From: Candidatus Poribacteria bacterium
GTDB taxonomy: Bacteria; Poribacteria; WGA-4E; WGA-3G
Direction: 5' to 3'
Assembly (NCBI GenBank): GCA_963663765.2
Contig: CAXXUA010000002.1
Span: 237,894-301,893 of the forward strand
DNA length: 64,000 nt
Positions 1 to 64,000 of the stretch are shown here, one piece after another. The translations under genes were made by a program, and so were the position numbers. The notes beneath the pieces were generated by a model. The model saw only the letters and a program-made list of their open reading frames with translations, made no database searches and was not told where the DNA came from. Every line of letters begins with the position of its first letter. Position 1 is the first letter of the stretch.

Positions 1-370
1 GTTGCACTCTGATTTAGATGGAACACGTACCTATGAAATAAAAGCGACACTTTTTGATCTACTTACTGCCTTTAAGAACATAAATGACAGAATATCAAAT
101 ATTGAACAGGATGAGGAATACCATACAGTTGAAGAAGAAACCATTACTGTTGAGGATAAAATTGCTTTCATAGAAAGGCAATTAGCCAACGATGACCAAC
201 TACTTTTTGATGATTTATTTCATTTCACATCAAGTAAATTAGACCTCATTGTTACTTTTCTTGCTATATTAGAACTGATAAGATTAGGCACAATCGTCAC
301 TGTACAAACTGGATTGTTTGAAAGTATTTATATCGTCAAACCAGTCACAGAAAACAGCGGTTCTATTTAA
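1..370 (+). CDS. scpA: Segregation/condensation protein A, 3' part (truncated by window edge)
   Basis: C-terminal VTFLAILELIRLG motif; directly upstream of scpB. Confidence 0.9.
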   Translation, partial: LHSDLDGTRTYEIKATLFDLLTAFKNINDRISNIEQDEEYHTVEEETITVEDKIAFIERQLANDDQLLFDDLFHFTSSKLDLIVTFLAILELIRLGTIVTVQTGLFESIYIVKPVTENSGSI

Positions 371-391
371 AATATTCTGGGAAATCCCATA

Positions 392-1030
392 ATGGAAACA
401 GAAGATATAATTACTGACAATAATACATACCCGCAGCAAGATCGATCAAAGAACAATCCAAAATCTATATTGGAGGCGATACTATTTGCTGCAAGCGAAC
501 CAATCACTGTAAAGCAGTTTCAACATGCACTACCAGCGATGAATGTACGCGAGATAAGAAAAGCACTCACAGAAATTCAAGATGATTATCAAAGTACTAA
601 TAGAAGTTTTCGGTTAATGGAAATTGCAAACGGATATCAAATATGTACTCGTCCAGAATTCTCTGATTGGATACGAAAGTTTTACATCCAACAAGTACGT
701 GTAACCTTGTCACCATCCGCTTTAGAAACGCTTGCAATAGTCGCATACAAACAACCAGTAACTCGGAATGAAGTATCAACTATTCGCGGGGTCAACAGCG
801 ACAGCGTTATCAGTTCTCTCGTTGAAAAAGAACTTGTCTGTGTTTCAGGGAGAAAAGAAGGGGCTGGTCGTTCGCTCTTGTTTTCTACTACAGATACATT
901 TCTTCAGCAATTTGGATTGAAAGACCCTTCCGAATTACCCTCTCTTGAGGAAATTGAACAACTCCTTTCCCCATCAAATGGACTTGAGAATCTTCCCACC
1001 GGTCAGGAGGAAGCTGAAAATGAATTATAA
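392..1030 (+). CDS. scpB: SMC-Scp complex subunit ScpB
   Basis: LEAILFAA, ALETLAIVAYKQPVTR..IRGV, FGL...ELP motifs. Confidence 0.95.
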   Translation: METEDIITDNNTYPQQDRSKNNPKSILEAILFAASEPITVKQFQHALPAMNVREIRKALTEIQDDYQSTNRSFRLMEIANGYQICTRPEFSDWIRKFYIQQVRVTLSPSALETLAIVAYKQPVTRNEVSTIRGVNSDSVISSLVEKELVCVSGRKEGAGRSLLFSTTDTFLQQFGLKDPSELPSLEEIEQLLSPSNGLENLPTGQEEAENEL

Positions 1031-2342
1031 TGCTTGGTTTGAATGTGATTCAGGATGTACCTATCCACTCACTGAAGTCATCTATCGTTGCAAAAACTGC
1101 GATGGTCTATTAAAGGTCAATCACGACTTAGATGTGTTGAAGCAAAGAAGTGCGGATGATTGGAAAACTCTTTTTGAACAACGTTATATGCGAACACAAT
1201 ACCCGTATGGTAGCGGTGTTTGGGGGAAAAAGGAACTTGTTTGTCCTATAGTTGATGATAACAACATTATCTCAATGTATGAGGGTGGCACGAACTTGTT
1301 CTGGGCAGAACGTTTCGGTGAACAACTTGGACTCCCAGACCTTTGGATAAAACAGTGTGGTAATAGTCATACCGGTTCATTCAAAGACCTTGGAATGACA
1401 GTGTTGGTTTCTATGGTGAACCAGATTATATCAGATGGTGGAAATATACGAGCTGTCATGTGTGCTTCTACGGGTGATACTTCTGCCTCTTTAGCAGCTT
1501 ATACTTCTGCAGCGGGAATCCCAGCTATTATCCTGCTACCTAAAGAGAAGGTTACCCGCGAACAACTTATCCAACCGATTGCTAACGGTGCATTGACCCT
1601 ATCACTTGAAACCGACTTTGATGGATGCATGGATATCGTTCAAAAACTTGCTGCACGAAATGATTTCTATTTAGCAAATTCAATTAATTCACTTCGTATT
1701 GAAGGACAGAAAACTATTAGTATTGAAATTGTACAGCAGTTTGATTGGGATGTACCTGATTGGATAATCATCCCTGGCGGTAATCTTGGAAATGTCTCTG
1801 CACTCGGTTTAGGTTTCCTAATGATGAAGCAACTTGGGATAATAGACAGACTACCACGTATCGCATGTGCCCAAGCAGAGCGCGCCAACCCACTCTATCG
1901 CAGTTATAAAACTGGGTTCACGGAGTTTAAAGCCATCACAGCACAATCAACACAAGCAACAGCTATCCAAATCGGTAATCCTGTTTCAATTCACCGAGCA
2001 ATACGTGTCTTGAAGCAGTTTGATGGCATTGTAGATCAAGCATCTGAAGTAGAATTAGCAGACGCCGCCGCAAGAGCTGATAGAACTGGACTCTTCAACT
2101 GTCCACACACAGGCGTAGCATTAGCTGTACTCATAAAAATGATAGAACGAAAACAGATACAAAAAACTGAAAAAGTCATTGTCATTTCAACTGCTAATGG
2201 CCTCAAATTTCCTGATTTTAAAGTTGCATATCATAATGTTGTTCCTAATGAATCCGCCCCGAAATATTATAACGCCCCAATTGAATTAGAAGCGAACTAT
2301 GACAATGTACTCAAGCAAATAGACAAACAACTGAATGTGTAG
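1020..2342 (+). CDS. thrC: Threonine synthase (PLP-dependent)
   Basis: HTGSFKDLGM, CASTGDTSAS, PGGNLGN motifs; ATG 1020 overlapping the scpB end is preferred to the ORF-track start at 945. Confidence 0.93.
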   Translation: MNYNAWFECDSGCTYPLTEVIYRCKNCDGLLKVNHDLDVLKQRSADDWKTLFEQRYMRTQYPYGSGVWGKKELVCPIVDDNNIISMYEGGTNLFWAERFGEQLGLPDLWIKQCGNSHTGSFKDLGMTVLVSMVNQIISDGGNIRAVMCASTGDTSASLAAYTSAAGIPAIILLPKEKVTREQLIQPIANGALTLSLETDFDGCMDIVQKLAARNDFYLANSINSLRIEGQKTISIEIVQQFDWDVPDWIIIPGGNLGNVSALGLGFLMMKQLGIIDRLPRIACAQAERANPLYRSYKTGFTEFKAITAQSTQATAIQIGNPVSIHRAIRVLKQFDGIVDQASEVELADAAARADRTGLFNCPHTGVALAVLIKMIERKQIQKTEKVIVISTANGLKFPDFKVAYHNVVPNESAPKYYNAPIELEANYDNVLKQIDKQLNV

Positions 2343-2391
2343 GGTGTGCAAAGTTTTGGTTGCTGGACGTAGGGGCGGGGTCTCCCTGCCC

Positions 2392-2534
2392 CATAGGCGT
2401 CAATTTAAGAAAAAAGTGTTGGCATTTTCTCTTTTGGGAGGGGTTTTCAACCCCGATTTTATGTTCATTTTCTCTCAAATCGGGGTTGAAAACCCCTCCT
2501 ACAAGAGGTCAAAACCCTTAAATTGACGCCTATG
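2392..2534. mobile_element. MITE family E (TIR CATAGGCGTCAATTTAAG) inserted in a REP-like hairpin
   Basis: 18-bp TIR; 19-bp direct repeat GGGCGGGGTCTCCCTGCCC at 2373-2391 and 2535-2553. Confidence 0.88.
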
Positions 2535-2652
2535 GGGCGGGGTCTCCCTGCCCGAACAGAAGTTTTACGCGGGCGAGGAAACCTCACCCCTACGATGTCC
2601 ACAGTTCCCTAACGTCAAGTAAGCTTTGATAGTAACTGGACGGACTTCTTTT

Positions 2653-2774
2653 CAGAACTTACGCACCCAACGGTAGGCGCGCTTTGTAAGCGCGCTGGAA
2701 ACCGAAAAAATGCTGAAAATTACACCATTTTCGTCATAATTCTTCATCAAATCATGAAAACTGCGTAAGTTCTG
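2653..2774. mobile_element. MITE family F (TIR CAG[A/G]ACTTACGCA)
   Basis: TIRs; 5-bp TSD CTTTT; matching empty site in the reverse-complement copy near 49970-49990. Confidence 0.85.
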
Positions 2775-2821
2775 CTTTTAATATCAGAGTTTCTACAAAA
2801 ACTTTACACACCCGAATGTGT

Positions 2822-3182
2822 CAGGGTTATTCAGTTTTAGGAGTTTTCTGTTATTGAGACTTACTGAAAGTTAATACCCAAATGAGGTTTCCTAACTGCC
2901 CCTTATACATCAATTTTAGATTATTCAAACATGAACATCGCTCTTTAAGTCCCGTAGGGACGACATGTTTATAGAAAACGAATACCCTCCCCAGCTCTTT
3001 AGTCCCGTAGGGACGATATGTTTATTCTTCTATGCCGTTCCTACGGAACTCAAGAGAGTTAGATAACATTTTTCTATAAACATATCGTCCCTACGGGACT
3101 AAAGACACGGACAAGATGGCAACACATAAAATTAACGTCATAGCAAAAAATCATCAAAAACACCTAGAACTAAATAACCCTG
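2822..3182. mobile_element. MITE family A (TIR CAGGGTTATT[C/T]AGTT, ISAs1-like ends)
   Basis: TIRs; 9-bp TSD CGAATGTGT (2813-2821 and 3183-3191); internal GTCCCGTAGGGAC hairpins. Confidence 0.88.
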
Positions 3183-3198
3183 CGAATGTGTAAAAACT

Positions 3199-3228
3199 TT
3201 GTAAAAATAATTGAAATTGTGCTATAAT
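3199..3228 (+). promoter_or_regulatory. Putative sigma70 promoter of xylA
   Basis: TTGTAA-18 bp-TATAAT with extended -10 TG. Confidence 0.5.
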
Positions 3229-3261
3229 CCAATATAAACGACAATAAATAGGAGTTAATGC

Positions 3262-4431
3262 ATGTCAGATCAGTTTCAACCCAAACCTGAACACAAGTTT
3301 ACTTTTGGGTTGTGGACGGTGGGAAACCCAGGGCGCGATCCATTTGGAGACGTTGTTAGACCCACATTGAAACCTACATATAGTGTCCAAAAATTGAGCG
3401 AATTGGGTGCGTATGGTGTCAACCTACACGATAACGACTTAGTTCCATTTGATGCTACTACAACTGAACGCGATCAAATCGTCAGTGAATTCAAGCAAGC
3501 TCTTGATGATAACGGTATGAAAGTACCGATGGCTACTACCAACCTTTTTTATCATCCGATCTTTAAAGATGGTGCTTTTACCTCAAATGACCCAAAAGTT
3601 AGAGCATTTGCTATTCAAAAGACATTAAACGCCATTGACCTCGGTGTTGAACTTGGTGCAACTGTGTATGTGTTCTGGGGTGGTCGAGAAGGAGCAGAGG
3701 TAGATGCCGCTAAACACGGTCCTGATACAATCAAATGGAACCGAGAGGCGATGAACTTCTTCACACATTATGTCAAAGATCAAGGTTATGATCTCAAATT
3801 CGCTTTAGAAGCCAAGCCAAATGAACCACGTGGGGACATTTACCTGCCAACAACCGGGCACATGCTTCATTTCATTGAAACACTTGATCATCATGAAATG
3901 GTCGGTGTCAATCCCGAATTTGCACATGAAACTATGGCAGGATTAAATTTTATTCACGGTGTTGCACAAGCTTATGAAGCTGGAAAGTTATTCCATATTG
4001 ACCTTAATGACCAGAAAATGAGTCGTTTCGACCAGGACTTACGGTTCGGTTCAGAAAATATCAAAAGTGCGTTCTTCCTCGTAAAATTCCTTGAAGATGT
4101 AAACTGGAATGGTAACAGACACTTTGATGCACACGCTTACCGAACCGAAGATGAACAAGGAGTTTGGGATTTCGCAGCAGGATGTATGCGTAGTTACCTA
4201 ATATTGAAAGAAAAAGCTGAACAGTTCAATGAAGATAAAGAGATACAAGGAATTCTCGCTGAACTTCGATCACGGGATCCTGAACTTGAATCACTCATGG
4301 CAAATTATAGTTCTGAAAACTCTGAAAAAATTAGAAAGATTGATTTCAAACCTGAAGTGATAGCACAAAAAGGACTGGGATACGAAAAGTTAGATCAACT
4401 TACATTTGAGATCTTAACAGGAGTTCGATAA
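3262..4431 (+). CDS. xylA: Xylose isomerase, class I (Streptomyces/Thermus type)
   Basis: [46 protein letters not shown] motifs. Confidence 0.95.
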
Positions 4432-4477
4432 TTTCTGGTCATCTGTGCACTTTTCTATGATTTGATGGAATCTAATT

Positions 4478-6397
4478 ATGAGTACGCTAATAATTGCTAT
4501 ATTGAGTTTTGTAGGTTTCATTGTCGCATACAATACCTATGGTAAGTGGTTAGCAAAAAGAATTTTCGGTTTAGACCCACAAGCAAAAGTACCAAGTCAA
4601 GAACTAAAAGATGATGTAGATTATGTTCCTACAAAAAAAGAGATTATTTTTGGTCATCATTTTACAAGTATAGCGGGTACAGGTCCAATCGTAGGACCAG
4701 CAATCGCAGTGTTTTGGGGATGGCTTCCTGCTCTGTTATGGGTCGTTCTCGGTTCCGTTTTCATCGGTGCAGTCCACGATTTTGGTGCATTGGTTGTTTC
4801 TCTCCGAAACAGAGGACAAAGTGTCGGTGAAGTCGCAGGCAGGATGATTGGACCTCGCGCAAAATTTCTATTCCTCTTTGTTCTCTTTATGGGTTTGACC
4901 ATCGTCCTCGCAATATTTGGTTTGGTCATTGCCCTAATCTTTTCATATTATCCTGAGTCTGTCCTATCTGTCTGGATTGAAATCCCACTTGCTGTCGTTA
5001 TCGGTGTTTGGATTCATCGTCAAGGTAAGAATATCCTCATACCGTCTATCGTTGCTCTCGGTATCATGTATATTGCAATGGCAGTCGGTGCGTATATTCT
5101 GCCAATTGACTTAGCCAAGTGGCTTGACATCGACTTACTTGGCAAAACTTACCTTAATGCTGTAGTTATTTGGACATTAGTGCTGTTTGTTTATTGTTTT
5201 ATCGCTTCAGTGCTACCAGTTTGGACTCTTTTACAACCCCGTGATTTTATCAATAGTCATGAATTGGTATTAGCATTAGTGTTGTTAGTACTGGGTCTTG
5301 CTGTTGCAGGATTCACAGGAAAAGCAGACCTATTTGCATCCGCACCTGCAATAGCAAAAGACATTCCTCCTGATGCACCTCCGATATGGCCCTTCCTTTT
5401 CATTACGATAGCGTGTGGGGCAGTCAGTGGTTTTCACTGCATGGTGAGTTCTGGCACTTCCAGCAAACAGGTGGAATCCGAAGATGATGCACAATACGTC
5501 GGATACGGTGCAATGTTGTTAGAGGGAGGTCTTGCAGTTGTTGTGATTATGGCTTGTTGTGCTGGAATCGGTATGGGGATCTTCGACCGTGATAATTCCG
5601 ACACTGCAAGTGCTGGAGGCTATAGATTCCAAGCTGTACTCAAGGAGGGAAGTACAGAACCCATTGTGAATCAAGATGCTTGGCGGACCAGATATGCAAC
5701 AGGTGAAAGTATAACAAATCCAGACGGTACTAATACAATAGTTGGAGGTGGATGGGAAAGCCACAAACTCAGAGAGAAAGTCAGTGCATTTGTTGATGGT
5801 GGTGGTAATTTTCTTGCATCACTGGGGATTCCACTAAAAATGGGGATTGCGATTATGGCAGTACTGGTCGCAAGTTTTGCAGCGACCACACTGGATACTG
5901 CAACTCGTTTACAACGGTACGTTATACAGGAACTCGCTCAAACAGCGAATATAAAACCCCTAACAAACCGGTATATTGCAACTGCTTTTGCATTAATACT
6001 CGCTGCTGCAGTTGCCTTATTTCAAGGTCAAGGCGGTCCCGGTAGTGGTGGAATGACTCTATGGCCCCTCTTCGGCGCAACAAATCAACTATTAGCGGGT
6101 TTAGCATTTATGGTGATCGTCTTCTATCTCGTCCGTAGAAACAAACCCATCTGGTTTGCTTTTCTGCCTATGGTAGTGATGCTTCTAATGCCTGCATGGG
6201 CAATGTTACATCAAATGTTCAATCCGAACACTGGTTGGCTGTTTGAAGGCAAGTATCTTCTTTTCAGTTTCGGTGTTGTCATTGAAGCCTTGCAAATTTG
6301 GATGATCGCAGAAGGATTCATCGCATGGCAAAATGCGCGCGGAAATTATCCAGAATTACCTCCATTACAAACCGCAGTATCAAAAAGCAGTGCTTAA
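4478..6397 (+). CDS. cstA: Carbon starvation protein A family transporter
   Basis: DYVPT..FGHHFTSIAGTGPIVGP, PFLFITIACGAVSGFH, TTLDTATRL motifs. Confidence 0.93.
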   Translation: MSTLIIAILSFVGFIVAYNTYGKWLAKRIFGLDPQAKVPSQELKDDVDYVPTKKEIIFGHHFTSIAGTGPIVGPAIAVFWGWLPALLWVVLGSVFIGAVHDFGALVVSLRNRGQSVGEVAGRMIGPRAKFLFLFVLFMGLTIVLAIFGLVIALIFSYYPESVLSVWIEIPLAVVIGVWIHRQGKNILIPSIVALGIMYIAMAVGAYILPIDLAKWLDIDLLGKTYLNAVVIWTLVLFVYCFIASVLPVWTLLQPRDFINSHELVLALVLLVLGLAVAGFTGKADLFASAPAIAKDIPPDAPPIWPFLFITIACGAVSGFHCMVSSGTSSKQVESEDDAQYVGYGAMLLEGGLAVVVIMACCAGIGMGIFDRDNSDTASAGGYRFQAVLKEGSTEPIVNQDAWRTRYATGESITNPDGTNTIVGGGWESHKLREKVSAFVDGGGNFLASLGIPLKMGIAIMAVLVASFAATTLDTATRLQRYVIQELAQTANIKPLTNRYIATAFALILAAAVALFQGQGGPGSGGMTLWPLFGATNQLLAGLAFMVIVFYLVRRNKPIWFAFLPMVVMLLMPAWAMLHQMFNPNTGWLFEGKYLLFSFGVVIEALQIWMIAEGFIAWQNARGNYPELPPLQTAVSKSSA

Positions 6398-6524
6398 ATT
6401 TTTACCAAAAAACTTCAATATTTATTGGCAATTGTGTTATACTTGCATGCTATACTTTAATTTATATGCATCTAAAAAGACAGATGTATAAAAACATTAT
6501 TTGTTCACACTCTCGGAGGAATGC

Positions 6525-7325
6525 ATGGAACAGCATATAACAGATGAACAGTGGGAACATTTCTCGGAATACGGCTATGTTCATATCGGTCAGGTAGCAA
6601 CAGATGACGAATTATCAGAGTTACAACAACACATGGACGACATCATGCTTGGAAAAGCCCCCATAGATTATAACAAAATCATGATGCAACTGGATAGAGC
6701 GCCGGGAACAAACGCACCCGGACCACAATCTGCTGGACATAAAGGGGTTACTTTACTTTATAGAAAAATTCAGAATCTTGAATTGGATCCATACTTCTTA
6801 AAATATCTTCAAAATACTACTTTCAAAGAAGTCTGTGCAAACATCTATGGAAAAGATGTGCCTATTCTCTGTTTCCGCGCAATGTTTATGAACAAACCCG
6901 CAGGAGAAGGTACATATCTCGTCTGGCATCAAGATAGATGGACAGACCTTGACCGAGATCCTCAGATTACAATCTATACAGCATTAGATCCCGCAACGAT
7001 TGAAAATGGATGTGTACATATTATCCCCGGCTCACATAGCGAACTCATTAATCCATCTCACGGTTCTGGTTTTCTTAATCAAGAACAGATAGATGACATC
7101 GTTGCGAATTCAACGCCACTGCCGCTGGAATTAAAAGCAGGCGAGGTAGTCCTACTACACAATTGGATGCTACACAGTTCGGGGACAAACCAAACGGAAA
7201 TTCCGCGTAGAGCTTTCAGCGTGTGCTATATGCATGGAGATACAAAATCCCATCGCGGTTCAACCTTTAGACGCGTATTCGGTGAGGGTGCTTTGACAGT
7301 TGAAGATTTAGCGAAAACTGCATAG
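6525..7325 (+). CDS. Phytanoyl-CoA dioxygenase (PhyH) family protein
   Basis: WHQD, ALDPATIENGC..IPGSH, HSSG.N, RRA motifs; GGAGG RBS before ATG 6525. Confidence 0.88.
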   Translation: MEQHITDEQWEHFSEYGYVHIGQVATDDELSELQQHMDDIMLGKAPIDYNKIMMQLDRAPGTNAPGPQSAGHKGVTLLYRKIQNLELDPYFLKYLQNTTFKEVCANIYGKDVPILCFRAMFMNKPAGEGTYLVWHQDRWTDLDRDPQITIYTALDPATIENGCVHIIPGSHSELINPSHGSGFLNQEQIDDIVANSTPLPLELKAGEVVLLHNWMLHSSGTNQTEIPRRAFSVCYMHGDTKSHRGSTFRRVFGEGALTVEDLAKTA

Positions 7326-7380
7326 AAAAAAGTTTATACACATACTTGAACAAAACTTAATATTGAATAGGGAGAATGGA

Positions 7381-8385
7381 ATGTCAAAAATTCGACTCGC
7401 CATGATTGGTTGTGGCGGTAACTCTTCAGGACATGCTCGGAGAATGAACGGAAATCCTGACGTGCAAATCGTTGGTACATGCGATGTCAATACCGATATA
7501 GCAAACAATTACATTGACCGAAATCTATCAGACCTGACCCCGCGTCCGAAGGCTTATGATGATATAGCAAAAATGCTTGCAGATGTAAAACCGGATGCTG
7601 TCGTAATTTCTACACCACATACATTACACTTTGAACAAGGCATGCAAGCACTTGATGCAGGATGTCACGTCTTGATGGAAAAACCGATGGTCACCTCCTC
7701 TGAAGACGCATATACACTGGCTGAGAAAGTAGAAGAAACTGGTCGTATTTTGACAATCGGTTACAACACACCATGTTCAGCAAACTTTCACTATATCAGG
7801 GAGATTGTACGTAACAAAGAATTCGGCAAGTTAGAATTGGTCGTTGGGTACATTACACAAAACTGGAAACGTGCTACAACCGGTAAATGGCGGCAGAAAC
7901 TTGCACTTTCTGGAGGTGGACAAGCTTATGATAGCGGCGCACATCTCCTAAACAGCCTGTGTTGGGCAGTGGAAGCAAAGGTTGAAGAAGTTTATGCATA
8001 TACAGACAATATGGACACCGAAGTAGATATTAATTCATCAATCAACATCAAATTTGAAAACGGTGTTCTCGCTTCAATGGTGATCAGTGGAAACTGTCCA
8101 AGTCCTGGTGGCACACACATGTCACTCATCTTTGACAATGGTAGAATTGAAGTTGATGGTTGGGGTGGTGGATGGATTCGGGTATGGAAAGGCGGAGAAG
8201 CCTTAAATCCTCCTCCAATTTCACCTGAGATGTCAGCTGGAAATCCAGATACCAATTTCATTGATGCTATCTTAGGAAGAGCAGAACCGCGCACAAACCC
8301 ATTCAACGGCATCATTCAATCTGAACTGATGGACCTGATATACGAATCTGCAGAAAAGAAAACACCTGCGCGCCCGAAACGGTGA
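7381..8385 (+). CDS. Gfo/Idh/MocA family oxidoreductase
   Basis: IGCGG, STPHTLH, MEKPM, YDSGAH motifs. Confidence 0.9.
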   Translation: MSKIRLAMIGCGGNSSGHARRMNGNPDVQIVGTCDVNTDIANNYIDRNLSDLTPRPKAYDDIAKMLADVKPDAVVISTPHTLHFEQGMQALDAGCHVLMEKPMVTSSEDAYTLAEKVEETGRILTIGYNTPCSANFHYIREIVRNKEFGKLELVVGYITQNWKRATTGKWRQKLALSGGGQAYDSGAHLLNSLCWAVEAKVEEVYAYTDNMDTEVDINSSINIKFENGVLASMVISGNCPSPGGTHMSLIFDNGRIEVDGWGGGWIRVWKGGEALNPPPISPEMSAGNPDTNFIDAILGRAEPRTNPFNGIIQSELMDLIYESAEKKTPARPKR

Positions 8386-8446
8386 AAAGAGAATACCTTG
8401 TAATGCTTCACAAAGCGAATTCAAATTCAATTGAAGTAGGAAAATA

Positions 8447-8707
8447 ATGGATACTTTCTTTTCGTTTCACCAAATATCATACGTAGTTTTCTTAATCTTT
8501 TTTATTATAATGGCTTATCGTGTATTTAACTATACTGAAACTGATAAGCATGGTCGTCGTTATCGTAGACCGTTGTTCTATCCAGGGAGAATCTGTCCAG
8601 GATGCGGGTTGAAAGTTATTACGAGAATACCGTCTTGTCCTTCATGTGGTCGTGATTTCTCCCAAGACAGTGAAGGTGCAAATGTTCAGCATAAGGATAA
8701 TTTCTAA
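8447..8707 (+). CDS. Small membrane-anchored zinc-ribbon protein
   Basis: N-terminal hydrophobic helix followed by CPGC...CPSC. Confidence 0.65.
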   Translation: MDTFFSFHQISYVVFLIFFIIMAYRVFNYTETDKHGRRYRRPLFYPGRICPGCGLKVITRIPSCPSCGRDFSQDSEGANVQHKDNF

Positions 8708-8796
8708 AATCGAATTTATACATTTTTAATTGAAACTAAATCATTACCTTATTTTTTAACTATATGCCAAAAACCACAACTCAAGGTGTAGAAAAG

Positions 8797-9717
8797 ATGT
8801 CTGATCAACTAAATTTTAAATCTGGATACATAAGTATTATTGGAGCTGCTAATGTTGGAAAATCTACCCTACTTAACACTATCTTAGGGCAAAAATTAGC
8901 AATAGTCACGCCAAAACCGCAAACTACACGAAACCAAATTCGTGGGATTGTCACAACTGATACACATCAAATGGTTTTTGTGGATACCCCTGGACTAATG
9001 GACCCAAAATATCGACTGCAGTCAGAAATGGTACGAACTGCTTACGGAGCTTTACGAGACGCAGATGTTGTACTATTCGTAATAGATGTCACAAATCAGA
9101 ATGAAAAGATTGATGAAAAAATCTTAGAACGACTCAATGCTGAAAAAAACACCAAAAAAGTTCTCATTCTAAATAAGGTAGACTTAATAAATAAACGAAA
9201 ACTACTGCCAATAATTGAAAACTACAGTGAAGAATTAGACTTTGACAATATCATACCCATCTCAGCGAAGACAGGTGACGGAGTACCAGAACTACTCATT
9301 CAGATAAAATCTTTTCTACCACCCGGACCGAGATACTTTCCAGATGACCAACTGAGCGACTTACCGGAACGTTTCTTCATCTCAGAAACTGTCAGAGAAA
9401 AAATTATGTTGATTACACAACGGGAAGTTCCCTATGCATCAGCTGTGATCATAGAGGAATTTGAAAAAAGAAAACGACGTAAAACTGAAGATATTGTTTA
9501 TATCCGAGCTATTGTATATACCGAAAAACAGACACAAAAACAGATAATAATAGGTAAAGGTGGAAAGTTAATTAAACGTGTTGGGGAATTAGCACGTCTT
9601 GAAATTGAGGAATTCTTGGACTCACCAGTCTATTTGGAATTGTATGTGACAGTAAAAGAAAATTGGCGGAGAGATGTACGGAAACTTAAAGAATTAGGCG
9701 GATTCTTAGATTTGTAA
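8797..9717 (+). CDS. era: GTPase Era
   Basis: GAANVGKST, PQTTR, DTPG, NKVD, KH domain IIGKGG; alternative start at 8764. Confidence 0.96.
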   Translation: MSDQLNFKSGYISIIGAANVGKSTLLNTILGQKLAIVTPKPQTTRNQIRGIVTTDTHQMVFVDTPGLMDPKYRLQSEMVRTAYGALRDADVVLFVIDVTNQNEKIDEKILERLNAEKNTKKVLILNKVDLINKRKLLPIIENYSEELDFDNIIPISAKTGDGVPELLIQIKSFLPPGPRYFPDDQLSDLPERFFISETVREKIMLITQREVPYASAVIIEEFEKRKRRKTEDIVYIRAIVYTEKQTQKQIIIGKGGKLIKRVGELARLEIEEFLDSPVYLELYVTVKENWRRDVRKLKELGGFLDL

Positions 9718-9781
9718 ATACGGCTGATTAGAACTGAATAACTCCTAAAAAACTTAACTTAATAATAGAGGGAAACATACA

Positions 9782-12700
9782 ATGGCAGAAGCGTCAATTG
9801 AAATATACGGCGCAAGAGAACATAATCTAAATAATATTGACGTGAGACTCCCCAAAGATAAACTCATTGTCTTCACAGGGGTAAGTGGTTCTGGTAAATC
9901 ATCACTTGCAATTGATACACTCTATGCAGAAGGTCAAAGAAGATACATTGAATCACTTTCTGCGTACGCGAGACAGTTCTTAGGACAACTCGGTAAAGCT
10001 GAAGTAGATAGAATTGTTGGGTTGTCACCTTCCATAGCAATTGATCAAGGTTCAACGGGTCATAATCCGCGTTCAACGGTTGCAACCGTAACCGAAATCT
10101 ACGATTATTTTCGTGTGCTTTTTGCGCGCGCAGGTGAATTCCACTGTCTTGAATGTGGTCAGAAGGTGGGATCGCAAACAATCGCGGATATCGTTTCAAA
10201 CATCATGAACCTACCCCAACGTACCCGCATTATGATCTTAGCACCTATCGTCAAAGGCAGACGGGGCGAGTACAGAAAAGAGTTATCAGACGCTCGAAAA
10301 ATGGGATTTATTCGCGCCCGTATTGATGGGGAAATCCACGAAATCAACGCCAACATTGCACTTAATCCAAATCAAAGACACACCATAGACTTGGTAATTG
10401 ATAGAATCATTATTAAGGACGATGTTGAGAGCCGTGTTGCTGAAGCCGTTGAAACGGCTCTCAACATAGGAGACGATATACTCATTGTCAATGTCGTTTC
10501 CTCAGATAATCCTTCTTCCCGAAAGCAATCAAAAGGTGAAGACTTGCTGTTTAGTCGGCAGTATTCTTGCACGAACTGTCAAGTAAGTTATAATATCCCT
10601 GAACCCCGTCATTTTTCTTACAACAGTCCTTACGGTATGTGTGAGCAGTGCCGAGGATTAGGAGTACAAATGGCAATCTCTCCGAAGTTGATTGTTGTTG
10701 ATGATAACTTACCAGTCATGAAAGGTGCTTTACTATTATGGGAAAAACCCGATTTAAACGAGAAGATGATTTTGCAAACGTTAGCAACACACCTCGGATT
10801 CAAACAAAATACGCCATGGAAGGAACTTACACACGAACAACAACATGCAATATTGTATGGTACGGGTGATACATTACTCACTTTTCGTCAACCAACTGTG
10901 AGTAATAGACGTAAGGGAAAACGTGTACGTGGAAGATTTCAAGGACTGATACCAGCACATGAACATCGATACTTATGGTTAGACGTTAATGAAGAGGGGC
11001 ATGGAAACCCTCATTTACCCGATTACTTTGTCAAGTTGCCGTGTAGAGATTGTGACGGAACCCGTTTGAACAATGTAGTAAAAGCAATTACTATAGCAGG
11101 TAAAAACATCACGGAAGTCCTTGATATGTCTATACAGGACTCAGCATCTTTCTTCAATACACTTGAACTACCTGAAAAACAAGCTTTCATAGCTACAGAA
11201 CTCTTGAAAGAAATTCGTTCACGTCTCGGTTTCCTACTGGATGTGGGATTAGGTTATCTCACACTGTCCCGTTCCGCACCAACCTTGTCTGGTGGAGAAG
11301 CACAAAGAATACGTCTTGCAAGCCAAGTTGGTGCAGGACTACGGGATGTTACTTATGTCCTTGACGAACCAAGCATCGGTTTGCACCCTCGCGACCACGC
11401 AGGACTACTAAAGACTTTAATGAACCTACGCAATCAAGGAAATACCGTTATCGTCGTTGAACATGACGAAGCAACTATGTTGGTAGCCGATTGGATAGTA
11501 GATTTCGGTCCCGGTGCAGGAATAAGAGGCGGGGAAATTACCGGTATGGGAACACCTGAGCAAATTATAAATGATAACGACTCACTAACAGCACAATATC
11601 TAAGGGGTGATAAAAAAATTATCCATCCTGAATCACGAAGACCAACAGGCGAAAGATGGGTACAAATCTGCAAAGCACGACAGAATAACCTAAAAGATAT
11701 TAGTCCTAAAATTCCACTCGGAACGCTATGTTGTGTAACAGGGGTTAGCGGTTCTGGGAAAAGTTCTCTTATTCATGACATCCTTTACTGTGCACTCGCA
11801 AGAGACCTGATGAGAGCAAAAACTGTACCCGGAGATTACGGTACAATACAAGGTGTTGTTGATGACAAAGACGTTCCTGTCCCTGAAGTCGTGGACAAAA
11901 TCATCAACATTAATATGGCACCTATCGGACGCACACCACGTTCAAATCCTGCTACATATACAAAGGTATTTGATGCTATCCGAGCTTTCTATACAAACCT
12001 ACCAGATTCCAAACTTCGCGGATATAAACCCGGTCGGTTTAGTTTCAATGTACCCGGTGGACGATGTGAAGCATGCACTGGTAATGGTGCTAAAAAAATT
12101 GACATGGGGATACTCGCAGATGTATGGGTGGAGTGTGATGTCTGCAGTGGAAAAAGATATAACAATGAAACACTTAATATCAAATTTAAAGGGAAAAGTA
12201 TTTCTGATGTCTTACAAATGGACATTGCAACCGCTCTTGAGCATTTCGCAGACATACCCAAAATTGCAAGAGGCTTACAACTGCTTCACGATGTGGGTTT
12301 AGATTACATAAAACTTGGACAACCGGCACCAACCCTTTCTGGTGGGGAAGCACAACGAATTAAACTCTCAAAGGAACTTTCAAAAAGAAGTACCGGTAAA
12401 ACTCTTTATATCCTTGATGAACCTACAACAGGTTTGCACTTTGAAGATGTCAATAAGTTGTTGTCTATTCTGCACAGATTAGTTGATGAAGGCAACACAG
12501 TCGTCGTGGTTGAACACAACCTTGAAGTAATCAATTCTGCAGATTATCTGATCGATTTAGGACCAGAAGGCGGTATGGAAGGCGGAGAAATTGTAGTTGT
12601 CGGCACTCCTGAAGAAGTTATGAATATACCTGAGTCTTATACAGGACAAGCATTGCGTGGAGAATTCGATCTCTGGAAAAACATTGATAAAAAATCCACC

Positions 12701-15502
12701 ATTGCTGAAAATGGCGGCATACCCAAAAACATCCTTGAGGAAACTATTTTCAATGACACTAAGACTATTTCGGTTCAAGGAGCAGAAGAAAATAATCTAA
12801 AAAATATTGACATAGACATACCCCACCAAAGGTTAACCGCATTGACTGGTGTTAGTGGATCAGGTAAGACCTCACTCGCACTTGATACAATATATGCGGA
12901 AGGACAACGCAGGTATATTGAGACACTCAGCACTTATGCACGTCAATTTATCGGAAGCATGGAGAAACCGAAAGTTTCAAAAATAGAAGGACTTTCACCA
13001 GCAATAGCAATCACACACTCAAGTCCAAGCCAAAACCCGCGTTCCACTGTCGCTACAATAACAGAAATACATGACGGTCTCCGTACACTATATGCCCGAT
13101 GGGGACAACCACACTGTCCAGATTGCAATGTTGAAGTCCGACCACAAACAGCGCAACAGATAGTTGAATACGTCTTTAGTCTCATGAAGAATAAACGGGT
13201 TGATGTGATGGCACCGCTTACAAACTTCAAATCTTTTGAAGGTAATGCTGAGGTATTAATAGGCGCAGAACGTACTCCCGGACTAAAAGGTAACGAAGAT
13301 TATGCAGACGCTTTTCGTAGGTTACAAAGAATAGGTTTCGCAAGGGTACAAATTGATGGAGAGATCTTTAGACTTGATGAAACGCCAGAAATCCATAAAC
13401 GTCGCAGGCACGAAGTTTTTCTCGTAATTGACCGCATTCAACTCAACGTTGATGAAAAAAGTAGACTCACAGAAGCAGTAGAATTAGCTCTGATTGAAAG
13501 TGAAGGATTTGTTATTTTAGAGGAAAAAATAGATAAAGAAATACCTAATAGAGTTTTCTTCAGTGAACACGCAATGTGTTCAAACTGTGGACGCAACTTC
13601 CCACAACTTACACCCAGACATTTCTCCTTTAACAATAAATTAGGAGCATGCAGTTCCTGTGATGGTATTGGAAGATCCTCTATAGATCAACAAAACACTT
13701 GTCAAAGATGTAATGGAACACGATTAGATGAATTTCCACGCAACGTCCAATTCTCTGACAAAACAATCGCAGAACTTATGGCAATTTCAATATCTAAGAC
13801 AATAGAATTCTTTGGCACACGAATAAATACAATTGAGAAGCATCTCACGACAGCCGCTGGTTCAAAGGAAGCAAAAGCAGCAATGGAACAAGTCCGAGAC
13901 GTATCTACATCAAGAGCAACACATCCAAAACTTCACTCCCATACTTCACCCGAATTTGAAGCACAACTGTTACGTCAATTACAAATCCGCCTAAAATTCT
14001 TAGAAAATATCGGACTCGGATACCTCGGTTTAGACCGACCCGCACCAACACTTTCTGGGGGAGAAATTAGAAGAATTCGACTCGCAAGTCAACTCGGAAC
14101 TGGTCTAACTGGTGTAACATACATACTTGACGAACCCAGTATCGGATTACACCCACGCGACCAAGAACAACTGATCCTCGCAATGAAGGATTTGCGCGAT
14201 ATAGGAAATAGTGTACTCGTCGTTGAACACGATAAGGATACAATTCTATCAGCAGACCATATCATTGATTTCGGACCAAAAGCAGGAAAACAGGGTGGTG
14301 AAATAATCGCTACCGGTACACCTGAAACCTTCACTGAATCACAACCTATTCCAATTCCTAATTCTAAAAAAACAAACAGCAACTCTGATAAGACAAAGAC
14401 AAAAGCATCTGAAAAGGGATTAACACAAGCTTATCTTTCCAATGAATTGCAAATTCCTGTACCTGCAGTCCGGCGAAAAGGTTCTGGAAAATGGTTGAAA
14501 CTTTTCGGAGCAAAAACAAACAATCTAAAAGACATTGATATAGAAATCCCTTACGGAACGTTTACTTGTGTAACTGGTGTTTCAGGATGTGGAAAAAGTT
14601 CACTGATTGAAGGTACACTCCGACCCGCACTGGAAGACAAACGCTCAATTAGAAAAGGAAACCAAAGTTCAACCAATACTTTTGGGACTCCATTGTATGA
14701 TAAAATCCAAGGAATAACGCCAATTGAACGAATGATACACATAGACCAAAAACCTATAGGTGAAACACCACGGTCTAACCCAGCAACTTACACCGAACTA
14801 TTTACCAAAATCCGTGAAATGTTTGCTGAATTACCTGATGCAAAACGTCGTGGATTTAACAGAGGAAGGTTTAGTTTCAATCTATCTTATGGGCAGTGTG
14901 AAGAGTGTGACGGACACCGTTACAATCGCATAGAGATGCATTTCTTACCAGATGTATGGATACCGTGCGAAAACTGCAACAGCACAGGATACAACGCTGA
15001 AACGCTTGAAGTAAGGTACAAAGGTAAGAATATCGCAGAAGTTCTACAAATGACGGTACAAGAAGCTCTTGACCTATTTAGTAATATTGCAAGAATAAAA
15101 CGACCACTTCAAACATTAGCAGATGTCGGTTTAGACTATATTCAATTAGGACAAGCAGCCACTACACTCTCCGGTGGAGAAGCACAACGCGTCAAACTCG
15201 CAAAAGAATTAGCACGTCGTCAAACAGGTACCACGCTCTATATCATGGATGAACCAACAACGGGTTTGCATTTTGATGACGTTCAAAAGCTGCTCAACGT
15301 ACTCAACAAACTTGTTGATGCAGGCAACACGATTGTTGCTATAGAACACAATCTGGATGTTATCAAATCTGCTGATTGGCTAATAGATTTGGGACCAGAA
15401 GGAAGTGACGCCGGTGGTTATATTGTTGCAATGGGTACTCCTGAAGAAGTTGCAGAGAACAAAGAATCACACACCGCACGTTTCCTCAGTAAGATATTAT
15501 AG
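9782..15502 (+). CDS. uvrA: Excinuclease ABC subunit A, internally duplicated (1906 aa)
   Basis: Two complete UvrA modules, four Walker A motifs, repeated NPRSTVAT and LSGGE. Confidence 0.95.
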   Translation: MAEASIEIYGAREHNLNNIDVRLPKDKLIVFTGVSGSGKSSLAIDTLYAEGQRRYIESLSAYARQFLGQLGKAEVDRIVGLSPSIAIDQGSTGHNPRSTVATVTEIYDYFRVLFARAGEFHCLECGQKVGSQTIADIVSNIMNLPQRTRIMILAPIVKGRRGEYRKELSDARKMGFIRARIDGEIHEINANIALNPNQRHTIDLVIDRIIIKDDVESRVAEAVETALNIGDDILIVNVVSSDNPSSRKQSKGEDLLFSRQYSCTNCQVSYNIPEPRHFSYNSPYGMCEQCRGLGVQMAISPKLIVVDDNLPVMKGALLLWEKPDLNEKMILQTLATHLGFKQNTPWKELTHEQQHAILYGTGDTLLTFRQPTVSNRRKGKRVRGRFQGLIPAHEHRYLWLDVNEEGHGNPHLPDYFVKLPCRDCDGTRLNNVVKAITIAGKNITEVLDMSIQDSASFFNTLELPEKQAFIATELLKEIRSRLGFLLDVGLGYLTLSRSAPTLSGGEAQRIRLASQVGAGLRDVTYVLDEPSIGLHPRDHAGLLKTLMNLRNQGNTVIVVEHDEATMLVADWIVDFGPGAGIRGGEITGMGTPEQIINDNDSLTAQYLRGDKKIIHPESRRPTGERWVQICKARQNNLKDISPKIPLGTLCCVTGVSGSGKSSLIHDILYCALARDLMRAKTVPGDYGTIQGVVDDKDVPVPEVVDKIININMAPIGRTPRSNPATYTKVFDAIRAFYTNLPDSKLRGYKPGRFSFNVPGGRCEACTGNGAKKIDMGILADVWVECDVCSGKRYNNETLNIKFKGKSISDVLQMDIATALEHFADIPKIARGLQLLHDVGLDYIKLGQPAPTLSGGEAQRIKLSKELSKRSTGKTLYILDEPTTGLHFEDVNKLLSILHRLVDEGNTVVVVEHNLEVINSADYLIDLGPEGGMEGGEIVVVGTPEEVMNIPESYTGQALRGEFDLWKNIDKKSTIAENGGIPKNILEETIFNDTKTISVQGAEENNLKNIDIDIPHQRLTALTGVSGSGKTSLALDTIYAEGQRRYIETLSTYARQFIGSMEKPKVSKIEGLSPAIAITHSSPSQNPRSTVATITEIHDGLRTLYARWGQPHCPDCNVEVRPQTAQQIVEYVFSLMKNKRVDVMAPLTNFKSFEGNAEVLIGAERTPGLKGNEDYADAFRRLQRIGFARVQIDGEIFRLDETPEIHKRRRHEVFLVIDRIQLNVDEKSRLTEAVELALIESEGFVILEEKIDKEIPNRVFFSEHAMCSNCGRNFPQLTPRHFSFNNKLGACSSCDGIGRSSIDQQNTCQRCNGTRLDEFPRNVQFSDKTIAELMAISISKTIEFFGTRINTIEKHLTTAAGSKEAKAAMEQVRDVSTSRATHPKLHSHTSPEFEAQLLRQLQIRLKFLENIGLGYLGLDRPAPTLSGGEIRRIRLASQLGTGLTGVTYILDEPSIGLHPRDQEQLILAMKDLRDIGNSVLVVEHDKDTILSADHIIDFGPKAGKQGGEIIATGTPETFTESQPIPIPNSKKTNSNSDKTKTKASEKGLTQAYLSNELQIPVPAVRRKGSGKWLKLFGAKTNNLKDIDIEIPYGTFTCVTGVSGCGKSSLIEGTLRPALEDKRSIRKGNQSSTNTFGTPLYDKIQGITPIERMIHIDQKPIGETPRSNPATYTELFTKIREMFAELPDAKRRGFNRGRFSFNLSYGQCEECDGHRYNRIEMHFLPDVWIPCENCNSTGYNAETLEVRYKGKNIAEVLQMTVQEALDLFSNIARIKRPLQTLADVGLDYIQLGQAATTLSGGEAQRVKLAKELARRQTGTTLYIMDEPTTGLHFDDVQKLLNVLNKLVDAGNTIVAIEHNLDVIKSADWLIDLGPEGSDAGGYIVAMGTPEEVAENKESHTARFLSKIL

Positions 15503-15579
15503 AATATTATCGGTCTGCCACTTGTGAAATTTCCAACCTTAAGAAACGAAAGAGTTGATAGACTGTATTTATGTCTAAT

Positions 15580-15944
15580 CAGGGTTATTTAGTTTTAGTA
15601 GTTTTTGCAGATATTTATAACATTCGTGAATTAGATGTGTAGGTCGGGTAGAGCGATAGCGAAACCCATAGGTGTCAACTTAAGAAAAAAGTGTTGGCAT
15701 ATTCTCTTGTGGGAGGGGTTTGTAACCCCGATTTGAGTGGAAATGAACATAAAATCGGGGTTGCAAACCCCTCCCACAAGAGGTCAGAATCCTTAAGTTG
15801 ACACCTATGGGTAGAGCGATAGCGAAACCCGACATGTATTGATTGTAGTTGTCATGTCGGGTTTCGCTATCGCTCTACCCGACCTACGATATAAACTTAA
15901 AGTAACACCCATCAACTGATAATTCTTAAAACTAAATAACCCTG
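15580..15944. mobile_element. MITE family A copy containing a nested family E element
   Basis: CAGGGTTATTTAGTTTT...AAAACTAAATAACCCTG; flanks ATGTCTAAT / CTGTCTAAT (8 of 9 match). Confidence 0.85.
15667..15809. mobile_element. MITE family E inserted in a REP-like hairpin
   Basis: TIR CATAGGTGTCAACTTAAG; 20-bp direct repeat GGTAGAGCGATAGCGAAACC (15647-15666 and 15810-15829); empty-site homolog at about 42053-42140. Confidence 0.88.
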
Positions 15945-15961
15945 CTGTCTAATTCTATTAG

Positions 15962-15990
15962 TTGACCTAATTCTTCATTTGTGCTATGAT
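15962..15990 (+). promoter_or_regulatory. Putative sigma70 promoter of the ferredoxin-GGR operon
   Basis: TTGACC-17 bp-TATGAT with extended -10 TG. Confidence 0.6.
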
Positions 15991-16029
15991 TCTTACACTT
16001 ACAAGGATAATTAGAAAACAAAGCTGAAT

Positions 16030-16248
16030 ATGATACATATTAACGAAGAACTTTGCGTTTATTGTGGGGCATGCGTTGCAGTCTGTCCCGAAAATATTAT
16101 TGACTTGATAGACACACATCTGAAAATTGACCAACCCAAGTGCATTGACTGTATGAAATGCGTCAAAGGCTGCCCGATTGGTGTTCTTTCTATGGAACGG
16201 AACGGAAAGATTTATTCTTTCGATTATCCCGAGAGAGGACTTTTCTGA
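16030..16248 (+). CDS. 2[4Fe-4S] ferredoxin
   Basis: Two CxxCxxCxxxCP motifs (CVYCGACVAVCP, CIDCMKCVKGCP). Confidence 0.92.
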   Translation: MIHINEELCVYCGACVAVCPENIIDLIDTHLKIDQPKCIDCMKCVKGCPIGVLSMERNGKIYSFDYPERGLF

Positions 16249-16275
16249 TAAAGAGTGCTGTAGAGAGAAGTATAG

Positions 16276-17469
16276 ATGCTACATTCAGAGTATGATGTCA
16301 TTGCTGTTGGGGCGGGACCAGGTGGTTCTATCGCAGCAAAAGTTGCCGCTGAAAATGGTTTGCGGGTTCTCCTTTTAGAGAAACGGCAAGAAATAGGCGT
16401 ACCACTCCGCTGAGCTGAAGGTATTGGCACAGAGGATCTGTGCGAATTTATTCAGCCAGACGCGGCATGGATATCAAATGAGATCCACGGGGCACGTATT
16501 TTCTCCCCTAACGAGACTGCAGTCACAATTCATCAACCAGGCGCAGGTTACGTCTTAGAACGAAAGGTGTTTGATCTCCGTCTTGCGGAGATGGCATCAA
16601 ACTCGGGTGCCGAGGTTATGGTAAAGGCACGTGTTACAAATGTCACTTTCTCTGAAGCTGGTGCTGTGAACGGTGTCGTATTCCGACATTCAGGACGCGA
16701 ATATACGTGCAAAAGCAAGATAGTTATCGCTGCGGATGGGGTTGAATCGCAAGTTGGACGGTGGGCAGGTATTGATACTACCCACCAACTACGTGATATT
16801 GGTGCTTGTGCCCAGTATCTCATTTCAAACATTGATATTATGCCTGAGTACTGTGATTTTTACTTCGGGCGCGAGGTTGCTCCACTTGGTTATGTTTGGG
16901 TTTTTCCAAAAGGGAAAGACATCGCAAACGTTGGGGTCGGCGTTAGGGCAAATATTTCAGGAAAAGACAGCAAACTTGCTATAGACTACCTAAACGCATT
17001 TGTCAAACGGAAGTTCCCGGAGGGTAAAGTTTTAGGATTAGTGTGCGGTGCGGTTCCTGTCGGACAAGGTTTGCCGCGGATTGTCGGGGATGGCATTCTG
17101 CTTGTTGGCGACGCAGCACATCACAGCGATCCAGTCTCTGGAGGAGGTATCCCTAACGCAATGTATTCTGGGAAATTTGCAGCGGAAGCAGCGGTCAAGG
17201 CTATACACATCGGTGATGTCTCACGAGATATTCTCAGCGCATATTCAAAACGTTGGGACCGCGAAATCGGTAAACACTTTAAGCATATCTGTCGCATCCG
17301 CGATGGAGTTTTAAAATTCAATGACGATACACTTGATAGATATGCAGAACTACTTTCTCAGATACATGGTGAACCGTTAACGTTGGCAAAGATCTTCCAA
17401 ACAGTACTTAAAAATCAACCAAGTTTGCTTCTTGAACTCCGACACCTCATTTTAGCTGGATGGGTTTAG
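16276..17469 (+). CDS. Geranylgeranyl reductase (DGGGPL reductase-like) family flavoprotein, probable selenoprotein (UGA codon 46 at 16411-16413), 397 aa
   Basis: ATG 16276 gives [13 protein letters not shown]...[20 protein letters not shown]..., in frame with ORF 16567..17469, which carries [14 protein letters not shown] and LVGDAA...GGGI. Confidence 0.88.
16414..16456 (+). promoter_or_regulatory. Bacterial SECIS-like hairpin
   Basis: GCTGAA/TTCAGC lower stem, GCACAGA/TCTGTGC upper stem, apical GGA loop starting 20 nt after the UGA. Confidence 0.8.
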
Positions 17470-17613
17470 CACCTCTCTTAAAAAGCGTAAAGGTAAACTT
17501 ACTCTAACATCCCCAATTTCTTTATTGGTTTATCAACTTCCAAATTTCCTCTTGACAAAACCTACAATACATGGAATTATAATAACTATATCATTCATAT
17601 AGATTATTTTACC

Positions 17614-18501
17614 ATGCAAATTCCAAACTACTATCAAATCTTAGAGATCAGTCGTGATGCGACTACGACCGAAATAAAAAGTTCATTCAGAAAACTGGCA
17701 AAACGATACCATCCCGATAAACAAAACCTCAACAATAACGCAGATGTTGTAGCAAAAGCAAAACAGATGTTCGGTAAGGTTTGCAATGCTTATGATGTGC
17801 TACATGACGAAAAACGCAAAGCTGACTATGACCGTAAACTACAGAACCTTGAACGTCAGCAGCAATCATACAGCTCATATTTTGACAGACTCAATAAACT
17901 GAATCAAGATTATGCAAAAATAGAATTACTATTCCAAGCACTCTTACATCAGAACTACGAAACAGGTATCTCGTTATATGAGCAACTATGTAATAGACGT
18001 GCGCAAAACGGGAAAAAATGGTGTATAGATGATTTTTTCAATTACGAAGATAGCAGAGATTGCGAATTTCTTATTGCAGAAGCATACCAATATCTCGCTT
18101 TTACAAACGGAAATGGTTCTGATTCGGAACGACATCGAAAAATAGAATTAGCAATGCGTATCTATGAATCTTTGTTGTCTGCAGAAGGACGAAGACCCTG
18201 TTTCAAGCACTTCATAAATGAGGTAAAAGATCGTCTCAAGAAAATCTACCTCTATTATTATAGTGTTGAAGGATACCAACAAACACAACAAATTCCATTA
18301 TCAAAGATACGCACATTAAGACTTCCTAAACGAGAAACTGCATGGATGTATAAAAAGATTGCTGAATTCTATGTTGAAATAGACTTGTTCCCACATGCTC
18401 GACAGGTTCTGCTCATGGCATTTGAACTACAACCCAATCTTGCTGGTGCAAAGAAGATTTGTAGGATTTTAAACATTGCAAACCAGCAAGTAGTTTATTG
18501 A
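17614..18501 (+). CDS. J-domain (DnaJ-like) protein with TPR-like C-terminus
   Basis: NYYQILEI...FRKLAKRYHPDK...AYDVL. Confidence 0.85.
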   Translation: MQIPNYYQILEISRDATTTEIKSSFRKLAKRYHPDKQNLNNNADVVAKAKQMFGKVCNAYDVLHDEKRKADYDRKLQNLERQQQSYSSYFDRLNKLNQDYAKIELLFQALLHQNYETGISLYEQLCNRRAQNGKKWCIDDFFNYEDSRDCEFLIAEAYQYLAFTNGNGSDSERHRKIELAMRIYESLLSAEGRRPCFKHFINEVKDRLKKIYLYYYSVEGYQQTQQIPLSKIRTLRLPKRETAWMYKKIAEFYVEIDLFPHARQVLLMAFELQPNLAGAKKICRILNIANQQVVY

Positions 18502-18521
18502 AATGAAGGCTTTGGTGAAAA

Positions 18522-18707
18522 TTGAATGATAATAATATCTTATCATTTCTATCCATTTTAATTATACCTGTTTTATGGTTATTATTTTGGATGTATGCAA
18601 ATCATAAAGGTGTAAGACGATTTTGTCCGAACTGTGGGCAGCGACAAACGGGATGGTCTACACAGTGTCCAAGATGTAATGTTGTCTTCAAGGATTGGAA
18701 AGAGTAG
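18522..18707 (+). CDS. Small membrane-anchored zinc-ribbon protein
   Basis: Hydrophobic helix then CPNC...CPRC; same architecture as 8447..8707. Confidence 0.6.
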   Translation: MNDNNILSFLSILIIPVLWLLFWMYANHKGVRRFCPNCGQRQTGWSTQCPRCNVVFKDWKE

Positions 18708-18710
18708 GTA

Positions 18711-18855
18711 CAGGTTTCGGGTATTTCCTCTTAAAGTCCCTCTGATAAGGGGGTAAACACTGAAATAGAGGCTTTTTTAACCCCTAACCCGTTTATATCA
18801 AAAGGGTGATGCATATAAAGTTCGTCCCTTATCAATAAGAAATGCGTAAGTCCTG
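18711..18855. repeat. Degenerate family F-like MITE
   Basis: Right end GAAATGCGTAAGTCCTG; degenerate left end CAGGTTTCGGGTATTTC; no TSD seen. Confidence 0.4.
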
Positions 18856-18880
18856 ATAGAAAAAACAAAAGAGAAAAATT

Positions 18881-21568
18881 ATGCCTTTACCTCCTGATTT
18901 TCCTGAATCTCCACATGCGATTATTGACCCTTCAGTTCGTTGGACACCAGATGCTACCCAATTGTCCTTATTGGGTAGTGCCATGTTACTCCCTCCACTT
19001 GTTCAAAAACTACGGGAGGCGGTTAAGACATGGCGTAACGACAACTACAAAGGTGCCTCGGAAACAAGTAAAGCACTGCTCAATTGGTGGTTCAAGACAC
19101 CACACCTGCAAGAACAGTCTGATGGGACAACATCAGAATTTCAATATTACTTTGCCCAACGTGAAGCACTTGAAACTATTGTTTACCTATATGATGTCAT
19201 CAAGGTAAAGGACAAGTACGATTTGATGAGCTTTGACAGTTCAGGTTTTGTTTCGGCAGGAATGTTTGACGAAGATTGGAAACGGTTTGTCATAAAAATG
19301 GCAACAGGCACAGGCAAAACAAAGGTGATGAGTCTTGCTATCGCTTGGAGTTTCTTCCACAAGCTGTATGAATCCGACTCCGATCTCTCCCGCAATTTCC
19401 TTGTCATCGCTCCTAATATCATTGTACTTGACCGTCTTTATAAAGATTTTAAAGGATTAGACATTTTTTTTCAAGACCCAGTACTGCCAAATAACGGTTT
19501 TGAAGGTCATGATTGGCGAAACGATTTTCAACTCACCTTGCATGTGCAGGACGAAGTGCGTACTATCCGATCTACTGGGAACATCTTTCTCACTAATATT
19601 CACCGTGTTTATTCCAGCGACCAAACCCCGCCTTCTCCCGACGATGAGGATAGTAAAGATTATTACTTGGGTGAAAAACCGACTGGAGCAACCACAGATT
19701 CAAAAGTAGACCTCGGAGATATAGTCCGTGATATTGACGAATTGATGGTACTTAACGATGAAGCACATCATATCCATGATCCTCGAATGGCATGGTTCAA
19801 GTCAATCGAGGATATTCATAATCGGCTTGTGCAGAAAGACAGTGAGTTATCATTACAGCTTGACGTAACTGCAACCCCAAAGCATAATAACGGTGCAATC
19901 TTTGTTCAAACTGTAGCAGATTACCCACTTGTAGAGGCTATTTCGCAAGATGTCGTTAAACATCCTATTCTTCCAAATGATGAAAGCAGAAAGAAACTTG
20001 AAGAGAAGCAGAGTGTGAAGTTTACAGAGAGATACGCGGACTATCTACACCTCGGTGTGGTTGAGTGGCGAAAAGCGTCCGAAAGACACGAAAAATTGGG
20101 TAAGAAAGCCATTCTGTTTGTGATGACCGATGATACCAAAAACTGTGATGAGGTAGCAACTTATCTTGAAAACCGTTACCAAGACTTAAGAGATGCTGTG
20201 CTGGTGATTCATACAAAGAATAATGGTGAAATCTCTGAGGCGACATCTGGTAAGAAAAAGGAGGAACTTGAGGAACTCCGAAAGCAAGCGAATGAGATCG
20301 ATTTAGCGATAGACAAAAACCCATATAAGGCAATTGTCTCCGTTTTAATGCTCAAAGAGGGGTGGGATGTAAAGAACGTTACCACAATTGTAGGGCTTCG
20401 CGCTTATACCGCAGCGAGTAATATTTTACCAGAACAGACGCTTGGACGTGGACTTAGACGAATGTATAACAATTCAGTGGATGAGTCTGTGAGTGTCATC
20501 GGCACTGAAGTCTTCATGGAATTTGTTGAAAAGATCCAAGAGGAAGGAGTTGAATTAGAACGTAAAGAAATGGGAGAAGGCACAGAACCCATAGCACCCC
20601 TTGTAATTGAGGTTGACAAGGAAAATGTGGACAAAGACATTGGCGCGCTTGATATTGATATACCGATATTGACACGACGCGTCTATCGTGAATATAAGCA
20701 TCTTGCACACTTAGATGTTAACAGCCTTGACTTCAAACCTATATTGTATTTGACGTTTGGTGTAGATCAGTTACGAGAGATTGAATTCCATTATATGACA
20801 ACAAGTGAGGTTGCACACACAACTATTTTGGAAAGTCCGGGGGCAGAAGACTACCGAAACGCTCTCGGTTATTTTGCACAAACTCTTATGAAGGAACTCC
20901 GACTCGTCGGCGGTTATGATGTACTTTATGCTAAGGTAAAAGAATTTGTTCAGCATTATCTCTTTGGTGAAACGGTGGCATTAGACGATCCCATCACCAT
21001 AAAAAATCTCGCTGAACTCCGCGCCACAAAAACAATTATTGAAACATTCAAACGTGCAATAAATGACCTTACAGTCCAGGACAAAGGAAATGCTAATCTA
21101 AGCGAAACCACCAAAATTAGCAGCACAAGACCTTTTATGGTGAAAGACCAAGAACACTTAGTACCGAAAAAATCAGTGTTCAACATTATCACTGGCGATA
21201 GTCATTTGGAATTGGAATTTGCCAAATTTCTGGAGGAGTGCCCGGACGTTGTATCCTATACAAAAAACTATTATGGGGTGCAGTTTAAACTTGATTATGT
21301 GAATGCCGATGGTGATATTTCTAACTACTATCCCGATTTTATCGTTAAACTGATGGATGGAAGTGTGATTATCGTTGAAACTAAGGGATTAGAAGACTTA
21401 GACGTACCGCTCAAGATGCAACGCCTGTCGCAATGGTGCAAGGATGTTAACAATATCTCAGAAGATGTGACTCATGACTTTGTTTATGTTGATGAGGAGA
21501 GTTTCAGGGTATATCAACCGACAACATTTCAGCAACTGCTTGATGGTTTTACCGAATACAAACCGTAG
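18881..21568 (+). CDS. Type III restriction enzyme Res subunit (SF2 helicase plus PD-(D/E)xK nuclease)
   Basis: MATGTGKT, NDEAHH, TATP, LKEGWDV, QTLGRGLR, YYPDF..VETKG motifs. Confidence 0.9.
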   Translation: MPLPPDFPESPHAIIDPSVRWTPDATQLSLLGSAMLLPPLVQKLREAVKTWRNDNYKGASETSKALLNWWFKTPHLQEQSDGTTSEFQYYFAQREALETIVYLYDVIKVKDKYDLMSFDSSGFVSAGMFDEDWKRFVIKMATGTGKTKVMSLAIAWSFFHKLYESDSDLSRNFLVIAPNIIVLDRLYKDFKGLDIFFQDPVLPNNGFEGHDWRNDFQLTLHVQDEVRTIRSTGNIFLTNIHRVYSSDQTPPSPDDEDSKDYYLGEKPTGATTDSKVDLGDIVRDIDELMVLNDEAHHIHDPRMAWFKSIEDIHNRLVQKDSELSLQLDVTATPKHNNGAIFVQTVADYPLVEAISQDVVKHPILPNDESRKKLEEKQSVKFTERYADYLHLGVVEWRKASERHEKLGKKAILFVMTDDTKNCDEVATYLENRYQDLRDAVLVIHTKNNGEISEATSGKKKEELEELRKQANEIDLAIDKNPYKAIVSVLMLKEGWDVKNVTTIVGLRAYTAASNILPEQTLGRGLRRMYNNSVDESVSVIGTEVFMEFVEKIQEEGVELERKEMGEGTEPIAPLVIEVDKENVDKDIGALDIDIPILTRRVYREYKHLAHLDVNSLDFKPILYLTFGVDQLREIEFHYMTTSEVAHTTILESPGAEDYRNALGYFAQTLMKELRLVGGYDVLYAKVKEFVQHYLFGETVALDDPITIKNLAELRATKTIIETFKRAINDLTVQDKGNANLSETTKISSTRPFMVKDQEHLVPKKSVFNIITGDSHLELEFAKFLEECPDVVSYTKNYYGVQFKLDYVNADGDISNYYPDFIVKLMDGSVIIVETKGLEDLDVPLKMQRLSQWCKDVNNISEDVTHDFVYVDEESFRVYQPTTFQQLLDGFTEYKP

Positions 21569-21599
21569 TGATAAAGCTCTCAATAACCATTCTCATTTT

Positions 21600-21628
21600 T
21601 TGACAAACACCACATTTTTTGATACAAT
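21600..21628 (+). promoter_or_regulatory. Internal sigma70 promoter within the RM locus
   Basis: TTGACA-17 bp-TACAAT, 8 nt before ATG 21637. Confidence 0.6.
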
Positions 21629-21636
21629 AATAGATT

Positions 21637-22113
21637 ATGAAAAACTTAAATTGGGTTCTGGCCAGCTTGCTAGTACTTGTTGCTCTGGGGATATCAGTTT
21701 TAGTCGTGTACACAACAACCACAAGAACTTTAACCGCTGTAGAAAGTACCATTTGGCAGGTCTTTGTCCTTACTGCAGGACTTGCAGGTTCTTTTATTTT
21801 TGGTCGACAGTCGGCTCGTGAAGCTGCAAGAGAAATGATTAAGCCACATGCCAAGTCTGCATTCAGACGACTTGTTTCTTTATACGAAAGTCTTTCCCGA
21901 GCTTCAAATGAAATAGAATTGACAGAGAGTTCAGAATCTTCTGAAGACATTCGAGTAACAATTGCTAAACTTGACGCAATTGTTACTGAGCAACTAAACG
22001 CAGCAGATGATGCGTTAGAAGATTGGAGAGACATTGTTCCAGAAGACGTAGAAGAGTTAAAACAGAAACTTGAATCAAAAATACAAGGAGGGATTGGTAG
22101 TGACACAAACTAA
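21637..22113 (+). CDS. Hypothetical protein, two TM helices plus coiled-coil
   Basis: Two N-terminal hydrophobic segments and an acidic helical tail. Confidence 0.7.
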   Translation: MKNLNWVLASLLVLVALGISVLVVYTTTTRTLTAVESTIWQVFVLTAGLAGSFIFGRQSAREAAREMIKPHAKSAFRRLVSLYESLSRASNEIELTESSESSEDIRVTIAKLDAIVTEQLNAADDALEDWRDIVPEDVEELKQKLESKIQGGIGSDTN

Positions 22114-22477
22114 ACCAATTCGTGGTAAAGTAGCACGAATTTTGACCGAAAGGGCACTCGTAATAAATATAGGTGAGGTAGATGGTGTAAATTACGGTAT
22201 GGAGTTTTATATCTCAAACATTATTCCGGTAATAGATCCTGATACGTCTAAAGAAATAGGTAAGGTTGATTGGCCTATTGTTTATTTATACGTTAATGAT
22301 GTTCAAGAACATATAACTGTTTTATTCTCAAAAGACAAACCTTTGTTCTCAGGAGACAAGGGTTCATTTAGTAAATCTCTATTATCTTCAAGTAGAGCAT
22401 TTGTAAATATTGGAGATCCTGTCGTACAAGTCTTTGAAACAGACGAACCAGAACAGAAAGACTCCAACGTGAATTAA
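22100..22477 (+). CDS. Hypothetical beta-rich protein (FlgT C-terminal-like)
   Basis: GKVARI..LVINIG..DGV..GM.F..IDPDT.KEIG pattern; GGAGG RBS before GTG 22100. Confidence 0.6.
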   Translation: MTQTKPIRGKVARILTERALVINIGEVDGVNYGMEFYISNIIPVIDPDTSKEIGKVDWPIVYLYVNDVQEHITVLFSKDKPLFSGDKGSFSKSLLSSSRAFVNIGDPVVQVFETDEPEQKDSNVN

Positions 22478-22489
22478 CGAAGGATATCC

Positions 22490-24625
22490 ATGCCACGACT
22501 CACCGAATCAGAACAACAAGAAATTATCCGCTATCTTGAAGCAGACAAACCGCTGCCCGAAAAATACCGCTTTTTGCTGTTTGAAGATAAGCGCGAAGTA
22601 GAACTCGTTTGGAACGGCAAGACTAACGAAGTTTGCAACATCGTGCTTCCATTCCAGACTATTGAACACGTAGACGAACCCCGGACAGAAAAACCCACTG
22701 AAGATAACCTGCAACTCGATTTATTTGACACGCGCGGCCGCCAACGCAAAGGCTGGACAAACAAGTTGATCTGGGGTGATAACAAATTAGTTTTATCATC
22801 ACTCAAGAACGGACCGCTGCGTGAGGAAATTGAAGCACAAGGCGGACTAAAACTTATCTATATTGACCCGCCGTTTGACGTAGGTGCGGATTTTTCTATG
22901 GATATTGAGATTGGCGGCGAAACGCTTACCAAAAACGCTAATATCCTTGAAGAAATAGCCTACCGCGACACATGGGGTAAAGGTGCTGATTCTTTTATTG
23001 CCATGATTTATGAGCGGTTGATTCTGATGCGGGATTTACTTACAGAGGACGGCAGTATTTATGTGCATTGCGATTGGCGTGTGAATAGTCACATTCGTTT
23101 AGCTTTAGATGAAGCGTTTAGAAATAATTTTGAACGGGAAGTAATTTGGTCATTTGATACAAAATCAGGATACAAATCTGCAGTTACGAATTGGGTAAGA
23201 AGTCATGATACAATTCTTTTTTATTCAAAAAATCACGATAAAAAAATCTTCAATAAACAATTTACACCGTATGATGATAAGTATTTAGAGAGGTTCAAAA
23301 GTGTTGATGCTGATGGCAGAAAATATCGAGATGACAGGGGAAATGGAAAAAAACAGTACCTTGATGAACTTCAAGGGATAGCCATTCCAGATGTATGGAG
23401 AGACATTAAATCTTTTCAACAAGATGCTACATCTGACGAATATTTGAATTATCCTACTCAAAAAAGGGAGGCCCTACTTGAACGCATCATCAAAGCATCT
23501 TCTAATGAAGGTGACCTTGTTGCAGACTTCTTCTGTGGTTCTGGTACTACCGCCGCTGTTGCTGAAAAACTTGGACGTAAATGGATTATCACAGACCTCG
23601 GCAAGTTTGCCATTCACACCACACGCAAACGGATGATCAGGGTGCAACGTCAACGCAAAGTGGACGGTGAAGACTATCGCGCTTTTGAGATTCTCAATCT
23701 CGGCAAGTATGAACGCCAACATTATATCGGTGTTAATCCAAATCTGCGCGAAGTTGAACAGCAGAAACAGTTAGAGGAAAAGGAAAAGATGTTTATTGAG
23801 CTTATCCTGCGTGCTTATTCAGCCGAAAAAGCGGAAGGTTTTGCCAGTTTTCAGGGTAAAAAAGCGGGAAGGCTTATCGCAATCGGTCCTGTCAATTTAC
23901 CTGTAACACGTCTGTTCATAGAGGAAATTATCCTTGAATGCCGTAAGCATCAGATTACCCGTGTTGACGTTCTCGGCTTTGAGTTTGAGATGGGGTTGTT
24001 TCCTAATGTGTTGCAGGAAGCGAAAAACAAAGGTATTGACCTTGCACCGAAATATATCCCTGCCGAAGTATTTGATAAGCGTGCAGTGGAGCAGAAGCAG
24101 GTTGTTTTTCACGATGTGGCGTTTATTGAAGTTAAACCTCATGTGACAGCAGCAGAAGGAGATAAACCCGCTACGGTAAAGGTAGAATTGACCGATTTTT
24201 CTGTCTTTTATTCACAGGATTCTATCTCACACGCTGAGCAGACATTAAAGAATAAGGGTAGTAAAATCGTTGTGGAGAAAGGGAAAGTCGTAAAAGTTAG
24301 CAAAGATGCTGAAGGTAATACTACGCGAGAAACATTAACCAAAGAGTGGACAGACTGGATAGACTACTGGTCAGTTGATTTTGATTTTGAGAGCAAACGC
24401 GAAATTATCCGTGTGCAGAATCCCGACACGGATGAGTGGGAAGAGCAGTGGTCAGGTGACTTTATCTTTGAAAATGAGTGGCAAAGTTTCCGCACCAAGA
24501 AGGATCGTTCTTTGGAATTAACGAGTATTGCTTACGAATGCGAACCTCGTCCCCGCAAAATCGCTGTTAAAGTTGTAGACATTTTCGGTAATGATACGAT
24601 GACTATTGTAGAGGTGAACATTTGA
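22490..24625 (+). CDS. Type III RM Mod subunit (N6-adenine DNA methyltransferase)
   Basis: LIWGDN, IYIDPPF, YPTQK, DFFCGSGTT motifs. Confidence 0.92.
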   Translation: MPRLTESEQQEIIRYLEADKPLPEKYRFLLFEDKREVELVWNGKTNEVCNIVLPFQTIEHVDEPRTEKPTEDNLQLDLFDTRGRQRKGWTNKLIWGDNKLVLSSLKNGPLREEIEAQGGLKLIYIDPPFDVGADFSMDIEIGGETLTKNANILEEIAYRDTWGKGADSFIAMIYERLILMRDLLTEDGSIYVHCDWRVNSHIRLALDEAFRNNFEREVIWSFDTKSGYKSAVTNWVRSHDTILFYSKNHDKKIFNKQFTPYDDKYLERFKSVDADGRKYRDDRGNGKKQYLDELQGIAIPDVWRDIKSFQQDATSDEYLNYPTQKREALLERIIKASSNEGDLVADFFCGSGTTAAVAEKLGRKWIITDLGKFAIHTTRKRMIRVQRQRKVDGEDYRAFEILNLGKYERQHYIGVNPNLREVEQQKQLEEKEKMFIELILRAYSAEKAEGFASFQGKKAGRLIAIGPVNLPVTRLFIEEIILECRKHQITRVDVLGFEFEMGLFPNVLQEAKNKGIDLAPKYIPAEVFDKRAVEQKQVVFHDVAFIEVKPHVTAAEGDKPATVKVELTDFSVFYSQDSISHAEQTLKNKGSKIVVEKGKVVKVSKDAEGNTTRETLTKEWTDWIDYWSVDFDFESKREIIRVQNPDTDEWEEQWSGDFIFENEWQSFRTKKDRSLELTSIAYECEPRPRKIAVKVVDIFGNDTMTIVEVNI

Positions 24626-26199
24626 AAATAAAATCAATTCATTTACAGAATTTCAAGCGGTTTACGGACTTGATAATTCAAAACATACCCGCGACAGCAA
24701 AATTGGTGGTTCTTCTCGGACCTAACGGTTGTGGAAAATCATCTTTGTTTGATGCGTTACATTATAAGTCTTATGGATATAGAAATGTGTCACGTGGTAG
24801 TGACGATCTTGATTATTATTCCAAAAAATATTCTCCTGAAAGAAGACGCATTGAACCAATAGATGTTAAATTTTATGACGACTCACAGTCCAATTTAAGT
24901 AAAGCGATTTATGTGCGAACCGCCTACCGTAATGACCCTGTTTTAAATATTGGTGCGATACAAACAATGCCATCGGTAATTCAAGAGACAAGGTTCAGGT
25001 CTATGATTGAAAATGATGCAGCTGTTACTGTCAATTATCAAAGACTCGTTTCTAATGCGGTGGAACGCGCATTTAACAGGGAGGATCGAGCAAAAACTTT
25101 AGGAGACTTTCAGGACGAGATACTTGGTGAAATTCAAGCAGCTATGAAACGTCTCTTTCCTGATTTAGTTCTCAATAGTTTAGGTAACCCACTTAATGAG
25201 AAAAGTTTTACTTTTGACAAGGGAACGAGTAAAAAATTTCTTTATAAGAATCTCTCAGGGGGAGAAAAATCTGCTTTTGATCTACTTCTTGATATTTTTG
25301 TCAAAAAAGTAGAATATGACGACACTGTTTTTTGTATAGATGAGCCGGAAGCACACATGAATCCGAGATTACAAGGAAGGCTCCTCAAAGAGCTCTTCCA
25401 CCTTGTGAATGATAAATCACAATTGTGGATCGCGACACATGCAATTGGAATGATGCGGAAGGCATTCCAGTTGCACGAGCAGCATAAGGAGCAAGTTGTA
25501 TTTCTTGATTTCACTGATGGGAAGTTTGATAAGTCAGAGGTTATAGAACCTACTAAACCTAATCGTAGATTCTGGGAACAGACTCATGAAATTGCTTTAG
25601 ACGATTTAGCTGCCCTCGTCGCTCCAGATCAAATTGTTATTTGTGAAGGGAGTCATGGAGATGAAGGTTTTGATGCCGAATGCTACAATCAAATCTTTTC
25701 TGAAAAATTTCCCAATGTGAAATTCATTTCAGCAGGTGGAAAGGGAGGTTTACAAAATTACATTCCGGTAATTGGCGCGGTTACGAAAGGCGCAAACGTT
25801 TTTGGACTCAGAGATTTTGATGATGACACTTCACCTGCCGATGTGGTCCGGTTAGAAAAAGAAGGAATAAAGGTTTTAAAACGTGGAAAAATCGAAGACT
25901 ATCTGCTTGCGGATGATGTATTGCAGGCACTATGTCAGGATAAAAAGTTAGAACCTTGTAATGAAAAAATAGTCGAATTGATAAAATTGCGAGGCAGTGT
26001 TGCAGATATAAAAAGTGCTTCTAATCAAATCCGTAGACAGGTAATTGAGTGGGGAGTGCGCGGAGCAGGTGAGACTCGTGAAGGATTTCTGCGTGATACA
26101 CTTGCTCCGTTAATCAAGCCCGGAATGCAAACTTACAATGAATTGAAGGAAATAATTTTTGGTTGTGACACGATGACGATTGATGAAATAAACGTGTGA
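24622..26199 (+). CDS. ABC-type ATPase with Toprim-like C-terminus (OLD-like, putative defence protein)
   Basis: NFKRF, GPNGCGKS, LSGGE, IDEPEAH, IATH; C-terminal VICEG..D and RDFD. Confidence 0.75.
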   Translation: MKIKSIHLQNFKRFTDLIIQNIPATAKLVVLLGPNGCGKSSLFDALHYKSYGYRNVSRGSDDLDYYSKKYSPERRRIEPIDVKFYDDSQSNLSKAIYVRTAYRNDPVLNIGAIQTMPSVIQETRFRSMIENDAAVTVNYQRLVSNAVERAFNREDRAKTLGDFQDEILGEIQAAMKRLFPDLVLNSLGNPLNEKSFTFDKGTSKKFLYKNLSGGEKSAFDLLLDIFVKKVEYDDTVFCIDEPEAHMNPRLQGRLLKELFHLVNDKSQLWIATHAIGMMRKAFQLHEQHKEQVVFLDFTDGKFDKSEVIEPTKPNRRFWEQTHEIALDDLAALVAPDQIVICEGSHGDEGFDAECYNQIFSEKFPNVKFISAGGKGGLQNYIPVIGAVTKGANVFGLRDFDDDTSPADVVRLEKEGIKVLKRGKIEDYLLADDVLQALCQDKKLEPCNEKIVELIKLRGSVADIKSASNQIRRQVIEWGVRGAGETREGFLRDTLAPLIKPGMQTYNELKEIIFGCDTMTIDEINV

Positions 26200-26240
26200 A
26201 ACAAACAATTGAACCGTCAGCGTTAGCTAGGAGATAGATC

Positions 26241-27128
26241 ATGCAAAGAGAAGTCCGTTGGGAACGCATGTTCCCTGATGAATTAGAAGCAGCCTTTGAC
26301 GCATGTCCAGGCGTTTATTTCACCTACGGTCTGTGTGAACCACACGGACCACAGAATGCCGTTGGACTTGACACACTCAAGGCACATGCAATTGCTTGTC
26401 GTGCAGCAAAAACTCACGGTGGCATTGTCGCACCACCCGACTACTGGCACATACATGAACACGGTACGTATGCGAATTGGGCACAGCAGAACGTCGGTGA
26501 AGTGCGAAGTTGGATGACAGCAATGCCCGCATGGCAACACTTCAAAAATGTGTGTTATCACGTCCGTGCAGCCGATGCACTCGGATTCCACGCTGCCATC
26601 TTCCTCACAGGACACTATGGACCGAATTGGCAAGACCTCAAAACACTCTTGGAGTTAATTCAACCGCACTTTTCAATGCGCTTTTACGGACTGCCGGATT
26701 TTGAAGCAAACTCCCCAGGATTCGACAAACAAGGTAACAGTGGCGACCACGCAGGTAGAGTGGAAACTTCGCTATTATGGGCGTTAGAACCAGATTGTGT
26801 TGATATGTCTCGGATGCCAGCAAAAGATGAACCAGGACCGCACTTCGCAATGGGATCAAATGCTTATGACTCAGACCGACGAATCGGTGAACGTATGGTC
26901 AACGATGAAGTCACTTGGCTTGGCAACAAGATGCAAGAAGTGCTTGATGATTATTCACAACAGAACATCACCAAACGCCAACCTGTAACCTTTGAAGAAG
27001 TTGAAAAGATTTGGAAAGAACAGATAACCCCTGCTTTGAAAACCTTCAAGACCATGCAAAATGCAGGTGAACCACCTCCCGAAAATTCACAATGGTTTCG
27101 TCAGTGGAAAATTCCTGACATTTCATAA
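26241..27128 (+). CDS. Creatininase family amidohydrolase
   Basis: GLCEPHGP..GLD, TGHYG, DHAGRVETS motifs. Confidence 0.85.
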   Translation: MQREVRWERMFPDELEAAFDACPGVYFTYGLCEPHGPQNAVGLDTLKAHAIACRAAKTHGGIVAPPDYWHIHEHGTYANWAQQNVGEVRSWMTAMPAWQHFKNVCYHVRAADALGFHAAIFLTGHYGPNWQDLKTLLELIQPHFSMRFYGLPDFEANSPGFDKQGNSGDHAGRVETSLLWALEPDCVDMSRMPAKDEPGPHFAMGSNAYDSDRRIGERMVNDEVTWLGNKMQEVLDDYSQQNITKRQPVTFEEVEKIWKEQITPALKTFKTMQNAGEPPPENSQWFRQWKIPDIS

Positions 27129-27140
27129 AAAGGACATCTC

Positions 27141-27902
27141 ATGACGTCAATAAACAAACAATTTTTAGAAACATATCAAAATGATGGGTTCTTGACCGGA
27201 ATACGTGTCGCAGACGATTTGGAAGCAAAACATTTTCGCAAAGAATATGATGCATTAGAAGCAAAAGTTGGAGCAGAAAAATGCGAAATTGGACTCATTG
27301 ATTGGCATTTTGACTACAAATTTATATGGGAACTCGCATCACATCCTAAAATAATTGATGTTATTGAAGCACTTATCGGATCAGACATAATGTTGTTAGC
27401 CACGCATTTCTTTTGCAAATATGGACCGCGCGAGAAATTCGTTGCATGGCATCAAGATGTAACCTATTGGGGACTTGAACCACCAGTTGCTGTTACCGCA
27501 TGGTATGCCATTGATGACAGCGACATTGGAAATGGATGTATGCAGGTTATATCGGGTAGCCACAGTAAAGGCATTCAAGAACATGGAAAATCCGATCAAA
27601 AGGGTAATTTACTCAGTATCAATCAAGAAGTTCCAGTCACTACATCAGAAGCAGAATCCGCTGTTAACCTCGTGCTCAAAGCAGGTGAAATGTCAATACA
27701 TCACGGGATGATAATTCACGGAAGTTTACCGAATCATTCAAAACGTCGGCGATGTGGTTTAACAATTCGTTATATCCCGCCATCAGTAAAACAAGCGGAG
27801 GACAATTCATTGAAACGTCCTTGGAAACCCATCCTCTTACGGGGTGAAGACCGATATCGGAACTTCGCAACCGAACCAAATCCCTTCCCACTACCCAAAT
27901 AG
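27141..27902 (+). CDS. PhyH family dioxygenase
   Basis: WHQD.TYW, NGCMQVI.GSH, HGSLPN.S.RRRCG motifs. Confidence 0.9.
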   Translation: MTSINKQFLETYQNDGFLTGIRVADDLEAKHFRKEYDALEAKVGAEKCEIGLIDWHFDYKFIWELASHPKIIDVIEALIGSDIMLLATHFFCKYGPREKFVAWHQDVTYWGLEPPVAVTAWYAIDDSDIGNGCMQVISGSHSKGIQEHGKSDQKGNLLSINQEVPVTTSEAESAVNLVLKAGEMSIHHGMIIHGSLPNHSKRRRCGLTIRYIPPSVKQAEDNSLKRPWKPILLRGEDRYRNFATEPNPFPLPK

Positions 27903-27927
27903 ACAAAATTTCTATATAAGGATGACA

Positions 27928-29046
27928 ATGCAAACCCATAACTATGATGTAATTGTTATCGGAGCAGGTGGAATGGGAAGTGCAACCGCATATCACCTTG
28001 CCAAATCAGGTGCGAATGTACTTGTATTAGAGCAGTTTCATCGTGGACATAAATTCGGTAGTTCGCACGGTGAAACCCGTATCATCCGCTTCTTTTATGA
28101 AAAACCATTTTACACTGAACTGATGAAGACCGCATATCAGGAGTGGCGCGATCTTGAAGCATCGTCAGGGAAACAACTACTGTTCATTACTGGAAGCGTC
28201 AATTTAGGAAAAAGTGGTAATGAATATGTAATGTCGGTTCGGAAATGTATGGAGGCAGCTGGAATACAATCAGAATGGTGGGACGCAAATAAATTAAGAC
28301 AAGAATACCCACAGTTCAATAACACAAAGGAAATGGATATTCTATGGCAAAAAGACTCTGGATTTCTTTATGCTTCCGAATGCGTTTCAACACATATTCA
28401 GTTAGCAGAAAAACTTGGTGCAGATATTCATGACAGAACTCCTGTCACCCATATAGATTGGCAAGCAGATATACCAATCGTTCATACCATAGAAAACCAA
28501 TTCCGATGCAACAAAGTAGTAGTGACTACAGGTGCATGGACATCCTCACTACTAACTGAGCTCACAATACCCCTAACAGTAACCAAACAACAGGTGTGCT
28601 TCTACAAACCCTTGGATACAGCGTTCAGATCAGACCAGTTCCCGGTTTTCACTGAAGTAACTGAGCACGGAGAATTCCTTTACGGCATGCCTTACTATGG
28701 AAAAAACGGAGTAAAAGTCGCACGACACGGTAAAGGAATACGTGTTCACCCTGATAGATGCAATCGGAAACCTGATGCAGACTATATCAATCATATAGAT
28801 GCTTATGTATCTGAACGTATTCCAGAACTTGGAAATTCTACTCATGCTGAAGTCTGTTTATATACCGAAACACATGATGAAGATTTCGTCATTGATAAAC
28901 ACCCCAATTGTCAAAATGTCCTAATTGCAGCTGGATTTTCCGGACACGGTTTTAAGTTTTGTTCACTCGTGGGACGCATTATGTCTGAATTAACACTGAC
29001 TGGTGAATCAGCATTTGACATTAGTCCATTTCGCATTGATCGTTAG
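27928..29046 (+). CDS. solA: N-methyltryptophan oxidase / monomeric sarcosine oxidase family
   Basis: GAGGMGS, GSSHGETRIIR, CLYT (covalent-FAD Cys), GFSGHGFKF motifs. Confidence 0.88.
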   Translation: MQTHNYDVIVIGAGGMGSATAYHLAKSGANVLVLEQFHRGHKFGSSHGETRIIRFFYEKPFYTELMKTAYQEWRDLEASSGKQLLFITGSVNLGKSGNEYVMSVRKCMEAAGIQSEWWDANKLRQEYPQFNNTKEMDILWQKDSGFLYASECVSTHIQLAEKLGADIHDRTPVTHIDWQADIPIVHTIENQFRCNKVVVTTGAWTSSLLTELTIPLTVTKQQVCFYKPLDTAFRSDQFPVFTEVTEHGEFLYGMPYYGKNGVKVARHGKGIRVHPDRCNRKPDADYINHIDAYVSERIPELGNSTHAEVCLYTETHDEDFVIDKHPNCQNVLIAAGFSGHGFKFCSLVGRIMSELTLTGESAFDISPFRIDR

Positions 29047-29234
29047 ACTATAAGAAAGGAATCCATTTATCCAAAAGAAAGACAAGTATAATAAAACATA
29101 ACCGTAGTAAAAATAATTAAAAATGATACATGTGTTGATTGTCTAATACTTACAGATATCGCTGTGGGAATCTGATGAATAGAAAGTGGTAAATCATCAA
29201 AGAAAAAGGGTTGAATAATGCAAAAGGACAAGTT

Positions 29235-29547
29235 ATATCAATTCAAATAAATCTTGTCTCATTAAGGAATTCTACTGTTTACTGGCAGGGGGTTACTCTC
29301 TTCGGTAGGAGCGACCTCCCGGTCGCGACCGGGAGGTCGCTCCTACCAGATTTCCGCTGCTAATGAGACATTATCACATGAAAATGGTATAATACCAATT
29401 CAAATAAATCTTGTCTCATTAAGGAATTCTACTGTTTACTGGCAGGGGGTTACTCTCTTCGGTAGGAGCGACCTCCCGGTCGCGACCGGGAGGTCGCTCC
29501 TACCAGATTTCCGCTGCTAATGAGACATTATCACATGAAAATGGTAT
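29235..29547. repeat. Tandem pair of a 156-bp MITE-like unit (IS630-like ends), each with a perfect 44-bp palindrome
   Basis: Units 29235-29390 and 29392-29547 near identical; palindromes at 29304-29347 and 29461-29504. Confidence 0.9.
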
Positions 29548-29843
29548 TATTTCTAATTCTAAGTGGGTGTGCAGTTTCTATTGGTGGAATATTTTATCTA
29601 AATTTCTTAGGATTTGAAGAAACCCGGTTTCGTGTTGATGTTCCCAGTTGACCAGGACCAAGTTGGGAAAAGCACAGTAAAGTTTTTGTAGCAGAATTAA
29701 TCAATGTATTTCTAAGTTTGATAGACTGAATAATACTTATTGGAATTGTCATCATTGTTGTCTTAATAGTTCTTAAGGTGGATCAAGCACTTATCGGTTC
29801 TTTTGTTCAACGAAAAAAACCTACTCCGTAAGTACAGATATGA

Positions 29844-30212
29844 TTATATGTTTGTATCTAACAATATTCCATCCTTTATTAGCAACTGCATTTGACTTTG
29901 ATTAATAAATGTAGGATTTTCGCTTTTCCTTTCAAATTGCATTAGATTTGTTATTCCTGATATGCCATCTAACGTATCATTTGTTTCAGATCGATTTTTC
30001 TCACGTGGTTTTTGCTCAATAGTGTCTTTTGTTTTGATTTTAGACATTTCTGAAGTTTTTTCCAAGTGTTCTACGCCAACGTTTCTATCAGTATATTGTT
30101 CATCTATGGAAGCCATGACACTGTGAAACCAAAAATAGCATCCCAGTGTGAAAACGATGAGGAAACAGGTACCACCAATTATCCAGTTTTCTACGGAAAA
30201 TTCTTTAAACAT
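29844..30212 (-). CDS. Hypothetical protein with N-terminal membrane anchor, possibly truncated
   Basis: MFKEF...WIIGGTCFLIVFTLGCYFWF TM segment; purine-rich RBS. Confidence 0.5.
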   Translation of the reverse strand: MFKEFSVENWIIGGTCFLIVFTLGCYFWFHSVMASIDEQYTDRNVGVEHLEKTSEMSKIKTKDTIEQKPREKNRSETNDTLDGISGITNLMQFERKSENPTFINQSQMQLLIKDGILLDTNI

Positions 30213-30630
30213 TTTTTCTCCCTTATATTTCCTTTGTCCATTTAGCATCTACGTGGTATTTCATATAATCTTGGATTTTCTCGGTTACAGAATTAGACAC
30301 TCTGGTAAACAGATTGTTCTAAATAATTCAACCATCAATCTCAATTAACAATCAGACTTCAATAAATATTCACAACTAATAATACCTTTCTGTTATTAAA
30401 GAGACAATAATAGCCAAAAAGGTTGCACTTTTTTCAAAAAAAATGCATTTATTTTGATTAACATCAATTATTACTTGTACTCAGACATAAGATCATGTAG
30501 GTAATGTCATGCTCTTGAAATATTTCCAACTTATTGGACATCAGTTTTGTACTCCGAGAATCTATTAAAATGAAGAAATGAATCCCTGTTCATTGCAAAC
30601 AGGAACGTTACTTTACAATCTCATGTTTAC

Positions 30631-31143
30631 GGGTGTGTAAAGTTTTTGCACAGAGGTACTAACTTTTGTTCTCTTTAGTCCCGTAGGGACGCAATGTTTA
30701 TAGAAAGACGTTATCACATCCCTCTCTTTAGTTCCGTAGGAACGATATAGAAGGATAAACATATCGTCCCTATGGGACTGAAGAATATGGTTAATATTAA
30801 CAATATTTCTTTATATTGACACCTAATGAGGTTTGACAATCAAAATCGGTAGTTGAATTCGTAGGGGTTGGGTTCCCCAACCCGTTGGTTTTTGAGTTTG
30901 CGTAGAACATGTGTGGAAACCACGTCCCTACGAATACACAACTTGAACGTCAAAACTCATTAGGACTCTGTGTCCGCAATCTCTCATTTAATCAGTTGCG
31001 GCGGGGCACAGAGACCCGGGGAATGCCAAAATGGCATTCATACCCGGGGAATGCCAAAAGGCATTCATACCGTTGATTTCTTGATTACTTGATTTCGCCC
31101 TACAATGGAGAGTGGGATGTTTGTGCAAAAACTTTACACACCC
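30631..31143. mobile_element. Composite MITE family B
   Basis: TIR GGGTGTGTAAAGTTTTTGCACA; 10-bp TSD TCATGTTTAC; colinear with 41548..41976. Confidence 0.9.
30822..30964. mobile_element. Nested element family D (TIR CCTAATGAG.TTTGAC)
   Basis: Inverted ends; second copy at 41736..41875 in the same context. Confidence 0.7.
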
Positions 31144-31203
31144 TCATGTTTACATGTTTACTGAACGCTTGAAATTTTGACAAAAATACTGTAAACTAAA
31201 TAT

Positions 31204-32568
31204 ATGGGACAATTGAGTATCATCCTAATTGCAGGTTTCTTATGTCTTTTTGCCTATGAAATACCTGAAGACATTGAAGAGATAAATACTGTGCAGACGC
31301 TTCTCTGGACTCTTCTTCTGACACTGGGTCCAGTATTGATAGCATATATTGTTACAAGTGTTGTTCCAAGAGTGCTTAAAGCTTACAAAATAATAACAGG
31401 CAAAGTTTTTTCTGATCTCGGAATATACCGTTTTGCTATAGAGTTGTTGTGTTTGGGCGGATTCATAATTAATCTTTTCATACTTGACCTGCCATTATAC
31501 GTCCACCTGCATCTATTATTTTTTCCATTATATGAACTACGTCAAAGTTTATCAATAATTCCACTTATAATCAGTTTAATTGGTGTTCGTTTGGTATTTC
31601 ACCAATTGAATCGTAGCAGTGGTATTCGTTATAGAGACCTTATTTCATTTCACTTGAAATTCCTGCTCATTCCACTCGTACCATTGCTAATTTATCTAAC
31701 GACACTTGATGTATTGGTAAGACTTCCGGAGAATGTATTGGAGTTTCTTGGGGAACATTCCTATCTATTGTTCGGATTACTGGTTCCGGTGTTAGCGGGT
31801 GCATATATTTTTGCACCATTGCTGATGCAGTTTATGTGGAAGACAACACCATTGAAGGATGTTGTGTTACGGGAGAAGTTGGAGAAATTGACAGAAAAGA
31901 GTAAGACGAAATACAAAGATATTGCTGTTTGGCAAACAGGTTCTTTATTAATTGCAAATGCTGCTGTGGCGGGGACACTTCACTGGAATAGGCGTATCTT
32001 TCTCACGGACGCTCTACTACAATACTTTTCGGATGACCAAATAGAAACTATCGTCGCACACGAACTTGGACACATCCGTTATAGACATATTCCTACTTAT
32101 GTTCTATTTTCTCTATTGTACTTACTCAGTTATCCTCTTTTTTCTGTTTTTATAGAGCAACCGTTTTTGAGACTCTTTCCAGAAAATCTTGTTGAGAATT
32201 ATCCAATCGTAACTTCAATTGGTACTCTGATATTTTTTATATTGTATTTTATCTTTGGATTTAGATATGTTTCGCGGCGATTTGAACACCAAGCTGATTT
32301 ATATGCAGTTTCTTTGACAAACAAACCTGAGGTGTTTATTTCTGCATTAGAACGATTAGCTATATTCAATAGCATTCCTATAACAGTTCGTCGGATTATT
32401 GAACTCTTCAATACACACCCTTCTATCCATAGACGCGTTGACTTTATAAGACGGCACATTAAAGGCGATGAATTAATTGCTCGTTACCAAAACTACCTGC
32501 TTGAAGCGAAGATTTTAGTCTTATTACTACCTATATTCTTAGCAGTAGTCCTTATTCTATTCTTATAA
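31204..32568 (+). CDS. M48 (Ste24/HtpX-like) membrane zinc metalloprotease
   Basis: AHELGH, FEHQAD and THPS motifs; several TM segments. Confidence 0.9.
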   Translation: MGQLSIILIAGFLCLFAYEIPEDIEEINTVQTLLWTLLLTLGPVLIAYIVTSVVPRVLKAYKIITGKVFSDLGIYRFAIELLCLGGFIINLFILDLPLYVHLHLLFFPLYELRQSLSIIPLIISLIGVRLVFHQLNRSSGIRYRDLISFHLKFLLIPLVPLLIYLTTLDVLVRLPENVLEFLGEHSYLLFGLLVPVLAGAYIFAPLLMQFMWKTTPLKDVVLREKLEKLTEKSKTKYKDIAVWQTGSLLIANAAVAGTLHWNRRIFLTDALLQYFSDDQIETIVAHELGHIRYRHIPTYVLFSLLYLLSYPLFSVFIEQPFLRLFPENLVENYPIVTSIGTLIFFILYFIFGFRYVSRRFEHQADLYAVSLTNKPEVFISALERLAIFNSIPITVRRIIELFNTHPSIHRRVDFIRRHIKGDELIARYQNYLLEAKILVLLLPIFLAVVLILFL

Positions 32569-32581
32569 ATTCAGATTCCAT

Positions 32582-32893
32582 CTATTCAGGTTCAAGTACA
32601 AATTTCAATTTGTCAATTGCACGATTGATTGGCAATTCGTAAAATTTTTGTAGTACCCGCAGCTCATTAGCTATGTCAAAAGCTACAAGTATTGGAATCC
32701 TTGATTCATCATAACCCTTTTGCCGAAAACTCTCTATCCTGCTTTTTACATAAGTAACCAAGACATCAATATCCTCTGCAGTCAAGTCCTCAGTGGGTTT
32801 AATAGAATAAGGGATACCTAATATTACAAAACGGATAGTAGACATATCTGAATCATCTTGTATTTCTTCTTCTGTCCGTTGTTCTTCTTGCAT
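32582..32893 (-). CDS. zapA: Cell division protein ZapA-like
   Basis: ILGIPYSIK...YVKSRI...ILVAFDIANEL pattern; about 100 aa. Confidence 0.65.
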   Translation of the reverse strand: MQEEQRTEEEIQDDSDMSTIRFVILGIPYSIKPTEDLTAEDIDVLVTYVKSRIESFRQKGYDESRIPILVAFDIANELRVLQKFYELPINRAIDKLKFVLEPE

Positions 32894-32997
32894 GCTTGTT
32901 CCTTTCAGTTATATTTCAATACTACGCCACTGCGTCTTGATTGCAAACTATGGTATTTCTAATTTAGTGAAAAAGTCATATATTTATTATTATTTAT

Positions 32998-33879
32998 TCA
33001 CAAGAGTGCTTGTTGCATCGTTTCTACACACGGGGTTACACCTGTCCAACGTTCAAAGGCAATCACTCCTTGATGTACCAACATTCCGAGTCCACCCACG
33101 ATGTGACATTGTTTTTCTGCAGCTACAGTTAATAACGTTGTCATTGGCGGAGTATATACAATATCATAAACAATAGTCTCCGATTGTAACCATTCCGGAT
33201 TAATTATCAATGGTAAAGAAGCATCCATGCTTGATGATGAAGTATTTACAAGTAAAGCACAGTTCTTAACTGCATTAGGTAATCGCGTATCTTGTAGACC
33301 CATACCAGTGAGTAAGGTCTTTTGTCCAACGTTGTTTCTAAGTGTATATGTTTTTTCAGATAGTTCTTCTGCTAACGAAATTGCTTTTGATAATGTTCGG
33401 TTTGCAATCACAACTGAACGTACACCCGCAAATACCAATGCAACTACAATTGCCCGTGCTGACCCACCAGCACCTAATACAACAACATCCTTTCCAACTG
33501 GCACGGATGCACCTGTTTCTTCTAATGCTCTTATGAAGCCTGGGGCATCTGTATTTTCACCATGTATCTTTCCTTCAGAAAAAGTTAGTGTGTTTACAGC
33601 ACCTATGAGTTCTGCTTCCTGTGAGATAGATGAGAGAAATGGTATCACTGCTTGTTTGTGGGGAAGCGTAACATTTATACCGACAACGTTTAGTGCCTTA
33701 AATCCATTCATTGCATCAGCAACTGCATGTTCTGATACGTTGAACGGTACATATACAAAATCGAGTCCTGCTTTTGCGAGTGCAGCATTATGCATCTGAG
33801 GTGAACGACTGTGCTCAACTGGTGCACCGATGACACCGACAATGCAAGTACTTCCAGTGATAATATGTGACTTGTCCAT
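32998..33879 (-). CDS. aroE: Shikimate dehydrogenase
   Basis: HSRSPQMHN, NVTLPHK, GAVNT, NTD, GAGGSA, DIVY motifs. Confidence 0.95.
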   Translation of the reverse strand: MDKSHIITGSTCIVGVIGAPVEHSRSPQMHNAALAKAGLDFVYVPFNVSEHAVADAMNGFKALNVVGINVTLPHKQAVIPFLSSISQEAELIGAVNTLTFSEGKIHGENTDAPGFIRALEETGASVPVGKDVVVLGAGGSARAIVVALVFAGVRSVVIANRTLSKAISLAEELSEKTYTLRNNVGQKTLLTGMGLQDTRLPNAVKNCALLVNTSSSSMDASLPLIINPEWLQSETIVYDIVYTPPMTTLLTVAAEKQCHIVGGLGMLVHQGVIAFERWTGVTPCVETMQQALL

Positions 33880-33962
33880 TTGACAGATTGGAACTCTTTC
33901 AATTCTTATTTTGATAAACTAATTATGTATTGCACATGAATAGAGTTTTTGAATTGTATTTA

Positions 33963-36900
33963 TTATGTCAACAATTTTTCAACTGTAGTTTTCGCTTCAT
34001 CCATCGTCGGATAGCGAATTTCTCTATATCCACGTACGTTTTCAACACATTCTAAAGCTTTCACATGCTTTGAATAACTATCGTCGTCTGTAGGAGAAAA
34101 TGTATCAATTACTTCACGGATATACCATTCACGAAATTCTTTCTCTTTTGCATGCCATTTGGACAACCATCGTCGCAAAAACTTCATCCGTTTCATCAAG
34201 TGAAGCATCCAATTACGTGCGTTCATGTCATGTTCAATTTCAAAACCCATCACGGTGAAATGTGGACGATTGAGATGTAGGTATTTGATTTTATCACCGT
34301 TTTTCTCATCAACATTGTAACGAATTTTGTCCCGTGCAAGTTTTTCTTTGCTTGTCAATAGATGAGAAACATATACCTCATCCTTAATCAACATTACTTT
34401 ATGTAAGTATTTTATTGCTGCTTTTGTAGCACGCAAATTATGGGAATCCTTTTCATATATCTGCTCAATTTTTTCAATATATCTTTGTGCATATTTTATA
34501 TCTTCAAACTGGATTAAGTCATAAACGTAGATTGCGAATAATCTGTTTGTGGCTTCGTCAAGACCGAGTCTTTTTACTGAATCTTCAACTATATTTTTGT
34601 ATGTATTTGCGATTCTTTTTCCACGAGATTTTTCTGATAGGATAGTTCTTTTTTCTTCCAAAGTTTCCTCATAAGTCTTATTAGGAATATCGGAAAAATA
34701 TTCTAATGTTGCTTTTTCATTATTTTCGTTAATTGCAAGACGTCTACCAATCTCAAAAGCATTCATATTCTGTTCTAAATCTGAACGTTTCACCATTTGC
34801 TTCATTGCCAGTTGCATAGGTTTCAGTTCAATGGGGATCATTCCACGTTGGAATGCTACTCCCAATATCATAATATTTGCGTATAACTTAGTCCCAAACA
34901 ATTGTTCTGATATATCAAATAGATTTATTCCCACATACTCATTTGTATTCTGTTGAATAGTGCTTTCCAACGAATCGGTTTCAAAACTATCTTTCCCGAT
35001 GAGCGTAGACATCGTCTCATTTTTAGCAGTATTTACAACTGCATTTGTTCGTTTCATTGATGCAACTCGGAAAACAGAATCTGCAGAAATTCCTCTGACG
35101 GTTTCTAATATATCAAGTCCTAACACCAAATCTGCTTTCCCATAAGGAATAATTGGAGATATCTTAGCATCTTTATGCGTGTAAGTAACGTGTGTATAGA
35201 CCCCACCATTGCGAATTGCTAACCCTTTCCTATCACAGAAATGAATTTCATAGCCTTGGATAAAGCCTGCAACTACGAGGATTTTTGAAATTGTTCCAAT
35301 TCCCATACCCCCAACTCCTGCAGCATAAACACTCCAAACCTTGTCAATGTTTCTTGGAGGCGGTGGTGGCAAAGGTTGACCACCATCCAAACCAATCTGC
35401 GCTAACAATTTAGTCAATCCTGTTTCTTCCCAACTTTCATTTGATGCGTTACTTTTATCCGTGGGTTCTTCACTCAGCTGAATTGTTTGTGAACGTGGGG
35501 GACGTTTCCGTGTAACAACAACTTCTTCAAAGGATGGACAAGCATATTTAATCCTTGCACAAGCACCATCGGTAACACAGTTAGAACGGTCAATAGCAAT
35601 TTTGTCACCATAATCAGTATCAATGATTTTTAAGGCAGGGCAGCCGGTGGATTTTGTGCATTCTAAACAGAACTCACATACTTCTGGAGTAATGTTTATG
35701 TGTTTTTCTACCTTTAAAAAACCGTTTTTTTCTTTTATTGCTTGCTGCTCTCGTCTAAGCCGTCTGTGGAAAGTTATAGCACATTCTTTATCTGCTATAA
35801 TAATTTTTACACCAGATTTTAAGATGGTTTTCTCAAGATATTTTTTATAGTTTACACGTTCTTCGGGATTAACCCTAACAATTGTGATTTCAGATTTCCC
35901 TGCTAAACCTTGTGCAACTGTTTCAATATCCTGAGCAAACGTTGGATTTCCAAGAATATCCAATCCACCTGCAGGTGTCGGCTGGTGTCCTGTCATTGCT
36001 GTTGTTTGGTTATCTAATATAATGTAAGTTATATCTTGGTCATTTTTTATAGAATCGGAGATTGCTGACATTCCACCGTGGAAAAAGGTGGAATCCCCCA
36101 TGAAAACAATCTGTTTGTTGACAATGAATGGGTCAATTCCAGCACCTGCACCACCACCCAACGTCATCGCAGATAGATTATGCATCAAGCGCGGAAAGGG
36201 TTCATACTTGAGCATTGAATAGCAACCAATATCACCATGAAAAACAAGATCCACTGGAGAAGACTTGTGGTGTTTTTCCATATAGTCTTCATCCAAGAAA
36301 TGATCCGTTATTTCAAGTAGAACACTAGATGAATCTCTGTGTGGACAACCAGGACAGAAGGTAGGTGTACGTGTAGGAATGTCGGTCTTTATTTCAGCTA
36401 CTTCTTGTTGTAACGCTGCTTCCTGCGAAAAAAGTTGGATATCAACAGGGGCAGTTGAAGTATAATTTCCGTTGTTTGATTTTTCTGTAAAGAGAGGTAT
36501 AAGTCGTTGGATAAGAATTGAAGTATCTAATCCTGCTTCAATTGGTATACCGGACAATCCATTAGGGAACTGTTTACCCCACACATTTATATACTTCTTC
36601 AGTTTACCTTCTTGAAACTTCTGTGTCAAATATGCCTTAATTTCATTTTCAAGGATTGGACGTTTCTCTTCAATAACAAATAATTCATCCAACTCTTGTG
36701 CAAACTCATGAATTATATCTGTATCAAGCGGATGTGTCATACCGAGTTTCAAGATAGGAATACTGCCACTGATGTTTAATTCTGTTAGTGCATGTTCCAA
36801 ATAGCAGTAACTAAATCCAGATGTAATAAACCCAATTTTCAAATTGCCGTTGTTTGTTGTGAAGTTTTCTTTGTTAGTTGTAGAATAAAGTATTTTGTTT

Positions 36901-37628
36901 AGACCTAATCGTTTTGCTGTTTCAAGTGCGTTTGGGAGTCTTTCTTGAAGGGTTTCTATCTCAATTCGAGCAGTATCTGGTGGTAAGACCACGCGTTGCT
37001 CAGTAGAAATGAGTGTCGTATCTAATTCAGTTTGATCTATGTGACTAATTGAAGAATATTGATTTGGGTTTAATTCAACATTGCCACCACCATCTGCTTG
37101 ATTCTGCGTTATTAAAAAGCATGAGTATAGATTTGCTTTTGTGGAGACTTCAAATGCAACATTTATCCAATTTTTTATCTCTTGCCAGGTCGCAGGTTCT
37201 ATGAGTGGCATGTAAAGGTGACGTGCCAAAATACGTGAATCTGCAGGAACTTGTGTACTATATGACCATGTATCATCTCCAACTACGACAACGGCGCCAC
37301 CTGTTGTACCAGCAAGATTGCTAATAGCAAGAGCATCAGAAGCAACATGCATGCCGACACTTTTCATAAACGAGATTGCACGTAAATCTGCCATTTGTGA
37401 ACCGTTTAAACGTGCAACACTCAATGCTTCATTGTTTGCTATTTGTGCGACAATTCCGTTTGATTTAAGGAGTTCCGCATTTCGTTGTAGAACGTCAAAC
37501 ACCTCAGCAAGAGGAGAACCGGGATAACCCGTCAATAGGCTAACACCGCTCTCCAATGCGCCTTTAACAAGTAACTCACAACCGGTAAAAACGTTGGTAC
37601 CGTTTGATTGTATAAACCTTTCATCCAT
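33963..37628 (-). CDS. Indolepyruvate:ferredoxin oxidoreductase family, fused alpha/beta
   Basis: GYPGSP, FCPGCPH, GDIGC, MGDSTFFH, TAMTGHQP, Fe-S Cys motifs, GVGGMG, KDEVYV. Confidence 0.88.
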   Translation of the reverse strand: MDERFIQSNGTNVFTGCELLVKGALESGVSLLTGYPGSPLAEVFDVLQRNAELLKSNGIVAQIANNEALSVARLNGSQMADLRAISFMKSVGMHVASDALAISNLAGTTGGAVVVVGDDTWSYSTQVPADSRILARHLYMPLIEPATWQEIKNWINVAFEVSTKANLYSCFLITQNQADGGGNVELNPNQYSSISHIDQTELDTTLISTEQRVVLPPDTARIEIETLQERLPNALETAKRLGLNKILYSTTNKENFTTNNGNLKIGFITSGFSYCYLEHALTELNISGSIPILKLGMTHPLDTDIIHEFAQELDELFVIEEKRPILENEIKAYLTQKFQEGKLKKYINVWGKQFPNGLSGIPIEAGLDTSILIQRLIPLFTEKSNNGNYTSTAPVDIQLFSQEAALQQEVAEIKTDIPTRTPTFCPGCPHRDSSSVLLEITDHFLDEDYMEKHHKSSPVDLVFHGDIGCYSMLKYEPFPRLMHNLSAMTLGGGAGAGIDPFIVNKQIVFMGDSTFFHGGMSAISDSIKNDQDITYIILDNQTTAMTGHQPTPAGGLDILGNPTFAQDIETVAQGLAGKSEITIVRVNPEERVNYKKYLEKTILKSGVKIIIADKECAITFHRRLRREQQAIKEKNGFLKVEKHINITPEVCEFCLECTKSTGCPALKIIDTDYGDKIAIDRSNCVTDGACARIKYACPSFEEVVVTRKRPPRSQTIQLSEEPTDKSNASNESWEETGLTKLLAQIGLDGGQPLPPPPPRNIDKVWSVYAAGVGGMGIGTISKILVVAGFIQGYEIHFCDRKGLAIRNGGVYTHVTYTHKDAKISPIIPYGKADLVLGLDILETVRGISADSVFRVASMKRTNAVVNTAKNETMSTLIGKDSFETDSLESTIQQNTNEYVGINLFDISEQLFGTKLYANIMILGVAFQRGMIPIELKPMQLAMKQMVKRSDLEQNMNAFEIGRRLAINENNEKATLEYFSDIPNKTYEETLEEKRTILSEKSRGKRIANTYKNIVEDSVKRLGLDEATNRLFAIYVYDLIQFEDIKYAQRYIEKIEQIYEKDSHNLRATKAAIKYLHKVMLIKDEVYVSHLLTSKEKLARDKIRYNVDEKNGDKIKYLHLNRPHFTVMGFEIEHDMNARNWMLHLMKRMKFLRRWLSKWHAKEKEFREWYIREVIDTFSPTDDDSYSKHVKALECVENVRGYREIRYPTMDEAKTTVEKLLT

Positions 37629-37653
37629 AATATAGATGATCCTTTAAATGGTA

Positions 37654-39360
37654 TTATCCATTCAATAATTCACGGGCATGTGCAAGACCGACTTCAGTCT
37701 CTTGGCCACCGTGCATACGTGCGATTTCTGTCACGCGTTCAGAATCAGTTAGCGGTTTAGCTGTAATCAAAGTTCTTTCTTCCACGACCTTTTTTTCCAC
37801 AATAAAATGCCTATCCGCAAAACGGGCTATTTGTGGTAGATGTGTGATACATATTACTTGAGCGGTTTGTGAAAGTTCCTTCAGTTTTTTCCCTACAACA
37901 TCAGCGATTTTACCACCTATTCCACTATCTATCTCATCAAAAAGCACAGTTGGAATGTTGTCAACTTGAACCAAAACTGTCTTTAGGGCAAGCATGACAC
38001 GAGAAATCTCACCGCCAGACGCAATTTTTGTCAATGGACGCAATTCTGTCCCTACATTCGGGGCAATTAAGAATTCAACTTTATCCATTCCGTTTTCACG
38101 GAGTACATATCGTTTGCCATCAATAAGTAATAAACCGTTTGAATCTTCAATGGGTCCAACAGAAGTTTGAAATTCTGCTTTTTCCATCCCTAACTCTTGA
38201 AGTTCTTTTTCAACTAACTTTGACAATCTCTCTGCTACAACCTTCCGTTTGTTAGACAAGGTAATACATAACTCTCGTATTACTTGTTTCATTTCCCTTA
38301 TTTGTGATTGAAGTAATTCTATCTTTTCTGAACCGAGTTCAATATTTTCTAATTTTTTCTCTGCTTCCCCTTGATATTCTAACATTTCTGAAATAGTGTT
38401 TCCGTATCGGCGCTTGAATTTAGAAATAAGTTCAAGTCGATCTGATACTTCAGCAATTCGAGCTGGGTTAAATTCCACTGATTCTGCGTATTGAATTATC
38501 TGAGATGATATATCTTCCAGTTCATATAACGATGAGTCTAATCTCTCACTCAAGTCAGATAAACTATCATCTACTTCAGATAGTTTCGCAACAGTTTTTG
38601 CTGCATCCCTAAGATTCTGTAATATTGAGACACTACTGGCTGAACCTATAGCACCAATATCCCCTTGTATATCACCATCCAGTTGTTCATATACAAGATT
38701 GGTTGACTCATATAATTCTTCAGCGTTATTTAGGATTCCGATCTCTGCAGTCAATTCCTCCTCTTCACCGTTTCTGAGATTTGCCGATGAAAGTTCCTTT
38801 ACCTCAAATTCAAGTAATTCCTTTTCGCGTTCAGAAGTCCTTAATGTATGTATAAGTGTGTCTATTTCCCTTTGTAGATCAAGCAAACTACGATAGTTAT
38901 CACTCACTTGCTTACGTTCTGTATCAGTTTCGCCGAAATCATCCAATAGTTCCAAGTGTGTTTCTGTTCTAAACAAAGATTGATGTTGGTGTTGCCCATG
39001 AATATCAACTAGGAATGAACCAATTTCTTCAAGGGATTTCAAGTTTGCCAATTCTCCATTGATACGACAACGACTTCTTCCGTTTGAACTGATATGCCTT
39101 GATAAAAATAAAATATCCTCTGTGTCAGTATCAATTGGAAGGGGTATAGATGGAAAAACACTAATTTCAACCGATGCTGCATCAGCACCTTCGCGTACTA
39201 TATCAGCAGAAGTACGTTCACCTAATACTAACGCAATTGATCTGAGAATAACGGATTTTCCTGCTCCTGTCTCACCAGTAAAAATGTTTAATCCAGGTGA
39301 TAGTTCCAATTCCAATTCGTCAATCAGAGCAATGTTGCGGATAGAGAGTGTTTCTATCAC
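37654..39360 (-). CDS. recN: DNA repair protein RecN
   Basis: TGETGAGKS, IHGQH, ASGGEISR, FDEIDSG, ITHLPQIA motifs. Confidence 0.96.
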   Translation of the reverse strand: MIETLSIRNIALIDELELELSPGLNIFTGETGAGKSVILRSIALVLGERTSADIVREGADAASVEISVFPSIPLPIDTDTEDILFLSRHISSNGRSRCRINGELANLKSLEEIGSFLVDIHGQHQHQSLFRTETHLELLDDFGETDTERKQVSDNYRSLLDLQREIDTLIHTLRTSEREKELLEFEVKELSSANLRNGEEEELTAEIGILNNAEELYESTNLVYEQLDGDIQGDIGAIGSASSVSILQNLRDAAKTVAKLSEVDDSLSDLSERLDSSLYELEDISSQIIQYAESVEFNPARIAEVSDRLELISKFKRRYGNTISEMLEYQGEAEKKLENIELGSEKIELLQSQIREMKQVIRELCITLSNKRKVVAERLSKLVEKELQELGMEKAEFQTSVGPIEDSNGLLLIDGKRYVLRENGMDKVEFLIAPNVGTELRPLTKIASGGEISRVMLALKTVLVQVDNIPTVLFDEIDSGIGGKIADVVGKKLKELSQTAQVICITHLPQIARFADRHFIVEKKVVEERTLITAKPLTDSERVTEIARMHGGQETEVGLAHARELLNG

Positions 39361-39390
39361 GAGTCTTTCCTTAAATCACCTAACAATTTA

Positions 39391-40254
39391 TTATTTTATT
39401 CTTTCACCTAACATCAACTTTTCACGTAATGCTTTGTAGTAACTATGACTCCTTGAACGGATTAGTTGAATTGTACGTTTTGCTTTACGGACTCTTATTT
39501 CTGCTTCTCTTGTCAATGTATGCGTTTCACGCATACCGTCAATAAATAGGTCAAGGCTTTCATAAGTGGAGTGCATCTCTACCTTTATCTCTGCATCCCC
39601 GTGTGCAATAAAAGGACGCACTGTGAGACTATGAGGAGCGATTGGTGTTAATATCATTGCTTCTAACTGTGGTGCTACAATCGACCCTCCACAAGAAAGT
39701 GAGTATCCAGTTGACCCACTCGGTGTCGCTATAATCAAACCATCAGCATTATAAGGTATAAACAGTTCACCATCAACATAGGCGTTCAATTCAATTAGTC
39801 GTGTGTAGTGTCGTATAACGACATCATTCAATGCGTAAGCATGGAATGGAGAAGGACGCTGACTGTTAACAGAAACATCCAGCATCATTCTGTGCTCAAT
39901 ATGATATTCACCTTTCAATGTAGCGATCAGCGACGGTTTTAATTCATCCAACGATGCGTCAGTTAGAAATCCCAGATGTCCTAAGTTAATAGCAAGAATA
40001 GGTACATTTTCTATATTTGGCGTATGTGCTGCACTCAAAAGAGTGCCATCACCACCGAGAACAAGCACGAGATCAGACAACTCTACCATTTGTGAGATGT
40101 CTACTCCAGTTAGCGGAAATCCAAGGACTTCTGCTTGTTCATCAGGAATTATTGGAATAACATTTTCTTGCTTTAGCAACTGTGAAACTTCAACAACTAC
40201 TTGTGGTGCCTGTTCTTTCGTGGTATTGACAAAAAAACCGACCTTTTTCGTCAT
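39391..40254 (-). CDS. nadK: NAD kinase
   Basis: GGDGT, GHLGFL, ALND, DGLIIATPSGSTGYSLS; ATGA overlap with the upstream gene. Confidence 0.95.
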   Translation of the reverse strand: MTKKVGFFVNTTKEQAPQVVVEVSQLLKQENVIPIIPDEQAEVLGFPLTGVDISQMVELSDLVLVLGGDGTLLSAAHTPNIENVPILAINLGHLGFLTDASLDELKPSLIATLKGEYHIEHRMMLDVSVNSQRPSPFHAYALNDVVIRHYTRLIELNAYVDGELFIPYNADGLIIATPSGSTGYSLSCGGSIVAPQLEAMILTPIAPHSLTVRPFIAHGDAEIKVEMHSTYESLDLFIDGMRETHTLTREAEIRVRKAKRTIQLIRSRSHSYYKALREKLMLGERIK

Positions 40255-41249
40255 CCTGACTCCTTCTCTAATCTGCAAAACCCTAAGATTACAGCACAAC
40301 CAACCAGAAATACACACAAGGTAATCAGAAAACTCATATTTAATTGTGGGAGTATATGTGCTGTATCATAACGTTTATCTCCAACCGACACAGAATCACG
40401 AAATGGCCACAAACCGTATAAAGAACCGACCATCAACCCAATTAGAAAGGAAATTGTTAAATTTCGAAAACGATCTAATAGATAGTTCAACAATCTTGTA
40501 AAAGCTAATAGACCAAATAGACATCCCATTGAAAAAATTACGAGTATCATTAGATTGTTGACAAAAACTGAACTTGCTACTCCTTTGAATACCCCTGGAA
40601 CATCATTTATGAAATCCTTGATCGCAGTCAACAGTGGAAAATAAACGCCGAATGCAAGCAAAAGAAACGAACCACTAACTCCAGGCAGAATCATTGCTGA
40701 AATTGCCAGCGCACCGCATACAAAATAGATAGTAAGTGTTCCAATTGATATTTCAATTCCATTTCCTGAAACCGTCGTTGAATCAGCAGCAGATTTTTTT
40801 AGTTCTTCTGCTATTACAATCAATCCTACTGCTACAAGTAATGTTAACAGTTCACGCCAACTGAACCCTTCCAGCATTCGTAAAGGAATCAATATAGATG
40901 TTAAGACCAATCCGAAAAAGAAACCATAAGTCGCGTCATGGTGAGAGTCCAATAGAAAAACAATTAGTTTTGAAGAAACCAATACTGCGAAGACCGCACC
41001 TATCCCTAAAATCAACAAAAAATAAAAGTCAATACGATGCAACTCTGCGCGAAATGCTGTAAATGCTCTTTTTCTAAAACTAAAAACGCTAAGAAATCGC
41101 TTAACCGTTGATGTGCCAATGTTGTGCAAAGCTGCAATTAGTCGTTCATATATACCCAAGACAAGTGCAAGAGTGCCACCACTCATACCTGGTATTATGT
41201 TTGCAATGCCTATCAGGAAGCCGTTAATAAAGTGGCGGATAGTTTTCAT
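40251..41249 (-). CDS. DUF368 family membrane protein
   Basis: IPGMSGGTLAL..GIYERL and AMILPGVSGSF repeats. Confidence 0.88.
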   Translation of the reverse strand: MKTIRHFINGFLIGIANIIPGMSGGTLALVLGIYERLIAALHNIGTSTVKRFLSVFSFRKRAFTAFRAELHRIDFYFLLILGIGAVFAVLVSSKLIVFLLDSHHDATYGFFFGLVLTSILIPLRMLEGFSWRELLTLLVAVGLIVIAEELKKSAADSTTVSGNGIEISIGTLTIYFVCGALAISAMILPGVSGSFLLLAFGVYFPLLTAIKDFINDVPGVFKGVASSVFVNNLMILVIFSMGCLFGLLAFTRLLNYLLDRFRNLTISFLIGLMVGSLYGLWPFRDSVSVGDKRYDTAHILPQLNMSFLITLCVFLVGCAVILGFCRLEKESG

Positions 41250-41351
41250 ATATAAAAAGTAGCAAGTTTTATCAATTGATTAGTTTTTGATATAATCTGT
41301 CAAGAATTATACTATATAACTAAAACTATGTCAAACGTATAAATATGAACG

Positions 41352-41539
41352 CGGGGTTATTCAGTTTTAGGCATTTAGGTATTTCCTGAGTAAATCGCGA
41401 CCGGCAAAACAAGAAATCAACGGTATGCATGCCTTTTGGCATTCCCCGGGTATGCATGCCTTTTGGCATTCCCCGGGTCGTTCCTACCGCGGGATTTCTT
41501 TTTTGAAAATCCAAAAATTAGGAAAACTGAATAATCCTG
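41352..41539. mobile_element. Degenerate MITE family A (inverse homolog of 53409..53530) with a family C insertion
   Basis: CGGGGTTATTCAGTTTT...AAAACTGAATAATCCTG; contains two ATGCCTTTTGGCATTCCCCGG repeats. Confidence 0.7.
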
Positions 41540-41547
41540 TTAAACTA

Positions 41548-41976
41548 GGGTGTGTAAAGATTTTGCACAGAGGTACAAACTTTTTTCTCTTTAGTCCCGA
41601 AGGGACGCAATGTTTATAGAAAGACGTTATCACCCCTCTCTTGAGTTCCGTAGTAACGACATAAAAGGATAAACATATCGTCCCTACGTGACTGAAGCGT
41701 ATGGTTGATATTAACAATATTTCCTTATATTGACACCTAATGAAGTTTGACAATCAATCGGTAGTTGAATACGTAGGGGTTGGGTTCCCAACCGTTTGGT
41801 TTTTAAGTTTGCGTAGATCGGGCGTGGCAACCACGCCCCTACGAATACACAACTTGAACGTCAAAACTCATTAGGACTCTGTGTCCCCGCAATCTCTTAT
41901 TTAATCAGTTGGGGCGGGCACAGAGCCCCGCCCTACAATGAAGAATGAGTAGTTTGTGCAAAACTTTTGCACACCC
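41548..41976. mobile_element. Composite MITE family B
   Basis: TIR GGGTGTG.AAA; 9-bp TSD GTTAAACTA (41539-41547 and 41977-41985). Confidence 0.9.
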
Positions 41977-41993
41977 GTTAAACTATTAAACTA

Positions 41994-42195
41994 CAGGGTT
42001 ATTCAGTTTTAGATATTTTGGCAGATATTTATAACATTCGTGATTTAATATCGTAGGTCGGGTAGAGCGTGAGCGAAACCCGACATGATAGACAAAATCA
42101 ATACATGTCGGGTTTCGCATACGCTCTACCCGACCTACTATATAAACTTTAAGTAACACCCATTAACTGATAATTCTTAAAACTAAATAACCCTG
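41994..42195. mobile_element. MITE family A
   Basis: TIRs; 9-bp TSD ATTAAACTA; equivalent to 15580..15944 without the family E insertion. Confidence 0.9.
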
Positions 42196-42212
42196 ATTAA
42201 ACTATATCTCAC

Positions 42213-42241
42213 TTGACAAGTTTTCAAAAGCCTGTTAGAAT
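42213..42241 (+). promoter_or_regulatory. Putative sigma70 promoter
   Basis: TTGACA-17 bp-TAGAAT with extended -10 TG. Confidence 0.6.
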
Positions 42242-42272
42242 CTGATTGAAATTCTAATTCATAGTCTAAGAG

Positions 42273-43622
42273 GTGAAATTGATGAAAAAGTTGATCATCG
42301 TGGAAATCTGCGTTGTTTTAGCAATTGCCGTTGGATTCTGGATCGGACGGTTCACGAGTCCGTATAATGATTATGCGCATTATTACGAAAATGCCGATAT
42401 AGCGTGGTTAAAAGTTCAGGAAATGGACACACCTCCAATATCTTTTGATGAACCCGATAAGAATCGCTTGCGTAAAGTGCGCGCGGCATACCGTGCGGTT
42501 TTTGACAATTATCCTGACAGTCGGTGGGCAGACGATGCAATTTACCAGTTAGCGTCACGCATACCCCGCACAGATGAGGAAGGATTTGCACTATTCCGCA
42601 GATTAATCCGCGATTATCCCGACAGCGAATATGCAGATGACGCAATGTTTGCAGTTGCTATCGCAACCTATCAGATCGCAGAGGAATTTAAGAAAACCGG
42701 AACGCTGGAATCTCCAACTGCATATTACGACAGAGCGCTTACACTCTTTAACCAAATCATAACAATATATCCAGGTAGTGTCTTGCACGAAGAGGCGCTG
42801 TATAACGCAGCCATGTGTTACTATCGACGTGGAGATGTAAGTATTGCACTAAACCAACTTGAAAGTCTCAAGATAGAATATCGAAACCATCCAATTATTT
42901 ATAAAATCCGGTATACACTTGGATTGATCCATCTTGGACAGCAAGACTACGAGAACGCGAAAGCAGAATTCCTAAATGTTATAGATGCAGGCGATCCTGA
43001 ATATGGTCCGATAGCGAATTTTGACATCGCTAACACTTATTTTAACGAAGGTAAAAAAAGAGAAATAGAAGCTAATTTTAAGGAAGTACAAGGAATAGGT
43101 CAGGAAGCAGCAGCAGAAAAAAAAGAAGCAATGGAAAAATACCAAGAAGCCGTTGATGGATACCAAAAAGTGATAGACCTATACCCTGATACAAAAGTCG
43201 GGAAGGACGCACTTTTCTATATTGCATTACCTTTAGAGAAATTAAAAAAGTATGATGAAGCTATTACGCTATTAGAAGCTGCAATTGAGTCATATCCTGA
43301 TAACGAGAACGCTACCTATTCCAAGTCTTTCATCGGTCAGCTTGCCTATCTCAATGACGACAAAGCAAAGGCAATTGAGGTATTTCAAGAATTTGCCGAT
43401 GACCCTTCACACGCTTATGATGACAGACTACACGCACAATACCAAGTCGGTAAAATCTATGAAGAAATAGAGGATATGGAACAAGCTATTGATGCATTTG
43501 AAAAATTGGTTTCAAATGATTATCCTGAACCCCATAAAAACCCATCACATCCATCACGTAGCATTACTGAGAATTACGTTCAACAGTTAAAAGCAGAATT
43601 ATTGGATGAAGCGCTTGAATAA
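42273..43622 (+). CDS. Exported or membrane-anchored TPR protein (BamD/YbgF-like repeats)
   Basis: N-terminal hydrophobic segment; repeated YPDS..ADDA-type TPR units. Confidence 0.85.
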   Translation: MKLMKKLIIVEICVVLAIAVGFWIGRFTSPYNDYAHYYENADIAWLKVQEMDTPPISFDEPDKNRLRKVRAAYRAVFDNYPDSRWADDAIYQLASRIPRTDEEGFALFRRLIRDYPDSEYADDAMFAVAIATYQIAEEFKKTGTLESPTAYYDRALTLFNQIITIYPGSVLHEEALYNAAMCYYRRGDVSIALNQLESLKIEYRNHPIIYKIRYTLGLIHLGQQDYENAKAEFLNVIDAGDPEYGPIANFDIANTYFNEGKKREIEANFKEVQGIGQEAAAEKKEAMEKYQEAVDGYQKVIDLYPDTKVGKDALFYIALPLEKLKKYDEAITLLEAAIESYPDNENATYSKSFIGQLAYLNDDKAKAIEVFQEFADDPSHAYDDRLHAQYQVGKIYEEIEDMEQAIDAFEKLVSNDYPEPHKNPSHPSRSITENYVQQLKAELLDEALE

Positions 43623-43651
43623 CCCACAAGTTCCCCAAAAGAGCAATTCTG

Positions 43652-44887
43652 TTAATTGGGTAACTTGCTTAATGCCAGATCAATATCTGCAATAATATCT
43701 TCAACATCCTCCAGACCAATTGAGAAGCGGACTAATCCATCCGTGATGCCAGTTTTTTGCCGTATTTCGGAAGGGACGTGTGAGTGTGTCGTAGACGCGG
43801 GATGACAGACCAAGGTCCGCACATCACCAAGGCTCACTGCCAGTGAACAGATTTCAAGTTGATTCACAAATTTTTCACCTGCAGCCCGTCCTTCTTTGAG
43901 TTCTATCGTAATCATGCCGCCGAATCCATTCATTTGATGTTTAGCAAGGTCATGCTGTGGATGACCTGGTAAACCGGGATAACGAACCCATGCCACGGCT
44001 GGATGTGCTTCAAGAAATGATGCAACCTGCATTGCATTCTCGCAGTGGCGCGTAAACCGAAGTGGTAAGGTAGGGATACCCAACAGTGTTAGCCACGCAT
44101 TAAATGGACTGATGACTGCACCGAAGTTACGTAATGCCCCTTTTTTTGCTCGCTCAATAAACACATTTTCTCCTATGATTGCACCCGCAACAACTGCCCC
44201 GTTTCCGCTCAGATATTTTGTCATACTGTGCAGCACGACATCAATTCCCAGCGTAATTGGTTGTTGACTGCATGGCGTGGCAAAGGTATTGTCAATGATT
44301 GAGGTAATGTTGTGTGTTTTTGCAATCTCTGCACAAGCAGCAAGGTCCACAAGTTTGAGTAACGGATTTGTTGGACTTTCAAGGTAGATGACTTTTGTGT
44401 CAGGACGAATCTCGCTCTCAACTTTGTTCGGGTCAGTAGCATCTACAAATGTAACCTCAATTCCATACTGTGTAAGATCGTCATTTAGCAAGTTATATGT
44501 GGCGGAATAAAGTGTTTCCATAGCAACAACGTGTCCACCGTCTGCTAATGCAGTTAGTAGTGCGGTACTAATAGCACCCATCCCTGATGCGGTGGCTAAA
44601 GCGGATTCTCCTGCTTCAAGAACTGCAAGCTTCTGTTCTAATATCGCTTGTGTAGGGTTACCCCATCGGGTGTAGACGTAACCGCTTGCTTCATCAATGA
44701 ATGCCGCAGCGCATTCCTCGGTATTATGAAACTGAAAAGTACTATTCTGATAGATAGGTGGAAGCAATGGGATACCGGTTTTTCTCATCTGATCTTTCTG
44801 TCCATCTGTAGGAGGCGTCGTTAATGTTTCACCTGCATGAATCGCTTCAGTGGATTTACCGTAATACTTCTTGTTTACCACAATCAA
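43652..44887 (-). CDS. Methionine gamma-lyase / trans-sulfuration PLP enzyme
   Basis: YTRWGNPT, SGMGAI, ESPTNP, DNTFAT, HSMTKY, AVSLGD motifs. Confidence 0.88.
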   Translation of the reverse strand: MIVVNKKYYGKSTEAIHAGETLTTPPTDGQKDQMRKTGIPLLPPIYQNSTFQFHNTEECAAAFIDEASGYVYTRWGNPTQAILEQKLAVLEAGESALATASGMGAISTALLTALADGGHVVAMETLYSATYNLLNDDLTQYGIEVTFVDATDPNKVESEIRPDTKVIYLESPTNPLLKLVDLAACAEIAKTHNITSIIDNTFATPCSQQPITLGIDVVLHSMTKYLSGNGAVVAGAIIGENVFIERAKKGALRNFGAVISPFNAWLTLLGIPTLPLRFTRHCENAMQVASFLEAHPAVAWVRYPGLPGHPQHDLAKHQMNGFGGMITIELKEGRAAGEKFVNQLEICSLAVSLGDVRTLVCHPASTTHSHVPSEIRQKTGITDGLVRFSIGLEDVEDIIADIDLALSKLPN

Positions 44888-45489
44888 GACCCCTTAAGCG
44901 TTTGTTGTAATGTTTCAACTGGATATCCTTCAAGTTTTAGCAGTTGCTGTTTTCGTTCAAGACCACCACCATAACCCCCTAAACTGCCATTGCTGCCAAC
45001 TACTCGATGGCACGGTATAATAATTGTAATCGGGTTGCTTCCAGTAGCAGTGCCGACAGCGCGAACTGCTTTGGGTCTACCAATCTGTTCTGCTATCCAC
45101 TTGTAGCTGCGCACCTCACCATGCGGAATCTGGTGAATTGTATCCCAGACTAAATTCTGAAATTCCGTACCTGTATCTATACTAATCGGGATCTCTTTAA
45201 AATCTACTGACTTACCATCAAAATACCGATTCAATATATGCTTTACCTTCTTTAACAATTCAGTCTGTGGGTTGAATGAAGGTTCATAATATGTGGAATT
45301 GTCGTTAAAGAATATTTGGGAAATATGTTGACGAGTTTGAATTATGTCTATATGACCAATAGGTAATTTATATCGGAGATTATCTGGACCGTAAAAATCT
45401 TGAACTGCTTTTGAAATTTGTTCTTTATCATAATCCTCCAATTTTTCATGAAAGTCATGAATGATATATTGTAACATTTGTTTTTTCAT
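44884..45489 (-). CDS. ogt: Methylated-DNA-protein-cysteine methyltransferase
   Basis: GTEFQ..VW, RAVG, PCHRV, GGYGGG motifs. Confidence 0.93.
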   Translation of the reverse strand: MKKQMLQYIIHDFHEKLEDYDKEQISKAVQDFYGPDNLRYKLPIGHIDIIQTRQHISQIFFNDNSTYYEPSFNPQTELLKKVKHILNRYFDGKSVDFKEIPISIDTGTEFQNLVWDTIHQIPHGEVRSYKWIAEQIGRPKAVRAVGTATGSNPITIIIPCHRVVGSNGSLGGYGGGLERKQQLLKLEGYPVETLQQTLKGS

Positions 45490-45537
45490 TTTTTATTTGA
45501 CCTACAATTTAATATAAGGTATGCTATATGGCAAACT

Positions 45538-45921
45538 ATGGCTATTTTTGAAACATCAGAACAACTTTTTAGATATATCAACGAACTTTTTGAAGAAATC
45601 GCTACGTTACCAGAGGCACAAGAGGCAATAAAATCGTTAACGTTATGCGTTAGATTTAATTATACCATACCAGACTGTGTGATGACGTTAACTGTCGTGA
45701 ACGGTGGATATGAAATTTCCCGCGATGTGTGTGATGATGTAACTCCAGACGTAGAACTGACGATGACAGGTGATGTTGCACACAAATTCTGGACAGGTGA
45801 ACTTAACGTTATGGGTGCGATCACGTCACGCGAGATCGATATTGCCGGTTCATTAGGCAAAATTATGCGACTTACACCGCTTATTAAGGCAGCTATTCGT
45901 CATAACATAGAACGTAATTAA
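45538..45921 (+). CDS. SCP2 sterol/lipid-binding domain protein
   Basis: PDVELTM..D..HKFWTGELN...AI...EI.I.G pattern. Confidence 0.75.
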   Translation: MAIFETSEQLFRYINELFEEIATLPEAQEAIKSLTLCVRFNYTIPDCVMTLTVVNGGYEISRDVCDDVTPDVELTMTGDVAHKFWTGELNVMGAITSREIDIAGSLGKIMRLTPLIKAAIRHNIERN

Positions 45922-45936
45922 TTGTCATAACCTTAT

Positions 45937-46058
45937 CAGGACTTACGCAAAAACGGTAGACGTGCTTTGTAAGCGCGCTGGAAACCTATAAAAATACTGA
46001 TAATTATATCATTTTCATCATTATTCTTGATTTAATCAAGAATAATGCGTAAGTCCTG
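45937..46058. mobile_element. MITE family F
   Basis: TIR CAGGACTTACGCA; 5-bp TSD CTTAT; similar to 2653..2774. Confidence 0.88.
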
Positions 46059-46078
46059 CTTATAAAAGAGGTGATAGG

Positions 46079-46870
46079 ATGTCTACAGACAATTTATCAG
46101 ATACCATTAAACCCTATGTAACGCAATTGTGTGAAGAGGGTTGGTGTGTGTTAGAAGATGTTATTCCCGCCGACGTTGTGGACTTGATTTGCAATGAGGT
46201 GGAAACATCAGCAGTCGACTATAACCAATACAGCAAAGAAAACGGCAGATGGACACGAAATGTCATCAGTTTTATGCCGCGTTTTGCTGAACATCTTGCA
46301 AATGAACGACTCCTTTCTGTCATCCGAGAATTATTGGGACCACAAGTACGCATCTCCCAGACCGAGTATAAGATTCGTCCGCCACATTACAAATTGGTTC
46401 GTGCATACCACTCCGATTTTCCTTATGACTTGAACCAGAAATGGCACATTTCCCAACCTTTTCCGAGTGCTGTTATCGGTATCACGACGCTCTGGATGCT
46501 CACTGATTTTACGACTGAGAACGGTGGCACTTGGATTGTACCGAAATCCCACATAGACCTCAGAAATCCGAGAGGAAAAGAGGATGGTATCGGTGATCGT
46601 AACCCGCTTTCTGGTGAAATGCAAGCCACTGGGAGTGCGGGGAGTGTACTGATCATGGACAGCCGAATTTGGCATTCCAACGCAGAAAATCCAAGTGATG
46701 GTCGTCGAACTGCTGTTGTTGTTCGGTATGCTCCGTGGTGGTTGAATCTGGAGCTCTTCGGTGTCAATACTGCTACGATTCCCGGCGAAACGTTCGATAA
46801 GTTTCCTGATGATGTTAAACTACTTTATGAACACCGTGCTGAAGACCGTGAACCTTCTGTCTGGGTTTAA
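46079..46870 (+). CDS. PhyH family dioxygenase
   Basis: YHSD, WMLTDFTTENGGT.IVP.SH, DSRIWH motifs. Confidence 0.88.
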   Translation: MSTDNLSDTIKPYVTQLCEEGWCVLEDVIPADVVDLICNEVETSAVDYNQYSKENGRWTRNVISFMPRFAEHLANERLLSVIRELLGPQVRISQTEYKIRPPHYKLVRAYHSDFPYDLNQKWHISQPFPSAVIGITTLWMLTDFTTENGGTWIVPKSHIDLRNPRGKEDGIGDRNPLSGEMQATGSAGSVLIMDSRIWHSNAENPSDGRRTAVVVRYAPWWLNLELFGVNTATIPGETFDKFPDDVKLLYEHRAEDREPSVWV

Positions 46871-46913
46871 ATCATAGGCACACACTGTGTGTCATCACAA
46901 AAGGAGAACTCTT

Positions 46914-47342
46914 ATGTCAACAACGCTTGTACACATTGGTGTCCGCACAACGAATTTAGAAAAAAGCATCCGTTTCTGGCGCGACGCGCTCGGTTTGACC
47001 GTTGCGGACGCTGTAGATGGTCGCTTTGACCTAACTGACGGATATCACAATTTCCGTGTATTTCAACACAATGGTCCTGACCGTCCTAAACATATCGGTG
47101 GAATGTTAGACTATCTCCACATCGGTGTCCGTGTTCCTGATCTGCGTGAAGCAGCAAAGCGGTGTGAAGACCTCGGTTTTGAAATTACTTGGGAAGGTTT
47201 AGATGGTACTCAACCTTATGACCCAAATTCCGATGAATTGCCTTCAATAGCATTCAAGGTTGAAGACCCTGATGGGATTGTTGTTGATATTACCGAAAGG
47301 AATGATCAATGGCCTGGTGTTGATATTGAAAACAAAGGCTAA
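46914..47342 (+). CDS. VOC/glyoxalase family protein
   Basis: HIGVRT.NLEKS.RFW, HIGVRV.DL, DPDG motifs. Confidence 0.85.
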   Translation: MSTTLVHIGVRTTNLEKSIRFWRDALGLTVADAVDGRFDLTDGYHNFRVFQHNGPDRPKHIGGMLDYLHIGVRVPDLREAAKRCEDLGFEITWEGLDGTQPYDPNSDELPSIAFKVEDPDGIVVDITERNDQWPGVDIENKG

Positions 47343-47395
47343 ATTTCATGCCTCCACAATCGGCGCGGTGGTACACCGCGTCCTCCACCAAATAC

Positions 47396-48088
47396 TTATT
47401 CGTCACCACCTAAAAGCCCTAAGCGGAACAAGTAATAAAGAAGTGTCAGTAGACTTGTAACCGCTGCGGCGAGATACGTTAGAAACGCTGCATTTAGCAC
47501 TTTACTTGCTTGACGATTCTCTTCGGGGGAAAGCATTCCTGCTTCGTCCATCGCAATTCTTGCACGTTTGCTTGCATCCCATTCAACTGGCAATGTTATC
47601 AAGGTGAACACCACACCTACGGTAAACAATCCCACTCCGAATAATAGGAACGGTTGTATGAAAAAACCGACCATGAGTAAGATATAAGAAAACATTGAGC
47701 TGAAGTTGGTAATGGGAACAAGTGCAGTTCGTAGGTTCAGCATAGTGTATCCGTGTGCGTCCTGCATTGCGTGTCCTGCTTCATGACACGCTACACCTAT
47801 TGCGGACAACGATTTGTTTGAATACACATCGTTAGATAACCGTAGTGTTTTATTTCGTGGGTCATAATGGTCACTCAACCATCCACCCGTGAGTTCAATT
47901 TTGACATTGTCGATACCGTTTCTTTGCAGCATCATTGATGCTGCTTGTGCGCCTGTTATCCCATTTCGAGAACCGACTTTAGAAAACTTTGAAAACGTTG
48001 ATTTGGTTTTCCATGTAGCATACAATGACAGAGCAAAACCCGGCGCAAGAAAAACGAAATACATCGGGTCAAACCAACCTAACATCAT
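47396..48088 (-). CDS. Membrane zinc metallopeptidase (YugP/Zn_peptidase_2 family)
   Basis: LSDHYDP, HEAGHAMQ, TLPVEWDASKRA, AAFLTY motifs. Confidence 0.9.
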   Translation of the reverse strand: MMLGWFDPMYFVFLAPGFALSLYATWKTKSTFSKFSKVGSRNGITGAQAASMMLQRNGIDNVKIELTGGWLSDHYDPRNKTLRLSNDVYSNKSLSAIGVACHEAGHAMQDAHGYTMLNLRTALVPITNFSSMFSYILLMVGFFIQPFLLFGVGLFTVGVVFTLITLPVEWDASKRARIAMDEAGMLSPEENRQASKVLNAAFLTYLAAAVTSLLTLLYYLFRLGLLGGDE

Positions 48089-48240
48089 AAGGATTACCTC
48101 CAATCCTGTGTTCATAAGAATTTATCAATGTAAAAAAGCAATGTTTTTTATGGAATTATACAAGATTTCTGCTGAGATTTCAACTGAATTTCTTGTGGGA
48201 AAGAAAGGAGAGTTAGGATGTATTGGTTTTGAATTGGGTT

Positions 48241-48978
48241 TCAAGATGTCTCTGCAGAATTAAATTTGACGATTTCTTTCCAAAGCATATTACCTTCACT
48301 ATCGCAAAAATGTCCAATAAATTCAGAGGTAAACTTGTTGATGACTCTTCCATACTCTTGCACGAATTGCTCGTTTCTTTGTTTCGCTTGATGTCCCAAA
48401 GGTTCAATGATATCGGTGTAAAGATTGACATCACCAGATATAAACTCCCAAAATTTTTGTCCGCAGAACTTCCAGTAATCTCCCTTATTGGGCTTTCCAT
48501 CTTTTCCATAGCAGCAACCGTTGACAGCATTCACATTTATCAAGGATGTACTATCACCAATGGTTTGCTTAGCTTTTTTGAAGTTAATGAGCATCTTTTT
48601 CTTTTGGTCACTGTTTCCCCAATTTGGTCCAGATTTTATTGATACAATGTATCTTGTGTTGTCTTTCTCAAATTCCAAGTCAATTCCCTCTGCTGCAGAT
48701 TTCCGACCACCATATACCCTTGAACAGATAAAAATGGCAAGATCCTCCAGAAACCCGCCAAAAATCGTTTCTTCTTGTGAAGACAACCGTGCATCCAGAA
48801 TAGTTTTTACAAAGTCCGATGCAGTGATTATATTTTTCGCTTTGAATAAATAAGGATTCTTTTTTTTAACGACATCCAACAATTTTAGTTTTTGCAGATT
48901 TTCTAATCTTCTCTGATGAAAGACTTGAATATTCGCTTCAACATAATCAGTGATCTCTTGTTGTGTAATGGGTTTCAT
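48241..48978 (-). CDS. Type II restriction endonuclease (PmeII-like family)
   Basis: KNPYLF, SSQEET.FG, GIDLEF, IKSGPNWGN, GQKFWEFISG; overlaps the MTase gene. Confidence 0.8.
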   Translation of the reverse strand: MKPITQQEITDYVEANIQVFHQRRLENLQKLKLLDVVKKKNPYLFKAKNIITASDFVKTILDARLSSQEETIFGGFLEDLAIFICSRVYGGRKSAAEGIDLEFEKDNTRYIVSIKSGPNWGNSDQKKKMLINFKKAKQTIGDSTSLINVNAVNGCCYGKDGKPNKGDYWKFCGQKFWEFISGDVNLYTDIIEPLGHQAKQRNEQFVQEYGRVINKFTSEFIGHFCDSEGNMLWKEIVKFNSAETS

Positions 48979-49816
48979 ATTCAGACTCTTCAAATAACGT
49001 AAATTGTGTCGGTTTGATATTCTCTCTTGCAAGCTGATAATACTGAGGAAAGACTTCAATACCGACAGAGTTTCTTGATAGTTTTTGAGCAACCTGACAT
49101 GTTGTCCCGGAACCTGCGAACGGATCAAGCACCCAATCATTCTCTTTTGTAAACAACTTAATAAACCATTCGGGTAGTGTTTTTGGGAAAACAGCACTAT
49201 GTTGTCGGTTTCCTGTTTCTGTGGCTAAGTGCAATACATTTGTCGGATACGCCATTTTTCTGTCCAACCAGTTTGATACGTTTTTACCGAATCCACTGCC
49301 GACTTTTGATGTGTCCCGACTTTGGTCGGTCTTACTGAGGTTTTTTAGTCTTTTCTCCGCCCAATCTCCCATTGGTACCATTACAGTTTCTTGATACATG
49401 TTGAACTTTTTGGTTTTGTTAAACTGTATACATCTTTCCCATGCATCTCTGAATCGGTTTGGCCATTTACCGGGATAGCTGTTCTTTTTGTGCCAGATAA
49501 ATTCTTCTGTCCACAACCATCCTTGTTTTTTCATTTCAAGTATCAACTCAATAACATAAGTATGCCGTTCTCCGTTAACGGCTTTCTCTTTAATGTTAAG
49601 AATGAATGTTCCAGATGGTTTGAGAACTCTCAAAAGTTGTTCGGCGCGCGGCATAAACCAATTGACATATTCATCAGGTTTGATTCCTCCGTAGGTTTTC
49701 GATCTGCGGTCTGCGTAAGGGGGAGAGGTCATTATCAGGTCAAATGAATCGGTGTCATAATTGGTGAGTACTTCTAAACAATCTCCAAGAAAAAGGTTTG
49801 TCTTTATTGACTTCAT
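48947..49816 (-). CDS. N4-cytosine/N6-adenine DNA methyltransferase (class beta)
   Basis: GDCL, TSPPY, HSAVFP, VLDPFAGSGTT motifs. Confidence 0.92.
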   Translation of the reverse strand: MKSIKTNLFLGDCLEVLTNYDTDSFDLIMTSPPYADRRSKTYGGIKPDEYVNWFMPRAEQLLRVLKPSGTFILNIKEKAVNGERHTYVIELILEMKKQGWLWTEEFIWHKKNSYPGKWPNRFRDAWERCIQFNKTKKFNMYQETVMVPMGDWAEKRLKNLSKTDQSRDTSKVGSGFGKNVSNWLDRKMAYPTNVLHLATETGNRQHSAVFPKTLPEWFIKLFTKENDWVLDPFAGSGTTCQVAQKLSRNSVGIEVFPQYYQLARENIKPTQFTLFEESEYETHYTTRDH

Positions 49817-49940
49817 TGAACGATTTACCTACTAAATAATTGTTTTGGCAAGTAGCAAAGAAATCTACCAAAAGTACAAAGCGGATTCTATAAAAATAGT
49901 AACATATTTGCTTCAAAAAGGTCAAGGAAAAGATTTTGAG

Positions 49941-50080
49941 GGGTATGTAAAGTTTTTGTAGAAATCTGATATTAAAAGAAGTCCGTCCAGTTTCTATCAA
50001 ACTTGACGATAGGGGACTGTGGACATCGTAGGGGTGGAGGTATCCTCGTCCGCGCAAAACTTCTGTTCGGGCGGGGATAC
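49941..50080. mobile_element. Truncated MITE family B end
   Basis: Reverse complement of about 2545..2813 lacking element F; cut off by the IS1595 remnant. Confidence 0.75.
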
Positions 50081-50572
50081 GAAATGTCCTCATTGTGATA
50101 GCACGCACGTTGCGAAACGGGCAGAGACGGAATTGGGACGTATTGGACGCTGGCAATGTCATGATTGCACGGCAACATTCAAGGTTACATGCAAGACAGT
50201 GTTTCATGGTGCAAAAATCCCTCTACAAAAATGGTTTCTTGCTATATCCTTAATGGTAAATGCAAAGAAGAGTCTATCCAGTCACCAATTAGCACGCGAT
50301 TGAGACTTGAATCAAAAGACTGTTTGGTGTATAGAAACGTGCATTCGTGCTGAAATGGCAAAGAATAGTGTGATGCTACAAGGTATCATTGAAGCAGATG
50401 AAACCTATATCGGTGGCAGACCTCGCAAGGCGAACAAAAAGGAAGATAGAGAACATGCGAAACGTGGCCGTGGATCGAAAAAACTGCCATTCTGGGAACA
50501 GTTGAATGCGGTGGTAAGGTTGTGTGTAAGCAAAGATGGCGGGAGAATTGACGGGACGTGCTATCCTGAGTT
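50081..50572 (+). pseudogene. IS1595-family transposase remnant
   Basis: CPHC..WQCHDC zinc ribbon, IPLQKWF, GIIEADETYIGG; stop at 50301, frameshift and truncation. Confidence 0.85.
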
Positions 50573-50677
50573 TTATAGTGCCTTAGAATTAGCAGAACAA
50601 GAAGACAACGAAGTACTAATAAATGAAGTTAGACACTCACTGCAAGAACTTGATAATATGAACTGAAGCGATTAGAC

Positions 50678-51466
50678 TTATGAGATAACGGGTGGAGGTT
50701 CTCCCACAGCAGATTTCCCATCCTTTAACAAAGGTTCGGCGTTACCCCACAACCGACTTCCGTCCTGTGAGAGTAAGGGTTCTGCGGAATACTGGGCAAG
50801 ATATGCACGTCGCATTTTGTCTGTTGAATTTGTTCCACTACAATGGAAATTTATGCTGGTGAATGCGACAATACTCCCCGCAGGAACGATAGCTGGGACA
50901 CCCTTTTCCGGTCCAAAATACCCGACCATATCATTACTGCCTTCCTCACGAATATGTTTTACCCACGAGCGAATCCCGATATGTGAAAACGGCATGACAT
51001 ATACTGTTCCGTTCTCCTCAGACATATCATCAAGCGCGCACCAACAGGTGAGATATGGCTTGTGATCGGGATAACCGACATAACCCGAATCTTGATGCCA
51101 ACTGAACTTCATGCCTGCTTCTGCCCCTTTGACAACATACTGTTCCCAAAAAAGATATGCAGTATCACCTAAAGTAGCACGACAAACTTCAGCCATGAGT
51201 TCACTGAACAGAAATTCACGGAGTTTCGGTTGACTTCTAAAGCAGTTTGAGACAAAATAGCGTTTGTCCCTATGGTTTAGACCAATAACGTCTTTGTTCT
51301 CACGTTCCATTCGGTCTTCAATCTGTGAAATAAACATTCCACATTCACCACGTAGTAAATCAAGAAAAGGTTCAGGTATCACACTTTCCAAAATGAAATA
51401 ACCCTCATCCTGGTACTGCTGTTTCTGTTCATCGGTTATCGCAATCAAATATTTACTCCTATTCAA
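50678..51466 (-). CDS. PhyH family dioxygenase
   Basis: WHQDSGY, WCALDDMSEENGT, HCSG.N, RRAYLAQYS motifs. Confidence 0.9.
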   Translation of the reverse strand: MNRSKYLIAITDEQKQQYQDEGYFILESVIPEPFLDLLRGECGMFISQIEDRMERENKDVIGLNHRDKRYFVSNCFRSQPKLREFLFSELMAEVCRATLGDTAYLFWEQYVVKGAEAGMKFSWHQDSGYVGYPDHKPYLTCWCALDDMSEENGTVYVMPFSHIGIRSWVKHIREEGSNDMVGYFGPEKGVPAIVPAGSIVAFTSINFHCSGTNSTDKMRRAYLAQYSAEPLLSQDGSRLWGNAEPLLKDGKSAVGEPPPVIS

Positions 51467-52595
51467 TATTGAGTTTTCTAATAACTTGTCCGTTGCTTTC
51501 CCAATATGTATGTTTACCCTTTATGTAGTCAGAATCGGCTTCGGGTTGGATGTTTCCTGAGGTGTCAATTGCTCTGGAGACGATAGTGTGTTCACCTGTA
51601 GTTGGATTTTTCCAATCGAGATGCCAAATTTTCCATGCAAATTCGTCATCTTCTCTTGTTTCAATTGTGACTTCCTGCCAAGGTCCGTTATCAATACTGA
51701 CTTCAACTTTTTTTATAGGAGCTCCCCATGCTGCACCGTATATTCTGTATTCATCACCGATGCGAGTCACCTTTGCTGCCAGTGATTTCAACTTTGTTCT
51801 TCCGACTGAGGTTTCCATCCACACAGATTCACCATCGGGACGTTTCTCCTCGCGTATTGTGACATAATCACGACCCATAAATCTTCCCATAAAACGTGTG
51901 TCCCGCACTTCAATTCGTTTGAGCCATTTCACACAAGCAATTCCATACCAACCGGGGGCAATCAGTCGAACTGGGGCACCATTTTGCTGTGGTAATGGTT
52001 CACCGTTCATTTCATAACAAAGTAGATGGTTTTCATCCAATGCGTCTTCAACAGACATACTACGTGCAAAGTTTTGAGGCATTGTGACATCTCTAATCTT
52101 CTCTTTTCCGCTATCGTGTCCAAAGAAGATAACCTCTATTCCATTATCTTTGATACCTGCCTTTTTGAGAAAAGGTGCGAGTGGGGTACCCCCCCAATTT
52201 GCATTACCAATTGCGCCTGTAAATGTTGGAAACCCGTGATTACCTGAACATTCCAAGGTAAAGTCAATTTCTTTCTTAGGATGAGATTTAATATCCTCAA
52301 GCGTTAGTTCTATTGGATTATCAACTAATCCTGTGATTTCTAATTTCCATGTAGTAGGATCAATTTTTGGTCTGTTGTAGTGAGACACGTTGAAAAATTT
52401 ATTATTTGGTGTAATGAATGAATCGAATTCACTCCAATCCAGTAGTACTCGTCTTGAAGCTGGTTCGAGAGGTTGGTCCATAAATGGAACAAGCGTTTCT
52501 CCCTCGCGGTTAGGGAAAGCATAGGCTGCCCAAGGACTGAGTAATAAACCTGTAAGTGTTAAGCCAGTACTTCGTAAAAAATCTCTGCGATCCAT
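51459..52595 (-). CDS. Tat-exported sulfite oxidase-family molybdoenzyme
   Basis: DRRDFL Tat motif, LECSGN, MNGEPLP..NGAPVRL..PGWYG...VKWL, dimerization domain. Confidence 0.88.
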   Translation of the reverse strand: MDRRDFLRSTGLTLTGLLLSPWAAYAFPNREGETLVPFMDQPLEPASRRVLLDWSEFDSFITPNNKFFNVSHYNRPKIDPTTWKLEITGLVDNPIELTLEDIKSHPKKEIDFTLECSGNHGFPTFTGAIGNANWGGTPLAPFLKKAGIKDNGIEVIFFGHDSGKEKIRDVTMPQNFARSMSVEDALDENHLLCYEMNGEPLPQQNGAPVRLIAPGWYGIACVKWLKRIEVRDTRFMGRFMGRDYVTIREEKRPDGESVWMETSVGRTKLKSLAAKVTRIGDEYRIYGAAWGAPIKKVEVSIDNGPWQEVTIETREDDEFAWKIWHLDWKNPTTGEHTIVSRAIDTSGNIQPEADSDYIKGKHTYWESNGQVIRKLNIE

Positions 52596-52605
52596 GTTAA
52601 TTCCT

Positions 52606-53331
52606 CTAACCTTTCATAGCCGCGACATAATTTAGGTTAACCTGTTTCCAGTTTACAACATTATGCCATGCGTCTATATAATCAGCACGTCGATTCTGGT
52701 ATTTCAGATAGTATGCGTGTTCCCATACATCCAACCCAAGTATAGGTGTATGTTTCAGCATGTGTGGACTGTCCTGGTTCTTCGTTCCATAGATTTGAAG
52801 TTTCTTTTTCTCATTTACAACCAACCATGCCCATCCAGAACCGAATAGTGATTTTGCAATCGTCATAAATTGTTCTTTAGCTTTGTCAATAGAACCGAAT
52901 GTGGATTGCATTGCTTCAGCCACTTTTCCAGAAAGTTCTCTACCATTTGGTATCATCGTGCTCCAGAATAAAGTATGGTTTGCATGTCCACCTCCACTAT
53001 TAACAACAGCTTGGTGAATTTTCTTTGGCACTTTATCAATGTTCTGCAGTAAACTTTCTATTGATTGGTCTGCTAAATCGTGATTGTCTCCAACAGCAGC
53101 ATTGAGTTTATTCACATACCCTTGATGGTGCTTGCTGTGATGTATTTCCATTGTACGTTTGTCAATATGTGGTTCAAGTGCATCATAAGCGTATCGTAAC
53201 TTTGGAAGTTCAAATCCATGGGTATGGTCACCTTCTCCATTTTCATCTGCATAGAGTGATAATGGATTCTTTACAGCAAATATTCCAGCTAATGCAGTGC
53301 TTCCAGTCATTAAAAACTTTCTACGGTTCAT
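52606..53331 (-). CDS. sodA: Tat-exported Mn/Fe superoxide dismutase (Mn-type signatures)
   Basis: NRRKFL Tat motif; [31 protein letters not shown]. Confidence 0.92.
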
Positions 53332-53362
53332 TGGTTCTCCTCGCCATCATATTTTACTATGT

Positions 53363-53392
53363 ATTCTAACAGACAAAATTAGTTTGTGTCAA
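53363..53392 (-). promoter_or_regulatory. Putative sigma70 promoter of the sod operon
   Basis: Minus strand TTGACA-18 bp-TAGAAT with extended -10 TG. Confidence 0.55.
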
Positions 53393-53408
53393 GCAACAAA
53401 ATATTAAA

Positions 53409-53530
53409 CAGGGTTATTCAGTTTTCCTAATTTTTGGATTTTTCAAAAAAGAAACCCCGCGGTAGGAGCGACCTCCCGGTCGCGATTTTCTCACAAAAAT
53501 GTGAAAAATGGTTAAAACTGTATAACCCTG
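53409..53530. mobile_element. Short MITE family A
   Basis: TIRs; 9-bp TSD AATATTAAA (53400-53408 and 53531-53539); GTAGGAGCGAC hairpin inside. Confidence 0.88.
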
Positions 53531-53534
53531 AATA

Positions 53535-54911
53535 TTAAAGGAGTTGTTTTTCCCACCAGTGTATATAGTCTTCATCACTTATGTTAGGAGATAAGCCTCT
53601 GTCTTTCATCTTATTATTGTAACTTTTCTCCATATTATCATCCCAATATGAGGTAATTTCATCGGATTCATGTGTTTCTCCCATGTCTCCGGTGGTTTCA
53701 ATCCAAGAATTCAACCGTTTTTGCATATCGTTTAGCACATTTTCATATTTTTGATCGTTTGCGATATTGTTGACTTCATAAGGGTCATTCTGTAAATCAT
53801 AGAGTTCTACTTTAGGACGTGTTTGTTGGACAAAATGTTGCTGTGCATCGGTTAATTGACCTTTTTCAGCAAGAACCCGAATCAGTGTCCACAATGGGTA
53901 TTGTGACTTTTTGTATGCATTAAATTGCATATAAGGTAAATCAGGATGGTAGTTACGGATTAGTTTATAGTCTTTGTTTCGTATGCAACGAATTCGGTCA
54001 TCTGTGCCGTCACATCTGTCGCGAGCAGCGAAGATGGCATCACGAGTTTTTGCGTTTTCCCCCTGAAATATCTGACCTTGTACATATTCTGGTATATCAA
54101 TACCTGCAAGTGATAGTGATGTTGGCATAAAATCTATTCCACTTACAAGTTCGTCACTTACTGTACCGGCTGCAATATTGTCTGGCCATCTGACAATCAA
54201 TGGAATTTGTATACCGCCATCATAAAGGAATTGCTTACAACGAATATGAGCACGTCCATGATCGCTAATAAAAAATACAATTGTGTTTTCTGTGAGACCT
54301 TCATCGTCTAAGCGTTTAAGTATTCTACCAACTTTTTTGTCTAATAATTGTATTGTCTCCAAGTAGAGTGTCCAATCCTTGCGTATCAGTGGATGGTCAG
54401 GATAGTAGGGTGGTAACTCTACATCCTTGGTATTGATTGGTCGTTCTGGATCGGGTTTAAAGGTTCGATGTGTGTCAGGGATGTTGATTTGTGCGTAAAA
54501 TGGTTCTCCATCTGCCCGTTCACGCCAATCAATACCATCAAAAGGGTTATTTCGTTTGAAGTTGAAGTCCGTTTTACCGCGACGATTATAGGGCGGTCCG
54601 GGATTGTTGCTTGTATAATATCCAGCTTCTCGAAAACAATCTGTGACGAGTTTCATGTCTGATCGCAACGGTTTGTCTCGATTGCTGCGATGGTTATGGG
54701 CATCAAAATGGGTTTGATAAGTTCCTGTGATTAATGCTGAACGACTCGGTGAACACACTGGACATGTTACAAATGCGTTTGAAAAACGTGTGCCTTCATC
54801 AGCAAGTCTATCTATATTGGGAGTTGCTACTGCGGGTGTTCCATAGCATCCCAAATCGGGTGAAAGGTCTTCTCCGTAAATCCAAAGTATATTCGGTTGT
54901 GTTGTTGCCAA
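53535..54911 (-). CDS. Sulfatase (formylglycine-dependent)
   Basis: PNILWI, CSPSRSALITG, SDHG, ELYDL.NDP.E motifs. Confidence 0.92.
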   Translation of the reverse strand: MATTQPNILWIYGEDLSPDLGCYGTPAVATPNIDRLADEGTRFSNAFVTCPVCSPSRSALITGTYQTHFDAHNHRSNRDKPLRSDMKLVTDCFREAGYYTSNNPGPPYNRRGKTDFNFKRNNPFDGIDWRERADGEPFYAQINIPDTHRTFKPDPERPINTKDVELPPYYPDHPLIRKDWTLYLETIQLLDKKVGRILKRLDDEGLTENTIVFFISDHGRAHIRCKQFLYDGGIQIPLIVRWPDNIAAGTVSDELVSGIDFMPTSLSLAGIDIPEYVQGQIFQGENAKTRDAIFAARDRCDGTDDRIRCIRNKDYKLIRNYHPDLPYMQFNAYKKSQYPLWTLIRVLAEKGQLTDAQQHFVQQTRPKVELYDLQNDPYEVNNIANDQKYENVLNDMQKRLNSWIETTGDMGETHESDEITSYWDDNMEKSYNNKMKDRGLSPNISDEDYIHWWEKQLL

Positions 54912-55748
54912 AATTAACTCCTTTCTTATCGTGATTTATTCTTAGGTTTCACAGCAAATACAATGTATGATTACTATATATTACTATAGTTTCCTTGTTT
55001 TCGTCCAAACATGTCGGGATCCAGTTGATCAATGAGAGGTTATCAATCCCAGTCCCTATCTGATTTCAAAAGGGATCGAAAGGTCTCAAATCACGATACC
55101 CTACCTTTGAAACCCACATTATGACTGGGTACCAACATTTTCAAGGCATCTTTGGTATCGGAAAAAGCGATAAAAATCGTAGTTTTTGTTTCCTTTTTCT
55201 TTGAAAGGTTCGTTCAAGTTCTGTGCTACCTTTTGAGGTATTATTTTCTCAATGCGGGTATGGGTTTGTGTGTGCTCATAGATGGTATGGTTTTCCACAT
55301 TCATTGGACAAAAACAAGGTAGTTTGGACAATTTTCAAACGAGAATAAATATAAGATATTGGTTCACCGCTTATGTTACCAAATCAATACACAACGAACA
55401 AAACGCAAACCCTCTTTGCTCCATCGGAGCAATATGTTTATAGCCATATTGTCAACCGACATCTCCGCTGGAGCGCAAGATTGTGGGTATACCGTTTTCT
55501 ATAAACAAAGCACTCCGTTGGAGTGCATAATTTTCTCCAGTTTCATAATATACGAAACTCGAAGTAAAATAGACGTTCTATTGAATACTCAACTTCTGCA
55601 AGATGAGAATTGTCCAAACTATAATATCTATTATTGGATACATTCTTGATAGTTCGTTGTAAGTTGTTCAAGTACTTTTGTAAAATATAGTGTTATTTGA
55701 ACACAATATATCATGAATTCAAAATTCTGTCAAAAATAGGAAATATAC

Positions 55749-55941
55749 GTGTATGTAAAGAATATTCGCAGACAGAATCACTAATTACGGGGATAACACG
55801 GATAAGATATCCACAATAGATTGTCCTGCTTAGAAAACGCTTAGCATTAAAAGGACAATCTCAGATAGGTATCTTATCCGCGAAATCTGTGCAATACGCG
55901 TCATCCGCGATTCAGATACATGCAAAGAACTTTACACACAC
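55749..55941. repeat. Divergent family B-like element with CACGGAT-type repeats
   Basis: GTGTATGTAAAG...CTTTACACACAC ends; no TSD seen. Confidence 0.5.
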
Positions 55942-56186
55942 CATTTAGAGCATATCTCATAATCTACCAAGAGTTGAATTTTAGCAGTTAAAAGACATTT
56001 CACATGAAGGTATAATTGCTTAAAAAACGAACCTTTTATGTGTTGACTTGACTAAACAAACGAAACTTATTGAACATTCACTTGACAATGACACTGACTG
56101 ATTCAACTGAGTGTTCATAGAATTCATATATTTGAAACTTAGTCGTATTCTAAATTTAAGGTAAAAAGTTTGTAAAGGAGAAAGCA

Positions 56187-56747
56187 ATGAAACAGAAAAT
56201 TTTTGGAATCAGTGCAGTTGCAGTTTTAGTTATAGTCGGTTTATTGGTTTCTGATCATATAACGTCAGCACAACGTCCAGATCGGAACACACAACCCGGA
56301 CAAGGTCAAGGGCAACGGGGTCAACGTGGCGGTGGTGAACGTGGTGGCACGGACATTATGCGTATGTTTACCCAGGGTTCGTTTGTAAATAATACTTGGT
56401 TGGATTTGTCCTTCAAGGTCAAAATCAGTGATGAATCCCTTATGAAAGCGCGTCCTATCCATCAGGCAGCTCACGATAAGTTCACTAAGAAGATAGAAGA
56501 AATTCTTGCATCTGGTGATTTCCAGTCTGCACGACAAGAGATGACGACTTTTTCACAAGGCGTTATCAAAGAGTTGCAAACGGGTCTCAAAGAGATTTTG
56601 ACGAAAGAGGAAATGACTAAACTCACACTGTTGATGAAAGAGAGACTTGAAGCGGAACAAGAACGTCGTAACAGGTTCCGTGGGGGTCAACAAGGCGGTG
56701 GCGGTCAAGGCCAAGGTGGACAGCGCGGTCAACGACCTACTCAATAA
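56187..56747 (+). CDS. Exported hypothetical protein with Gly/Gln/Arg-rich low-complexity ends
   Basis: Signal peptide, GQGQ repeats, AGGAG RBS, downstream terminator. Confidence 0.8.
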   Translation: MKQKIFGISAVAVLVIVGLLVSDHITSAQRPDRNTQPGQGQGQRGQRGGGERGGTDIMRMFTQGSFVNNTWLDLSFKVKISDESLMKARPIHQAAHDKFTKKIEEILASGDFQSARQEMTTFSQGVIKELQTGLKEILTKEEMTKLTLLMKERLEAEQERRNRFRGGQQGGGGQGQGGQRGQRPTQ

Positions 56748-56770
56748 GCATGTTTTGAAAATAGTTAATT

Positions 56771-56801
56771 AGGTCGGGGGTTTTTCTCCCGACCTTTTTT
56801 T
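56771..56801 (+). terminator. Rho-independent terminator
   Basis: AGGTCGGG...CCCGACCT stem followed by a T-run. Confidence 0.75.
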
Positions 56802-56998
56802 ATTATTGTTATGTGGTTTGTCTGAATCGCGGATTACACGGATTACACGGATTGTTGAGTCTTCACATACCAAATCCCGTTTCAAACTTTATAGTAAAAT
56901 CAAAATTTACAATGATGGATCTCTGGGACACTTTGACATAATGCTGTCTCCAAGGGTTTCAACGTCGGAGATTGCGCCAAGTGTTGACTGATATGCCA

Positions 56999-57280
56999 CA
57001 GGGTTATTCAGTTTTAAGAGTTTTCCTTTATTGCAATTTTCTCGAAGTCAATATCCTAGGCCAACAGGTGCGGTTTCCTAACCGCACCATAGGCGTTAAT
57101 TTAAGGATTTTGACCTCTTATGGGAAGGGTTTTCAACCCCGATTATGTGTTATTCCCTTTGTGAATTCGGGGTTGAAAACCCCTCCCACAAGAAAGTTTA
57201 TCCTTAAGTTAACACCTATGTAGCTAAAAACCTCTCCCACAAGAGAACACCGTCACTTTTTTCTTAAATTGACGCCTATG
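56999..57280. mobile_element. Left part of a family A MITE with a nested family E element (57088..57280), truncated
   Basis: CAGGGTTATTCAGTTTT at 56999; CATAGGCG inserted after hairpin GGTGCGGTTTCCTAACCGCAC; two E right ends (57220, 57280). Confidence 0.7.
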
Positions 57281-57290
57281 GTATAATATA

Positions 57291-57752
57291 TGTTGCTTCG
57301 GTTGAAACCGGGTGTCTCACAAATCTGTCGTAACGAAAAGTCTGTCCGTAATACCGTAACCATTTCTCGCTGCTCTTTTGGGGTTAGCTCAAGTAATTTG
57401 AGGCTTTTTTGTGGATTTCAAGTGCCAGGGTCAACCGCTCAACGAGTTGCTCAAGTTGAGCGATCCGCTCAGTAGAGGCATCAGAATGTTTATCAGTGGG
57501 TTCAAAGAGGGTCGCAGCATTTTCAAGAAGCTGTCGCTTCCACTTTGACAGTTGTTCTTCGCTGAGGTTATGTCGACGACACACTTCTGCTTGCGAACTA
57601 TCACTGCAGAGAGCCTCAAGAACAACTTCTGCTTTAAACTCTGGGGTGAAGTTTCTTCGTTTTCGTTTCCGCATCGGATACTCCTTTCAAGTAGATGGAT
57701 ATTATACCATAATCTTATGTTAGAGATCTCCCGAATTTCCGGAGGCAGTACA
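57291..57752 (-). mobile_element. IS3-family remnant: left end, orfA (57384..57674) and the start of orfB
   Basis: RRNFTPEFKAEVV..VCRRHNL..QLSKWK HTH and leucine zipper; TG-initiated left end; orfB truncated. Confidence 0.8.
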
Positions 57753-57820
57753 CATTTCAACGCACTTACAAAGCGTGCCTACCGTTGTATACGTAAGTCT
57801 TGATAGAATATGGAGTAATA

Positions 57821-58789
57821 TCATTGAACCATATCAATGATTGTCCCTAAATCTTTTACTTCTGCTTCTGAGAGAACCACAGACGCTGCAACCGCATCTT
57901 GAACAGCAACTCCTACAGATTTGAAGAGAGTGATTTCATCGTCTGATTGTCGTCCCTGTTTATCTCCGTTTATGATTTCACCGATTTCAGCATCAATTTG
58001 AGCGTTTGGTATAATTAGGTCACCTGCTTCTTCTAAACAGGCTTCTCGCGAATCTACGACAATTCGGTTAGCTCGTCTGATTGTTGTAGTATCAACTTCC
58101 CGTTTTTCTGGTACGAATGTGCCAACTGCTGTGATGTGCGTACCAAGTTGTAAGTCATTCCCATCAAAAAGTGGAGTTGCAGATGTTGTTGCACAGATTA
58201 CGATGTCTGCAGCTTCCACGACTTGCAGTGTTGTAGAGGCAATGTTGACTTGGGGTGCAACTTTCCATTCAGAGATCTCTTCAGCGAGTTGTTGAGCAGA
58301 GTCTTGTGTTCGACTAATAAGGTTGACATGTTCAATGTCTCTTACTGCCATCACAGCCTGTAATTGGGCTCTTGCTTGTACACCTGCACCGAATAATCCT
58401 ACATTTTTTGCATCTTTCCGTGAAAGCAGGTCTGCTGCTACACCACCACCCGCACCTGTGCGAATTGCGGTAAGGCTCGTGCCGTCCATGAAAGCTTTGG
58501 GTGTGCCGGTTTCTGGATCAAGAACCAAAACTGTTGCGGTAATTCGGGGTAAGTTTAAGACAGGATTGTCATCATAGACAGAAACAACTTTGATACCGAA
58601 TTCACTACGTTTGGATAGATAGGCAGGCATGATGAGCGTTATGCCTTTATCGGTGGATATGTGTTGTCGGGATGGCATGACCACCGTTCCAGCAGAAAGT
58701 TGACTGTATGCGTGCCGCATCGCATCAATGGCATTGGGCATGGGTAAGGCTGCTCGAACTTCGGCAGCAGTAAGGAGTCTAATCGGCAT
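57821..58789 (-). CDS. Ornithine cyclodeaminase/mu-crystallin family (probable delta1-pyrroline-2-carboxylate reductase)
   Basis: IKVVSV, LTAIRTGA, GAGVQA, EAGD, FKSVG.AVQD motifs. Confidence 0.88.
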   Translation of the reverse strand: MPIRLLTAAEVRAALPMPNAIDAMRHAYSQLSAGTVVMPSRQHISTDKGITLIMPAYLSKRSEFGIKVVSVYDDNPVLNLPRITATVLVLDPETGTPKAFMDGTSLTAIRTGAGGGVAADLLSRKDAKNVGLFGAGVQARAQLQAVMAVRDIEHVNLISRTQDSAQQLAEEISEWKVAPQVNIASTTLQVVEAADIVICATTSATPLFDGNDLQLGTHITAVGTFVPEKREVDTTTIRRANRIVVDSREACLEEAGDLIIPNAQIDAEIGEIINGDKQGRQSDDEITLFKSVGVAVQDAVAASVVLSEAEVKDLGTIIDMVQ

Positions 58790-58793
58790 ACAA

Positions 58794-59897
58794 TTATTCC
58801 ACCTGAACAACGGCTTCACCTAAGACATCCATCTTTGGAATTATTCCCAAACCCGGTTGCATTGATGCTGCCATTCTGCCGTTAATTCGTTGTGGTGCCC
58901 CTTCTGCTGTGCTGACGGTGACATAACTGTTGAAATCCGTTGCTGTAAACAGAAATTCTGTCGGTGTGCTGTGAGCGAGATGAGCTATAGCAGCGGTTGT
59001 GATGTCCCCACCCCAGCTGTCTTCAATTGTCATCGCAATACCAAGTTCAACACATAGGTCTCTTGCGAGTTTAGCTTTGGTCAGTCCACCGAATTTACTA
59101 ATTTTGATGTTGACAACATCCATTGCGCGGTCGGCATGTCCGTGTAAGAGTGTTTGGATACTATCAATCGTCTCGTCAAGAACAAATGGATGGTCAGTTC
59201 GCTCTCGGATAGCGAGGCATTCTTGGTATGAGAGGCATGGTTGTTCAATATAGACATCCACATCACGGACTCCTCGAACAACGCGTGCAGCCTGGTGCAT
59301 CAACCAACCCGTGTTAGCATCAGCTATTAGGACATCATTTGGCTGCATTACTTCAGAAACAGCATGAATGCGTTCAATGTCGGTGTTTGGATCACCTCCG
59401 ACTTTTAACTGGAATTTGCGGTAACCTTCAGCGCGATAGTTTGCAACCTTTTCAGCCATCTCATCGGGGGTTTGTTGAGAGATTGCCCGATACAGCATAA
59501 AATCCTCACCATATCTTCCACCAAGGAGTGTACATACAGATAAGTTAGAAACTGTACCGAGAATATCCCAACACGCGATGTCAATCCCGGATTTTACATA
59601 AGGATGTCCCTTGAGTGCAATATCCATACGTTGATTGAGAGGAAGCAGTTGTGTTGGGTCTTCACCGATAAGGTGTGGTGCAAGTTCAGTAATACCTGTT
59701 CGGACACCTTTAGCGTAGGCGGGTAAATAGAACGGTCCGAGAGGACAGACCTCACCGTACCCTGTAATTCCTGTATCTGTTTCAACTGCAACGATAGTGC
59801 TGTCAAATACGGATACGGATTTCCCACCTGACCAACTATAACTGCCTTCATGGAGTGGAAGGTCAACTTGATATGTTTTGATAGATCGTATTTTCAC
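58794..59897 (-). CDS. Enolase-superfamily cis-3-hydroxy-L-proline dehydratase / hydroxyproline betaine epimerase-like protein
   Basis: [43 protein letters not shown] motifs. Confidence 0.8.
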
Positions 59898-59965
59898 AAC
59901 AAAGATTAAAAGAGCAATTTACACAAGAATAGTTAAATATTGTTTTACAATGCAGAGAATGGTTG

Positions 59966-60697
59966 TTAGTTGCCGGAACGTGGCACTTGTGCAATGATGC
60001 GGTCTGCGAGTTTGGAAAATGGTAAACTTTGAAGGTATACAGTGCCTGTACCCTGTAATGTCGCGAGGAAGAGACCTTCACCTCCGAAAAACATTGACTT
60101 TAAGCCTTTTACCATCTCAATGTCATAATCTATGCCAGATGTGAAAGCTACCAGACAACCTGTGTCAATGCGAAGTATGTCGTTGGTAAGTTCTTTTTTG
60201 ATGACGGTTCCACCTGCATGCACAAAAGCCATACCATCACCGCGTAGCAATTGTAGGATGAAACCTTCACCCCCGAAAAAGCCTGCGCCGAGTTTACGAG
60301 AAAAAGCAATGCTTAGTTCTGTGCCAAGTGCAGCACAAAGGAATGCATCCTTTTGACATGTAAGTTCTCCACCAATTTCTGACAGATCAACGGGTATAAT
60401 GTGTCCTGGATATGGTGCAGCAAATGCAACGCGTCTCTTGTTGCTCCCGGAGTTCGTAAAGTGTGTCATAAATAGTGATTCACCAGTGAGTGCGCGTTTT
60501 CCAGCACCGAGGAGTTTTCCCATCAAACCGCCACCATCACCAGAACCATCTCCCATTTTTGACTCATAGGTAATATCATCCTCCATCCAGTTCATTGCAC
60601 CTGCTTCTGCTATGATTGTTTCACCTAAGTCAAGTTCCACCTCAACGACTTGCATATCGTTACCAAAAATTTCGTAGTCAACTTCGTGGCTTTGCAT
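59966..60697 (-). CDS. TIGR00266/AIM24 family protein
   Basis: [28 protein letters not shown] repeats. Confidence 0.9.
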
Positions 60698-60977
60698 TGA
60701 GTTATACCTCTCATGTTTTAATTAAATTGCGATCTTTCAATAGAAACGTTCTCCAGTTGCACTACAGTCTATTGAATAATAATATTACCATATTCATTAA
60801 AAACAGTCAAGATAAATGTAGTTTTTCCAAGCTATTAATTTGGTGTGTTGAAATGAAGTTACATTACGTGTGAACACAAAGAACACATAGAGACGTTGTA
60901 ACAGTTAATTGCTATTAATAACTAAGAATTCTAAAACACAAAGTTGTATATATCATTTATAGTAGGAAACAGTCCAA

Positions 60978-61676
60978 ATGTTTTATTTTATCATGTCTGT
61001 GATTGGATTTGCATCGGCGGGACTATTCTGGATTTTTTTTAAACCACCCTTTGGAAAGAATATCGTTTGTATCAATACAGACCAACGGGTCGTCGCGCTC
61101 ACTTTTGACGATGGACCTAATCCACCTTACACCGATCAATTGCTTGATGTACTCGCAAAGCACAACATCAAAGCCACATTTTTCTTAATTGGGAAACGTA
61201 TTGAAACGCATCCTGAAACAGCAAGCAGGATTCTTGCAGAAGGACATTATATTGGAAATCATACTTACAAACATCCTGTGTTGGGACTTTGTATGCCTTC
61301 CAGAATACAGCAAGAAATTGAACAAACAGACTACCTTCTACAATGTATAGGACTGAAGGGTGAGATTGTGTTTCGTGCCCCCATGTTGACAAGGTATCTG
61401 CCAGTGGCTTGGGTTCAAGTGAGACAGAATCGCACACATATCAGTTGCAAAGTATGGGGTTGGGATTGGTTAACCCAGAATCCTGACCTTATTACCCGTA
61501 GTGTTTTAAAAAAGATTAAGCCGGGTTCAATAATTGTGCTACATGATGGGATTGCAGGAAATGACAACGCCAACCGTTCGGGTACGATTGAAGCTACAGA
61601 TCGATTGATAACGATACTTAAGCAAAAGGAGTATCAGTTTGTTACCGTTCAGGATGTCCTTGATAATTTGCATTAA
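60978..61676 (+). CDS. Polysaccharide deacetylase (CE4/NodB)
   Basis: LTFDDGP, GNHTYKH, FRAP, DW, IIVLHD motifs. Confidence 0.9.
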   Translation: MFYFIMSVIGFASAGLFWIFFKPPFGKNIVCINTDQRVVALTFDDGPNPPYTDQLLDVLAKHNIKATFFLIGKRIETHPETASRILAEGHYIGNHTYKHPVLGLCMPSRIQQEIEQTDYLLQCIGLKGEIVFRAPMLTRYLPVAWVQVRQNRTHISCKVWGWDWLTQNPDLITRSVLKKIKPGSIIVLHDGIAGNDNANRSGTIEATDRLITILKQKEYQFVTVQDVLDNLH

Positions 61677-61720
61677 CAAGAATGACAGTAAGGAATTGAT
61701 TTCACATAATTTTTCTGTCT

Positions 61721-61857
61721 TATAGTGGATTTTAGAATTATTTTTACACTTTCAGGTTTAGGAAGGAACTCCGATTCCCGACTATCAAGGCGTTCAGTCG
61801 CGATTCGGAGATCGCTCCTACAGAAAAAGTGAAAACTTAATTGTATATTTCACTATA
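61721..61857. mobile_element. IS630-like MITE with a REP-like inverted pair
   Basis: TATAGTG...CACTATA ends; internal TAGGA...TCCTAC hairpins. Confidence 0.6.
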
Positions 61858-62082
61858 AACCTTAAAGTTAATTGAAACTTATGGAGAATTTAGATAATAA
61901 GTTTTCATTTATACAATTTACCATATTGACGGTTATGTAAGTATTCTATTCTTTTATTTGGTAGAAGCGATCAGGTGAATGTCTATGCGAGAATGCGTGA
62001 ATACTGTTAGTTTGTGTACACATCTGCACAAGCTAACATTTTGTGCTACAAAATGTCCAAATATTTATGTGCTTTACTATAA

Positions 62083-63540
62083 CAATACCTTCGCCAAAAA
62101 TTAGTTGAATAAAATGGGTTTTTGTCCTATGGTGTTTACATTATAATTACAAAACAAAAGGACAAATACCCATGTTAGAAATTATAGCACTTTTTTCAAT
62201 TCTTAATCCATGTATTTCAAAAACAACGATCCGTCAGTTATGTCAAGTTGTATTCGCACTACTTGCGATGACAGGACGGGTCACCATGTTAAATATCTCT
62301 CGTTGGACATTAAAAGGAGGTAGTTACCGCACTATACAACGCTTTTTCAACACAGTTCTTCCTTGGACGACAATGTGTTGGACTTTTTTTCGCACACACT
62401 TGCTTGATCATGAGAGTGTTTATATCTTAGCAGGCGATGAAGTTGTCAGAAGCAAAGATGGAAAATGCACCTATGGTTTATCACGCTTTTTTTCCTCATT
62501 GCATGGGAAAAGCATACCCGGTTTATCGTTCTTAGCCATATCCTTAGTCAGTGTATCTCAGCGACGTTCCTACCCGATGGCTATTGAGCAAATCGTTCGG
62601 TGTGAAAAAACTTCAAAGCCTGCTGCCGCTCCGACTAAACAGTCAGACATCACCAACAAGACAGCAAAATCTAAAGGTGGACGTCCAAAAGGGAGCCGAA
62701 ACAAAAATAAAAGAGATGTCGTTCTCAGTGATACTTTGAAACAACTTCAAACGCTGCTCAAAAAAGTGCTACAACTAATAAATAACTTGATACCCATCCG
62801 TTATTTTGTCCTGGATGGCTATTTTGGAAATAATAACGCTCTACAAATGGTAAATCAATGTGGTCTCCATCTTATTTCAAAACTACGCACCGATGCTGCG
62901 TTGCATTTTCCACCGACAACACCTTACAAGGGACGCGGACGGCGTGCGATCTATGGAGAACGTGTCAATCCACATAAGATTGATGAAAAATACTCTATTT
63001 TTACACAGACAGCGGACAATCTGAGAACTGATGTGTATCAAATGGAACTACACCACAAAAAGTTCCCCGACCCATTGAATGTCGTTTGTATCAAAAAAAC
63101 AAACCTAACCACTAAACAGCAAGCTTACGTCTTATTATTCAGTTCTGATTTAGAACTTGACGCAGAAAAAATGATAGATTATTATTCGCTCCGTTTTCAA
63201 ATTGAGTTCAACTTTCGTGATGCAAAACAGTATAGGGGTATGCAAGGTTTCATGAATGTAAACAAAACCCCAGTGAACAATGCAGCGAATATGTCAATGT
63301 TTATGATAAATGTAAGTGCAAAACTCTCGGAAAAATACAGATGTCAAAATCCCGTATATAGTGTATTAGATCTTAAATCGCACTACCGAGGTCTGAAATA
63401 TATACATGAAATATTAAAAATACTTCCGCAAAAAACCTGAACCTATTGTTATTCAGCAAATCACTGAACGCCTGAGTTCAATCGGTGCTATTCACAACAC
63501 TCAAGCCAATCTTAATCCTGGATAATTGGCGAAGGTATTG
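62083..63540 (+). mobile_element. IS4-family (ISPepr1-like) insertion sequence
   Basis: Perfect 15-bp TIR CAATACCTTCGCCAA; 6-bp TSD CTATAA (62077-62082 and 63541-63546). Confidence 0.92.
62172..63440 (+). CDS. DDE transposase, C-terminus probably cut short by a frameshift
   Basis: LAGDE, LDGYF, YSLRFQIEFNFRDAKQ (YREK-like) motifs. Confidence 0.88.
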   Translation: MLEIIALFSILNPCISKTTIRQLCQVVFALLAMTGRVTMLNISRWTLKGGSYRTIQRFFNTVLPWTTMCWTFFRTHLLDHESVYILAGDEVVRSKDGKCTYGLSRFFSSLHGKSIPGLSFLAISLVSVSQRRSYPMAIEQIVRCEKTSKPAAAPTKQSDITNKTAKSKGGRPKGSRNKNKRDVVLSDTLKQLQTLLKKVLQLINNLIPIRYFVLDGYFGNNNALQMVNQCGLHLISKLRTDAALHFPPTTPYKGRGRRAIYGERVNPHKIDEKYSIFTQTADNLRTDVYQMELHHKKFPDPLNVVCIKKTNLTTKQQAYVLLFSSDLELDAEKMIDYYSLRFQIEFNFRDAKQYRGMQGFMNVNKTPVNNAANMSMFMINVSAKLSEKYRCQNPVYSVLDLKSHYRGLKYIHEILKILPQKT

Positions 63541-63569
63541 CTATAAAGTACACATTTCAAGTACACATT

Positions 63570-64000
63570 TCAGTTTTCCTTTACAGAGATTTTAGCGTGA
63601 AAAGCGTTAATACTTCCCTTTTCATTTGATGCCCAACCCATACCAACTAATTTATAGATCTGTCCAATATTGAAACGATGTGTCAGTTGTCCTTTTTCAC
63701 AAGGTTCATACCATCCAATATCATGTGCTCCATCAAACATTGTCCCATCTGGACGTTTATTGTCAGTATCATAGGTAAGTTTATGTTCTGCATCAAGGAG
63801 AAAGAATGAACCGTACGCTTTATTGTCTCCCAATTCCATATCAATGGATAGCGTACCCGGTTTCTTAAACGCGGTAGTATCAATTACGACTATGGTATAA
63901 TCCTGATGGCCATATTCAGGTGTGCGGAAAACGTCTAAAACCTGTTGTGATGGTTTATCGGGTGTGAGAATAATATTACCAAATCCTGGGAGTTTTCCTA
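63570..64000 (-). CDS. Hypothetical protein, 3' part (frame open to window edge)
   Basis: Frame of ORF 63570..63839 has no stop up to 63998 (GKLPGFGNIIL...). Confidence 0.65.
   Translation of the reverse strand, partial: GKLPGFGNIILTPDKPSQQVLDVFRTPEYGHQDYTIVVIDTTAFKKPGTLSIDMELGDNKAYGSFFLLDAEHKLTYDTDNKRPDGTMFDGAHDIGWYEPCEKGQLTHRFNIGQIYKLVGMGWASNEKGSINAFHAKISVKEN

Follow-up and report, generated by a model that had tools for sequence, protein, structure and literature searches.

A predicted selenocysteine-containing flavoenzyme of the geranylgeranyl reductase family in Candidatus Poribacteria

A reductase gene with an in-frame TGA codon

The window (the whole stretch of 64,000 nucleotides of Candidatus Poribacteria DNA that was analysed) contains a gene of the geranylgeranyl reductase (GGR) family with a TGA at codon 46. 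This UGA is very probably a genuine selenocysteine (Sec) codon, and it is highly probable that the gene as a whole encodes an intact flavoenzyme with its active-site cysteine replaced by Sec. Its features are as follows.

16276-17469, + strand: GGR-family flavoenzyme gene, 397 codons, UGA (predicted Sec) at codon 46, TAG stop at 17467-17469
16309-16326, + strand: GxGxxG, FAD-binding motif in the translation (residues 12-17), 5' of the UGA
16411-16413, + strand: in-frame UGA at codon 46 (proposed selenocysteine), within P-L-R-U-A-E-G
16882-16908, + strand: PxxYxWxFP, catalytic-domain motif in the translation (residues 203-211)

An earlier note on this DNA had read a single frame of 397 codons from the ATG at 16276 to position 17469, in which the TGA at 16411-16413 is the sole internal stop, and had pointed out that the open reading frame list holds only a fragment devoid of the FAD-binding start; both observations are borne out, the mechanically made list reporting for this gene nothing but a 300-residue piece (16567-17469). 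Since the GxGxxG motif lies upstream of the UGA, a protein begun after the UGA would be without its FAD-binding motif. The read-through protein (with U entered as C for the profile scans) belongs to the NCBIfam 'geranylgeranyl reductase family' (TIGR02032, 237.9 bits, cut-off 158.8) and carries the Pfam domain GGR_cat (PF22578, 90.8 bits, cut-off 27). It also contains LxGD at residues 276-279 and GGG at residues 289-291. In alignment A1, the columns of GxGxxG, PxxYxWxFP, GGG and LxGD are invariant or nearly so, with G12, G14, P15 and G17 of the first motif and P203, Y206, W208, F210 and P211 of the second strictly invariant.

Residues 5-392 of the reductase align with residues 4-397 of the Thermoplasma acidophilum structure 3oz2_A (E 2.1e-81), and codon 46 falls on Cys45 of that chain, in the stretch 'PVRCGEG'; the match to the T. 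acidophilum cysteine and the PxxYxWxFP motif shared with archaeal reductases, both pointed out in the earlier note, are upheld. According to passages of PMC10821996 and PMC6309074, which also name the GGR motifs including PxxYxWxFP, this cysteine (Cys47 in the Sulfolobus acidocaldarius enzyme SaGGR, Cys45 in TaGGR) is located behind the isoalloxazine ring and is essential for catalysis, and its role, described as that of a redox modulator or an electron relay, is unsettled. The Poribacteria gene has no cysteine codon at this position, where the aligned codon is TGA; if the TGA is read as Sec, the position is occupied by the selenium analogue of the family's cysteine. The Poribacteria protein resembles 3oz2 and the S. 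acidocaldarius GGR (the 3atq/4opc series) in its fold family, in the GxGxxG, PxxYxWxFP, GGG and LxGD motifs and in having its active-site residue at the same aligned position, but differs from them in that the residue is UGA-coded, the host is a bacterium and the scores fall below the cut-offs of the DGGPL-reductase equivalogs.

Selenocysteine machinery and genetic code

The genome of the window, a Candidatus Poribacteria MAG, encodes SelA (620.8 bits), SelB (361.6 bits), SelD and tRNA-Sec, all above curated cut-offs, so that all four of the genes selA, selB, selC and selD for which the earlier note had proposed a search are present. The tRNA-Sec gene (78.5 bits, anticodon TCA) directly follows selB, and selD is of the Sec type, with an in-frame TGA of its own. 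Co-occurrence of the reductase with this machinery was set aside as evidence: selA is above its cut-off in 39 of 41 relatives, with and without the reductase, and therefore does not discriminate. TGA also serves as an ordinary stop codon in this organism, terminating 11 of the 40 long open reading frames of the window, among them the ferredoxin gene next to the reductase.

A SECIS-like hairpin downstream of the UGA

Immediately 3' of the UGA is a potential bacterial SECIS element.

16423-16447, + strand: bacterial SECIS-like hairpin with a 7-bp upper stem (16427-16433 paired with 16437-16443), a 3-nt loop (16434-16436) and three flanking A-U pairs

Section 5 of PMC13188914 describes bacterial SECIS elements as having a loop of 3-9 nt with G in one of its first two positions, an upper stem of 4-16 bp, a distance of 16-37 nt from the UGA to the loop, and a minimum free energy of -7.5 kcal/mol or lower. 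The hairpin agrees with this description in every respect, with a 3-nt loop as short as the model allows: 20 nt separate the loop from the UGA in the window, the first loop position is G in all sequences and the second is G or T, and the hairpin by itself has a folding energy of -11.5 kcal/mol. Hairpin windows with a minimum free energy of -7.5 kcal/mol or lower were found at 10 of 11 Sec loci versus 4 of 68 Cys loci. The fold downstream of the UGA has a z-score of -3.6. Across 25 sequences, 92.8% of the cells of the upper stem are paired, and three of its pairs have changed on both sides; for example, the pair of columns 29 and 33 is CG in 12 sequences, AU in nine, UA in three and UG in one. 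Shuffle controls overstate the significance, because the sequences share ancestry. Conservation of the element is limited to this upper part. The lower stem of the minimum-energy fold of the window's own sequence (columns 10-15 with 47-52; 70.7% of cells paired, no change on both sides) was dropped. An Rfam scan of positions 16200-16700 at E ≤ 10 returned no SECIS family, a result that tells us nothing, given the poor coverage of bacterial SECIS elements there; its one weak match was to manA on the opposite strand (14.5 bits, E 0.23).

In the proposed mechanism, SelB carrying Sec-tRNA would read this hairpin and insert Sec at codon 46, and the flavin-adjacent selenol or selenolate would take over the job of the essential cysteine, probably with a gain in reactivity or in protection from irreversible oxidation. 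A different decoding of the UGA, as Cys, Trp or Gly by a near-cognate or suppressor tRNA, with the hairpin only stimulating read-through, is improbable. The identity of the residue is read from sequence, not from chemistry, and other systems are known to insert Cys at Sec-UGA codons when selenium is scarce (compare human selenoprotein P). Against such decoding, however, are the normal use of TGA as a stop, even in the adjoining ferredoxin gene, the complete and conserved Sec machinery, and the SelB-type features of the hairpin (loop with G first and then G or U, 20-nt spacing). Moreover, the recoded site corresponds to a cysteine described as catalytic or redox-active, which is a typical Sec site, Sec nearly always replacing a Cys that performs redox or nucleophilic chemistry, and a lineage in need of Cys would have kept TGC or TGT as all relatives have.

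Conservation of the TGA codon and selection on the gene

Insertion of Sec at codon 46 accords with the distribution of the TGA codon. TGA occupies the same aligned codon in all 16 full-length orthologs (67-100% identity, four families) and in every one of the 12 named Poribacteria loci, and a search of 176 genomes across the phylum gave 39 TGA-bearing ortholog matches (66-100% identity), all within families f1-f4 of a single order. In families f5-f11, 13 matches cover codon 46, none with a stop there. Outside the Poribacteria, all 68 homologs, from archaea and from other bacteria, use TGC or TGT at this codon, the nearest homolog found belonging to a Methanolobus MAG (48% identity); Cys is present in 18 full-length protein homologs, and TGA in 28 of 30 metagenome pattern matches. 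Such recurrence of TGA at one aligned codon is far beyond chance.

That the gene is decaying, with a nonsense change of TGC or TGT to TGA at the catalytic cysteine, can be effectively refuted by the conservation of the TGA and by the dN/dS ratios, and only the faintest chance is left to it. The gene is indeed patchy and at times broken: it was found in just 15 of the 111 genomes from the family to which the window belongs (f1), is disrupted or fragmentary with further stops in two genomes (G016 and G028), and carries an additional TAG, at codon 65, in a third (the MAG G134). It is evidently dispensable. Gene callers, too, give truncated products only: the 56 database orthologs listed at 65% identity or more are all called as fragments of 283-346 residues without the FAD-binding start, which is how the earlier note had expected standard annotation to break the gene. 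Nevertheless, the TGA is retained in 39 orthologs of four families despite saturation at synonymous sites (pS about 0.7), it is the only stop in 38 of the 39 matches, and a covarying hairpin follows it. Codons 1-45 are under strong purifying selection (pN 0.068, pS 0.70, median dN/dS 0.045), and so are codons 47-397 (dN/dS 0.067), as calculated from 19 of 24 sequences. The gene tree of the Sec forms follows family taxonomy, as expected for a functional gene with vertical inheritance.

Hardly more credible is a split gene, encoding a 45-residue N-terminal peptide and a separately initiated C-terminal protein that assemble non-covalently: both parts are conserved as protein and gene callers begin the downstream product at internal codons, but a boundary at the UGA would divide the FAD-binding Rossmann unit right at the active-site residue, every Cys form is a single chain and none of the homologs is divided at this point, and the first ATG, GTG or TTG after the TGA in the open reading frame list is codon 98, so that a split product would lose the conserved residues 47-97.

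Intact translation through a Sec codon is thus left as the reading with by far the broadest support, and the Sec assignment made in the earlier note is sustained, as a prediction, by Sec/Cys pairing among homologs at aligned codon 46 (TGA across the window's order, TGC or TGT in the 68 homologs outside the phylum), by the Sec machinery, by the order-wide TGA and by the covarying SECIS-like hairpin. The one-off nonsense mutation that the note had named as a possible undoing of its proposal does not describe a codon kept in 39 orthologs. Because the orthologs are annotated as fragments, metabolic reconstructions miss an intact reductase in the mostly sponge-associated Poribacteria.

The adjacent ferredoxin

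A small ferredoxin gene ends 27 nt upstream of the reductase gene, with a TGA stop followed by TAA.

16030-16248, + strand: ferredoxin gene, 72 residues, two [4Fe-4S] motifs (Pfam Fer4/Fer4_9, NCBIfam FdxA_fam)

A ferredoxin gene is directly 5' of the reductase gene in 21 of 24 Sec-form loci, and natural ferredoxin-reductase fusions occur among other Poribacteria proteins (P0081, P0096 and P0114). Because of this adjacency and these fusions, and by analogy with Methanosarcina acetivorans, the upstream ferredoxin is presumed, with reasonable likelihood, to be the electron donor of the reductase. The reference on M. acetivorans GGR with its ferredoxin is reportedly Isobe 2014. According to a passage of PMC10821996, a neighbouring small ferredoxin is the specific in vivo reductant of the M. 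acetivorans GGR. The two systems are alike in the small ferredoxin gene that adjoins the reductase gene, but the M. acetivorans GGR is a Cys form, unlike that of the Poribacteria, and electron transfer from the Poribacteria ferredoxin is suggested by adjacency and fusions.

Ether-lipid gene context and the substrate

The informative gene context is that of the sister families. In all 12 loci of families f2-f4, a GGGP synthase gene is directly 3' of the reductase gene, and a DGGGP-synthase-like ubiA gene is 5' of the reductase in eight of 24 loci and lies beside the cluster in f3 and f4, giving the order ubiA, ferredoxin, GGR(Sec), GGGP synthase. The position of the reductase gene in this cluster is what suggests a role in ether-lipid synthesis. 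The genome of the window (G000, 97.8% complete) also encodes a GGGP synthase (C4:104622-105242; TIGR01769, 218.5 bits, cut-off 161.55; NF003198, 285.9 bits, cut-off 247) and a DGGGP-synthase-like UbiA-family protein (C4:255763-256602; best match NF009521, 230 bits, cut-off 296), to which the ubiA products beside the cluster in f3 and f4 are homologous, and in it, as in family f1 generally, the reductase is unlinked from the GGGP synthase. The neighbours of the reductase in the window (a 1906-residue UvrA-like protein, a DnaJ-domain protein, a ResIII helicase and a DNA methylase) have no link to lipids. No CarS (PF01864) was matched in G000, and no G1P dehydrogenase was recognisable among its four matches to Pfam Fe-ADH_2, which were rejected as generic alcohol dehydrogenases or AroB.

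Among the DGGPL-reductase equivalogs, the best-scoring profile gives the reductase 300.6 bits, against a cut-off of 780 (NF041160), and two others give 180 bits against 580 (NF041080) and 95.7 bits against 700 (NF041385). Since these cut-offs are not reached, the substrate has to be read from gene context. The leading candidate, to which we give somewhat better than even chances, is the geranylgeranyl chains of GGGP/DGGGP-type ether lipids, which the enzyme would saturate with electrons from ferredoxin.

A true Sec reductase acting on some other substrate (the menaquinone side chain, a polyprenol or dolichol-like carrier, GGPP or phytol) is rather unlikely, if clearly the strongest of the alternatives considered here. 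It would fit the separation of the reductase from the GGGP synthase in the window's genome and in f1, the failure to find CarS and G1P dehydrogenase in G000, the DGGPL-reductase scores, and the many genomes of the genus that have a GGGP synthase and lack the reductase; GGR paralogs with different substrates are also common, as stated in part of PMC10821996. Pointing the other way, the best-scoring characterised relatives are DGGGPL reductases (represented by NF041160 and 3oz2_A, above), the GGGP synthase gene is the immediate 3' neighbour in every f2-f4 Sec locus, and the DGGGP-synthase-like prenyltransferase gene is 5' in eight loci. Absence of CarS and G1P dehydrogenase has a counterpart in Candidatus Cloacimonetes (FCB superphylum), for which the relevant passages of PMC7852524 report a GGGP synthase, a DGGGP-synthase-like prenyltransferase and a euryarchaeal-like GGR, with CarS and G1P dehydrogenase undetected; this set made unsaturated archaeol-type lipids in E. 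coli. The Poribacteria gene set, with its candidate DGGGP synthase, matches that of Candidatus Cloacimonetes, down to the two enzymes not found, but it belongs to another phylum (one that PMC7852524 does not mention), its reductase is a predicted selenoprotein, and in f2-f4 its genes form one cluster with a ferredoxin.

If ether-lipid chains are the substrate, a dedicated gene cluster may, tentatively, give the order saturated isoprenoid glycerol ether lipids of archaeal type, with a saturation step that requires selenium. Together with the adjacent GGGP synthase and DGGGP-synthase-like genes, the reductase would add a further bacterial phylum to those with candidate ether-lipid synthesis of archaeal type and tie this synthesis, in Poribacteria, to selenium supply.

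Comparison with known selenoproteins

The earlier note knew of no characterised selenoprotein in this family, and neither GGR nor any other prenyl reductase appears among the 119 prokaryotic selenoprotein families catalogued in 2026 (PMC13188914, Table 1), although supplementary tables of surveys may list others. The Sec form of GGR, as predicted from sequence, is very probably a selenoprotein family that current catalogues lack, and with it the prokaryotic selenoproteome would gain a family from a well-studied enzyme class. Table 1 of PMC13188914 includes bacterial FAD selenoenzymes, predicted by Sec/Cys homology and bSECIS elements, with Sec in place of a catalytic Cys. The Poribacteria reductase is like them in the site of its Sec and in the grounds of its prediction, but they are of other families and act on sulfur substrates, unlike GGR, which reduces isoprenoid carbon-carbon double bonds. 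It differs further in that its Sec is alone, without a CxxU or UxxC partner. Cys56 was considered as a resolving partner of Sec46 and rejected, being unconserved in the Sec forms (His or Arg in several of them); its codon is in the 3' arm of the hairpin. If the enzyme does saturate ether-lipid chains in a selenium-dependent way, no selenoenzyme would have been known before it in membrane-lipid or isoprenoid biosynthesis, nor any solitary Sec serving as the catalytic residue beside the flavin when a C=C bond is reduced.

Origin of the Sec form

In the gene tree, the 24 Sec forms make up a single clade (SH-aLRT 99) that arises from within the Cys forms, consistent with a single Cys-to-Sec switch at the base of this Poribacteria order. 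At least one further switch probably took place, in a lineage not related to this order and represented by one metagenome contig of 1675 nt (L174). Two independent switches would argue that the essential cysteine of GGR is directly catalytic; if Sec has indeed replaced it at least twice, the cysteine would truly take part in catalysis as a redox-active residue, settling a question open since the structures of 2010-2011. The divergent Sec form of L174 groups with Cys forms of Bacteroidota and Ignavibacteriota, and a single Sec clade that includes it is rejected by the AU test (p 1.4e-5).

Predicted selenocysteine codon and family of the reductase

By its profile scores and motifs, the following gene encodes a member of the geranylgeranyl reductase (GGR) family in which the family's defining cysteine is specified by UGA:

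16276-17469, + strand: GGR-family gene, ATG 16276, 397 codons, TAG 17467-17469
16411-16413, + strand: in-frame TGA, codon 46, sole internal stop of the 397-codon frame

The sequence agrees with the earlier note on this frame, and on the 300-aa fragment left by conventional reading: the mechanical ORF list of the window contains only a 300-aa piece starting at GTG 16567, from which the FAD-binding GxGxxG (residues 12-17) is absent. With U treated as C in profile scans, the read-through protein scores 237.9 bits against TIGR02032 (curated cut-off 158.8) and 90.8 bits against Pfam GGR_cat (cut-off 27); among NCBIfam models it scores best on the Thermoplasmatales digeranylgeranylglycerophospholipid reductase (300.6 bits, equivalog cut-off 780), and by sequence it is no equivalog of the curated DGGPL reductases. 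In a search of solved structures it matches the Thermoplasma acidophilum DGGGPL reductase (TaGGR, 3oz2_A) end to end (E 2.1e-81), and codon 46 aligns with the Cys of 'PVRCGEG' (chain residue 45), the conserved flavin-side cysteine to which it had been assigned. This residue (Cys45 in TaGGR, Cys47 in the Sulfolobus acidocaldarius enzyme) is described as conserved across all active GGRs and as required for catalysis by the Sulfolobus enzyme, with a role, as electron-transfer or redox modulator, that is still called speculative (PMC10821996, PMC6309074). A second GGR-family paralog in the same genome (locus L123, G000 C4:741286-742263) is stop-free, scores 129.5 bits against TIGR02032, below the cut-off, and may act on another prenyl substrate.

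Full-length orthologs (67-79% identity) are found in 15 of 40 relatives; in each of them the only stop is a TGA, aligned with codon 46. Across the phylum, 56 of 176 genomes have a match at E <= 1e-40; TGA is present in 39 matches (66-100% identity; one with an additional TAG, one beginning at residue 45), all from families f1-f4, the order to which the window's own family (f1) belongs, and the 13 matches from f5-f11 that cover codon 46 (48-64% identity) are all stop-free. Among named genome records, codon 46 is TGA in 12/12 Poribacteria loci and TGC or TGT in 68/68 other loci (38-48% identity; Methanolobus, Methanosarcinales, Thermoplasmata, Hydrothermarchaeales, Ignavibacteria, Bacteroidota and Anaerolineae). 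In the protein database, Cys occupies this column in 18/18 full-length homologs, which include Poribacteria-labelled proteins (60-64% identity) and ferredoxin-reductase fusions of about 470 aa (49-52%). The homologs form TGA/Cys pairs, and with 39 matches across the phylum the TGA is not a one-off nonsense mutation. Two further relatives have fragmented copies, split or with extra stops (G016:C133:66263-67452 and G028:C2:1265194-1266383). The ortholog in genome G134 (L130 / L051) has, besides the Sec TGA, a TAG at codon 65, an invariant Trp codon in all other orthologs; this is an error in the assembly, or the gene was recently inactivated.

Selection was analysed in 19 of the 24 Sec-form genes (those with TGA at codon 46), five of unequal length having been dropped. 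Codons 1-45 (pN 0.068, pS 0.70, median dN/dS 0.045) are as constrained as codons 47-397 (dN/dS 0.067), and the TGA is unchanged throughout, with synonymous sites saturated across the Sec forms. A pseudogene is ruled out because the TGA has stayed constant despite this saturation and codons 1-45 are constrained; the same dN/dS and pS rule out an untranslated leader. Nor is TGA reassigned in this genome: of 40 long ORFs in the window, 11 end in TGA, 20 in TAA and 9 in TAG, and the ferredoxin gene that stops 27 nt upstream of the reductase start is one of the 11.

The window's genome (G000, 6.35 Mb in 15 contigs, 97.8% complete; the window is C2:237894-301893), whose nearest relatives among named records are all 'Candidatus Poribacteria bacterium' MAGs, has the selenocysteine machinery: selA (620.8 bits), selB (361.6 bits), tRNA-Sec (78.5 bits, 54 nt past the selB match; tRNA-SeC with anticodon TCA according to ARAGORN) and selD (C2:220603-221529, on the same contig as the reductase and about 16 kb ahead of the window start). 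The selD gene also encodes a selenoprotein: a single TGA interrupts its frame in 'CAG-U-ASK', in agreement with the catalogued UxxK motif.

SECIS-like hairpin

A 76-nt segment starting at 16405 folds with z = -3.6 and contains a conserved element:

16427-16433 paired with 16437-16443, + strand: hairpin with 7-bp stem, 3-nt loop and three flanking A-U pairs

In an alignment of 25 Sec-form sequences (excluding L130-L137 and loci L040, L045 and L048, taken as copies of loci in other genomes of the set), 92.8% of the cells of the conserved helix are paired; in a slide control on the whole 16-pair structure, with partners shifted by 1-3 columns, 27-52% are paired. The first loop position is an invariant G and the second is G or T, and three stem pairs vary on both sides, the loop-closing pair being CG in 12 sequences, AU in 9, UA in 3 and UG in 1. 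The peptide encoded at the hairpin is variable (TEDLC, TVELC, TASLC, APALH), so that the fold of the RNA persists through changes in the protein. Shuffle statistics for the hairpin are overstated because the sequences are related. Conservation in the alignment does not extend to the lower stem seen in the window's own fold, and an Rfam scan around the hairpin gave no match.

The bacterial SECIS model is described as a 3-9-nt loop on a 4-16-bp stem, with a G within the first two loop positions, usually with G/U after it, 16-37 nt from UGA to loop, and MFE <= -7.5 kcal/mol (PMC13188914); the window's hairpin has a 3-nt loop, 7 bp, G then G/T, 20-nt spacing and -11.5 kcal/mol. As a control, the corresponding 25-nt segment was folded in the named-record loci (79 of 80, L049 dropped); folds of <= -7.5 kcal/mol occur in 10/11 Sec loci (mean -9.7) versus 4/68 Cys loci (mean -3.0).

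The TGA/Cys pairs, the machinery, the hairpin and the selection support the proposal of the earlier note that UGA is read as Sec in a Sec-for-Cys prenyl reductase; all computational criteria point to a selenoprotein, with selenium incorporation predicted.

Novelty and annotation

Table 1 of PMC13188914 (2026), with 119 prokaryotic selenoprotein families and subfamilies, includes no prenyl reductase (main table, supplements aside), its only FAD enzymes being of the CoA-disulfide-reductase type and type III sulfide:quinone reductase, and no prior description of selenium in geranylgeranyl or DGGGPL reductases was found in the literature searched (supplements aside), in line with the family not being known as a characterized selenoprotein. 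Poribacteria are listed in the literature among source phyla of Sec-containing hydrogenases, and SelA and SelB are described as co-occurring in most sponge-symbiont bins and missing in most close reference genomes. Public data carry the reductase as a truncated gene, a mis-annotation much like the splitting or pseudogenization expected of standard annotation: the database call for the window's own gene is 292 aa, and among the matches listed the orthologs of >= 65% identity (56, by count) are all truncated calls of 283-346 aa, 70-87% of the query. These results support a Sec variant of a well-known flavoenzyme that had not been catalogued before and that is conserved across one order of Poribacteria. 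The principle of recoding is not new; what would be new for Sec is the chemical setting, in which it stands alone next to a flavin that reduces C=C bonds, and the Sec form offers a handle on a GGR catalytic residue of debated role.

Evolution of the predicted selenocysteine form

In a quick maximum-likelihood tree of 24 Sec and 33 Cys forms (the latter hand-picked: 21 database proteins and 12 of the 68 Cys loci), the Sec forms are one clade (SH-aLRT 99) nested within the Cys forms, with Poribacteria-like Cys proteins as sister and archaeal Cys forms outside. Inner branching of the Sec clade tracks families f4, f3+f2 and f1, and one change is enough, which is consistent with one replacement of Cys by Sec at the base of the order and, after it, vertical inheritance with frequent losses. 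The gene occurs in 15/111 genomes of f1, 10/11 of f2, 9/29 of f3 and 7/7 of f4; it appears dispensable and often lost, because it is broken in two genomes and was not found in 96/111 of f1.

A pattern scan of metagenome contigs, in which TGA was required in its peptide context, gave 30 stretches, two of them chance matches. Of the remaining 28, 27 are >= 80% identical to a Poribacteria Sec form over the aligned length, some being short fragments, and supply further stem variants with pairing kept. Contig L174 (1675 nt, TGA 241-243, + strand) encodes a divergent reductase with TGA at the same codon, best matched by Chitinophagaceae and Ignavibacteriales Cys forms (about 50% identity), and has a SECIS-like hairpin of its own (6-bp stem, 5-nt loop with G at position 2 then G, 19-nt spacing, -8.3 kcal/mol). 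Since the tree groups L174 with the FCB-type Cys forms of Bacteroidota and Ignavibacteriota (SH-aLRT 100) and a single Sec clade including it is rejected by the AU test (p 1.4e-5, the group having been named after the BLAST result was seen), the switch probably occurred at least twice, the second case being this one contig.

Candidate electron donor and lipid context

A gene for a 72-aa 2x[4Fe-4S] ferredoxin is located directly upstream of the reductase in 21/24 Sec loci; the three loci that lack it make up a single subclade within the window's genus. In database proteins P0081, P0096 and P0114 and in about 25 others of 465-540 aa among the matches listed, some of them labelled Candidatus Poribacteria, a 2x[4Fe-4S] ferredoxin is fused N-terminally to the Cys-form reductase. 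These natural fusions support a ferredoxin-reductase partnership; in Methanosarcina acetivorans, a neighbouring ferredoxin is described as the specific in vivo reductant of GGR (PMC10821996).

In families f2-f4, a GGGP synthase (GGGPS) gene follows the reductase by about 60-130 nt in 12/12 Sec loci, and in 8 loci (f3, f4) a UbiA prenyltransferase gene is located upstream within the 1.5-kb flank, directly ahead of the ferredoxin gene in G027, the sole annotated cluster of these. On NCBIfam, UbiA scores best against two models: NF009523 for prenyltransferases, at 236 bits (cut-off 269), and NF009521 for DGGGP synthase (DGGGPS), at 225 bits (cut-off 296).

L138 (genome G031) 4856-13135; L140 (genome G027) 4735-8739; loci L024-L035: sister-family clusters

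The gene order, DGGGP-synthase-like ubiA (two in G027), ferredoxin, Sec-form GGR and GGGP synthase, running on into hrcA-grpE-dnaJ in G031, makes the sister-family cluster a candidate compact archaeal-type ether-lipid operon in Poribacteria. The ether-lipid genes of the window's genome are dispersed, both of these being unlinked from the reductase:

G000 C4:104622-105242: GGGPS (L120), TIGR01769 218.5 bits (cut-off 161.55), beside grpE-dnaJ
G000 C4:255763-256602: DGGGPS-like prenyltransferase (L141), elsewhere on C4

Neither CDP-archaeol synthase (CarS) nor a clear G1P dehydrogenase was found in the window's genome. In this the genome resembles Ca. Cloacimonetes, for which the same gaps are reported and whose GGGPS and DGGGPS are described as making unsaturated archaeol-type lipids in E. 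coli (PMC7852524). From the ferredoxin adjacency and fusions, the GGGPS/UbiA context in sister families, and the Cloacimonetes and M. acetivorans precedents, we infer that the enzyme would take electrons from ferredoxin to saturate prenyl chains in ether lipids of the GGGP/DGGGP type; that the substrate is another polyprenyl compound is a serious rival. With ether lipids as substrate, the Sec GGR hints at a selenium-dependent, archaeal-type lipid pathway in bacteria.

Neighbouring genes in the window

The ferredoxin-GGR pair is flanked by a UvrA-like gene and a DnaJ-domain gene:

9782-15502, + strand: 1906-aa ORF with UvrA interaction and DNA-binding domains and several ABC ATPase modules
17614-18501, + strand: DnaJ-domain protein, 295 aa, DnaJ the only domain, directly downstream of the reductase
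18881-24625, + strand: ResIII-type helicase (895 aa), then DNA methylase (711 aa)

At about double the length typical of UvrA, the 1906-aa ORF has the look of a UvrA-like protein that arose by duplication or fusion. Because the ancestral cluster ran into hrcA-grpE-dnaJ, rearrangement may have left the DnaJ-domain neighbour behind as a trace, and the helicase and methylase are likely a restriction-modification module.

Follow-up and report, generated by a model that had tools for sequence, protein, structure and literature searches.

A Predicted Selenocysteine, Directed by a Conserved Hairpin, in a Geranylgeranyl-Reductase Family Flavoprotein of Candidatus Poribacteria

Introduction

A flavoprotein gene of the geranylgeranyl-reductase (GGR) family, located on the plus strand at positions 16276 to 17469 of a 64,000-nucleotide stretch of Candidatus Poribacteria DNA (hereafter the window, meaning the whole stretch analyzed), holds an in-frame UGA at 16411-16413, and the hairpin that follows this codon is very likely a true bacterial SECIS directing the insertion of selenocysteine (Sec) at codon 46. 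Read through, the gene has 397 codons and would encode a protein resembling DGGGPL reductase. We also hold it to be rather probable, with less assurance, that in one sponge-associated order of Poribacteria this Sec-GGR and a ferredoxin saturate the bacterium's own archaeal-type ether lipids, which would make it the first selenoenzyme in the synthesis of isoprenoid membrane lipids, that the exchange of Cys for Sec speaks for a redox role of the residue, and that the SECIS arose through the rewriting of residues 51-56. The present analysis contributes the hairpin test, one origin for Sec-GGR and its lipid gene cluster.

A Sec-GGR would bring a carbon-carbon double-bond reductase of lipid synthesis into a selenoproteome made up mainly of thiol and metal redox proteins. 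Together with the Cys-type GGRs of close relatives, which are 59-64% identical, it would provide a ready natural comparison for the role of the conserved Cys. The family moreover records the birth of a SECIS inside coding sequence, with one origin, hairpin-free Cys outgroups and later compensatory changes. Annotation is corrected as well, because the 56 close database proteins all begin only past the UGA, and ether-lipid genes of archaeal type are pointed to in most Poribacteria.

GGR is absent from Table 1 of a 2026 review, which covers 119 prokaryotic selenoprotein families and names no C=C-reducing or lipid-biosynthetic enzyme, and the word “geranylgeranyl” does not occur in the available text of that review (PMC13188914). 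The CoA-disulfide reductase-like proteins (TIGR03385) and type III sulfide:quinone reductases (NF049943) are likewise flavoproteins in which Sec replaces a redox Cys (PMC13188914), but they are other families with sulfur substrates, and neither is among the best 25 NCBIfam matches of the GGR. The string “geranyl” is also absent from the main texts of deep-Sep (with its four supplements), BSepDB and SelCysML. Open-access full-text papers pairing selenoprotein or selenocysteine with GGR, DGGGPL reductase or Poribacteria yielded, by their listings, nothing on a Sec-GGR. With respect to the lipids, Poribacteria are treated in a 2026 preprint on the ether lipids of sponges, whose available text lacks the word “geranylgeranyl” (10.64898/2026.06.23.733905); Poribacteria are not mentioned in the main text of the ether-lipid paper PMC7852524, and the available texts of both sources make no mention of archaeal-type ether lipids in Poribacteria.

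A GGR-Family Gene with a UGA at Codon 46

The frame opened by the ATG at 16276 contains a single TGA, at codon 46, in the context P-L-R-U-A-E-G, where U denotes the predicted Sec. The translation scores 237.9 bits on TIGR02032 (cut-off 158.8) and scores highest on the model of the Thermoplasmatales DGGGPL reductase, with 300.6 bits vs. 87.8 on that of MenJ. It lies under the cut-off of every DGGGPL-reductase equivalog (NF041160, 300.6 against 780 bits; NF041080, 180 against 580; NF041385, 95.7 against 700); it likely works as these equivalogs do, though it is not filed as a member. Residues 5-392 align with PDB 3oz2 (E 2e-81), and the Sulfolobus GGR (3atq/4opc) is matched at E 2e-31. Codon 46 aligns with the Cys of an R-C-G-E-G stretch in 3oz2 and with the matching Cys of the Sulfolobus GGR. 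This Cys (Cys45/Cys47) lies behind the FAD ring, is conserved in active GGRs and is essential in the Sulfolobus enzyme (PMC6309074; PMC10821996), and its role, whether in electron transfer or in flavin tuning, was called speculative in a 2024 review (PMC10821996). Alignment to 3oz2, read with these papers, places the predicted residue 46 at the active-site Cys of GGR.

The protein carries the GxGxxG, RxxFD, PxxYxWxFP, LxGD and GGG motifs described for GGRs (PMC10821996; PMC6309074), and R96, F99, D100, P203, Y206, W208, F210, P211, G278, D279 and G289-291 are invariant in 41 aligned sequences. The T. acidophilum protein of 3oz2 and the S. acidocaldarius GGR share this full-length alignment and these motifs with the Poribacteria GGR, which differs from the archaeal enzymes in its UGA (predicted Sec) at the Cys45/Cys47 position and in its bacterial host. 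No second GGR paralogue was found in this genome by tblastn. Among 23 orthologues, amino-acid identity is 84.5% over the 44 codons before the UGA and 71.7% after it; the better conservation of the upstream part is what one expects of an N-terminus that is translated, not of a pseudogene. A contig from a public run (library not on record) spans 15916-17650 with 0 differences, a weak check on sequencing error given that this run may be the source sample. In contigs from RNA libraries, which span 16283-16471, neither the UGA nor the hairpin has a listed change, and two of these data sets, X1 and X2, look like one; the contigs are weak evidence for transcription of the gene and do not prove it.

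The Hairpin Downstream of the UGA

The original prediction had described a stem-loop immediately behind the UGA, and its sequence and coordinates were borne out. In this genome the extended hairpin occupies 16414-16456 (plus strand). Its basal helix pairs 16414-16419 with 16451-16456, the partly paired middle that had been noted consists of three pairs (16423-16425/16445-16447), and the upper stem (16427-16433/16437-16443), claimed as a perfect 7-bp helix, does form seven Watson-Crick pairs. The small loop was described as opening with a G located 20 nt after the UGA; it reads GGA (16434-16436, plus strand), and this first G is the predicted SelB contact. Folding with RNAfold, which had been proposed as a check, returned the same three-helix hairpin as both MFE and centroid structure, at -21.1 kcal/mol. 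The hairpin has a z of -5.26, and none of 200 shuffles was equally stable; it was kept in an 81-nt context (z -5.57), and its upper part alone has an energy of -10.8 kcal/mol. In a recoding control that held the peptide fixed and redrew the codons by genome usage (n = 3000), one recoding was as stable as the native hairpin, and seven Watson-Crick upper pairs arose in four recodings, or in 196 when G-U pairs were counted.

The bSECIS model calls for an apical loop of 3-9 nt on an upper stem of 4-16 bp, a G within the first two loop positions that is often followed by G or U, a UGA-to-loop distance of 16-37 nt and a folding energy at or below -7.5 kcal/mol (PMC13188914). The present hairpin lies inside all four bounds, with its 3-nt loop on a 7-bp stem, its GGA, its 20 nt and its -21.1 kcal/mol. 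With the bSECIS consensus it shares a position in the coding region after an in-frame UGA, a 3-nt loop starting with GG and a 7-bp upper stem, and it shows no departure from that consensus, the lower stem being the part that is not conserved in the GGR family (PMC13188914). The SECIS is, in short, an ordinary member of its class. A home-made SECIS filter passes 38 of the 44 UGA homologues and also 11 of 79 Cys genes; applied to the long ORFs of this genome that end in TGA, it passes 26 of 457 in its loose form and 4 of 457 in its strict form. Comparison with other selenoprotein UGAs of the genome, likewise proposed at the outset, was favorable: a hairpin loop with an early G lies 19-22 nt past the UGA in 9 of 12 other in-frame-TGA genes, and the geometry of the GGR hairpin resembles that of the genome's own Prx-like, Rdx and SelD genes.

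Candidate selenoproteins are abundant in this genome, at 11 recorded loci on five contigs: nine of 24 AhpC-TSA matches, an Rdx gene and a DUF3179 gene each contain one in-frame TGA. In six of these genes, a stem of 6-7 bp bears a 3-nt loop 21 nt past the UGA.

Conservation and Covariation of the Hairpin

Hairpins were counted over distinct sequences, 44 with UGA and 79 with Cys, matches below 35% identity having been dropped. The upper hairpin, which the original prediction expected in TGA-bearing homologues and not equally often in Cys-type ones, retains 6-7 of its 7 pairs in 44/44 UGA sequences and only 0-5 in 79/79 Cys sequences. The first loop base is G in every UGA sequence, as against 33 of the 79 with Cys. 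The gene selA was found in nine of 13 Cys-type Poribacteria genomes, and yet these are without the hairpin. The claim of a perfect 6-bp basal stem stands for this genome and not for the family, in that the present gene alone among the 44 UGA sequences has it complete; one of the basal pairs is formed by just 1 of 30 sequences. The basal stem was accordingly rejected as part of the signal. Over 30 distinct rows, the fraction of cells paired is 71% in the basal stem, 79% in the middle and 98.1% in the upper stem. RNAalifold likewise finds a consensus in the upper stem only, and the functional element is therefore placed at about 16427-16443 (plus strand), a conserved SECIS core of a 7-bp stem and a 3-nt loop; the partly conserved basal 6 bp and middle 3 bp are probably accessory.

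Covariation had been anticipated at synonymous sites. It is present in the upper stem, but largely at non-synonymous sites, where residues change and the stem is kept. Three pairs changed on both sides, and there are 19 doubly changed cells in the 30 distinct rows. None of 500 shuffles reached the paired fraction, the doubly-changed-cell count or the covariation score of the upper stem, and two of the five measures fell short of significance, namely the number of doubly changed pairs (94 of 500 shuffles) and that of pair types (201 of 500); the 44 UGA sequences descend from one event and are therefore not independent, so that these shuffle controls overstate. Slid controls for the upper stem were 10-61% paired. 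The loop-closing pair is found as C-G, A-U and U-A, swaps that alter residues 53-54, and further compensatory changes in the stem alter residues 52 and 56. At one pair, A-U became G-C in separate subclades (L157, L176, L177 and L041/L042). Among 23 sequences compared pairwise, and thus not independently, the difference at four-fold sites is 0.11 over codons 51-56 vs. 0.63 over codons 2-45 and 0.67 over codons 57-135.

Distribution and Origin of the Sec Form

The N-terminal 100 residues of the GGR are matched in 54 of 176 Poribacteria genomes. The TGA is present in all 41 matching genomes of the gene's own order and in none of the 13 from other Poribacteria orders; where codon 46 was read directly, it was TGA in 40/40 own-order genomes and TGC or TGT in 13/13 others, and outside Poribacteria all 68 loci have Cys. 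Every one of the closest named relatives (72-80% identity) belongs to Ca. Poribacteria. For a tree, 48 sequences were chosen (24 Sec, 10 Cys-type Poribacteria and 14 others, with Sec residue 46 entered as X and near-duplicates left out), and in it the Sec GGRs form one clade with support of 100/99, nested among Cys-type Poribacteria. This distribution is accounted for by a single predicted replacement of Cys with Sec at the root of one Poribacteria order. In a degenerate-motif scan of metagenome contigs, at least 120 stretches were found, of which at least 15 are GGR; among the matches listed there was no Sec-GGR from outside this clade, the listed GGRs all showing 65-83% identity to the query and 6-7 pairs in the stem. 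Of the best 120 database proteins, the 56 with at least 65% identity all start past the UGA; among the remaining 64, Cys occupies position 46 in 63; and U is found in none of the 120.

The gene is dispensable: in one family (f1) only 15 of 111 relatives have it. Some copies are broken or reduced, with frameshifts in two genomes (G016 and G040), an extra TAG in a third (G134) and a short remnant in a fourth (G037), reflecting either decay or assembly error.

Selenocysteine Machinery and the Reading of UGA

The genome encodes selA, selB and selD, all over their cut-offs, and selD itself has an in-frame TGA. A single tRNA-Sec gene, the one match over the RF01852 cut-off, lies directly after selB; no second selC-like tRNA was found over that cut-off in a genome that is 97.8% complete, a level at which a missed tRNA is possible. 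The sole tRNA-Cys is ordinary, at 75 nt, and a relaxed ARAGORN search for extra UGA or Cys tRNAs gave 3738 matches and was uninformative. Among UGA genomes, selA was found in 39 of 41, the two misses being assemblies of 300 and 730 contigs. One genome, G016, has no selA match. Global reassignment of UGA was rejected, TGA ending 457 of 2438 long ORFs. By analogy with known bacterial Sec decoding, SelB-GTP-Sec-tRNA would bind the G-containing loop as the ribosome arrives at the UGA, and the Sec so delivered would enter codon 46.

These observations bear on other readings of the codon and of the stem. SECIS-dependent decoding of UGA as Cys does exist, in work that concerns hydrogenases (PMC13582414), and the ancestral residue at position 46 was Cys; the signal might thus be of SECIS type and serve a tRNA of the SelC* or tRNA-ReC-like kind, or a leaky Trp or Cys reading, in an enzyme without selenium. 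We regard this as very improbable, considering that only one tRNA passes the tRNA-Sec model, that the tRNA-Cys is unexceptional, that selA and selD are present and that TGA is not globally reassigned. We give scarcely any credence to a true stop, under which the gene would be a pseudogene or a split gene with a later start and the hairpin a product of chance or of the protein sequence. Gene callers do start past the UGA in all of the close database proteins, and many relatives have lost the gene or carry a broken copy, but the same single TGA is kept over four families at 66-82% identity with the remaining frame open, the best-conserved part precedes it and carries the FAD-binding GxGxxG, and the stem has constrained silent sites and keeps its pairs while its residues change. 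No more credible is a stem that acts as intrinsic terminator or attenuator to adjust expression past a real stop. The scan that flags 16427-16443 as terminator-like found two sites where 1.6 +/- 1.5 were expected, the T-rich tail is broken up and differs between homologues, and a terminator would have no need of a loop G that never varies and keeps its distance to the UGA; the RNA-library contigs also span both sides of the stem, a weak point given that DNA may be present. Selenocysteine insertion directed by a SECIS is the reading we carry forward.

Ferredoxin, Ether-Lipid Genes and the Probable Substrate

Directly upstream of the GGR lies a gene for a dicluster-type 4Fe-4S ferredoxin of 72 aa (16030-16248, plus strand), the predicted electron donor, and a ferredoxin gene occupies this position in most related loci. 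Euryarchaeal GGR loci adjoin a ferredoxin gene in the same way (PMC10821996; PMC9385802), and a rise in GGR activity through ferredoxin is reported for E. coli (PMC9385802). 4Fe-4S domains are also present in many Cys-type homologues of about 470 aa; these GGR-ferredoxin fusions support the electron-donor link. The ferredoxin gene ends in a double stop, UGA then UAA (16246-16251). Upstream of it, a sigma-70-like promoter match (15962-15990, plus strand; 10/12, extended -10) is weak evidence, from a scan that gave 8 sites vs. 4.1 +/- 2.2 in shuffles.

Relatives carry the genes in the order DGGGP synthase, ferredoxin, GGR and GGGP synthase, which recurs in Sec and Cys Poribacteria. A GGGP synthase gene is present in 41/41 UGA genomes and stands directly downstream of GGR in 27. 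In this genome the GGR is split from the synthase genes, which sit on another contig, where the GGGP synthase is over its TIGR01769 cut-off and the DGGGP-synthase-like gene is under its own (230 vs. 296 bits). Across the phylum, 144 of 176 genomes have GGGP synthase and 142 have the DGGGP-synthase-like gene, and the reductase would therefore be an optional last step. Loss is patchy in family f1, where 101 of 111 relatives keep GGGP synthase; with the reductase mostly missing there, most of them would make unsaturated lipids. CarS was not found in this genome. No clear G1P dehydrogenase was found either, and this step is left unassigned because the Fe-ADH family gave weak matches only. Together these genes suggest archaeal-type ether lipids in the phylum Poribacteria. 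FCB-group bacteria (Ca. Cloacimonetes) likewise have a GGGP synthase and a DGGGP synthase of bacterial hosts together with a euryarchaeal-like GGR; the Ca. Cloacimonetes synthases have been shown to work, and CarS is missing there too; in comparison with that pathway, the Poribacteria genes often form one cluster with ferredoxin, and the reductase carries a UGA (PMC7852524).

Given read-through, DGGGP or a lipid derived from it is the probable substrate. A selenoprotein acting on some other prenyl group, such as a menaquinone side chain or a polyprenol, is a less likely outcome that nonetheless deserves weight: the prenyl compounds used by GGR paralogues are diverse (PMC10821996; PMC6309074), this genome has an MqnP-like prenyltransferase, no DGGGPL equivalog cut-off is reached, and GGR is found in far fewer Poribacteria genomes than is GGGP synthase (54 as against 144). 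Against it, the best models and the best structure are DGGGPL reductases, the lipid gene order recurs in both Sec and Cys Poribacteria, and in one genus (g6) GGGPS, DGGGPS and GGR occur together in the same one of 20 genomes (G090), the other 19 having none of the three. With a DGGGP-type substrate, family precedent and gene order would have the neighboring ferredoxin reduce the FAD of GGR, Sec46 sit behind the flavin in the redox-modulating role of Cys, and the enzyme saturate the geranylgeranyl chains of archaeal-type ether lipids. More speculatively, Sec may give faster flavin reduction or oxygen tolerance.

Additional Features of the Window

Several other features adjoin the GGR locus. The 1906-aa ORF at 9782-15502 presumably comprises two tandem UvrA-like units. 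Between uvrA and the ferredoxin gene, at 15580-15944, lies a nested palindromic element with a perfect outer inverted repeat of 18 nt and inner arms of 28-42 nt, which is probably a REP- or MITE-like repeat; contig depth is high over this interval, as expected of a multicopy element. Beyond the GGR, a gene at 17614-18501 contains a DnaJ domain by scan and is followed by two large ORFs (18881-24625) that read as a putative type III restriction-modification pair, comprising a helicase-like subunit and a methyltransferase.
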